A stretch of 29,553 nucleotides of DNA from a bacterium. GTDB lineage: Bacteria; Methylomirabilota; Methylomirabilia; CAVQYV01. Below, piece after piece: positions 1-29,553 of this stretch. The notes beneath the pieces are model-generated. The model had not been told where the DNA came from and searched no databases. It worked only from the letters and a program-made list of their open reading frames with translations. The stretch covers positions 1 through 29,553 of the forward strand of contig JAZDMQ010000069.1 in NCBI GenBank assembly GCA_043800755.1, in the 5' to 3' direction. Made by a program: the position numbers and the translations under genes. The number at the start of each line of letters is the position of its first letter. Positions within the stretch are counted from its first letter, which is position 1.

Positions 1-1325
1 ACCACTAAGATGTGGATGCCACCGACCACCATAATCAACGCGGCCATGTTGGCTCCGATCAAGAGGAGCATCATGGGTGCGGCGAGGTTGATGGCGATAC
101 ATCCCCACCCTACAAAGGAAAGCAGGGCGATGTAATAGACGATCTTCTGCCCGGACTTCCAGGCATGGGGCTTTTTGCTGGTGGACCAGATGATGTCGGT
201 GATCACCCGACTGTAGCCGTCCACGATGCTAAGCTGACTACCCCAGAGGATCCAGAACCCGGTAAATAGGGAGATGAACCAGAGGGGCTTCCAGTATTTC
301 ATCATGTATTCCGCCTGGTAAGCCCCGGCGGCTAACCCCTTCAGGTCGGTCCCGACGGGAATAATCCCCACGGCAATCAAAACGCAGAGGTACATGCCCA
401 GGAGGCAGCCGATTCCGAAGATCGCCCCCTGGTCCACCCAGAGGTATTTCCACCAGGTCTTCCACGCCGCCATGTTGCTCTCTTTTTTCGGGTCGAAGAC
501 GCTGCCGATCTTGGAGAGGGGGATCTCTTTCCCCCCAATGGCACTGGGAATGGCCCCCACGACGCTTCCCATGCCATAGCCCTTATCCCGGAGCCAGCTC
601 AAGGTCCAGATGTTGCCGATGCCCCCGGCTCCGGAATAGGCGGCAAAGGCCCCCAGGAGGAGCCAGTCTGCCCCCGGTGGGACCACCCCGAAAGCAAAAA
701 AGCCCTTGAATACCTTCCACCAGGTCCCGGCGGGCACGAAGGCGATATTGAAGGCCAGGAGAAAGAAGGCAATCCACAGGACAATGAAGGTGCTGATCTT
801 CTCCAGCGCCCGTTCCACCACTCCCCCCAGGAGCAAGACCAGGACACAGCCTCCAAAGGAAACATACCCCCAGGCGAGCACCGCCCCCTTGTCTGTGGCT
901 CCGGGAATATGCCCGGCGGTGGCGGCGAAGATGGCGGCCGCTGAGGCCGCGGCCCACCCCGGCCACCCCACGTGCAAAGCCCCCAGGATAGAGTAGACCC
1001 AGCCCCAGAACTTGGGGCCCGGGCTGGTCCTCATGAACCCGGAGAAGGCGGTCTCGCCGGTATACATCACATAGCGGGCAATCTCCTGGTTCCAGATAAC
1101 CTGGAAGAAGACGGCCACCAGCGTAATCCAAAGGATGGCCGGACCGTATTTCGCTGCTGCAGCCGGCCCCACCAGCCACTCGCCGCTGCCGATGGCCATG
1201 GAGAGGGCAATCGTTCCCGGCCCGATCACGGCCAGGACATTCTTCAGATTGAAGGGCGGAGGGGCAGGAAGGTCTGCCCTTCCCCAATCTGGCATTCTTC
1301 CCGGATCGATCTTCAACTCAGCCAT
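1..1325 (-). CDS. Nramp-related (APC superfamily) integral membrane transporter, 3' end outside the window
   Basis: Missing from the ORF track because it runs off the left edge. Manual translation from ATG 1325 (RBS AAGGAGG at ~1333-1339) gives MAELKIDPGRMPDWG...VIGPGTIALSMAIGSGEWLVGP...NQEIARYVMYTGE...WLRDKGYGMG..., open to position 1, with many hydrophobic helices. Confidence 0.8.
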   Translation of the reverse strand, partial: MAELKIDPGRMPDWGRADLPAPPPFNLKNVLAVIGPGTIALSMAIGSGEWLVGPAAAAKYGPAILWITLVAVFFQVIWNQEIARYVMYTGETAFSGFMRTSPGPKFWGWVYSILGALHVGWPGWAAASAAAIFAATAGHIPGATDKGAVLAWGYVSFGGCVLVLLLGGVVERALEKISTFIVLWIAFFLLAFNIAFVPAGTWWKVFKGFFAFGVVPPGADWLLLGAFAAYSGAGGIGNIWTLSWLRDKGYGMGSVVGAIPSAIGGKEIPLSKIGSVFDPKKESNMAAWKTWWKYLWVDQGAIFGIGCLLGMYLCVLIAVGIIPVGTDLKGLAAGAYQAEYMMKYWKPLWFISLFTGFWILWGSQLSIVDGYSRVITDIIWSTSKKPHAWKSGQKIVYYIALLSFVGWGCIAINLAAPMMLLLIGANMAALIMVVGGIHILV

Positions 1326-1370
1326 TTCACTTCCTCCTTTCCCTTACGATGAAATAACCGCAACTTACAG

Positions 1371-2312
1371 CTACGACAGAATCGCCGGCTCGCGCCAGCC
1401 AAGAGGGAAATCATCTACAAAGACACCATAGAGGTTGCCTTCAGGTGGCGTCCCTCTCCTCTCTTGGGAGACGACACACTCCTCATGGCGAAGTTTCCTG
1501 TTGCGATTATGGGCCACCAGGGCCTGGAGCACACCCCAGCCGATCCTGCCCTGAAGCGCCATTTCCGTGAGCTCCTCCAGGGCCGTCCGAGTATCATAGG
1601 GCCTCCTTCGATAAGGCCGGGGAGAGATGAGGGCATCAAAGATGTCGCAGGTCGCGATGATCTCCACAATGGGATCTGCTGCCGGAACCCCCCCAGGATA
1701 GCCGGAGCCATCCCTTCTTTCATGATGATCCCTGGCGATCTTGGCGGCGAAGCTCTGGGCGTCCTGAAGGTAAAAGCTGAGCAGCACAAATCCTGCCGCG
1801 GTGTGATGCTCCAGGATGCCCCTCTCCGTCCGGCTCAGGGGGTCGGTCTTCTTTAAGATGGAAAGCGGGACGCCGACTTTCCCAAAGTCATGGGAGGGAC
1901 CGGCCATGGCCTCCCGGATCAGGTCCTGGTGATCCTCCACCAGATCCTGGGCCAGCAGGGTGGAGAGGGCGAAGACGATCAGAGTGTGGCAATAGGTGTA
2001 ATAATCGTGCTTCTTGAAGTAATTGAGGGAATTTAGGATCGGCTCAATCAGATTAATCTTTTCCATCAGGTCCAGGAGGGAGATGTTTTTCTTACGGTCG
2101 CTGAAGATTGTCTGATACGGGCCTTGAATCATGATTCCGACCATGTCCTGGAGCACGGACCCGCACTGCGACAGGGGAATCCTTTCCCGTGGTTTTTCCT
2201 TGCTGGTGGAGATCAGAGTATCCATCGCCTTTGGGGAGAGTACCGTCTCGGCAGGGAGCAAGAGCTGGTTATCCAGGGTGCGTACCGGGTAGTTCAGCTT
2301 GATTGAGGTCAT
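1371..2312 (-). CDS. HD-GYP domain protein (putative c-di-GMP phosphodiesterase)
   Basis: Motifs HDYYTYCH, HDFGK, HHERRDGSGYP and DIFDALISPRPYR. Start placed at ATG 2312 (RBS-like AAGAAGGA); the track start at 2375 lies at the inverted repeat. Confidence 0.88.
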   Translation of the reverse strand: MTSIKLNYPVRTLDNQLLLPAETVLSPKAMDTLISTSKEKPRERIPLSQCGSVLQDMVGIMIQGPYQTIFSDRKKNISLLDLMEKINLIEPILNSLNYFKKHDYYTYCHTLIVFALSTLLAQDLVEDHQDLIREAMAGPSHDFGKVGVPLSILKKTDPLSRTERGILEHHTAAGFVLLSFYLQDAQSFAAKIARDHHERRDGSGYPGGVPAADPIVEIIATCDIFDALISPRPYRRRPYDTRTALEELTEMALQGRIGWGVLQALVAHNRNRKLRHEECVVSQERRGTPPEGNLYGVFVDDFPLGWREPAILS

Positions 2313-2360
2313 GGATTGCGGTCCTTCTTTTGCGACTTTTCGCGATTGCAGAGGGGTCTC

Positions 2361-2413
2361 AGTGCTCCGTTTCATAAATGCTCTAACATATTATTTCCCG
2401 GAAACGGAGCACT
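2361..2413. repeat. Perfect 13-bp inverted repeat with a 27-nt AT-rich spacer (MITE/IS-end-like)
   Basis: AGTGCTCCGTTTC (2361-2373) and GAAACGGAGCACT (2401-2413). Confidence 0.7.
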
Positions 2414-2414
2414 T

Positions 2415-2438
2415 CCACAGGGGCTTACGCCCCTATGG
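2415..2438. repeat. GC-rich REP-like palindrome
   Basis: CCACAGGGGC-TTAC-GCCCCTATGG hairpin. Confidence 0.5.
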
Positions 2439-2460
2439 CGCTCCATAACGCTCCTTCCGC

Positions 2461-2510
2461 AAACACAAAAAGGCACCGTGATCTTCTGAGAAGAGGTCCA
2501 TCCGGTGCCT
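2461..2510 (-). terminator. Intrinsic terminator/attenuator within the 5' leader
   Basis: On the minus strand, stem AGGCACCG...CGGUGCCU is followed by UUUUGUGUUU. Confidence 0.65.
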
Positions 2511-2605
2511 ATACTCTTCCACCTCCCGCCGAAGTGCGGCAAAAGTAGAACTCGACCAGGATGTGGAGCCTTAGAGCAAATCCCGGGCAGCTGAATTGGC
2601 TCCTC
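2461..2605 (-). ncRNA. Candidate structured cis-regulatory leader RNA (riboswitch-like, family not recognised)
   Basis: Starts at the predicted TSS. P1 GGAGCC/GGCUCC, pseudoknot CCGGGAU/AUCCUGG, a 14-bp G-U-rich hairpin, then the terminator. Confidence 0.45.
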
Positions 2606-2610
2606 GCTGT

Positions 2611-2639
2611 TATTTACTCTCCTCGATCTCCCTTGTCAA
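2611..2639 (-). promoter_or_regulatory. Sigma70-type promoter for the leader/HD-GYP/transporter unit
   Basis: TTGACA (2639-2634), 17 nt, TAAATA (2616-2611). Confidence 0.6.
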
Positions 2640-2745
2640 TCTTTTTTGAAGCCCCCTCTGTGGGCCGGGGGTTTCTCACTCGAGCATCGAATTCATTCGC
2701 CCCACACTGCTTCTCAGAGGGGGGATTTCATCTCCATCTAAATCG

Positions 2746-2774
2746 TTGTGAATCCCCCGATCAAATGCTATATT
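2746..2774 (+). promoter_or_regulatory. Putative sigma70 promoter (extended -10) for the cupin gene
   Basis: TTGTGA, 17 nt ending in TGC, TATATT. Confidence 0.4.
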
Positions 2775-2966
2775 GGCCCTATCGAGCGCATCAACTCGAG
2801 CTCCGCAGCCAGATCCACGAAATGGGAAAGAGAAAAGGGGGTGAGGAAGAGGGGCGTAGAAGTCCGCAGAAAAAGTGGGGGCTGGGTCTCCGACGAAGGC
2901 AGAGGCATGGCCTGTGGGGTTGCACCCGGAAGGTTTGAGGACCAAGAATTGAGGGGAGGTTATCCA

Positions 2967-3440
2967 ATGAGAACGATTTTGGCCGTCGGTTTGATATCTC
3001 TTTTCCTCATCGGTGGGCAAGCCTGGGCGGCTCCCAAGGCCCAGTACCTGATCGATTCCAAGCCTGACCAGGGCGTGTTGATTCACCTGGATGAATGGTT
3101 TTCTACCCATCCCTTGAAAGAGGGACAGGCGAGCTATGGGGAACAGGTCTTCTCCTCGCCGCGCGGCACCGTTTCCCTCTTCACCAAAAAGGACACCCTG
3201 CCGGTTATTGGCAGGCACATCCACCTCACCACCGACGAGATCATCTTCGTGTATAAGGGCGAGGGCGAGATCTACATCAACGGCGAGTGGATGCCGGTGA
3301 AGGCGGGCGATCTGCATGTCTGCCCGCGGGGCGTGGCCCATTCCTCAAGGACCGTGGGGGACTCCGAGCTCTGCTTCATCTCCGTCTTCATGCCTCCCCA
3401 GCCGAACACGGGCCACGACCGGGTGATGATCGACGAATAG
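2967..3440 (+). CDS. Exported cupin-domain protein
   Basis: ATG 2967 follows RBS GGAGGT. Signal peptide MRTILAVGLISLFLIGGQAWA. Cupin metal motifs HIHLTTDE and GDLHVCPRGVAH. Confidence 0.85.
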   Translation: MRTILAVGLISLFLIGGQAWAAPKAQYLIDSKPDQGVLIHLDEWFSTHPLKEGQASYGEQVFSSPRGTVSLFTKKDTLPVIGRHIHLTTDEIIFVYKGEGEIYINGEWMPVKAGDLHVCPRGVAHSSRTVGDSELCFISVFMPPQPNTGHDRVMIDE

Positions 3441-3480
3441 ATGGAAGAGACGCCGGACCTGATGGCGACCTCGGCGGCTA

Positions 3481-4056
3481 CTACTTGCCTAAGGAGCGGA
3501 TGTAGGACTGGAAGTGGAATTTGATCTCGGCGGGGGTCAGGGGGAAGTCGGGCATGGGAGTCCCCTCCGGCTCGATGCGGGCAGAGAGGAACGCGAGGCC
3601 CGGCTGCCTGAGGGCGAATTCGATGGCCGCTTCGAATTCCGCGGGCGTCTTGACCTCTTGGGCGTTGGCTATTCCGGCCCCCTTGGCCAGGGCCACGAAG
3701 TCGGTCTTCTCCACATTGACCAGGCACTGCCCGCCGGAGGACTCGTAGCACCGGTTGTTGAAGAGGAGGTGGATCAGGTTAGGCGGGCTCTTCTCGGCCA
3801 TGGTGACCAGGATGCCGAGGTTGAGCAGCAGGCCTCCGTCCCCATCCAGCACGATTACCTTCTTTTGCGGGAGGGCCAGGGCAATCCCCAATCCCACGGA
3901 GGAGGCCATGCCCATGGAGTCGTGGAGGTAGAAGTTGCCATCCCGAGGCTTGAGCTTCAGCCACCAGCCGGCCGCATAGCCCAGGTTGGTGACCACGATC
4001 TCGTCCCACACCTTCTCCGCCAATATCTCCAAGCACTCTTTTCTAAACATTGTCAC
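3481..4056 (-). CDS. TPP-dependent decarboxylase beta subunit (sulfopyruvate decarboxylase ComE / phosphonopyruvate decarboxylase-like)
   Basis: SMGMASSVGLG and the TPP motif GDGG...NN; GTGA overlap with the upstream alpha subunit. Confidence 0.8.
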   Translation of the reverse strand: MTMFRKECLEILAEKVWDEIVVTNLGYAAGWWLKLKPRDGNFYLHDSMGMASSVGLGIALALPQKKVIVLDGDGGLLLNLGILVTMAEKSPPNLIHLLFNNRCYESSGGQCLVNVEKTDFVALAKGAGIANAQEVKTPAEFEAAIEFALRQPGLAFLSARIEPEGTPMPDFPLTPAEIKFHFQSYIRSLGK

Positions 4057-4562
4057 GCCCCTAAGGCCTCCCGGCTCATCAGGATCGCCATCGGCCGCTG
4101 CGAGAACTGGGCTTGCCTCCAGACATCTGGGACGGCGGCCACCAACTCCTCGGGGGAGCTGACCAACTTATAGGTCAGGCCCAGCGCCTGGAGCAGGGGC
4201 TCGGTGTACATCCCCTTGTGCACATGAAAGGGCTTATCCTCGCCCCAGAGGCCGCGATAAGAGATGAGCAACAGGAAGGGGACCTCGTAGCGCAGCGGCA
4301 TGGAGGCGATGGTCCCGATGCAATTGAAGAACCCTGCATTCTGGATGATCATGGCCGAGGGGGTGCCGGCCAGGGAGGCGCCCACGCAGATCCCGATCCC
4401 CTCCTCCTCCCGGGCCAGGGGGACATGGATGACCTCCGGATCGGCCCGCAACAGGTCAATGATCTCGGTGGTCCAGATGTCCGGGAGGGTGCAGAAGAGC
4501 CGGAATCCTTGGGACTTCAGTTCGGAAAGCAGGCGCTGTGAGGGAGAGGGTCGACTTTCCAT
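4053..4562 (-). CDS. TPP-dependent decarboxylase alpha subunit (ComD-like)
   Basis: LPD, REEEGIGICVGASLAG, IQNAG and SYRG motifs of the TPP N-terminal (PYR) domain. Confidence 0.8.
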   Translation of the reverse strand: MESRPSPSQRLLSELKSQGFRLFCTLPDIWTTEIIDLLRADPEVIHVPLAREEEGIGICVGASLAGTPSAMIIQNAGFFNCIGTIASMPLRYEVPFLLLISYRGLWGEDKPFHVHKGMYTEPLLQALGLTYKLVSSPEELVAAVPDVWRQAQFSQRPMAILMSREALGA

Positions 4563-4582
4563 TTCATGAGTTTCCTTTTCGC

Positions 4583-4612
4583 TTCATACCCCGATTTCCC
4601 CTAACCTGTCAA
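4583..4612 (-). promoter_or_regulatory. Putative sigma70 promoter for the comDE-like pair
   Basis: TTGACA, 18 nt, TATGAA. Confidence 0.4.
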
Positions 4613-4687
4613 GCAAAAAGCATGCTCGGAGCCCGCTCGGCAAGAGCAGGCCTTCACCAGGGTTGATTCCCATCCCTCCCGTTCTCT

Positions 4688-5413
4688 TCAATCGGCGCAC
4701 ATCACCAGGGACGAAAACCCTTCTCTCGTCAACCGACGCGCCAGGGTCTGGGCCTGGGGCTCGGAGGCGAAATCCCCCACCCTCACCCGATAGAATCTTT
4801 GATCGTCGGTCTGAAATAGCTTGATGGAGGCCGGGCCATACCGTTCCATCTTTTCCTTGAATCTTCTGGCATTCTCCTCCACCTGAAAGGACCCCACCTG
4901 GACGGTGAAGCGCCGCAGGGATAGCTCTCTCTCGTTCGGCCAGGCCTCCAGTCGAATCCAGGCCAGGCCCTTCTCCGCCATGTCGATCTCTTGGGCCGCC
5001 CGGTAGGAGAGGTCCAGGATGCGATTGGCGACGAAGGGACCCCGGTCGTTGATCCTCACCTGGACCGATCTGCCGTTTGCGGAGTTGGTCACCTGGACGA
5101 CTGTTCCCAGAGGCAAGGTGCGGTGGGCCGCGGTGAGGGCGTGCATGTCATAGACCTCCCCGCTGCTGGTCCGACGGCCATGAAACTCCTTCCCGTACCA
5201 GGAGGCATAGCCGACCTCGTGATAAATCTGGCCTTTCGTGGAGGCTGGCGAAGGTGGAGAGGGAGGCTGTCTGGCCGGCGCGCAGGAGAGGAGGAAGGAC
5301 AGCAAGGAAAGCAAGAGAATGAGCCATCTGAGGATCTGATGAGATCGGGGAGGGCCGAATGGAGGCCAGGGATGTTCATGGGCACCATGGCCGCCGCACC
5401 GACATCCGCACAT
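4688..5413 (-). CDS. rlpA: Septal ring lytic transglycosylase RlpA family lipoprotein with SPOR domain
   Basis: Lipobox LLSC; DPBB motifs ASWYG, TAAHRTLP, VRINDRGPF and LDLS; C-terminal SPOR (VQVGSF...YRVRVG). Confidence 0.92.
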   Translation of the reverse strand: MCGCRCGGHGAHEHPWPPFGPPRSHQILRWLILLLSLLSFLLSCAPARQPPSPPSPASTKGQIYHEVGYASWYGKEFHGRRTSSGEVYDMHALTAAHRTLPLGTVVQVTNSANGRSVQVRINDRGPFVANRILDLSYRAAQEIDMAEKGLAWIRLEAWPNERELSLRRFTVQVGSFQVEENARRFKEKMERYGPASIKLFQTDDQRFYRVRVGDFASEPQAQTLARRLTREGFSSLVMCAD

Positions 5414-5430
5414 CTTCCCTCACCTCCCTT

Positions 5431-5979
5431 CTACCTCGATCCACCCTTTTGCCTCATCAGGGCCCGAAGGTGGGCCCGGCCACGCTCCAGCATCTCTTTG
5501 GGACCGATCTGGCCTCTCGCCCCCTTCTCCAAAAGGTGGGCCGGGATGTAATAGCTGATCTGACTGGGGTCTTCTGTCACCTCTTCCTTCGTCGTGACCC
5601 AAATCGGATGTATCTCGCACCTCACCCTCAAGCTGCTCAGGTCCTCCCTCTTCCGTCCGTCCCTCTGATAGAGGTCCAGGACCGTCCTGCCAATATGGGA
5701 GACCACTTCATCCGGAAGCTCGAGCAGGGAGAAATCCCAACCCGGTGGCCTCTCGATCTTGATCTCCAGCCGGATCTGATAGAAGAGGGAAAGATATTCG
5801 GGATAGAAGGGGTCTGGATCGATCTGGGGCCCTTGCTTCAGGGCGTGAGAGATACTCAGAATCTTCAGGCGGTTGAAGTCTGGCAGGGCAGCGGAGCTGA
5901 GGGAAAGACAAAAGAAGAGGGCAAGAAGAGTGCCGGATAGGATCAGAAAGCGAACCCTCTTCCTTTTCATCTCCTTCAC
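5431..5979 (-). CDS. Hypothetical exported protein
   Basis: Basic N-terminus plus hydrophobic signal (MKRKRVRFLILSGTLLALFFCLSLSSAA); RBS upstream; tightly packed between its neighbours. Confidence 0.65.
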   Translation of the reverse strand: MKEMKRKRVRFLILSGTLLALFFCLSLSSAALPDFNRLKILSISHALKQGPQIDPDPFYPEYLSLFYQIRLEIKIERPPGWDFSLLELPDEVVSHIGRTVLDLYQRDGRKREDLSSLRVRCEIHPIWVTTKEEVTEDPSQISYYIPAHLLEKGARGQIGPKEMLERGRAHLRALMRQKGGSR

Positions 5980-6003
5980 CCTTCGAATCTCCTCCTCCTG
6001 GTC

Positions 6004-6402
6004 TTAGGTCGCGGGCTGAGAGAGGAACGGCCTGGCCACGGCCGGCCCAAAGGTCTCCCCGGTCCCCTCTATGGTGATCTTATAATAGTAGTTCTCCGAG
6101 GACTTGATCTCCTTGTCCACGAAGGTGTAGCTGGTCTCGCCCTCTTTGGCCTCCACGGTTGCCAAAGGGGTGTAGGGGCCCTGCTCGTAAAAGATGCTGC
6201 GGGTGATCTGGAAGGATTTGGCGGTGGCCGCAGGGAGGCCTGACTGCCAGACCAGCTTCACTGAGCGGAACTGGGAGAAGGCGCGGAACTCGGAGACCGC
6301 AGGGCCACTTGCCCCCTTCTCCTCGGCCGCCCAGGAGGTGGCCGTCATCATCACCCCACAACAGAGAATCCCCAACATCAAGAACGCGAATCCCTTTTTC
6401 AT
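6004..6402 (-). CDS. Small exported beta-sandwich (FN3-like) protein
   Basis: ATG 6402, signal peptide MKKGFAFLMLGILCCGVMMTATSWA, then VKLVW...FQITRS...YTFVD...YYYKI pattern. The track ORF extends upstream into the neighbouring gene. Confidence 0.7.
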   Translation of the reverse strand: MKKGFAFLMLGILCCGVMMTATSWAAEEKGASGPAVSEFRAFSQFRSVKLVWQSGLPAATAKSFQITRSIFYEQGPYTPLATVEAKEGETSYTFVDKEIKSSENYYYKITIEGTGETFGPAVARPFLSQPAT

Positions 6403-6509
6403 CTTCCTTCTCTCTTCTTTCCTCTTCTCTCCAAGATGGCTGCAGCCCTCCTCGGGGAGGGCTGCAGCAGTTATTACCACCTTCAAAGGCAACTTCCCTG
6501 CTGACCTGT

Positions 6510-7709
6510 CTACCAGATCAACAACTTGATATCGGCATCGCTCTTGGCGTAGCCGATCCCCTGCTTGACGGCCTGGGCGATCTGGTTGACCTGCCAGGCA
6601 TCCATGGTGATCTTGTTCTGCACCCGGGGATACCATTCCTGCAGGATCTTGATGCCCATCACATCATTGGCCACCTGATCCCCAGAGGCCAGGATGAACC
6701 CAGGCTTCACCAGCTGGCCGTGAGAGGGACCACCGGAGATCAGCGAGCGCCGACCATCCATGATCACCAGGTCAGGACGGAAGGGCAGGTTGATCTCCGC
6801 CGCCTGCGGGCCGACGAAGATATGGTTGAAGTTGTGGAGCTGTCCGCCGCGGTCTGCCCGGTGCAGGATGCCCACCGAGAGCTTGAGGGCCATGGTGATG
6901 TGGCCCAGGAAGTGGGTCTTCATGACCGGCGAGTAAATCACCTTGTCGAAGTCGCGAAGCGCCGCGGTGTAAGCGACTGTGCCGTCCTGATTGCCGTATC
7001 CGCCGGGGAAGCGGCCCAGGAACTCGGCCTTGGAGTTGGTGATGTGCATCCAGGGCAGCTTCTCGAAGTCGATCAGCGGAACTCCAGTCTCCTTGCACAC
7101 CACATCGTGGCCCAGGGCCTTATAGACTCTCTCGGTGGGGCCCCAGGGGCCGCAGGCATCGCCAACGGTCAGGTTCGCGTATCCGGCATCCTGCAGCACC
7201 TCGATCAGGGCCCGCAGGAAGTTGGCATCGGTCCCACCCTGTGGCCAGGGATCCCCGGTATTCCAGTTGGGCTTGATCAGGATCTTGTCCGATTTGTTCA
7301 GGGCCTTGCCAAATCCACCAATCCGGTCCATCACCTTCTTGATGTCCCCCTTCAGATCCTTATCCAGGGGGGTGGCCTCCACGATGCTGACCGGGGATTT
7401 GCCGCCCATTGCATAATAGTTGGGATGCAGATGGGACCACTTCACCGGCTTTCCGCCATCCACGAACTTGGCCAGGTCGCGATCGAAATAGTCCTTGGGG
7501 ATGGGGGCATTCCCAATGAACTCCCCATATTGGTCTAACTGCACATCCCTCATGCTCCAGGTCATGTCGTCGGCCGGGGTGTCCAGGTCGGCCACGGCGC
7601 CCGACTTCTTCGCCAGGCTGACCAGGCCTACCGCCGCCACGCCTGCGCCACAATACTTGGCGACTTTCTCAAAAAAGGTTCTCCTCGTGATTTTCTCTTT
7701 CTCGCTCAT
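6510..7709 (-). CDS. Tat-exported DUF362 domain protein
   Basis: ATG 7709 after a purine-rich RBS; twin-arginine motif TRRTFFEK plus hydrophobic stretch; DUF362 motifs ILIKPN, PVMKTH...TMALK and DG...GGP. Confidence 0.82.
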   Translation of the reverse strand: MSEKEKITRRTFFEKVAKYCGAGVAAVGLVSLAKKSGAVADLDTPADDMTWSMRDVQLDQYGEFIGNAPIPKDYFDRDLAKFVDGGKPVKWSHLHPNYYAMGGKSPVSIVEATPLDKDLKGDIKKVMDRIGGFGKALNKSDKILIKPNWNTGDPWPQGGTDANFLRALIEVLQDAGYANLTVGDACGPWGPTERVYKALGHDVVCKETGVPLIDFEKLPWMHITNSKAEFLGRFPGGYGNQDGTVAYTAALRDFDKVIYSPVMKTHFLGHITMALKLSVGILHRADRGGQLHNFNHIFVGPQAAEINLPFRPDLVIMDGRRSLISGGPSHGQLVKPGFILASGDQVANDVMGIKILQEWYPRVQNKITMDAWQVNQIAQAVKQGIGYAKSDADIKLLIW

Positions 7710-7852
7710 TCTCTTCCTCTCCTCCTTGAAATCGGCCACTCATGGGCCAAATCCCAGGTTCGATCTTCCAAGATATATTTACTCTCCGCTCCATCCCTCC
7801 TTTCCATCCCTCCTTTCCTGGAGAATCATTCAACACCTACTTTTCACTGCTC

Positions 7853-7881
7853 ATTATCCCGTCCCCCTAAGGCCTTGTCAA
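7853..7881 (-). promoter_or_regulatory. Sigma70 promoter for the DUF362-to-rlpA unit
   Basis: TTGACA (7881-7876), 17 nt, GATAAT (7858-7853). Confidence 0.6.
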
Positions 7882-7893
7882 GCAAAAAAGGGG

Positions 7894-8877
7894 TTACAAA
7901 AGGGCGGGGACCAGGCCTGCCTTTTGGTACCCCTCGATCGTTTTGGCCAGCCCTATTCGGAAGCGGGTAAACTCCAATCCCAATTCCCGGGCCGCCTTGG
8001 AGTGATCGACGCAGATGCCGTGCAGCATGGCCCGGACCTGATCCCGGGGAAGCCGGGGAGACTGGCCGGTGAAGAGGGAGCGAAGATGACCTGCCCAGGA
8101 AGCGGCCCAGACCAGGGGGACGGGAATCCGGCCGGGGATCTTGGTCAGTCCAGCGATCTCCGCCGCGGCAGAGAAGGCCTGCTCCAGGGTGAGGTTCTCT
8201 CCGGCCAGGATATAGCGCTCTCCGGACCTTCCCTTCTCTGCCGCCAGGAGGTGCCCCTTTATCATATCCTCGATGAAAATCAGGTTGATGACGCCCCCGA
8301 ACAATCCCGGCAGCCGACCGCGCAGGAAATCGAGGAAGACCTTGCCTGAGCCCCGGGTACGGCCAGGCCCGTAGGCAGAGGTAGGGTTGACCACCACCAC
8401 CTCCAGGCCCCTGGCCACCATCGCCAGCGCCTCCTTCTCCCCCAGATATTTGGAGCGCTCATAATCGGAGAGGAAATAGCCACGGTGGGCCGTCTCTTCA
8501 TTCCCGATCTGCCCCCTCTTCTCGCCAATCGTCACCGCCGAACTGGTGTGCAGCACCCGCCTCACCCCAGCCCTTAGGGCCGCCTCCAGCAGGTGTCGCA
8601 CCCCCTCCACATTGATCGCATAATAATCCTTCCGTCGAGGGATCCAAAAGCTATTGATGCCGGCCAGATGATAACAGAGCTCGACCCCTTGGAGGGCCGA
8701 GGACAAGGAGGCGCTATCCCGCAAATCCCCAGGGAAGACCTCTACGCCGAGGCAGCGGAGCCCCGAGTCGTCCTCCCCCGGGAGCACCAGGGCCCGGACT
8801 TGCCCTTTCCCTTTCAAGAGCTCCGGCAGAAGATGGCTGCCCACATAGCCCGTTGCGCCAGTCACTAAGATCTTCAA
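7894..8877 (-). CDS. NAD-dependent epimerase/dehydratase, extended SDR (HpnA/dihydroflavonol reductase-like)
   Basis: TGATGYVG, HLAG, TSS, catalytic YERSK, and NPTSAYGP; TTG start. Confidence 0.88.
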   Translation of the reverse strand: MKILVTGATGYVGSHLLPELLKGKGQVRALVLPGEDDSGLRCLGVEVFPGDLRDSASLSSALQGVELCYHLAGINSFWIPRRKDYYAINVEGVRHLLEAALRAGVRRVLHTSSAVTIGEKRGQIGNEETAHRGYFLSDYERSKYLGEKEALAMVARGLEVVVVNPTSAYGPGRTRGSGKVFLDFLRGRLPGLFGGVINLIFIEDMIKGHLLAAEKGRSGERYILAGENLTLEQAFSAAAEIAGLTKIPGRIPVPLVWAASWAGHLRSLFTGQSPRLPRDQVRAMLHGICVDHSKAARELGLEFTRFRIGLAKTIEGYQKAGLVPALL

Positions 8878-8901
8878 GCTGCTCCTTTGGCGACAGAGGC
8901 A

Positions 8902-9981
8902 TCACACATGGAATCGCACCGCGATGACATCCCCGTCCTGCACCAGATACTCCTTCCCCTCCAGCCGCAGCAGTCCCTTCTTACGGGCAGCGACCAGCGA
9001 TCCTGCCCCTTTCAGGTCCGCGAACGGGATCACCTCTGCCCGAATGAAGCCCCTCGCCAGGTCGGTGTGGATCGTCCCTGCGGCCTCCAACGCTGTGCTG
9101 CCCTGAGGGAGGGTCCAGGCCCTCACCTCTTCGTTCATATAGGTGAAGAAGGAGATGAGCCCCAGGAGGTCGTAGGAGGCCCGGATCAGGCGAGAGAGCG
9201 ACAGCTCGGCGATCCCCATCTCCCTCATAAACTCCCCCTGCTCCTCCTTCCCCAGTTGGGAGATCTCCAGCTCCAGTTTCGCGCATAGCTCTACCAGGGC
9301 CGTCTGCCGGTACTTCAGGAGATCCTGAAATCCCTCATGAAATCCTTCTCTTCGGGCCCATTGCTCCTCATCGAGGTTGAGGAGGAGGATGAGGGGCTTG
9401 GCCGTCAGCAATTGATAACCACGGAGTATGGACCACGACTCCCTCGGCATCGGATAGTCCCGCAGGGGCCTCCCGGCCCCTAACTGATCCTGGCAGAGCT
9501 TCAGGGTCGGAAACTCCCTCTCTTTATCCTCCTTCTTTCCCCGCTTGTAATCTAATTCGATCCTCTGCAGCCTCCTCTCAATAACCTCCAGATCGGCCAA
9601 TAGGAGTTCATCATCAATGAAGCCTACATCCCGGCGCGGCCCAATGCTTCCTTCGGCATGGGGCACCCGGGGATCGTCGAAGCAACGGACCACCTCCAGC
9701 AGCGCATCCATCTGTCGCAACTGCCCCAGCAGCTGGCTGTCCGTCTTGGCCGTCCCCTTGCTGAGGGGAGGCAAATCCTGATACTCTATCGTGGCCGAGA
9801 CGACCTTTTGGGGCTGAAACATTGCGACGAGCTCTTCCAAGCGGGGATCCGACACCTTGATGATCCCGATATGGGCCTCCGCCTTGGCCCCCGAGGACTT
9901 AGGGATCCCGCCTGAGATCGAGAGGAGGTCGAAGACCGTGGTCTTTCCTGCCTTGGGCAATCCTAAGATCCCTATCTTCAT
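8902..9981 (-). CDS. ychF: YchF/OLA1-family P-loop NTPase (divergent)
   Basis: MKIGILGLPKAGKTT, VVRCF, LLTAKP, and the C-terminal FFT...EVRAW...AGTIHTDLARGFIRAEV...RLEGKEYLVQDGD. Start placed at ATG 9981. Confidence 0.85.
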   Translation of the reverse strand: MKIGILGLPKAGKTTVFDLLSISGGIPKSSGAKAEAHIGIIKVSDPRLEELVAMFQPQKVVSATIEYQDLPPLSKGTAKTDSQLLGQLRQMDALLEVVRCFDDPRVPHAEGSIGPRRDVGFIDDELLLADLEVIERRLQRIELDYKRGKKEDKEREFPTLKLCQDQLGAGRPLRDYPMPRESWSILRGYQLLTAKPLILLLNLDEEQWARREGFHEGFQDLLKYRQTALVELCAKLELEISQLGKEEQGEFMREMGIAELSLSRLIRASYDLLGLISFFTYMNEEVRAWTLPQGSTALEAAGTIHTDLARGFIRAEVIPFADLKGAGSLVAARKKGLLRLEGKEYLVQDGDVIAVRFHV

Positions 9982-10108
9982 CGTCCCTTTTCCCTTTTCC
10001 CCCTCCGACGATTCATCCCCTCTGGACGCGTGTAACTTACCATCCCCCCTAAGTGGTGTCAAGGAGAAGGCGCCCCTGATTCCCGCTCCGAGGTTTCCCC
10101 TTTTCAGC

Positions 10109-10136
10109 TTGAATTTTTTCAGGTCTATGCTACCTT
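10109..10136 (+). promoter_or_regulatory. Putative extended -10 promoter placing the TSS at the mtaB start codon
   Basis: TTGAAT, 16 nt ending in TGC, TACCTT, then 7 nt to ATG 10144. Confidence 0.35.
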
Positions 10137-10143
10137 AAAGGCC

Positions 10144-11451
10144 ATGAAGGCGGCACTGACGACCCTCGGATGCAGGCTCAATCAAGCGGATACGGCGGCC
10201 CTCGCGGGGATCCTCAAAGAGGCGGGCTACCAGATTATCCCCTGGCAGGAGGTGGCTGATCTTTATCTGATCAATACCTGCACGGTGACTGCCGGCACTG
10301 ACCAGCAATCCCGGCAGGCTATCCGCCAGGCCCATCGGGCCAACCCCTCTGCCCTGATCATTGCCACCGGCTGCTACGCCCAGGTGGATCCCGGGGCCAT
10401 TGCCTCTATCGAAGGGGTGGATCTGGTCTTAGGGAACCGGGAAAAGCTGGATCTGAAGAGCTATCTGCAGGATCTGGCCAAGGGGGGACGGCCCCGGATC
10501 GCGGTGGGAGATATCTCCCAAGGCACCCTGTTCCAGGACCGGGGGGCCTGCGAGGAAACCCCTCGCACCCGTCCCCTCCTGAAGGTCCAGGAGGGATGCA
10601 GTGGAGAATGCACCTATTGCATTGTCCCTCGGGCTCGGGGGCCGGAGCGCAGCCTCCCTCCCGCCCAGGTGAAAGACAAGCTGGTGAGCCTATTGGCCCG
10701 AGGGTTCAAAGAGGTCGTCCTGACCGGCACCCGCCTGGGCGCCTACGGCCATGACCTGGCGCCGCGTGCTAACCTATCCGAACTCCTCAGTAACCTATTG
10801 CCCCTGCCCGGGACCTGGAGATTGAGGCTCAGCTCGTTGGAGCCCCACGACATCTCCCCGCACCTAGTCTTGGCCCTCCAGGGATCGCCCCGACTGTGTC
10901 GCCACCTTCATCTGCCACTCCAGAGCGGGGATGACGAGATCCTGGCCCTGATGGGCCGGACCGATCGGGTGGAGGGCTACCGAAGCCTGCTCCAGGACCT
11001 GGCCGCAGGACTGCCCGGCATCGGCCTGGGTGCGGACATCATTGTGGGATTCCCCAGCGAGACCAAAGAGCACTTCCTCCGCACCTTTCGCTTCTTGGAG
11101 GAAATGCCCCTGTCCTACCTTCATGTCTTCCCCTTCTCTGCCCGGCCAGGCACACCGGCGGCCACCCTGCCCCATGCCCCATCGCCCCAGGAGAAAAAGG
11201 ACCGGGCTCGCCAGCTTCGCTCCTTGGGCCGGGAGAAATCCTTGCAGTTTCGATCCGGGTTTATAGGAAGAGAGCTGGAGGTGGTCGTGCTCCGTAAGAG
11301 GGATCGACAGGGGAGGGGGTGGTTGGCCCTTTCCGATAACTACCTGCCCATCTTGATTCAGGACCGGGGAGAGGAGGGGATAGGTCAATTAGTCTCTATC
11401 GTGGTCGAGGGAATGGACCAGGATCTGCTCCTGGGTCGCCGGAAAGAATGA
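10144..11451 (+). CDS. mtaB: tRNA t6A37 methylthiotransferase MtaB
   Basis: UPF0004 cysteines TLGCRLN, NTCTVT and TGCYAQ; radical SAM motif CSGECTYC; HLHLPLQSG; C-terminal SDNYL. Confidence 0.92.
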   Translation: MKAALTTLGCRLNQADTAALAGILKEAGYQIIPWQEVADLYLINTCTVTAGTDQQSRQAIRQAHRANPSALIIATGCYAQVDPGAIASIEGVDLVLGNREKLDLKSYLQDLAKGGRPRIAVGDISQGTLFQDRGACEETPRTRPLLKVQEGCSGECTYCIVPRARGPERSLPPAQVKDKLVSLLARGFKEVVLTGTRLGAYGHDLAPRANLSELLSNLLPLPGTWRLRLSSLEPHDISPHLVLALQGSPRLCRHLHLPLQSGDDEILALMGRTDRVEGYRSLLQDLAAGLPGIGLGADIIVGFPSETKEHFLRTFRFLEEMPLSYLHVFPFSARPGTPAATLPHAPSPQEKKDRARQLRSLGREKSLQFRSGFIGRELEVVVLRKRDRQGRGWLALSDNYLPILIQDRGEEGIGQLVSIVVEGMDQDLLLGRRKE

Positions 11452-11480
11452 AGCCTCCCCCGGCGTACCGGAAGAGGCTT
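11451..11480. terminator. Hairpin between convergent mtaB and HU genes (probable terminator)
   Basis: AAGCCTC...CCGG-CGTA-CCGG...GAGGCTT; U-tracts are weak. Confidence 0.5.
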
Positions 11481-11528
11481 AATTCTACGAGGCCTAAGGA
11501 GAGGTCGAACTTGTCTTCGAGGGAACCC

Positions 11529-11801
11529 CTATTTGATCGCTGACTTGAGGGCTTTGCCAGCAGAAAACTTGGGAACTTTTTTGGCCTTCAGCATCATCTC
11601 TCTGCCGGTTTGAGGGTTTCGGCCTTTGCGGGCTTTACGCTCCCTGACGGAAAAGGTTCCAAATCCGACGAGGGTTACCTTTCCACCCTTGGAAAGGACT
11701 TTGCTGACCGCTTTGGTAAAGCTTCCCAAGGCCTTCTCAGCGGCGGCCTTGGTAACACCTGCATCCTTGGACATTTGGGCCACGAGATTCGCCTTCGTCA
11801 A
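11529..11801 (-). CDS. hup: DNA-binding protein HU
   Basis: VTLVGFGTFSVRERKARKGRNPQTG...PKFSAGKALK; TTG start with RBS AAAGGAGG. Confidence 0.96.
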   Translation of the reverse strand: MTKANLVAQMSKDAGVTKAAAEKALGSFTKAVSKVLSKGGKVTLVGFGTFSVRERKARKGRNPQTGREMMLKAKKVPKFSAGKALKSAIK

Positions 11802-12089
11802 TTCCCGGCCTCCTTTCGGTTGAGGTCAAACCTTACAAACCTGCTCCCCGTGAGCCTCGTAAAGAGGTAATTGCTGTCAACTCCCCTTCTGACTTCACTT
11901 TAGGAGCCTAATAGCATAATTTTTTCCGCCTGTAAAGCATTATTTTCACTTTTTCCCCAATTTTGTGGTAAGAAAGGACCTGCCCTGGTCGCCTCCGGCA
12001 AGCCCGGGGGGGCCGACTGCAACCCCCCGGAGGTCGTCCCGGGGGAGAGATGACCAACCAATCGAGGCCTGAAGAGGAGGAAGAGAGAG

Positions 12090-12752
12090 ATGCCCAAGAA
12101 GCTGACCATGATCCACACGGTTCCCGGCCTGGTAGGCCTTTTTGCGGAATTATGCAAAGAACTCTTGCCTGGGGTGGAGGTCTTCAATCTGGTGGAGGAG
12201 AGCCTGCTCAAGAACCTGCTCGAGATCGGGGAGATCACCCCTTATACGAACAGGCGGGTGGTGGAGACGATCCTTTCCGCCCGCGAGGGAGGGGCAGATG
12301 CGATCCTGGTGACCTGCTCCTCCATTGGCCCCTGTGTGCCCCTGGCTCGACCCCTGTGCGAGGTGCCGGTGCTGCGGATCGATGACCCCATGGCCGAGCA
12401 GGCGGTCAGGATCGCTCAGCGCATCGGGGTGGCGGCGACGGCCAAGACCACCCTGAAGCCGACGGTCGATCTCATCGGAGAGAAGGCAAAAGAGGCACAC
12501 AAAGAGGTCTCTCTCCAGGCCTCCCTATATGCAGAGGCCTTCTCTGCCCTGATGCAGGGGGACGCGGCAAGGCACGACTCCATCGTCCTGGAGGGACTCA
12601 AGGCCCAGGAGAAGCAGGGAGCCCAGGCCCTGGTCCTGGCCCAGGCCTCTATGGCCCGGCTGGCCCCCCTCGCGGCCAAAGAGGTCTCGGTGCCCGTCCT
12701 GACCAGTCCCCGCCTGGCAATCGAGCGGGTCCGGGAGGTCCTGGGGGTTTAG
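12090..12752 (+). CDS. Asp/Glu/hydantoin racemase family protein
   Basis: DAILVTCSSIG, PVLRIDDPMA, LAQASM and PVLTSP; RBS GAGGAGG. Confidence 0.8.
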   Translation: MPKKLTMIHTVPGLVGLFAELCKELLPGVEVFNLVEESLLKNLLEIGEITPYTNRRVVETILSAREGGADAILVTCSSIGPCVPLARPLCEVPVLRIDDPMAEQAVRIAQRIGVAATAKTTLKPTVDLIGEKAKEAHKEVSLQASLYAEAFSALMQGDAARHDSIVLEGLKAQEKQGAQALVLAQASMARLAPLAAKEVSVPVLTSPRLAIERVREVLGV

Positions 12753-12790
12753 GTTACAGTCCCGGGTGGGAAGCAAAAACCCAGGCTTGC

Positions 12791-12825
12791 AATCCGAAAT
12801 CCGAAATCCGCAATCCGCAATCCGA
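12791..12825 (+). repeat. Heptamer tandem repeat (AATCCG[A/C]) x5
   Basis: AATCCGA AATCCGA AATCCGC AATCCGC AATCCGA, between convergent genes. Confidence 0.9.
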
Positions 12826-12847
12826 TTAGGCATCTGCCGGTCAGGCC

Positions 12848-14182
12848 TTAAACGACCTCCTTGATGCTCCGCTCCAGGATATCTACTATTTCATCGATTT
12901 CGGCCGGGGTGATGATCAGGGGCGGGGCCAGGCCAATCCAGTGGGGGTCTATCCTCAAGATCAGGCCATTGCTCCGCGCCGCCGAGGCGATCTTCAGGCC
13001 CAAGGTGGGAGAGAAGCGGGCCTTGGTCTTTCCATCCTTCACCAGCTCCAGGGCCATCATCAACCCTGAGCCCCGCATCTCTCCCACCACTCCCAGGGGA
13101 AAGATCCTCTCCCGCAGCTTCCTCCCCAGATACTCTCCCATGGTCCGGGAGTTCTCCACCAGGCCCCGCCGCTGGATCTCCTGCAAGTTGGCCAACCCCG
13201 CCGCGGCGGAGAGGGGATTCCCCTCATAGGTATGGGCGTGGGAGAATTCCACCTTGGCCTCCGCCGGTCCCCAAAAGGCCTTCGCGATCTTCGCCGTCAT
13301 GGCGATCCCCGCCAGGGGGGCGTAGCCGCTGGACATCCCCTTTCCCATGCAGAGGACATCCGGGGCGACCCCGTAGGTCTGAGCAGCAAACATACTCCCG
13401 GTGCGGCCAAACCCGGTCACGATCTCGTCATAGATCAGGATCACCTCATAGCGGTCGCAGATCTCCCGCAGGACCTGGAGATAGCCCGGGGGTGGAGTAA
13501 GCATCCCCGGCATGTTCATGATCGGCTCCATGATGAAGGCGGCCACCGTCTCCGGCCCTTCCCACTTGATGACCTCCTCCAGGATACGAGCGCAGGTCAG
13601 GTTGCAACTCTCCAATTCCTTTTCGTAGGGACAGCGATAGCAATAGGGGGGCTGGATGTGGAGGAAACCCTCCAAGAGGGGGACGAAGGGGACCTTGCGA
13701 ATGGGAATCCCGGTGGCGCTCAACGCGCCCATGGTCACCCCGTGAAATCCTCCATAGCGGCCAATAATCTTGTATTTCAGAGGATTTCCGCTCTGACGAT
13801 GATACTGCCGAGCGAGCTTGATGGCTGCCTCGGTCGCCTCTGAGCCTCCATTGAATAATTTGAAGGTGGTCAGGCCCCCCGGCACAATGGTGGAGAGGAG
13901 CTGCACCAGCTCCAAGGCCACGGGATTGGTGGCATAGAGCACTGGGGCAAAGGAAAGCTGATCCATCTGCGCCTTCATGGCCTCAATCACGGCCCGATTG
14001 CCGTGGCCCACATTCACCACGAAGATGCCCGAGAGGCCATCGATGTAGGTCTTGCCGTTGCTATCCTCGATCCGAACCCCCTCTCCCTTCTTGATGATCA
14101 ACGGATCCTTGATGAACTCGGACATTTGCATATAGGCCAGGAGAAGGTGTTTGGCGGCCTCATGCATGCTCTCTCTTTCCAT
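12848..14182 (-). CDS. Class III PLP-dependent aminotransferase (omega-amino acid/taurine:pyruvate-like)
   Basis: GSEATEAAIK, FHG, EPI, DEIVTGFGRTG, PLP lysine in MGKG, and HTY. Confidence 0.92.
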   Translation of the reverse strand: MERESMHEAAKHLLLAYMQMSEFIKDPLIIKKGEGVRIEDSNGKTYIDGLSGIFVVNVGHGNRAVIEAMKAQMDQLSFAPVLYATNPVALELVQLLSTIVPGGLTTFKLFNGGSEATEAAIKLARQYHRQSGNPLKYKIIGRYGGFHGVTMGALSATGIPIRKVPFVPLLEGFLHIQPPYCYRCPYEKELESCNLTCARILEEVIKWEGPETVAAFIMEPIMNMPGMLTPPPGYLQVLREICDRYEVILIYDEIVTGFGRTGSMFAAQTYGVAPDVLCMGKGMSSGYAPLAGIAMTAKIAKAFWGPAEAKVEFSHAHTYEGNPLSAAAGLANLQEIQRRGLVENSRTMGEYLGRKLRERIFPLGVVGEMRGSGLMMALELVKDGKTKARFSPTLGLKIASAARSNGLILRIDPHWIGLAPPLIITPAEIDEIVDILERSIKEVV

Positions 14183-14236
14183 TCTCTCTCTCTCCTTTTC
14201 CGGGAAGGTCGCCGCTACGAAAAGAAATCACTTCTC

Positions 14237-15277
14237 TCAGTCCACTGGCCTCAGCACCGCCGTCACCCCGCTCTTGTACCGCATGACATCGAAGGCCTTG
14301 CGCCACTCGGTGATGGGATATTCAGCGGAGATGAGGGGGGATGCCTGAATCAGCCCGGCATCCAGGAGCCGGATGGCGGCTTCCCAGACCGTAAAGTTGT
14401 GCCCCAGGGTCCCTTGCAGGGTGGCGCCCTTCCCCAGGAGCTTATCCAGGCTGAACCCCACGGGTTGGGGCCCCCAACCGATCTTGATGATCTTTCCCGC
14501 AGGTCTCACCATCTCGATGCTCTGTCGAAGGGTCTCGGATGGCCCTGCCGCATCTGCCACCACATCGGCGCCGAAGCCGTTGGTAACCTCCATCACCTTC
14601 GCCACCACATCCTCGGCCTCGGAATTGATCACCTGGTCAGCCCCCAATTCCTTGGCGATCTCCAGCCGCCGCCGATCGTCCGACAAGCCACTGACGATCA
14701 CCTTGCTGGCCCCTGCCACCTTCGCGACCTCCAGGCAAAAGAGGCCGATCGGGCCGGGCCCCAGGACCACCACGGTATCCCCCGGCTTGACCGTCACCTT
14801 CTCCACCAGAGCATTGTAGGCCACGCAGAGGGGCTCAATCAGGGAGCCCTCCTCGAAGGAGATGGAGGGAGGGAGATGATGGAGGTAGGTGACGGGGACC
14901 TTCATGTATTTGGCGAAGGCCCCATCGGCCGCATAACCGGCGATCAGGCGCTTGCGACAGAGGTTGTATTGTCCGATGCGACAGACCGGGCAGATGCCGC
15001 AGGCATAGGCCGTGGTCTCTCCCACGGCGCGGTCCCCCACGGAAAAACCCTTGACCCCTGGGCCCAGCTCCGCTACCACCCCGGAGTATTCGTGTCCCAG
15101 CACCACCGGAAACTTCGTCGGGACATTGGTCTCCCCGTCCTGGGCGTGCAGCTCGGTGCCGCAGATGGCCGCGGCCTTGATTTCCAGGAGCACCTCCCCG
15201 GGACCGGGCTTGGGCCTCTCGATCTCCCGCACCTCGATGCAATCCTTGGCTTCCTTGTACCAGACCACCGCCTTCAT
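14237..15277 (-). CDS. Zinc-dependent medium-chain alcohol/polyol dehydrogenase
   Basis: ICGTE, LGHE, structural Zn motif CGICPVC...C, EP, and GPGPIG. Confidence 0.92.
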   Translation of the reverse strand: MKAVVWYKEAKDCIEVREIERPKPGPGEVLLEIKAAAICGTELHAQDGETNVPTKFPVVLGHEYSGVVAELGPGVKGFSVGDRAVGETTAYACGICPVCRIGQYNLCRKRLIAGYAADGAFAKYMKVPVTYLHHLPPSISFEEGSLIEPLCVAYNALVEKVTVKPGDTVVVLGPGPIGLFCLEVAKVAGASKVIVSGLSDDRRRLEIAKELGADQVINSEAEDVVAKVMEVTNGFGADVVADAAGPSETLRQSIEMVRPAGKIIKIGWGPQPVGFSLDKLLGKGATLQGTLGHNFTVWEAAIRLLDAGLIQASPLISAEYPITEWRKAFDVMRYKSGVTAVLRPVD

Positions 15278-15337
15278 CTTTATACCTCCCCCTATGATTT
15301 GGATGATAACCTGTCTGCCTGAAGGGCTCCTTGCGCC

Positions 15338-15366
15338 CTTATAACGGATTGAAGGGCCTTTGTCAA
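15338..15366 (-). promoter_or_regulatory. Sigma70 promoter for the dehydrogenase-aminotransferase pair
   Basis: TTGACA (15366-15361), 17 nt, TATAAG (15343-15338). Confidence 0.6.
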
Positions 15367-15461
15367 TTTGAAGATTTCCCAGCGCCGCTGGGAGATCCTA
15401 TGGAGTTTCAGCAAAATTCGCTATTGAAAAAAGAATGAAGATGGGCTAAAAGGAGAGCGAA

Positions 15462-16235
15462 ATGTCCCCAGAGCAGCTCGAGCGGTACAGGCGTCACATC
15501 CTCCTCCCCCAGGTGGGAGAGGAGGGCCAACAGAGGTTGCTACAGGCATCTGCCCTGGTAGTAGGGGCGGGAGGCCTGGGCTCACCGGCCTCGATCTACC
15601 TGGCCGCCGCCGGGGTGGGAAGGCTGGGGATCGTGGATTCGGATCGGGTGGACCTCAGCAATCTCCAGCGTCAGATCCTCCATGCCACTGAGGACATCGG
15701 CCGCTCCAAGACCGACTCGGCGCGGGAGACCATCCAGGCCCTGAATCCGGAGGTCTCGGTGACCACCCACGCCGAGCGTCTGGATCCCTCCAATTCCCTG
15801 AAGATCATTGCCGATTACGACCTGGTCCTGGATGCGGCGGACAATTTCCTCACCAAATATCTCCTCAACGATGCCTGCTATCGCGCAGCCAAGCCCCTGG
15901 TCTATGGGAGCATCTTCCAGTTCGAAGGCCAGGCGACCTTATTTGCCCGGGGTCGGGGGCCCTGCTATCGTTGTCTCTTCCCCGCCGCTCCGCCGCCCGG
16001 GTTGATCCCTCCCTCCAGCGAAGTCGGCGTGCTGGGGGTCTTGCCCGGCATCATAGGCATCATCCAGGCCACCGAGGCGATCAAGTGGATCCTGGGCATC
16101 GGCACCCCTCTGTTGGGGAGGCTACTCCTCTATGACGCCCTGGAGATGAGCTTTCGCGACATTAAGTTCGAACGAAATCCGGATTGTCCCCTCTGTGGCG
16201 ATCATCCCACGATCCTGGGGGTCGGGGAAGCTTAG
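15462..16235 (+). CDS. moeB: MoeB/ThiF/HesA family E1-like adenylyltransferase (no rhodanese domain)
   Basis: RYRRHI, GAGGLG, DSDRVDLSNLQRQ, DNF, and Zn motifs CYRC and CPLC. Confidence 0.88.
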   Translation: MSPEQLERYRRHILLPQVGEEGQQRLLQASALVVGAGGLGSPASIYLAAAGVGRLGIVDSDRVDLSNLQRQILHATEDIGRSKTDSARETIQALNPEVSVTTHAERLDPSNSLKIIADYDLVLDAADNFLTKYLLNDACYRAAKPLVYGSIFQFEGQATLFARGRGPCYRCLFPAAPPPGLIPPSSEVGVLGVLPGIIGIIQATEAIKWILGIGTPLLGRLLLYDALEMSFRDIKFERNPDCPLCGDHPTILGVGEA

Positions 16236-16247
16236 AGGCCACGAGGA

Positions 16248-17330
16248 TCACCGGTCCGCCAGCCTGACCAGGTCGTTGTAGTTGAAGCCTCCCCCTTCGG
16301 CGATCTGCACCACGGAATAGTGCTCTTCCACCCGGACGACGGTTCCCCTTCCAATCTGCTCCTCGGCGATCCCCAGGCTCTCCCCGGTGACCGGATCGGT
16401 AACCCCCGGCTCAGCCCGATAGACATCTACCTCTGACTTCAATCTGACGCCCACATCCCGACCCCCCACGATGAAGATCTTTCCGGAGTCGATCTTGGCC
16501 ACCCTCCCTTCCCAGGGCCTCTCCTTCATGACCAGGCAAACATCGAAGACGCACCGCTCGATGGCCCGGCGCAGGGTCTTGGTGGCCGTGGTCTCGTCGT
16601 AGATTACCCCTCCCCCCACCTTCTCCGGGCCGAAACGACAATGGACGGTGAGGCCCACATCCCCTCCCTCGGCCTTCTCCGCCCAGAGAAAGCGGCCGCT
16701 CTTCACCTCCACCGCGCGTAGGTCAATGACCGCCCGGGTGTCCATCTTCTTGGAATAGATCTCGTCCGGAGAGGTGGCGGCAGCGACCTTCAGGATATCG
16801 CTGACCTTCGTCTCCTCCTTCTTTTCCTTCTTTTTTTTCCGCTTCTTCTCCTTATCCTCCTGATCCTTAGCCTTTTCGATGCCCTCGGCGATTGCGGCCC
16901 CCAGGGCCAGGACCTCCTTCACCGGGACCTTAGTCTCGCTCTCCTTGAATCCGAACTCGCTGATCGTCCCCAAAATGATGAACTGGGCGCCCAGGACCTG
17001 GCCCACTCTGGCCCGGGTATTGGGATCCAGGGTCCCGGTCTGGCCCAGGGCCTGCTCCGCCAGCACCAGGTCCAACCTCTCCCGCTCCACCAGAAGGAAG
17101 CGGTCCGATCTCTTCAGGGCGGTGATGAGCATGTCGGAGGCCGCTCGACTCAGCTGTTCTCCTCCGTAATCCGTGGCATTTTCAAAGTCTAAGACCGCAA
17201 AGATCTTCCTGGTCCCGTGATAGGTGGGCAGGGAGTCCAGCAGGGAAGGCTTCTCAGGGGCGGCACATCCCCAGAGGGAAATCAGCGTGAGACCGGACAA
17301 GAAGACCAAGAGGCAATGGTTGAACCTCAT
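16248..17330 (-). CDS. CsgG/HfaB family lipoprotein with C-terminal FlgT-like beta domain
   Basis: ATG 17330 with RBS AGGAG; lipobox LWGC; AVLDFEN, RFLLVERERL...EQ, LGAQFIILGTISEF; C-terminal TDPVTGESLG. Confidence 0.8.
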   Translation of the reverse strand: MRFNHCLLVFLSGLTLISLWGCAAPEKPSLLDSLPTYHGTRKIFAVLDFENATDYGGEQLSRAASDMLITALKRSDRFLLVERERLDLVLAEQALGQTGTLDPNTRARVGQVLGAQFIILGTISEFGFKESETKVPVKEVLALGAAIAEGIEKAKDQEDKEKKRKKKKEKKEETKVSDILKVAAATSPDEIYSKKMDTRAVIDLRAVEVKSGRFLWAEKAEGGDVGLTVHCRFGPEKVGGGVIYDETTATKTLRRAIERCVFDVCLVMKERPWEGRVAKIDSGKIFIVGGRDVGVRLKSEVDVYRAEPGVTDPVTGESLGIAEEQIGRGTVVRVEEHYSVVQIAEGGGFNYNDLVRLADR

Positions 17331-17397
17331 GCTCCCGCTCCTGTCCACTGCGAAGTCGGTTCCATCCTCTCTCCCTTAGGATTCAAGCGAAGCGGCC

Positions 17398-18624
17398 TTA
17401 CCCCTCCAGGAGCCTCAGGGCGGCCAAACTGAGAAGGGCCACCCCCACGGGCAGGCAGTCTTCATCGAGGTCGAAGAGGCCATGGTGGGAGGGATGAACG
17501 ATCCCCTTGGCCTCGTTTCCCGCACCTAAGAAGAGGTAGCAGGAGGGCACCCTCTGGGCCAAATAGGCGAAGTCGTCTCCGGCCAGGCGCGGCAGATCCA
17601 GGCGGATGACCTGCTCCTTGGGCAGGATCTCCCGGGCGGCCTCCTCGGCCAAAGCGGTGATGTAATCCTCATTATGGAGCGGGGGCAGGTAAGGTTGATA
17701 ATCGAGGGAGGCCTCGGCACCCAGGCCCGCGGCAATGCCCTCGATGATCCTCCTCATCTTCTGGGGGAGCAACTCCCCCATGGCCGGATTGGAGGCGCGA
17801 ACCGACCCCTTCAGGCTGACCTCCTCCGCCAGGGTGTTGGGGGCCTGCCCTCCTTGAATGAGCCCCACGTTCAAATTGATGGGCTCACTGGGGTGGGCCT
17901 CCCGGCTGGCGAGCGATTGGAGGGCCAGGACGATGTGGGAGGCGGCCAGGATCGCATCCACCCCCAAGTCGGAGCGGGCGGTGTGGCTCTTCCTGCCCTT
18001 GACCCGGATCGAGAAGAGGTTGAGGCCGGTGAGGATGGCCCCGGAACGGATCCCGATCTGATTGACCGGCATCTCGGGCCAGAGGTGAATCCCTAACAGG
18101 GCATCCAGGGGAGGATCTTCCAGGGCGCCCTCCTCGATCATGGAGAGCGCCCCGGAGGGGCAGTCAGAATCGAGGGATTCCTCGGCAGGCTGAAACAGGA
18201 ATTTGACCGTCCCGGAGAATTCTCTCCGGAGAGAGGAGAGGATCCTGCCCGCCCCCAGTCCGATGGCGGTGTGGGCGTCGTGGCCACAGAGGTGGCCCAC
18301 CCCCGGATAGGCAGAGGCGTAATCGCAATCCTTCTGATCGGCAATGGGCAGGGCGTCCATATCCACCCGGATCCCAATCACCCTTCCCTTGCCTTTCCCC
18401 TCCAAAAGCCCTACCACCCCGGTCTTGGCCACCTGGGTCTTGACATCCATTCCCAATTCGGTCAAGCTTTGGGCCACGATTGTCGCAGTCCGCTCCTCCT
18501 GGTAGGCCAACTCCGGATGGCGATGGAGGTCCCGTCGAATCTTGATCAACGCCGCCTTCAGGCCTTGCGCCCGGGCCAGGATTTCCCTCGCCCATTCCTC
18601 TCCTTTGACTTGAGCCTCTCTCAT
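17398..18624 (-). CDS. M20 family amidohydrolase (Acy1/AbgB-like)
   Basis: HPEL, RVDMDALP, HLCGHDAH, FQPAEE, GDDF and HH. Confidence 0.92.
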   Translation of the reverse strand: MREAQVKGEEWAREILARAQGLKAALIKIRRDLHRHPELAYQEERTATIVAQSLTELGMDVKTQVAKTGVVGLLEGKGKGRVIGIRVDMDALPIADQKDCDYASAYPGVGHLCGHDAHTAIGLGAGRILSSLRREFSGTVKFLFQPAEESLDSDCPSGALSMIEEGALEDPPLDALLGIHLWPEMPVNQIGIRSGAILTGLNLFSIRVKGRKSHTARSDLGVDAILAASHIVLALQSLASREAHPSEPINLNVGLIQGGQAPNTLAEEVSLKGSVRASNPAMGELLPQKMRRIIEGIAAGLGAEASLDYQPYLPPLHNEDYITALAEEAAREILPKEQVIRLDLPRLAGDDFAYLAQRVPSCYLFLGAGNEAKGIVHPSHHGLFDLDEDCLPVGVALLSLAALRLLEG

Positions 18625-18818
18625 CCTTCCACTCCCTGGCGATCAGATCCTATTCCCTGGACTTCTCCTGTAACGTATTCTCGCCTTTTCTGATGCGCAT
18701 CTTGCCTCCAAAGCTTCCTTTTGTCAATTCCTATTGGTTTGTGTAACCTATCGTACGATTTCTGTATCGAAATTCTTGCTGCCTATTTCAAATTCACCTC
18801 CAATGCCGGGAGACTACA

Positions 18819-20538
18819 ATGAGCTGGCGGAGCCGCGGACTTCTCGGAAATCTCGAATGCACCCTGATGCGGTTCCTCTACCGCTCCCTTGGCTACAGCG
18901 AGGAGGCGATGCGCGGCCCCCTCATTGGCATCGCCAATGCCTGGAATTCGATCAACCCGGGCCACTACAACCTGAAGGAAGTGGCGGAGGCCGCCCAGCG
19001 CGGGATCCTTCAGGCGGGAGGAATGCCCCTGGAATTCGGCACCATCGGCCCCTGCGACGGAATCGCCAGGGCCATGTGGGTATGCGCTATTTTTGCCTGC
19101 CCGCGACCTGATCGCCTCCGAGGTCGAGCTCATGGTCCAGGCCCATCAGCTGGATGGCGTGCTGCTCATTGGCTCCTGCGACAAGATCGTACCCGGGATG
19201 CTGATGGCGGCGGCCCGATTGGGTCTCCCTGCCATTCTGATCAACGGGGGACCGATGATGCCAGGGACGGTGCAAGGCCGCCACTGCGACTGCACGACAG
19301 TGGAGGTGGCTTACGCCCACTGGCGAAAACGCAAGATCTCTCGCCGCCAATTCGAGGAGATCGAGGAGGCGGCCTGTCCCACCCTGGGTTCCCGCGCCCA
19401 CATCGGAACCGCCAACACCATGGGCTGTGTGGCCGAGGCGTTCGGCCTTTCGCTCCCCGGAACGGCCCTGATACCGGCCTATATGGCTGCCCGTTTTCGG
19501 TCAGCAGAGGAGGCTGGCAGAAGGATCGTGGCCATAGTGAGGGAGGGTCTAACCACCAAGGAGATCCTGACGGCTGAGGCCCTCGAAAATGCCATCCGTC
19601 TGAGCCTGGCCATTGGGGGATCCACCAATTCTCTGCTCCACATCCCGGCGATCGCCCAGGAGGCAGGAGTCCAGATCGAAATGGAGGACTTTCGCCGCCT
19701 CTCGGAGGAAACCCCCCAACTGGCTTCCATCATGCCCGCCTCCGCTCACGATGTGGTCGACTTCTACGAGGCAGGAGGCGTTCCCTCTGTGCTCAAAGAG
19801 CTGAGCCCCCTCCTCCACCTGAATGCCGTAACGGTCACCGGCCGGAGCTGGAAGGAGAACCTGAGGGGAGTGAAGGGGGCAGACGGAAAGGTAATACGGC
19901 CCCTCCAGAGGCCCTTCTCTTCTACCGGAGGCCTCTCCATCCTCTATGAAAACCTGGCCCCCCATTCGGGTGTGGCCAAGCCGGCGGCCATTCCCCCGCA
20001 TATGATGAGATTTCGCGGTCAGGCCCGCATCTTCGATTTAGAGGAGGAAGCCTGCAAAGCTTTGATAGGGGGGAAGATCGGGGGAGGGGAGGTACTGGTC
20101 CTGCGCTACGAGGGACCCAAGGGAGGACCGGGAATGCGGGAGATGTTCCGGGCCTCCCAGCTCATCCGGGGCCTGGGCCTGGAGGAGAAGGTAGCCCTCA
20201 TCACGGACGGGCGGGTATCCGGCTCCAATCGTGGGCTCTTTGTGGGCCACATCTCTCCCGAGGCTATGGAGGGCGGTCCCCTGGCCATTGTGGAGGAGGG
20301 CGACCTGATCTCGATCGATATCCGGGCAGGACGGATCGACCTGGAGGTGCTGCCGGACGAAATCGATCATCGGCTGAAGGCGTGGAGACCTCCGCGGCCC
20401 AAAGTCACAAAGGGATATCTCGCCCTCTATGCCAAGCTGGCTGAGTCCGCCGCCCGCGGGGCGGTCTTGCGGGGAATCACGAATCCCACGCGGAAAGGGA
20501 GTCCAGACGGCAAGGGGATAGGGACGAAGAGGAGTTGA
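18819..20538 (+). pseudogene. ilvD: Dihydroxy-acid dehydratase (IlvD/Edd family), disrupted by two 1-nt deletions
   Basis: The N-terminus (IGIAN, PGH, CDGIA) is in the 18819 frame, GHVGMRY is in a second frame (~19069-19090), and LPARDLIA...CDK...TANT...GGSTN...[13 protein letters not shown]...GHISPEA is in the 19093 frame. Confidence 0.8.
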
Positions 20539-20568
20539 ACTTTGAGGGAAGCGGCAGGAGAGGACCTA

Positions 20569-21402
20569 TCAGAACTCGGCGGGGAGGGAGAGGATCTGCT
20601 GGTAGGTGAAGACGGGTCCATCCTTGCAGACATAGATATTGCCGATGTTGCACCGCCCGCACTTTCCCAGCCCACACTTCATCTTCATCTCCAAGGTGGT
20701 GATCACCTGCTCCGGCAAAAAGCCGAGCTTGTCGGTTGCCTGCAGCACGAACTTGATCATGATGGGAGGGCCGCAGGTGATAAGTATTGCCTTTTCCGGC
20801 GAGGGGGAGATCTTTTCCAGGATGGCTGGCACAAAGCCGATATGTCCATCCCAGGTTTCATCCTCTCCACCTGGGTCCACGGTCCTAACCAATTTCACAT
20901 CGGAGCGGGACTCCCATTCTCTCAGCTCCGCCTTGTAGACCAGGTCCGCGATGCTCCTGGCCCCATAGAGGATCATGATCTCGGCAAAATCTCCCCGGGT
21001 GTCCAGGCAGTTCCAGATCAAAGATCGAAGCGGGGCCAGACCGATCCCCCCACCCACGAAGATGAGGTTTTTTCCCTTCATCTCCTCCAAAGGGAACCAG
21101 TTCCCATAAGGGCCTCGGAAGCCGAGGGTGTCCCCCACCTCTCGATCGTGAAGGGACTGGGTCACCTTGCCCACTCTCTTGAGGCTACACTCAATATACC
21201 CTTTGCGGGTGGGGGAGGAGGCAATGCAGAAGGTGGCCTCCCCCTCTCCGAATACCGAGAGCTGGCAGAATTGCCCCGCCTTGAAGGAGAAATTATGCGC
21301 CAGGGCCTCCTCTGAGAAGACCAGGCGGAAGGTCTTGATATCCGGGGTCTCCTCGATGATCTCCTCGGTCTTCACCAAATGTGGCTCATAAATGTGAGGC
21401 AT
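20569..21402 (-). CDS. flxA: FlxA-like FAD/NAD(P)-binding [2Fe-2S] subunit (AsrB/PyrK family)
   Basis: GQF, RGPYG, GGGIGLAP, CGPPIM, and CGLGKCGRC...CKDGPVF; last gene of the hdr-flx operon. Confidence 0.85.
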   Translation of the reverse strand: MPHIYEPHLVKTEEIIEETPDIKTFRLVFSEEALAHNFSFKAGQFCQLSVFGEGEATFCIASSPTRKGYIECSLKRVGKVTQSLHDREVGDTLGFRGPYGNWFPLEEMKGKNLIFVGGGIGLAPLRSLIWNCLDTRGDFAEIMILYGARSIADLVYKAELREWESRSDVKLVRTVDPGGEDETWDGHIGFVPAILEKISPSPEKAILITCGPPIMIKFVLQATDKLGFLPEQVITTLEMKMKCGLGKCGRCNIGNIYVCKDGPVFTYQQILSLPAEF

Positions 21403-21412
21403 GGTTCTCAGC

Positions 21413-22459
21413 TCAGCCCTTGGCGGACGCAGTTACCCTCTCCTTGATCTTGGCCAGAATCTCAGTAAGGTCAATGCCCACGGGGCAGACCTCAATACAA
21501 CGGCCACAGCCCACACAGGCGATGGGCCCAAAGCGGTCCACATAGTATTTGAATTTATGCATGATTCGTTGCCGGTAGCGACGGTCCTGGCTTCCTCGGG
21601 GCTGGTGGGCCGGCATCTGGGTAAAATGGCCAAAGGAGCAGGTATCCCAGATGCGGCGCCGGATTCCTCGCCAGAGGTTTCCCTCGTCCACGATATCGAA
21701 GCAGTGGCAGGTAGGGCACAGGTAATAGCAGGCTCCACATCCGATGCAGCGCCGGGAGATCTCCTCCCATAAGGGATCCTCAAAGTGCTCATCCAGCCAC
21801 TTCTTGATGCCTTCCATCTCCACCTGGCGCCTGATCTTTCCCCGGGCCTCCTTTTCCACCTCTGCTCGCCTCTTTTCATCATCCGGCCTAATCTCCTCCC
21901 AGAGATCCGAGAATTCTGCGAGCAATCGCTCGCCCTTCTCGCTGACGAACTCCGCGAATAGGCGCTTATCATCCAGGGGGGTCAGCGCGATATCACAGCC
22001 TTCCTTCCCCGTTGGGCTGTAGCCGAGGGAGGCGCAGAAGCAGGCCTCATCCGGCTCCTCACAGGCCAGGCAGATGACTAAGGTCTTCTCCCGCCGTGCC
22101 AGATAGAGCTCATCCTTCTCCTCCCAGGCGAAGACCTTATCGATAATGGGAAGGTAGGCGGCGTCGCAGGGCCTGACCCCATAAAGGACGGAGGGAATGG
22201 GATACTGGTCGAGGGGGTGGGTCTTTATCCCCTCTTTGCGGACCTCATAGGAGAGGAGAGGCTCATGGGGAGGAAGGAAAAACTCCTTGATGGAATGGGC
22301 AGAATTAGTATATTGCGGTGGAAGGTCCGAGGACGATTGGATCTCCCCGAAGAGGATGATGCCCTCGGATTCCCGGGGGCCATAGACCCGGAAGCCCTTC
22401 TCCCGCAGGCCCTGAATGAGTTTATCTCGGTTCTTAATGGAAAGGATCTTCTCTTTCAT
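21413..22459 (-). CDS. flxB: FlxB-like Fe-S subunit (AsrA family)
   Basis: GVRPCD, C...CFC, CIGCGAC...CPTCHCF, WDTC, HKF, and CVGCGRC...CP. Confidence 0.85.
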   Translation of the reverse strand: MKEKILSIKNRDKLIQGLREKGFRVYGPRESEGIILFGEIQSSSDLPPQYTNSAHSIKEFFLPPHEPLLSYEVRKEGIKTHPLDQYPIPSVLYGVRPCDAAYLPIIDKVFAWEEKDELYLARREKTLVICLACEEPDEACFCASLGYSPTGKEGCDIALTPLDDKRLFAEFVSEKGERLLAEFSDLWEEIRPDDEKRRAEVEKEARGKIRRQVEMEGIKKWLDEHFEDPLWEEISRRCIGCGACYYLCPTCHCFDIVDEGNLWRGIRRRIWDTCSFGHFTQMPAHQPRGSQDRRYRQRIMHKFKYYVDRFGPIACVGCGRCIEVCPVGIDLTEILAKIKERVTASAKG

Positions 22460-22462
22460 CTC

Positions 22463-23347
22463 TCAGCGAATGAAATCCTCATGATCTTTGGGATCAAAGG
22501 TGGCCAGCGCCGGCTCCATTTGGTAATTCATGCCGGCCACATACCCAAATTGCTCCTTGACTTCCCTGGCCATCTTCTGGTTCAGCAGCATGAGGGGAAT
22601 GTCCATGGGACAGGCCCTCTCGCACTCTCCGCAGCCGACGCACCTTCCGGTGAGATGAAAGGCTCGAATGATATTCCAAGCTAGGTTGCCACGAGCATGG
22701 GGGCTCTTCTCGATCCACTGGGGAATGGATTTCTCCGTGATGCACCGGTTGCAATAACAGAGGGGACAGGCCTGGCGGCAGGCATAGCACTTGATGCAGC
22801 GGGAGAGCTCCCCTTGCCAATACTCCCAACGCTCCTCCGGGGATCGGGATTCCAAATCCGCGATGACCTCATACGGGTCGGAAGAAGGCTCAGGCGAGTC
22901 TATCTTCTCTCCCACTAAGAAATCAAACTCCACCGGGGTATGGACCAGACAGACCTTGCATTTGGCCGACAGGGTCTCTTCATCAAGGTCTCCCTTTCCC
23001 TGATCCAGGGCCTTCTTGGAGAGGACGCCCCGACAGGCCAGTCCGATGATGTAGAGATCCTCCCTTCGGATCTGCTTCTCCTGGATGAGGACAAAGAGGG
23101 CCCGTGCATCGCAGCCCTTGGCAGTGATGGCCACTCGCCCCGGAACTTTCGTCTCCTTCCGCGTGAGGTAGACCGCCAGGTTGTTCACGCAAGCAGGGGT
23201 CCAGATGAGCTGAGAGGCCTCCTCCGGGGAGGTGATGAAGATGGGCCGGGCGCGGCTGCGCCTTGTACCCGCGCCATAACCGATGACCTGGGCCACCTCC
23301 TCCTTCTCCAACAACTCCTTCGCCTTATCCTGTAATTCCCTGCTCAT
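22463..23347 (-). CDS. flxC: FlxC-like Fe-S subunit
   Basis: KGCD, CIKCYACRQACPLCYC..C, and HLTGRCVGCGECERACP. Confidence 0.85.
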   Translation of the reverse strand: MSRELQDKAKELLEKEEVAQVIGYGAGTRRSRARPIFITSPEEASQLIWTPACVNNLAVYLTRKETKVPGRVAITAKGCDARALFVLIQEKQIRREDLYIIGLACRGVLSKKALDQGKGDLDEETLSAKCKVCLVHTPVEFDFLVGEKIDSPEPSSDPYEVIADLESRSPEERWEYWQGELSRCIKCYACRQACPLCYCNRCITEKSIPQWIEKSPHARGNLAWNIIRAFHLTGRCVGCGECERACPMDIPLMLLNQKMAREVKEQFGYVAGMNYQMEPALATFDPKDHEDFIR

Positions 23348-23368
23348 AGACTCGAAAAATCCTCAGCT

Positions 23369-23857
23369 CTATCCATCGCTGATCTTGCGGTATCCCTCAA
23401 ATGGACCCATTTCCCGAACCTGGCGGGTCACCTCATTCACCATCTTTGCCCACTTTGCCCCTTCCGCGGCCGAGACCCAAGAGAACTGAACTCGACGCAG
23501 ATCGATCCCCAGAAACTCCAGGAGCTTGCGAAAGGTGGCGAATCGCCGCCGGGCATGATAATTCCCGCTGGTATAATGGCAATCCCCCGGATGACAACCG
23601 GAGACCAGTACCCCATCCGAGCCCCGCTCGAACGCCTTCAGGATGAAAAGGGGATCGATTCTCCCTGTACAAGGGAGTTTGATGACACGAATCTGAGGAC
23701 TATGTTTCAAACGGCTGGTCCCAGCCAGGTCTGCCCCCGCATAGGTGCACCAGTTGCAGACGAAGGCGGTGATCTTTGGCTCCCAGCCATTGCCTCCCTC
23801 TTTACTCCCTGCCCCGCGGGTCAGACCCATCTCCGTCTCTCTTTCTTTGCTCTCCAT
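23369..23857 (-). CDS. flxD: MvhD/FlxD [2Fe-2S] adaptor subunit
   Basis: FVCNWCTYAGADLAG, PCTGR, GCHPGDCHY..GN, and WVSAAEG. Confidence 0.92.
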   Translation of the reverse strand: MESKERETEMGLTRGAGSKEGGNGWEPKITAFVCNWCTYAGADLAGTSRLKHSPQIRVIKLPCTGRIDPLFILKAFERGSDGVLVSGCHPGDCHYTSGNYHARRRFATFRKLLEFLGIDLRRVQFSWVSAAEGAKWAKMVNEVTRQVREMGPFEGYRKISDG

Positions 23858-23930
23858 ATATCCTCACCGAAGGAGTGCCCGCACCAGGCTCCTTCCGAAA
23901 TGATTTTACAAAAAAATATCCCTTAGCCCT

Positions 23931-25715
23931 CTAAAGGGCATTGATCTCCGCATACACCTGCTCGTCCAGAAACCCTTGGAGATCTATGGAGTTGGACCGG
24001 CAAATTGCCGCGCAGACCCCACATCCCTGACAGACGCCCTGATTCACGGAAGCAACGGTACGGACCAGGTTTCCCATCCGATCCCGGATTTCCTTAACCT
24101 CTATCGCCCCGTAGGGGCAAACCATCTGGCAATAGAAGCAGCCGACGCAGGATTCCTCATCCACCGTGGCCACGATCGGCTCGCGGCTCAATTCCTCGGC
24201 GGAGAATAGGCCCAGCACCTTGGAGGCGGCCGCACCGCCCTGGGCTACTGCCTCAGGGATATCCTTGGGCGCCTGGCAGGCTCCGGCCAGGAAGATCCCG
24301 GCGGTGTTAGTCTCCACTGGCCTCAGCTTGGGATGGGCCTCGGAAAGGAACTTATATTGGTCATAGGAGACGCCCAGCTTCTGCGCCAGTTTCTCGATCC
24401 CGGGCTGGGCGGTCATGGCGGTGGCCAGTACCACCAGATCGGCATCGATCTCTACCGAGGTCCCGGAAATCGTATCGGCTCCCCGCACCACCAATTTTCC
24501 GTTACGCTCAAAGATGCGGGAGACCCGGCCCCTCAGGTAGATGGCTCCATCCTCCTCCACCGCGCGGCGCACGAATTCCTCATAATTCTTCCCGCCCGAC
24601 CGGATATCGATGTAGAAGACATAGGCCTGACCGTCATGGACCTTATGTTTGTAAAGCATGGTGTGTTTGGCGACATACATGCAGCAGATCTTGGAGCAAT
24701 AGGAAATACCCTTGGAGAGGTCTCGCGATCCAACACACTGAATGAAGACCACGCTCTCCGGCACCTTCCCGTCGGAGGGTCTCTTCACTTCCCCCTCTGT
24801 GGGCCCTGAAGCGGAAAGGAGCCGCTCGAATTGCAGTCCACTGATCACATCTGGATACTTGCCGTAACCATATTCGCCGTAGCATTCGTCGGAAAGTAGC
24901 TCATAGCCGGTAGCAACTACTACGGCACCCACATCCTCCTCAATAATCTCGTCTTGTTGCGAATAGTCTATGGCATTAGCTGGACACACATCCTGGCAGA
25001 TCTTGCAGGTTCCCTTCTTGAAGTGCATACAGTTGTTTCTGTCGATTACTGGCTTGTTTGGAGCAGCCTGGGGGAATGGGATATAAATGCAGGGCCGGGA
25101 GACAAGACCCACCTCAAACTCCGATGTAATAGGCCTGGCAGCATGTCTTGAAATATCCTCCAACTTTATTGCCCCCGTTGGGCAGACAACCACACAAGAC
25201 CCGCAGGTGGTACACACTTCTGAATACTGATCAAATGGGGTGGCGATATCCCTCTTATCCCCCCTCCCCTTGATGCCTATAGCTGAAATGCCCAGACCGT
25301 CCTGACAGATCCTCGTACAGAGGCCGCAGAGGATACATCTGTTATCCTCTCCCTTCCTTCTTCCCCTGAATCGGGTCTCCCCAATTCCATACTTACCTGC
25401 CACCTCCCTTATCTCAGGGGAGGCTGGCGCCTCAGCCAGGAGCAGTTCTAAAATGAGCCTCCTCGCTCTCATCACCTTCTCAGAGGCGGTGTTTACAATC
25501 ATCCTCTCCCAGGCGGGGTAGGTACAGGCAGTATAAAGCTTCGACTTCTTGCCCCAGATGATTTCTACCAAGCACAATCTGCATGCGCCATACGGAGGCA
25601 GGGACTTGTGGTGACACAGAGTCGGTATGTCTATCCCGTGCTCTTTCGCTATCTCCAGGACGGTTCTGGATTCGTCCGCCTCGTACTCCTTACCATCCAT
25701 TATGAATGTACCCAC
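23931..25715 (-). CDS. Fusion: NuoG/HydA-like N-terminal Fe-S region + C-terminal half of heterodisulfide reductase HdrA
   Basis: GTG start with RBS GGAGGAG. N-terminal IPTLC...GACRLC...AC, CILCGLCTRIC and CTTCGSCVVVCP. Then HdrA motifs SEFEVGL..IYIPFPQA, VATG, QFERLLSASGPT, CVGSR, YCSKICCMY..K, GIFLAGACQAPKDI and a C-terminal 2x[4Fe-4S]. Confidence 0.92.
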   Translation of the reverse strand: MGTFIMDGKEYEADESRTVLEIAKEHGIDIPTLCHHKSLPPYGACRLCLVEIIWGKKSKLYTACTYPAWERMIVNTASEKVMRARRLILELLLAEAPASPEIREVAGKYGIGETRFRGRRKGEDNRCILCGLCTRICQDGLGISAIGIKGRGDKRDIATPFDQYSEVCTTCGSCVVVCPTGAIKLEDISRHAARPITSEFEVGLVSRPCIYIPFPQAAPNKPVIDRNNCMHFKKGTCKICQDVCPANAIDYSQQDEIIEEDVGAVVVATGYELLSDECYGEYGYGKYPDVISGLQFERLLSASGPTEGEVKRPSDGKVPESVVFIQCVGSRDLSKGISYCSKICCMYVAKHTMLYKHKVHDGQAYVFYIDIRSGGKNYEEFVRRAVEEDGAIYLRGRVSRIFERNGKLVVRGADTISGTSVEIDADLVVLATAMTAQPGIEKLAQKLGVSYDQYKFLSEAHPKLRPVETNTAGIFLAGACQAPKDIPEAVAQGGAAASKVLGLFSAEELSREPIVATVDEESCVGCFYCQMVCPYGAIEVKEIRDRMGNLVRTVASVNQGVCQGCGVCAAICRSNSIDLQGFLDEQVYAEINAL

Positions 25716-25724
25716 TTCTCCTCC

Positions 25725-27602
25725 CTACTCCCGAATCACCGCGTCAAACCTGCAAAGCTCTCGACAGATCCCACATTTTATGCACTTATCTTCTATTATG
25801 GTGTGCACCTGCTTCCTCTCGCCTTCAATGACCCCCTGCGGGCACTTCTTGAGACAGAGCATGCACCCGGTGCACTTCTCTCCATCTATGTAGTAGCGCA
25901 CCAGCGCCTTGCAGACACCAGCCGGACATCTCTTTTCTTTGACATGGGCTTCATACTCTTCCCGGAAATACCTCAGGGTAGAGAGAACAGGATTGGGCGC
26001 AGATCCGCCTAGCTGACACAGGGAAGCCTCAGAAACCACCCAGCATAGCTCTTCCAGGATAGCCAGGTCTTCCTCCCTTCCTCTACCTTCAGTTATCTCA
26101 GACAGTAGGTTATACATCTGGACCAGACCCTCACGACAGGCTGTGCATTTGCCGCATGATTCGTTCTTGAGGAAACCGGTAAAGTACCGAGCAATATCCA
26201 CCATGCAGTTTTCCTCGTCCATGACGATCATGCCGCCGGAACCCATCATGGACCCGGCTTCGGTCAGCCGCTCATAGTCCACGGGCAGATCAATCAAAGA
26301 CTCCGGGACACATCCCCCTGAAGGTCCTCCCGTCTGAACTGCCTTGAACTTTTTACCATCCTTAATACCACCGCCGATGTCATATACAATCTCTTTGAGG
26401 GTTATCCCCATGGGAACCTCAACCAAGCCGGTGTTGTTCACCTTACCCACCAGAGAAAAGATCTTTGTTCCCTTGCTCTTCTCTGTCCCGATGCTCGCGT
26501 ACCAATCTGCTCCCTTATTGATTATGAGGGGGACATTCGCCCAGGTTTCGACATTGTTTAGGTTGGAGGGGGAATCCCACAGCCCCTTCTCCACAGTATG
26601 GATATGCTTTGCACGGGGTTCACCAGGCTTACCCTCTATCGATGCCATCAAGGCAGTAGATTCGCCGCAGACGAAGGCGCCCCCGCCCCTGGCCATTTGC
26701 ACCTCAAAATTGAGCCCGGTTCCCAATATGTTCTTACCCAACAATCCTCGTTCCTCTGCCTGCTCCAGCGCAATCCTGAAATGCTCTACTGCCAGAGGGT
26801 ACTCCTGTCTGACATAGATATAACCTTCCTCCGACCCTATTGCGAAGGCACCGATTATCATCCCTTCCAGCACTGAGTGAGGATTGCCCTCCAGGACACT
26901 CCTGTCCATGTAGGCACCCGGGTCACCCTCGTCTGCATTGCATATGATGAACTTCCGTTCCCCTTTGGCCCTGCGGCACGTCTCCCACTTCTTACCGGTG
27001 TGAAACCCACCTCCGCCTCTTCCCCTCAACCCGGATGCCTTAATAATCTCTATAACCTGCTCGGGCTCCATGCCCTGGAGAACCTTTGCCAGGGCACTAT
27101 ATCCCCCTATGGCAATGTAGTCGTCGATCTGCCTGGGCTCAATCTCTTTGTTGCTGCCAAAGATAAGCGGCATTTGCTTCTTATAGAATGGAAGCTCATC
27201 TTCGTAGGTAAGCTTAGAGCCGGTTGCAGGATCGATGTAGAGCAAGTCTTCGATCACCTTACCGCCCATGACAGATTCTTCAAATATGCGTGGAATATCC
27301 TTGGCCTTCACCCGCGGATAGAAGATGCGCTGGGGCCTGACGATCAGTAACGGCCCTTGCTCGCAAAAACCGAGGCAGCCGGTCACCCTCACGGCCACCT
27401 GAGAAGACATGTCCCTCTTCTCGATCTCGTTCCTCACTGCCTCCACTACCTCCTGAGACTTGTTTGCATAGAGGCAGGAGGTCCCACTACAAATCACCAC
27501 CGTAGGCCTATTGGAGTCCCGAGAGGAGAATAACGCCTCCTGAAACCCGAAGAATTGATCTATGCTCTCCAATCTCTTTCCGTTGGTACCCATGGCGATC
27601 AC
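25725..27602 (-). CDS. NuoF/HydB/BfuB-like FMN/NADH-binding Fe-S flavoprotein
   Basis: N-terminal thioredoxin-like [2Fe-2S] (CSGTSC...GCLGFC), GLRGRGGGGF, CNADEGDPGAYMDR, GAFVCGESTAL, NNVET, GGPSGG, ESCGKCTAC...C, H..EKRCPAGVC, and two C-terminal CxxCxxCxxxC motifs. Confidence 0.93.
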   Translation of the reverse strand: MIAMGTNGKRLESIDQFFGFQEALFSSRDSNRPTVVICSGTSCLYANKSQEVVEAVRNEIEKRDMSSQVAVRVTGCLGFCEQGPLLIVRPQRIFYPRVKAKDIPRIFEESVMGGKVIEDLLYIDPATGSKLTYEDELPFYKKQMPLIFGSNKEIEPRQIDDYIAIGGYSALAKVLQGMEPEQVIEIIKASGLRGRGGGGFHTGKKWETCRRAKGERKFIICNADEGDPGAYMDRSVLEGNPHSVLEGMIIGAFAIGSEEGYIYVRQEYPLAVEHFRIALEQAEERGLLGKNILGTGLNFEVQMARGGGAFVCGESTALMASIEGKPGEPRAKHIHTVEKGLWDSPSNLNNVETWANVPLIINKGADWYASIGTEKSKGTKIFSLVGKVNNTGLVEVPMGITLKEIVYDIGGGIKDGKKFKAVQTGGPSGGCVPESLIDLPVDYERLTEAGSMMGSGGMIVMDEENCMVDIARYFTGFLKNESCGKCTACREGLVQMYNLLSEITEGRGREEDLAILEELCWVVSEASLCQLGGSAPNPVLSTLRYFREEYEAHVKEKRCPAGVCKALVRYYIDGEKCTGCMLCLKKCPQGVIEGERKQVHTIIEDKCIKCGICRELCRFDAVIRE

Positions 27603-28867
27603 TTATAGTGCGCAATCAGGGATTCGACCTTGCTCGGTCTCATGGAGTGGTAGTCGTTATCGACCACTACCACCGGTCCAAGAGCACAGCAGCCGACGCA
27701 GTTTACCGTTTCGAGGCTGAACTTCGAGTCCGCTGTGGTCTGTCCCGCCTTGATGCCCAGAACCCTTTCTACCCCTTCCAGCACCTGGCCGGCACCCCGT
27801 GCGTGGCAGGCCGTCCCGACACAAACCTTGATGGTATGTTCCCCCCTCGGCTCCAGACTGAAGGCGGTATAGAAAGTGGCCACATGGTATACCTGAGGCA
27901 AGGGAACACCGAGCCTTTGAGAGATGTATTTCAGAATATTCTCCGGAAGATAGCGGTATTGCAGATTGACATCCTGCAGCACCTGGATCAGAGATGAGGG
28001 GTAAGCCCCGTAGCGTGAGAGGACCGATTCCACCGCCTGAACCTCCTCCGCTGTCAACTCCTCCTTTGCATCCGGAAGAAGACGGATCTCGGGCTGGTTC
28101 CTGATCAGGCAGGCGCTCATGCAGTCGCCGCAGCCCGTGCACTTGTCCAGGTCAACCGATCTCGCCTTCTTTCTGATCTTGGCCTTGAAGTTACCCACAA
28201 AGCCAGAGATCTCCTCGAGTTCGGAATAGGTATAGAGCTTGATGTTGGGATGCTGCCGCACTTCAACCATCTTCGGGGTCAAGATGCACTGGGAACAATC
28301 GAGGGTAGGAAAAGTCTCAGAGAGCTGAGCCATGTGCCCGCCAATGGAGGGTTCTTTCTCCACCAGGACAACCTCTTTCCCACCTCCAGCAATATCCAGG
28401 GCTGTCTGGATACCGGCCACACCTCCTCCAATGACCAGGCAACGTTGGGTAACCGGCACTCGGATATCATAGAGGGGGGTATTTCGCTTCGCCTTCTCCA
28501 CCATCAGGCGCACCAGATCGATGGCCTTCTCGGTAGCCTCCTCCCGTTCGGAATGCACCCAGGAACACTGTTCCCGGATATTTGACATCTCCAATAGATA
28601 TGGGTTGACCCCGGCTTCATTGGCCGCACGCCGGAAGGTTACCTCGTGCATGCGGGGGGAGCAGGCGGCCACCACGATCCCGGTCAGTTTCTTCTCCTGG
28701 ATCGCCTCCTTGATCATGGATTGGCCGGGATCGGAGCACATATATTTGTATTCCACGGAGTGAGCTACCCCGGGGATCTTGGCCGATTCTTCGGCCACCC
28801 TCTTCACATCCACAGTGGAGGCAATATTTGCACCGCACCAGCAAACAAAGACTCCAATTCTTGCCAT
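27599..28867 (-). CDS. Fusion: N-terminal half of HdrA + NuoE/HydC-like [2Fe-2S] domain
   Basis: HdrA motifs RIGVFVCWCG, MCS, ACSP, NIREQCSWVH, IGGGVAG, ETFPTLDCSQC and CTGCGDCMSAC; then NuoE motifs LIQVLQ, VATFYTAF, CVGTAC and VNCVGCCALGP. Confidence 0.92.
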   Translation of the reverse strand: MARIGVFVCWCGANIASTVDVKRVAEESAKIPGVAHSVEYKYMCSDPGQSMIKEAIQEKKLTGIVVAACSPRMHEVTFRRAANEAGVNPYLLEMSNIREQCSWVHSEREEATEKAIDLVRLMVEKAKRNTPLYDIRVPVTQRCLVIGGGVAGIQTALDIAGGGKEVVLVEKEPSIGGHMAQLSETFPTLDCSQCILTPKMVEVRQHPNIKLYTYSELEEISGFVGNFKAKIRKKARSVDLDKCTGCGDCMSACLIRNQPEIRLLPDAKEELTAEEVQAVESVLSRYGAYPSSLIQVLQDVNLQYRYLPENILKYISQRLGVPLPQVYHVATFYTAFSLEPRGEHTIKVCVGTACHARGAGQVLEGVERVLGIKAGQTTADSKFSLETVNCVGCCALGPVVVVDNDYHSMRPSKVESLIAHYK

Positions 28868-28886
28868 GAGTAGATTCGCACCTCGC

Positions 28887-29553
28887 TCAGATCAAAGCTT
28901 TGGCTTTCAACAAAGGAATAGGATCAATGATATGCCGATTGAGCCCCAATTCACGGATTCCGGCCCCCAGGGCCAAACCCAAGATCTGCGTAAAATATAA
29001 GATAGGAAGGTTAAAACGGAGGCTGTAGGCCGCCTCTGTCTCCCTCTGCCGTAGATCGAGATTGGACTGGCACATAGGACAGGCCACCGCTACGCAGTCC
29101 GCTCCTCTCGCCTGTGCATCCGCCAGGATATCGCGGCAGAGGCGAAGGACGATCTCGGTTCGGGTCAGGGAAAGGCTCGCCCCGCAACATTCAATATTAT
29201 AAGGCCAATCAATGGTCTGGGCCCCTACCGCCGTCAATAGGTCATCCATGGAATGGGGCTGCTCCGGGTCATCGAATTGCATCACCTTGGGGGGTCGGAC
29301 CAGAAGGCACCCATAATAGGAGGCCACCTTGAGCCCCTCCATCTTCTTTGACACTTTGAGCCGGAGGCCCTCTACTCCCACATCCTCCAGGATGACCTCG
29401 AGGAGATGGCGGACCTTCACCTCCCCGCGATAGTCGATTTCCAAAAGCTGGTTAACCTGATTTCGAATCTCCTGATCTTCCGCCATTTCTTGATTTGCCG
29501 TCTTCAGGCGGTTATAGCAGGCGGCGCAACAGGTCAGGACCTGATCCCCGTTC
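28887..29553 (-). CDS. hdrB: Heterodisulfide reductase subunit B, 5' end outside the window
   Basis: The frame is open to the window edge (..VLTCCAACYNRLK..); CCG-domain motifs YYGC, ECCG, ACPMC and LYFTQ. The track start at 29486 is internal. Confidence 0.92.
   Translation of the reverse strand, partial: NGDQVLTCCAACYNRLKTANQEMAEDQEIRNQVNQLLEIDYRGEVKVRHLLEVILEDVGVEGLRLKVSKKMEGLKVASYYGCLLVRPPKVMQFDDPEQPHSMDDLLTAVGAQTIDWPYNIECCGASLSLTRTEIVLRLCRDILADAQARGADCVAVACPMCQSNLDLRQRETEAAYSLRFNLPILYFTQILGLALGAGIRELGLNRHIIDPIPLLKAKALI

Follow-up and report, generated by a model that had tools for sequence, protein, structure and literature searches.

Can an Hdr-Flx system house a Bfu module inside its HdrA subunit and, if so, in which direction would electrons pass between the two? 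The operon that raises this question lies in a 29,553-nt stretch of DNA (the window) that is the whole of contig C27 of its genome; the host is an uncultured sediment anaerobe. Eight of its nine genes, all but hdrC, run on the minus strand from 29552 to 20569, spaced by −4 to 73 nt, with the nuoF start overlapping the preceding gene by 4 nt (Table 1). Since the window is the entire contig and hdrB runs off its end, hdrB is incomplete here. Contig C138 of this genome holds its first ~115 codons together with hdrC (189 aa), and a 99.3% identical metagenome contig, L091, carries hdrC at 230-799 and a full-length hdrB of 290 aa at 796-1668. The last operon gene is flxA, to which ilvD is convergent at a distance of 30 nt.

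Table 1. Features of the operon in minus-strand order. FlxA, FlxB and FlxD calls are Pfam and NCBIfam matches above curated cut-offs.
Feature	Position	Strand	Basis
hdrB, last 221 codons	28887..29552	-	CCG domain; TIGR03288 positions 71-288
hdrA N-half fused to nuoE, 422 aa	27599..28867	-	HdrA2 profile positions 1-258; NuoE/HoxE
HdrA part of 422-aa protein	aa 1-~262, nt 28867-28082	-	5ODC_A residues 5-259, E 7.6e-101
NuoE/BfuC [2Fe-2S] part of 422-aa protein	aa ~270-422, nt 28060-27602	-	PF01257 E 3e-46; HydC 8A6T_C
nuoF/bfuB, 625 aa	25725..27602	-	Pfam; end-to-end match to NiFe-Bfu HydB 7T2R_B
short nuoG/bfuA fused to hdrA C-half, 594 aa	23931..25715	-	NuoG/HoxU-like; HdrA2 profile positions 254-639
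NuoG part of 594-aa protein	aa 1-~190, nt 25715-25146	-	Fer2_4 and two 4Fe-4S motifs; 9MQX_A for aa 5-187
HdrA part of 594-aa protein	aa 196-594, nt 25130-23934	-	5ODC_A residues 246-647, E 1.1e-103
flxD, MvhD-like [2Fe-2S] adaptor, 162 aa	23369..23857	-	PF02662 E 1.4e-52; VhuD
flxC, 4Fe-4S dicluster protein, 294 aa	22463..23347	-	ferredoxin domains over cut-off
flxB, AsrA/sulfhydrogenase-beta-like iron-sulfur protein, 348 aa	21413..22459	-	PF17179; ShyB/HydB/AsrA
flxA, 277 aa	20569..21402	-	PF00970 (FAD_binding_6), PF00175 (NAD_binding_1), PF10418 (DHODB-type [2Fe-2S]); AsrB/HydG-like

Evidence that the arrangement is genuine came from independent assemblies, in which both fusion junctions recur: L091, the Planctomycetota loci L011 and L177, and contigs from the RNA libraries of run X9. 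The RNA-library contigs cover 30 of 30 operon bins and bridge both junctions. One of them also bridges the convergent ends of flxA and ilvD, so DNA carry-over into the library is possible; these contigs establish presence in RNA libraries and cannot prove transcription.

The central feature of the operon is its divided HdrA, whose two halves lie on separate proteins with nuoE, nuoF and nuoG sequence between them and together keep the full complement of HdrA motifs. The N-half carries the N-terminal cluster cysteines, the GxGxxG FAD motif and the CSQC pair, and ends with the first CX2CX2CX3C motif of the inserted ferredoxin domain. The C-half supplies the second Cys motif of that domain, the remaining flavin domain and the C-terminal ferredoxin domain. 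Within the flavin domain, an alignment block without gaps pairs K350 with Lys409 of 5ODC_A, a position that presumably has a role near FAD N5. On M. wolfeii HdrA (5ODC_A) the break separates residue 259 from residue 260, directly past the first of the two Cys motifs in the inserted domain, a 2x[4Fe-4S] ferredoxin domain. Because the insertion falls inside this domain, two polypeptides are needed to reconstitute both it and the flavin domain. A recent preprint describes the inserted ferredoxin domain of HdrA as the low-potential output (Appel et al. 2026 preprint, 10.64898/2026.04.10.717634). Both CCG sites of HdrB look intact.

The inserted genes encode a complete Bfu core. NuoF has an N-terminal thioredoxin-like [2Fe-2S] domain, FMN/NAD(H), SLBB and NADH_4Fe-4S domains and a C-terminal 2x[4Fe-4S] ferredoxin domain, and so has the ferredoxin-handling domains at both termini. 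It aligns with 7T2R_B over aa 32-622 without gaps, at 774 bits and with every Cys motif aligned; the next matches are WorB (9MQX_B) and HydB (8A6T_B), and scores to solved BfuB proteins range from 774 to 669 bits. The best solved match of the NuoE part is HydC/BfuC, and that of the NuoG part is the short BfuA of WorABCSL. The conserved BfuB domains, the BfuC [2Fe-2S] protein and BfuA that define the Bfu family (Schut et al. 2022, PMC9304861) are therefore all recognizable. The occurrence of NuoE and NuoG as fusions to HdrA halves is unusual for BfuC and BfuA. In the solved Bfu enzymes (NiFe-HydABCSL, 7T2R; HydABC, 8A6T and 7P5H; NfnABC, 9N5U; WorABCSL, 9MQX), the third-substrate module at BfuA is a hydrogenase, a WOR or an NADPH flavoprotein, whereas here it is the entire Hdr-Flx system, to which BfuA and BfuC are covalently fused.

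These features bear out part of the original prediction. Its complete flxDCBA, with an FAD/NAD site in FlxA, was recovered through the Pfam and NCBIfam matches, and the operon does pair two NAD(P)H-type sites with two modules that are candidates for bifurcation, since FlxDCBA and the Bfu set are complete and the HdrA motifs are full. In line with its statement on the visible part, the window encodes no hydrogenase or formate dehydrogenase subunit; none is encoded immediately upstream of hdrC either, where no donor-enzyme gene was found; hydrogenases are encoded elsewhere in the genome, on contigs C135 and C142. The proposed position of the Bfu core, at the point where low-potential electrons leave HdrA, fits the break inside the inserted ferredoxin domain. 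The claim that NuoF is wired into HdrA needs amending: the covalent links are made by NuoE and NuoG, and NuoF is a separate gene.

The surroundings of the split HdrA indicate what it was derived from. Among 160 fetched loci, 151 are of the canonical hdr-flx type. The two HdrA pieces are 52-75% identical to the contiguous Flx-type HdrA of canonical loci, where they abut with no gap. FlxA is 39-64% identical to its counterparts in canonical and related hdr-flx loci, and FlxC 36-50% to those in canonical loci. On sequence evidence, then, the operon is a canonical hdrCBA-flxDCBA whose hdrA has received an insertion of nuoE, nuoF and a short nuoG. The split design is rare in a per-phylum sample of species genomes (6 of 1855), and the NuoG-HdrA fusion is kept in 118 of the 120 best database relatives, at 52-99% identity. 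Both L011 and L177 have the same nine-gene order. A Chloroflexota locus, L181, retains the split HdrA and Bfu with MvhD-MvhG-MvhA in place of Flx. In L073, HdrA is contiguous and nuoE-nuoF-short nuoG sits between flxC and flxB; this HdrA groups as sister to the HdrA of P0110, a protein of the split type (SH-aLRT 100). Across the HdrA tree the split state has a patchy distribution, with at least five changes forced by well-supported branches. No paper on this operon layout was found in the published literature; the concept of coupling Bfu and HdrA module types is already in print (Schut et al. 2022; Appel et al. 2026 preprint).

Two known Hdr systems provide points of comparison. The FlxABCD-HdrABC (Flox-Hdr) system of Desulfovibrio vulgaris and D. 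alaskensis was reportedly described by Ramos and colleagues in 2015. The present operon shares with it all seven gene types on one strand, in the order hdrC-hdrB-hdrA-flxD-flxC-flxB-flxA, as well as an FlxA with FAD, NAD(P)H and [2Fe-2S] sites, iron-sulfur FlxB and FlxC and an MvhD-like FlxD. It would also share the logic proposed for Flox-Hdr, in which FlxA takes electrons from NADH and bifurcation at the HdrA flavin passes them on to ferredoxin and a disulfide. However, HdrA is here not a single contiguous protein, as hdrA hosts NuoE, NuoF and a short NuoG, and a second NAD(H)/ferredoxin module appears to take the place of the free-ferredoxin exit. With MvhAGD-HdrABC of methanogens (5ODC, 8RVU) the operon shares the HdrA match in both halves and the MvhD-like FlxD. 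In contrast to that system, it has a split HdrA and no hydrogenase subunit, and a bacterium is not expected to have CoM-S-S-CoB; the L181 relative, unlike the present operon, does pair the split HdrA and Bfu with MvhDGA.

The reading that we favour, with a probability of about 0.45, is that the nine genes encode one soluble complex, an Flx-Hdr system with a built-in Bfu module that carries out double bifurcation. We infer assembly into one complex, the direction of electron flow and the nucleotide specificities from sequence. FlxA would oxidise NAD(P)H, and electrons would pass through FlxB, FlxC, FlxD and the C-terminal ferredoxin domain of HdrA to the HdrA FAD. Bifurcation there would send the high-potential electron through HdrC and HdrB to a disulfide. 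This acceptor would be other than DsrC, which the original prediction had cited for Desulfovibrio, as the DsrC/TusE family has 0 matches in the genome, rated 100% complete. The low-potential electron would exit through the rebuilt inserted ferredoxin domain into the NuoG cluster chain, instead of to free ferredoxin. The BfuBC core (NuoF/NuoE) would then handle such electrons like those from H2 in Bfu hydrogenases, in a second bifurcation to NAD+ and ferredoxin. The net reaction would be approximately 3 NAD(P)H + 2 RSSR + 2 Fd(ox) → 3 NAD(P)+ + 4 RSH + 2 Fd(red). Given that two disulfides, rather than one, would be spent per ferredoxin pair, NADH could reach a more negative ferredoxin potential than in a single-stage Flx-Hdr. 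The genome contains CODH/ACS genes, and the host runs the Wood-Ljungdahl pathway, a consumer of reduced ferredoxin. Against this reading, there is some circularity in oxidising NADH at FlxA while NAD+ is reduced at NuoF, unless different nucleotides serve the two sites. Nor do the fusions by themselves prove that any given clusters are close enough for electron transfer.

An opposite direction of flow is suggested by BCRII, the class II benzoyl-CoA reductase of Geobacter metallireducens, Bam[(BC)2DEFGHI]2 or Bam-Bfu, which is the only solved Bfu-HdrA machine (Appel et al. 2026). Its Bfu module confurcates NADH and reduced ferredoxin and feeds an HdrA-like flavin, and reduction of BamGHI by NADH and reduced ferredoxin was measured. 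The same input order had been proposed for Bam-Bfu by Schut et al. (2022), who described Bfu enzymes as reversible. By analogy, NuoF and NuoE would confurcate NADH and reduced ferredoxin, and the NuoG chain, at about −400 mV, would deliver electrons to the HdrA flavin; Flx would be an alternative second input or an NAD(P)+-reducing output. Such a complex would consume ferredoxin, for example for a hard-to-reduce sulfur compound at HdrB. Both systems combine a HydBC/Bfu-type module, whose short BfuA has one [2Fe-2S] and two [4Fe-4S] clusters, with an HdrA-type flavin, and both have an adaptor resembling MvhD and an output resembling HdrBC. In the BCRII structure, the NuoE-like BamG contacts the NuoG-like BamI through its N-terminal helix bundle, so the two fusion points here would lie close together. 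There are also several differences. BamE is a fused HdrA dimer, whereas HdrA is single and split here, and BamD is a fused HdrBC-like protein with a degenerate distal cluster, whereas HdrB and HdrC are here separate with both CCG motifs present. In BCRII a tungsten enzyme terminates the low-potential branch. The present system has an Flx NAD(P)H module on the MvhD side; no AOR-type gene (a BamB/BamC-like tungsten module) was found in the operon or window. Most relevant to direction, Bfu of BCRII delivers electrons to the input side by way of BamI, the C-terminal ferredoxin-like domain and BamF, whereas here Bfu is spliced into the inserted domain, the assigned low-potential output. If Bfu were an input, HdrA would have no low-potential exit left. 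Moreover, the partner linked through MvhD alternates between the NAD(P)H module and the H2-oxidising Mvh, which fits a donor position for Flx. We therefore regard Bfu as an input as unlikely.

A further possibility keeps the wiring of the favoured double bifurcation and has FlxA and NuoF use different nucleotides, NADPH at one site and NADH at the other, which would turn the complex into a transhydrogenase or redox balancer driven by a disulfide; it would connect the pools of NAD, NADP and ferredoxin as Nfn or Stn does, with disulfide reduction as added driving force. The two separate nicotinamide sites, of unrelated folds, are consistent with this. NuoF has CGEST here and CGEET in six other loci, so that Ser stands in place of the second Glu, a residue that selects against NADPH in E. 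coli NuoF. However, WorB has GESS and WorABCSL is reported to reduce NAD, so the CGEST motif does not settle the specificity of NuoF. A GltD-like NADPH-type domain is joined to NuoF both in L181 and on contig C67 of this genome, so a second nucleotide site often accompanies Bfu modules in such settings. Against this, nothing in the FlxA sequence was seen to favour NADPH, and the relatives linked to Mvh lack a second nucleotide site where the donor sits, leaving a transhydrogenase role improbable.

The remaining explanation, that the Flx, Hdr and Nuo proteins are separate enzymes or that the split hdrA is decaying, might draw on the patchiness of the split state, but is very hard to reconcile with translational fusions to HdrA halves neither of which alone binds FAD or builds the ferredoxin domain, with intact cofactor motifs throughout, and with the retention of the fusion among relatives and the recurrence of the nine genes in another phylum.

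The operon thus probably joins two energy-coupling machines in one predicted complex. We advance only tentatively a broader version of the favoured double bifurcation, in which a hard-wired two-stage cascade runs in the reverse order of benzoyl-CoA reductase, HdrA first and then Bfu, with an exchangeable Flx/Mvh donor port and a Bfu module either fused or free (as in L073), the whole forming a gearbox spread by gene transfer. If the cascade operates as proposed, NADH and a modest disulfide oxidant would charge ferredoxin beyond the reach of a single-stage Flx-Hdr, half of the boosted electrons would return to NAD(P)+, and the system would represent a modular redox gearbox distributed by gene transfer across many anaerobic phyla.

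The operon consists of eight closely packed frames on the minus strand, running from 29552 to 20569 with gaps of −4 to 73 nt. The window is the entire contig C27 (29,553 bases), one of 166 contigs in a 2.43-Mb metagenome-assembled genome (G000), and the remainder of it carries housekeeping genes unrelated to the operon. Since all of the frames were identified using Pfam and NCBIfam, the original prediction that a complete flxDCBA set and a NuoF FMN/NAD site lie beside HdrA is correct. The existing collection gene call for the second chimera, P0011 (523 aa), begins at an internal Met and omits the NuoG [2Fe-2S] part; a GTG start at 25715 is backed by 594-aa relatives (P0001-P0006) and by the family alignment.

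Frames of the operon in the window, with the domains assigned to each
Feature	Coordinates	Strand	Content	Source
hdrB, final 221 codons		-	CCG domain	Pfam, NCBIfam
422-aa chimera (HdrA N-half + NuoE)		-	residues 3-258 = HdrA profile positions 1-258; residues 270-422 = NuoE/HoxE-type [2Fe-2S]	Pfam, NCBIfam
NuoF, 625 aa		-	N-terminal thioredoxin-like [2Fe-2S], FMN/NAD, SLBB, [4Fe-4S], C-terminal 2x[4Fe-4S]	Pfam, NCBIfam
594-aa chimera (short NuoG + HdrA C-half)	23931-25715	-	residues 1-190 = short NuoG/HoxU ([2Fe-2S] + two 4Fe-4S motifs, distal [4Fe-4S] at Cys168-178); residues 193-593 = HdrA profile positions 254-639	
FlxD		-	MvhD family	Pfam, NCBIfam
FlxC		-	among the eight operon frames	Pfam, NCBIfam
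FlxB		-	AsrA/sulfhydrogenase-beta-like	Pfam, NCBIfam
FlxA		-	FAD, NAD, [2Fe-2S] domains	Pfam, NCBIfam

The original prediction pointed upstream for hdrC and for donor enzymes. Metagenome contig L091, which is 99.28% identical to the window across 15,621 bases, carries hdrC (189 aa) ahead of hdrB (290 aa), with just 229 bases remaining upstream. Contig C138 of G000 also encodes HdrC, together with the first ~115 codons of hdrB. Because its nucleotide identity to L091 is 93.7%, C138 may derive from a sister strain co-binned into G000. Beyond hdrC, the genes on C138 are oppositely oriented; their products are a URO-D family protein, a DUF72 protein and a PEP-mutase-like protein. No hydrogenase or formate dehydrogenase gene is attached to the operon, either in the window or in the C138 region upstream of hdrC. 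Thus, the operon has nine genes, from hdrC to flxA. The URO-D family protein (387 aa; locus L182 on C138, 1566-2729, plus strand) is transcribed divergently with respect to hdrC; corrinoid methyltransferases are common members of the family in anaerobes. On the other side of the operon, ilvD (dihydroxy-acid dehydratase; window 18819-20538, plus strand) is split into two overlapping frames with a break near 19090, while the ilvD of L091 (10017-11821) is broken elsewhere, at the equivalent of ~19765 in the window. The differing breaks suggest assembly errors or strain-level decay.

The position at which HdrA is divided could be located by comparison with HdrA of Methanothermococcus wolfeii (5ODC_A). 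Residues 3-256 of the first chimera align to 5ODC_A residues 5-259 (E 7.6e-101), and the second chimera, whose HdrA-derived part starts at ~residue 260 of HdrA, matches 5ODC_A residues 246-647 (E 1.1e-103). These alignments put the cut immediately behind the first CX2CX2CX3C motif of the ferredoxin domain that interrupts the flavin domain, and the second Cys motif of that domain is on the other polypeptide. The sequence itself has two Cys motifs between the halves of the flavin fold, and we equate this segment with the "inserted ferredoxin domain" described for the 2017 structure. Every other HdrA motif is also retained, from the N-terminal cluster cysteines, GxGxxG and the CSQC pair to the CCMY cluster motif and the two motifs of the C-terminal ferredoxin domain. 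So is K350, which matches Lys409 of 5ODC_A within an ungapped block and presumably acts next to the flavin N5. Of 160 related loci that were fetched, 151 have a single uninterrupted hdrA to which the two query pieces align side by side (52-75% identity), and flxDCBA usually comes next. The window operon is thus a hdrCBA-flxDCBA operon of canonical type whose hdrA is interrupted by nuoE, nuoF and a short nuoG.

The inserted genes resemble those of bifurcating enzymes. NuoF has end-to-end matches to solved BfuB/HydB subunits, namely those of NiFe-HydABCSL (7T2R_B, 774 bits), WorABCSL (9MQX_B), HydABC (8A6T_B and 7P5H_B) and NfnABC (9N5U_B). These matches cover the N- and C-terminal iron-sulfur domains, which are present in the window NuoF and in BfuB/HydB, whereas NuoF of complex I has neither. 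The best solved match to the NuoE part is HydC, and the short BfuA of WorABCSL is the best match to the NuoG part. The insert is a complete Bfu core as that module is defined by Schut et al. 2022 (PMC9304861). The window NuoF has a CGEST motif (aa ~311-316; window region 26640-26660), where six other split-type loci have CGEET. This difference was considered as a criterion for NADH versus NADPH and discarded, because WorB (9MQX_B), the BfuB-type subunit of WorABCSL, has GESS, yet its enzyme is reported to reduce NAD. CGEST and a following EPRAK motif are common to the window NuoF, a paralogue on contig C53 of G000 and Chloroflexota locus L073, which hints at two NuoF subtypes.

The split architecture is found well beyond the window. 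In a collection of 5.8 billion proteins, 118 of the 120 best matches have the NuoG::HdrA architecture (five also with a fused MvhD), and the remaining two are fragments. Their source names include NC10 (85% identity), KSB1, Actinobacteria, Phycisphaerae, Nitrospiraceae, Kiritimatiellaeota, Chloroflexota and [Eubacterium] cellulosolvens. Among the best 150 representatives at 50% identity, 13 are NuoG::HdrA fusions; far commoner are permuted or tandem HdrA forms (C-part then N-part, ~1000-1500 aa), which account for 77 of the same 150. Counts per phylum, made with the HdrA-N::NuoE protein as query against sampled species genomes, show the split form to be rare within each phylum sampled. It occurs in one of 251 species genomes of the window's own phylum (G000 itself, with contiguous HdrA in 11 others), in four of 401 for Planctomycetota and in one of 401 for Chloroflexota. 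No split form was detected at a strict E <= 1e-120 in 401 sampled genomes of Actinomycetota or in 401 of the phylum of Christensenella, samples that do not prove absence, and none was found in 30 closer relatives, a tally that includes the unpublished genome G030, which enters no other result. In a tree of the HdrA C-part built from 76 chosen rows (31 split, 45 contiguous; quick maximum likelihood, LG+G4), split forms are scattered among contiguous ones, with nine state changes by parsimony. At least five of these changes are forced by well-supported branches, where support is by SH-aLRT alone and the values need caution.

Comparison of gene order across loci indicates which modules travel together. 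Two Planctomycetota loci (L011 and L177) have the full order hdrC-hdrB-A'::E-F-G::A''-flxD-C-B-A seen in the window, A'::E and G::A'' being the first and second chimeras, and two more (L176 and L178) are truncated by contig ends. Chloroflexota locus L181 has mvhD, mvhG, mvhA and a maturation protease gene downstream of its split HdrA and Bfu genes, where the window has Flx; in L181, nuoE is a separate frame, and NuoF bears a GltD-like domain. In L073, HdrA is contiguous, with nuoE, nuoF and a 208-aa nuoG between flxC and flxB; in the LG+G4 tree, the L073 HdrA groups as sister to the HdrA of P0110, which is of the split type (SH-aLRT 100). Thus, a Bfu core, Hdr and an MvhD-linked donor recur in different gene orders, which can be read as evidence for a joint complex. 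Locus L062 was considered as a possible third arrangement of Flx and Bfu but rejected, since genes for the small and large subunits of a hydrogenase come after its nuoEFG, which makes it a neighbouring Hox-type hydrogenase. In L141, nuoE and nuoF are 5.5 kb away.

Several other designs were observed. NuoF fused to a GltD-like domain occurs as proteins of 1019 and 1055 aa on contig C67 of G000 (L173) and in L181 (8432-11599), the latter inside the split-HdrA/Mvh operon. One genome of Thermodesulfobacteriota ORM2a has two further HdrA designs. The first (L180, 8259-12661) is an HdrA N-half with an in-frame TGA, then NuoG::HdrA C-half and MvhD, without nuoE or nuoF; the second (L179, 6291-14257) is HdrA(153-261)::NuoE, NuoF, then NuoG::HdrA-C::HdrA-N::HdrA-C. 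One observation is confined to L011, where a very long frame (983-5068, plus strand) that matches multihaem cytochromes c (c7, c3, NapC/NirT) immediately precedes hdrC in the same orientation; the frame call is uncertain because the DNA appears GC-rich.

The sequences show which domains are present, where HdrA is broken and that the fusions are conserved; for the rest, we infer a mechanism of tandem bifurcation. FlxA would oxidise NAD(P)H, and FlxB, FlxC, FlxD and the C-terminal ferredoxin domain would carry electrons to the HdrA FAD. One electron would then pass through HdrC and HdrB to a disulfide, and the other through the rebuilt inserted ferredoxin domain and the NuoG chain to the BfuBC core, which would bifurcate again, to NAD+ and ferredoxin. 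By simple bookkeeping, the ferredoxin potential would be E = 3·E(NADH) - 2·E(RSSR) in the tandem scheme and 2·E(NADH) - E(RSSR) with one stage, such that a second stage would yield extra reducing power in return for an additional disulfide spent on each ferredoxin pair. The tandem model thus predicts an NAD(P)H:Fd:RSSR ratio of about 3:2:2, against 2:2:1 for single-stage Flx-Hdr. Structural data on class II benzoyl-CoA reductase (BCRII; Bam-Bfu) of Geobacter metallireducens bear on the wiring: the preprint assigns the inserted ferredoxin domain to the low-potential output, and the N-terminal helix bundle of the NuoE-like BamG touches the NuoG-like BamI (Appel et al. 2026, 10.64898/2026.04.10.717634). 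In the window's module, the two fusion sites would accordingly be near each other, as needed for insertion into one loop. The proposed wiring of the joined Flx-Hdr and Bfu modules is plausible.

Two alternatives to tandem bifurcation have to be weighed. The Bfu module could work as an input, as it does in BCRII; in the sole solved case, Bfu confurcates and feeds the input side (Appel et al. 2026, 10.64898/2026.04.10.717634). This precedent notwithstanding, we consider such a role improbable for the window operon. A further point against tandem bifurcation is that NADH oxidation at FlxA with NAD+ reduction at NuoF would look partly circular if both sites preferred the same nucleotide. The second alternative, a transhydrogenase-like role that was also raised in the original prediction, is similarly unlikely.

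The host genome provides a context for tandem bifurcation. G000, rated 100% complete with 0.06% contamination, encodes CODH/ACS with a second, free-standing NuoEFG set alongside. That set (nuoE-nuoF-short nuoG, the last of 271 aa; L171 on contig C53) adjoins acsB, acsC and acsV, has a NuoF that also carries CGEST and may encode a Bfu enzyme linked to Wood-Ljungdahl metabolism. Contig C93 (L172) carries a second Hdr cluster with hdrC, hdrB, a 1216-aa HdrA, mvhD and an HdrD/TfrB-like CCG protein; this HdrA has a GltD/NfnB-like NAD(P)-binding insert. On C67, NuoE and the NuoF::GltD fusion form a Stn/Hyl-like set with a formate dehydrogenase alpha subunit, and the genome also encodes a sulfhydrogenase-type [NiFe] hydrogenase and a [NiFeSe] hydrogenase. 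This gene content points to an anaerobe with a Wood-Ljungdahl pathway that consumes reduced ferredoxin. The original prediction, which named DsrC as the disulfide of the Desulfovibrio system, proposed a check of the genome for dsrC; no DsrC/TusE match was detected in G000, and DsrC as the acceptor is not supported here.

Near-identical DNA turned up in 18 sequencing runs, drawn from 17 sediment and soil studies. In run X9, contigs assembled from an RNA library fall in all 30 bins of the operon and read across the two fusion junctions. DNA carry-over is possible, as one RNA-library contig also joins the convergent ends of flxA and ilvD. The data from four sequencing runs are contigs that carry no transcript ends, strand or expression level. 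Since RNA libraries can contain DNA, this coverage is only consistent with expression of the operon.

The split-hdrA Bfu/Flx operon is a real, conserved variant uniting two known bifurcation modules. It is apparently undescribed: a full-text literature search found no published account of nuoEFG interrupting hdrA, whether Flx is present or not, and the clade tables of Schut 2022 may list such clusters. Coupling of Bfu to HdrA in BCRII was proposed by Schut 2022 (PMC9304861) and shown by the 2026 preprint (10.64898/2026.04.10.717634), and a 2013 genome paper placed Desulfotignum phosphitoxidans nuoEFG genes in units with hdrA and mvhD. Relative to BCRII, the window operon is a second architecture with an apparently opposite order of modules. 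It bears on two standing problems: how NADH (~-280 to -320 mV) drives ferredoxin reduction in anaerobes without H2 or a strong oxidant, and what the substrate and stoichiometry of Flx-Hdr are outside sulfate reducers. Because the natural fusion pins Bfu to a defined point of HdrA, it offers a concrete, testable wiring diagram for coupling two unrelated bifurcation mechanisms, and the fusions of NuoE and NuoG to HdrA halves should ease co-purification and cryo-EM. Members of the NuoG::HdrA family occur widely in metagenomes of sediment and soil, and also in RNA-library assemblies, and may thus be relevant to carbon fixation and to the energetics of fermentation in uncultured anaerobes.

Follow-up and report, generated by a model that had tools for sequence, protein, structure and literature searches.

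Many anaerobes obtain low-potential ferredoxin through flavin-based electron bifurcation, and the locus described here raises the question of what results when hdrA is opened and a set of NuoE-, NuoF- and NuoG-type units is placed inside it. The operon comes from a sediment bacterium and lies on the minus strand of the window, by which we mean the whole stretch of 29,553 nucleotides analysed. Open reading frames and profile matches give the order hdrC-hdrB-[HdrA-N+NuoE]-[NuoF]-[NuoG-N+HdrA-C]-flxD-C-B-A. The 3′ part of hdrB (28887..29552, 221 codons; TIGR03288 HdrB, E 2.6e-50, with a CCG domain) is cut by the contig end, which is overlapped by a second contig, C138, carrying hdrC (189 aa) and then the first 119 codons of hdrB; the last 46 residues of C138 repeat the first residues of the window's open hdrB frame. 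The position of hdrA is occupied by three linked genes, which the open reading frames place exactly where the initial annotation had described them: P1 (27599..28867, 422 aa), the N-terminal half of HdrA with a NuoE/HydC/BfuC-type [2Fe-2S] thioredoxin-like domain; P2 (25725..27602, 625 aa), a NuoF/HydB/BfuB-type flavoprotein; and P3 (23931..25715, 594 aa), a NuoG/HydA/BfuA N-terminal FeS domain with the C-terminal half of HdrA. The GTGA stop/start overlap of P1 and P2 at 27599-27602 is seen in the sequence, as is the 9-nt gap with a ribosome-binding site between P2 and P3 at 25716-25724, which reads TAG-ggaggagaa-GTG. Downstream follow flxD (23369..23857), for an MvhD-type [2Fe-2S] adaptor (PF02662 FlpD, E 1.4e-52); flxC (22463..23347), for an FeS protein of the Fer4 families, syntenic with flxC of canonical operons; flxB (21413..22459), for a sulfhydrogenase beta/AsrA-like FeS protein (Fer4_22, ShyB/HydB/AsrA profiles); and flxA (20569..21402), for a sulfhydrogenase gamma/AsrB-like protein that binds FAD, NAD(P)H and [2Fe-2S] (NAD_binding_1, FAD_binding_6, DHODB_Fe-S_bind; NF006220, E 2.3e-76), all on the minus strand. 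Read together, the window operon and C138 give an hdrCBA-flxDCBA cluster in which FlxD is of the MvhD type and FlxA binds NAD(P)H.

Do the outer parts of P1 and P3 still amount to an HdrA? Profile mapping of the three proteins, proposed as a check in the initial annotation, places positions 1-258 of the HdrA2 profile NF040770 in P1 (residues 3-258; 28094..28861, minus strand) and positions 254-639 in P3 (residues 193-593; 23937..25139, minus strand). On the solved HdrA chain 5ODC_A, residues 5-259 match P1 3-256 and residues 260-647 match P3 about 192-592, the latter range being taken from an alignment of P3 168-592 with 246-647; the joined halves are thus colinear with one HdrA, as had been claimed. 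The alignments also agree that HdrA homology ends after CTGCGDCMSAC (C253, to 28109) and restarts at ITSEFEVGL (about 25130). The P1 half comprises the N-terminal cluster domain, the start of the FAD Rossmann fold (GGGVAG), a CSQC motif and the first CxxCxxCxxxC motif (C243-C253) of the inserted ferredoxin domain, and the cut lies one or two residues past this motif. The colinear series of HdrA domains (N-terminal, TrxR-like FAD, inserted ferredoxin and C-terminal ferredoxin) is complete only in P1 and P3 combined, which between them hold every part of one HdrA. Since HdrA is distributed over two chains, neither protein reaches the whole-protein cut-off of NF040770 (380 bits for P1 and 426 bits for P3, against 1100 bits), and neither the FAD domain nor the inserted ferredoxin domain can form without a contribution from both chains. 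The two segments were said to be contiguous in canonical HdrA. In 161 of the 175 loci that match HdrA-N in full, they come directly one after the other on the same strand, and in the rows read they share a frame with 0-6 codons between them; this adjacency is far beyond chance. Open reading frames, profiles and alignments together confirm that a Bfu/HydCBA-type NuoE-NuoF-NuoG(N) cassette of ~3 kb sits within hdrA and is fused in frame at both ends.

The cofactor ligands expected of an HdrA are present: the CxxC near the FAD, the cysteines of six [4Fe-4S] sites and the flavin lysine. All 23 aligned fusions keep C191/C194 and C243, C246, C249 and C253 of P1; in P3, C229-C244, C340-C345, K350, C523-C533 and C562-C572 are invariant in all 24 sequences, so that both half-motifs of the inserted ferredoxin domain keep all four cysteines. 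K350 aligns with Lys409 of 5ODC, which we take to be the lysine at the flavin. Modelled docking of P1(1-262) with P3 gave an ipSAE of 0.85 (best of three controls, 0.00), a mark that 58 of 80 solved complexes attain, as do 2 of 110 mismatched pairs; because a solved HdrA already exists, this score speaks for likeness, not for binding. The docking runs showed at least 98% contact agreement with a partner pLDDT of at least 91, and the modelled interface takes in P3 166-177 (the last NuoG-N cluster motif), P3 193-271 and P1 242-262.

The assembly is of metagenome type and has 166 contigs, of which the window is one, and the GC content of the operon (0.52-0.58) is below that of most of the contig (0.56-0.63 for the remainder, save one bin at 0.52). 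Both observations would suit an artefact of assembly, or a pseudogenised hdrA that is decaying with an unrelated operon in its midst, a reading that we nevertheless consider vanishingly improbable. Independent contigs of other runs read across the two gene junctions and the two in-frame fusion points: X3 (from DNA) and X7 and X20 (from RNA libraries of two studies) span both gene junctions, and X2 spans the P2/P3 junction. The occurrence of the junctions in RNA-library contigs need not mean transcription. At least half of the sampled words were present in 18 runs of 16 studies. The fusions occur in many taxa, the gene order recurs in two other phyla, and all cofactor ligands are invariant among the aligned homologues.

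P1 has at least 120 homologues, all of which, among the matches listed, show HdrA-N joined to NuoE; P3 likewise has at least 120, and those among the matches listed cover the junction region 1-330. The listed homologues are 50-100% identical and at present bear no annotation other than ‘NAD(P)H-dependent oxidoreductase subunit E’ or ‘4Fe-4S binding protein’. The search of other genomes that had been suggested recovered the same fusions in Planctomycetota, Thermoplasmata, KSB1, NC10, Chloroflexota, Cloacimonadota and [Eubacterium] cellulosolvens, the last a named carrier of the P3 fusion and a possible experimental route if a cultured strain has the operon. The gene order of the window operon is repeated in a Planctomycetota MAG (L005) and a Thermoplasmata MAG (L006), while at L118, a related split locus, mvhD precedes the gene for a putative [NiFe]-hydrogenase small subunit (MvhG-like, its product read by eye). 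A split HdrA enclosing a Bfu module is therefore a real and widespread design that extends beyond one genome. The split HdrA-N sequences do not form one clade (AU p 7e-9). No description of a split HdrA around a Bfu module was found in the published literature searched, in agreement with the earlier remark that this interdigitated architecture is not a characterised one. What is new is the Flx (NAD(P)H) context, the failure of the split HdrA-N sequences to form a single clade and the sharing of the site with a known GltD/NfnB-like insert.

What kind of module, then, has been inserted? The NuoE-type domain of P1 (residues about 270-422; 27602..28060, minus strand; PF01257 at 280-422, E 3.1e-46) finds its best solved matches in HydC 8A6T_C (E 3.6e-41), NiFe-Bfu 7T2R_C and 7P5H_C, and its cysteines C349, C354, C390 and C394 are invariant in the 23 aligned fusions. 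It is a thioredoxin-like [2Fe-2S] unit of the BfuC kind, here not free-standing. The NuoG-N part of P3 (residues 3-190; 25146..25709, minus strand; PF13510, Fer4_Nqo3, HoxU NF005745) has one [2Fe-2S] site (C34, C45, C48, C64) and a 2x[4Fe-4S] ferredoxin domain (C127-C137, C168-C178), with 12 of 12 cysteines invariant in 24 of 24 sequences, and corresponds to the clusters that feed the core in BfuA. The best solved match is 9MQX_A residues 8-187, of equal length; HydA1 8A6T_A 7-212 aligns with P3 5-190, and the His-ligated cluster motif of HydA/NuoG is absent, there being no His or Cys in P3 residues 65-126. It had been suggested that HdrA takes the place of the catalytic domain of BfuA/HydA, which is a just description of P3, as HdrA-C follows NuoG-N where HydA has its H-cluster domain.

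In P2, an FMN/NADH site and an N3-type cluster stand between a [2Fe-2S] domain at the N-terminus and a 2x[4Fe-4S] domain at the C-terminus; the Pfam domains cover residues 24-109, 187-358, 469-553 and 570-623. The protein aligns end to end with bifurcating HydB/BfuB, the best match being 7T2R_B over residues 32-622 (E 9.5e-232). Full-length alignment was obtained with eight solved chains (7T2R_B, 9MQX_B, 8A6T_B, 7Q4V_B, 9N5U_B, 9BOV_B, 7P5H_B and 8OH5_B), and every cysteine visible in the printed alignments is conserved, whereas the match to complex I NuoF is restricted to residues 145-558. In the account of Schut et al. (2022, PMC9304861), the extra N-terminal [2Fe-2S] and C-terminal 2x[4Fe-4S] domains are present in BfuB and absent from non-bifurcating homologues; P2 has both in addition to the FMN/NADH site.

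The module might instead be a mere NAD+-reducing (or NADH-oxidising) outlet that replaces free ferredoxin at the low-potential arm, a role suggested for the GltD/NfnB-like insert in ‘type III’ HdrA (PMC12054007). An NAD(P)H module of that kind lies at the same site in loci L064 and L183, as a 502-residue Fer4_20 + Pyr_redox_2 insert, and in the proteins described in PMC12054007 and PMC9012536 (S8 Fig); the HdrA-N tree pairs L183 with a split form and sets L064 next to a group made up of seven split members and a single canonical one. However, P2 keeps both FeS domains that the non-bifurcating homologues lack and aligns over both with all the solved bifurcating HydB/BfuB chains. Moreover, entry of NADH at FlxA would create a futile cycle with such an outlet unless FlxA were specific for NADPH, and we consider this explanation quite improbable.

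Our preferred reading, to which we give a probability of about 0.62, is that hdrC-hdrB-P1-P2-P3-flxD-flxC-flxB-flxA encodes a single soluble Flx-Hdr-Bfu complex in which two electron-bifurcating flavin sites act in series. FlxA would oxidise NAD(P)H, and FlxBC and FlxD would carry the electrons to the HdrA FAD, as proposed for canonical Flx-Hdr. [quoted passage not shown] Free ferredoxin would not be reduced at the inserted ferredoxin domain of HdrA; the NuoF/NuoE core would split the electrons between NAD+ and ferredoxin, in the manner of HydABC-type enzymes. By our own arithmetic the net reaction would be 3 NADH + 2 disulfide + Fd(ox) → 3 NAD+ + 4 thiol + Fd(red, 2 e−), so that each ferredoxin would cost two disulfides, as against one for 1:1 coupling. 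With potentials of −280 mV for NADH, −500 mV for ferredoxin and −140 mV for CoM-S-S-CoB, as given in PMC9304861, 1:1 coupling is calculated to be uphill by about 160 mV-electron equivalents and 2:1 coupling downhill by about 120. Physiologically, the complex may run the other way. A search for DsrC (TIGR03342) gave no match in the genome, which is 100% complete by markers. Oxidation and reduction of NAD(H) by one and the same complex seems wasteful, unless NADPH is the substrate of FlxA or the argument from stoichiometry is right.

The wiring could also run in the opposite sense, with the Bfu module as the input, confurcating NADH and reduced ferredoxin and passing mid-potential electrons to HdrA, and FlxABCD as the output (NAD(P)+ reduction) or as a second, alternative input. 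Class II benzoyl-CoA reductase (BCRII) is reported to work in this way, with BamGHI as input (10.64898/2026.04.10.717634), Schut et al. proposed the same for Bam-Bfu (PMC9304861), and Bfu enzymes are reversible. On the other hand, the Bfu module is covalently joined on both sides of the inserted ferredoxin domain, which is the low-potential exit in solved Hdr and in BamE as described; flxD-flxABC already occupy the input side, made up of the C-terminal ferredoxin domain with the MvhD-type adaptor; and entry at the low-potential arm would need a confurcating HdrA that oxidises thiols. We therefore regard it as unlikely. The position of the cut, within the inserted ferredoxin domain of HdrA, joins the Bfu module at the low-potential exit and not at the input side as for BamGHI in Bam. 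BCRII, the sole Hdr-plus-Bfu enzyme with a solved structure, does offer a precedent for two bifurcation modules acting in one complex; as its Bfu module feeds the input side of HdrA and not the inserted ferredoxin domain, our proposed wiring does not follow from this analogy.

A broader and more tentative suggestion, which we consider less likely than not, is that the inserted ferredoxin domain serves as a plug-in socket. Separate hdrA lineages, and operons of several types, would then have taken up the three-unit Bfu cassette at precisely one residue, or swapped it in by recombination, the Flx version being an undescribed enzyme class in which coupling shifts from 1:1 to 2:1. The operons concerned are of the Flx type in the window, L005 and L006, L118 looks like Mvh, and a GltD/NfnB module is found at the same site. 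Should the Flx version of this socket be real, it would have two pyridine-nucleotide sites and two bifurcating flavins in series. If the coupling is 2:1, reduction of ferredoxin by NADH would stay possible when the disulfide oxidants are weak or NADH/NAD+ is low. If the mechanism holds, the meaning of Hdr/Flx genes in metagenome-based metabolic models changes, and the complex becomes a testable case of gear-shifting in electron bifurcation.

Among known systems the closest frame is FlxABCD-HdrABC (hdrCBA-flxDCBA), reportedly found in Desulfovibrio vulgaris and many anaerobes and said to have been described by Ramos et al. in 2015. The window operon shares its hdrC-hdrB-hdrA-flxD-C-B-A frame and the second ferredoxin motif Cx7CxxCxxxC, and its HdrA halves are 60-73% (N) and 48-69% (C) identical to canonical HdrA. 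It differs in that hdrA is cut after the first inserted-ferredoxin motif and three Bfu-type units are fused in, so that the window operon has no contiguous HdrA with an inserted ferredoxin domain free for ferredoxin; free ferredoxin probably no longer docks there, and the complex would gain another flavin (FMN), another NAD(H) site and some eight further FeS clusters. In MvhAGD-HdrABC (5ODC, 8RVU), the structural template with which P1 and P3 are colinear, HdrA is one polypeptide rather than two, and no hydrogenase genes are present in the window operon. ‘Type III’ HdrA, with its GltD/NfnB-like insert (PMC12054007), and the ANME-1 protein in which an NfnB-like domain interrupts the inserted ferredoxin domain (PMC9012536, S8 Fig legend) resemble the window in placing a pyridine-nucleotide module in the same HdrA domain. 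Theirs is one in-frame non-Bfu domain in one polypeptide, whereas the window insert consists of three units with gene boundaries of their own, which makes HdrA into two proteins.

With the BfuABC family (HydABC, NiFe-HydABCSL 7T2R, NfnABC 9N5U, 9MQX and Stn) the likeness extends over the full length of P2, the NuoE domain of P1 and NuoG-N of P3, which match BfuB, BfuC and BfuA, and HdrA-C occupies the position of the catalytic domain of type 1 BfuA subunits as classified in PMC9304861. Section 5 and Table 1 of that review name no Bfu type in which HdrA is fused to BfuA and BfuC. Unlike the family at large, the ‘third substrate’ module in the window is itself a bifurcating flavoprotein, half of it carried on BfuC. 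The only characterised complex of an HdrA-type with a HydBC/Bfu-type module is class II benzoyl-CoA reductase, Bam[(BC)2DEFGHI]2 (10.64898/2026.04.10.717634; PMC9304861), for which the coexistence of two distinct bifurcation modules in one supercomplex was presented as new in 2026 (10.64898/2026.04.10.717634). The split-HdrA design would be a second and much more widespread way to couple modules of these two kinds, with a different wiring in which the Bfu module sits at the low-potential exit of HdrA. As described, the Bam modules are encoded by separate genes, BamGHI feeds the BamE input through the C-terminal ferredoxin domain and BamF, an MvhD-like adaptor, and the inserted ferredoxin domain of BamE leads to the tungsten enzyme. 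The window operon does not show the Bam combination of tungsten BamBC, tandem-HdrA BamE and HdrD-like BamD: it has no aldehyde-oxidoreductase-type gene and no BamBC, the modules are fused, HdrB and HdrC are separate, of canonical type and retain both CCG domains, the inserted ferredoxin domain carries the fused Bfu module, and Flx stands at the input side.

The hdrA position of the operon is occupied by three minus-strand open reading frames, P1 (27599-28867, 422 aa), P2 (25725-27602, 625 aa) and P3 (23931-25715, 594 aa), which the initial annotation had described as an HdrA split around an inserted NuoE-NuoF-NuoG module. Profile searches and alignment with a solved HdrA (5ODC_A) bear this out. 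Domain mapping assigns residues 3-258 of P1 to positions 1-258 of the HdrA2 profile NF040770 and residues 280-422 to a NuoE-type thioredoxin-like [2Fe-2S] domain; in P3, residues 3-190 correspond to the N-terminus of HoxU/NuoG/HydA and residues 193-593 to positions 254-639 of the HdrA2 profile. When joined, the two HdrA halves are colinear with the solved protein, residues 3-256 of P1 aligning with 5-259 of 5ODC_A and the HdrA part of P3 with 260-647. P2 aligns over residues 32-622 with the NiFe-Bfu chain 7T2R_B (E 9.5e-232), and also with 9MQX_B, 8A6T_B, 7Q4V_B, 9N5U_B, 9BOV_B, 7P5H_B and 8OH5_B; complex I NuoF matches it over residues 145-558 only. Bifurcating BfuB subunits are told from non-bifurcating homologues by extra N- and C-terminal FeS domains, according to Schut et al. 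(PMC9304861). The NuoG-N part of P3 has 12 invariant cysteines, corresponding to one [2Fe-2S] and two [4Fe-4S] clusters, and its top solved match is 9MQX_A, a chain of 247 residues; inspection of P3 residues 65-126 revealed no His/Cys motif.

Around the break site canonical HdrA reads ...SVDxxxCTGCGxCxxKCPx-KKIPSEFNxxL..., while the HdrA part of P1 stops at ...CTGCGDCMSACLI and P3 picks up again at RPITSEFEVGL. The cut thus lies within the inserted ferredoxin domain, 1-2 residues past its first cluster motif. That motif (P1 C243-C253) is invariant in 23 of 23 aligned fusions and its partner (P3 C229, C237, C240 and C244) in 24 of 24; invariance extends to the flavin-proximal CxxC, the cluster motif CSKICCMY, the cysteines of the C-terminal ferredoxin and P3 K350, which is aligned with 5ODC residue 409. 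With HdrA divided between P1 and P3, assembly of the FAD domain, and likewise of the inserted ferredoxin domain, must draw on both chains.

The window is the entire contig C27 of its genome (2.43 Mb in 166 contigs, 100% complete by markers). Upstream of P1 lies the 3′ part of hdrB (28887-29552, minus strand), truncated by the contig end, and P3 is followed by flxD, flxC, flxB and flxA, in that order and on the same strand, to 20569. The GTGA overlap at the P1/P2 junction and the 9-nt gap between P2 and P3 (TAG-ggaggagaa-GTG, with a Shine-Dalgarno-like GGAGG inside) are both present as first described. A second contig of the genome (G000:C138:3-925, locus L194) carries hdrC (189 aa) and hdrB codons 1-119, and over at least 46 codons its end duplicates the start of the window's open hdrB frame. 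The contigs therefore belong together and the operon reads hdrC-hdrB-P1-P2-P3-flxDCBA, with both CCG domains present in HdrB. Downstream of flxA and convergent with it is ilvD (dihydroxy-acid dehydratase, 18819-20538, plus strand), which is spread over two frames: only about the first 84 residues of ORF 18819-19577 match (profile positions 7-86), and ORF 19093-20538 matches positions 96-556, the result of either a frameshift or faulty assembly around 19075-19095. Elsewhere in the window, a minus-strand gene pair (3481-4562) resembles the beta and alpha subunits of sulfopyruvate/phosphonopyruvate decarboxylase, below curated cut-offs, and 7894-8877 encodes an HpnA-like hopanoid-associated epimerase.

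A three-gene arrangement of this kind could arise by misassembly at the junctions, an explanation countered by contigs of other sequencing runs. At least half of the sampled words of the 4.9-kb stretch were found in 18 runs from 16 studies, namely metagenomes from sediment and soil, one RNA library among them. The P2/P3 junction is bridged by contigs from four runs (X2 record 5, X3 record 18, X7 record 30 and X20 record 14) and the P1/P2 junction by contigs from three (X3 record 24, X7 record 32 and X20 record 16), and the two in-frame fusion points lie within these records as well; X7 and X20 are RNA libraries from two studies, whose contigs are no proof of transcription. In X2 the P1/P2 junction was not bridged with 31 letters on each side. 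Two apparent joints in X3 (24698>28128 and 24703>28263, with sides of 20 and 28 letters) were attributed to cross-matching conserved motifs in other organisms, and the high depth at 25936-26539 is not a copy-number signal, reflecting a conserved stretch of NuoF common to other organisms.

The same fusions occur in other genomes, as was to be checked, both at fetched hdrA-type loci (L005, L006 and L114-L118) and among homologues. All 120 P1 homologues among the matches listed combine PF01257 with an FAD family, covering 96-100% of the query except for one fragment at 80%. For P3 residues 1-330, which run across the junction, there were 120 homologues among the matches listed, with 78-100% coverage and 50-100% identity. 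Each search had at least 7,999 candidates, ordinary HdrA included, so these are not fusion counts. Source names among the listed homologues include candidate division NC10 (80% identity), KSB1, Methanomassiliicoccales, Thermoplasmata, Brocadiae, Chloroflexota, Dehalococcoidia, Cloacimonadota, Planctomycetota, Desulfobacteraceae and [Eubacterium] cellulosolvens. Among the P3 homologues listed, [Eubacterium] cellulosolvens is the one named organism of cultured type. The split HdrA-Bfu design is thus real and widespread.

The window's domain pieces were mapped by tblastn onto 193 fetched loci, and the 175 with a full HdrA-N match were classified. Canonical genes account for 161, with the HdrA-C piece directly after the HdrA-N piece on the same strand, and in the rows inspected both lie in one frame, 0-6 codons apart; HdrA-N identity is 60-73% in most. 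Most lie in hdrB-hdrA-flxDCBA operons, carried by Bacteroidota, Geobacter relatives, Chlorobiaceae, Planctomycetota, Acidobacteriota, Clostridia, Bathyarchaeia and others. The NuoE-fusion split is found in eight loci, namely the window, L005, L006 and L114-L118. Two more (L064:913-2418 and L183:5940-7445) have an in-frame GltD/NfnB-like insert of 502 residues (Fer4_20 and Pyr_redox_2) at the same HdrA site as the Bfu cassette, two run off the contig end, and two are large tandem HdrA-like genes. Among the matches listed in two collection scans, 7 of 160 loci were split, and L050, one of those cut by a contig end, extends into NuoE and would be the eighth. A Planctomycetota MAG (L005) and a Thermoplasmata MAG (L006) show the full order HdrA-N+NuoE, NuoF, NuoG-N+HdrA-C, flxD-C-B-A, with hdrB upstream in the former; L006 begins too near a contig end to show hdrB. 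L118 likewise has hdrB upstream; it also has mvhD, and the gene after mvhD looks, by eye, like one for the small subunit of a [NiFe]-hydrogenase. A Bryobacterales MAG (L052:14225-16937) has nuoE, nuoF and nuoG(N)-like genes as separate units immediately after a canonical hdrB-hdrA-flxDCBA operon; this unfused layout of the same parts could have preceded the split form or be an alternative to it.

When P1 was used as query against 251 genomes of its own phylum, the full-length fusion was found in the window's genome only. G001, from the same family, is without it, and G022 has a different HdrA-NuoE fusion matching P1 residues 143-419 only (G022:C130:8157-8990, locus L097), a 415-residue frame with the FAD-domain start, a ferredoxin motif and NuoE, from which the HdrA N-terminal domain is absent. 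This distribution and the GC content of the operon (0.52-0.58, against 0.56-0.63 for most of the contig) hint at horizontal acquisition, which both fit without proving it. In a FastTree phylogeny of HdrA-N (143 rows: 9 split loci, 42 of 117 P1 homologues and 88 of 161 canonical forms kept after thinning, 2 GltD-insert forms and 2 outgroups), split forms are interspersed among canonical ones. An IQ-TREE analysis used 76 rows, of which 30 were split forms, 44 canonical forms and 2 outgroups, with L098 left out for its long branch; its starred branches force at least five changes of split state. Placing all split forms in one clade is rejected by the AU test (delta lnL 222, p 6.8e-9), for a group set by architecture, though with the FastTree result already known. 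In the HdrA-N tree L118 clusters with canonical HdrAs from the phylum of the window (support 99, starred). L183 pairs there with a split form, and L064 stands beside a group of seven split and one canonical. The poorly resolved NuoE-domain tree (36 rows, 155 columns) neither shows nor excludes a single origin of the cassette; it groups the window's NuoE with those of the P1 homologues P0008 and P0044 (support 97, starred), whose HdrA-N parts fall in other starred clades than the window's. Identity to the window in HdrA-N correlates weakly with that in NuoE (r 0.30, 117 proteins): P0044 has 55% and 69%, respectively, and P0113 69% and 43%. The unequal likeness of the two domains in P0044, P0008 and P0113 fits mosaic histories. 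Taken together, the scattered split forms, the AU rejection and the domain discord point to repeated installation of the cassette, or its exchange by recombination, at one site, or else to reversions.

We modelled P1(1-262) together with P3, obtaining an ipSAE of 0.85 against 0.00 for the best of three controls; 58 of 80 solved complexes attain this mark, as do 2 of 110 mismatched pairs. Contacts agree to at least 98% between runs, partner pLDDT is at least 91, and the modelled interface takes in P3 166-177 (the last NuoG-N cluster motif) and P1 242-262. Since whole HdrA has already been solved, this predicted pairing counts as likeness only and is not evidence of binding. In BamE, as in solved Hdr, low-potential electrons leave the bifurcating FAD by way of the inserted ferredoxin domain (10.64898/2026.04.10.717634 and PMC9012536). 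Going by the gene layout, the Bfu units flank this exit domain and flxD-flxABC takes the input side of HdrA, which favours a series arrangement. Electrons would pass from NAD(P)H through Flx to the HdrA FAD, whence a high branch would lead to HdrBC and a disulfide and a low branch through NuoG-N and NuoF/NuoE to NAD+ and ferredoxin. The disulfide:ferredoxin coupling would then be 2:1, which by our own arithmetic, with potentials taken from PMC9304861, would be downhill where 1:1 is uphill. DsrC gave no match in a TIGR03342 profile search of this genome, 100% complete by markers. The genome also has a second HdrA-like open frame of 1223 residues, adjoining hdrB- and hdrC-like matches, and two further Bfu-type NuoE+NuoF pairs, one inside a 1042-residue open frame (C93:16883-17653, C53:13291-15647 and C67:15781-17984).

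The initial annotation did not recognise this architecture as characterised, in agreement with the literature searched by full text, as far as its accessible portions go: a split HdrA fused to NuoE/F/G was found in none of it, although the supplementary clade tables of PMC9304861, which lay outside the comparison, might list these BfuB proteins. The accessible parts of PMC9304861, PMC6037941, PMC11237513, PMC5736913, PMC12054007, PMC4046663, PMC7325909, PMC6305446, PMC6421429, PMC6129605, PMC9012536, 10.1101/2024.09.26.615249 and 10.64898/2026.04.10.717634 do not describe the split form, and the design is apparently unpublished. GltD/NfnB-like inserts in the same HdrA domain have already been described (PMC12054007 and PMC9012536), and PMC4046663, in its accessible text, lists Desulfotignum nuoEFG-mvhD-hdrA operons with no mention of a split. 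The Bfu types named in the available text of PMC9304861 are Rub, Nuo, Nfn, F420, NiFe/Mbh, FeFe, Fdh, Por, Codh, Wor and Bam; only Bam is given there with HdrA, as a separate gene, whereas the HdrA of the window is fused. [quoted passage not shown]
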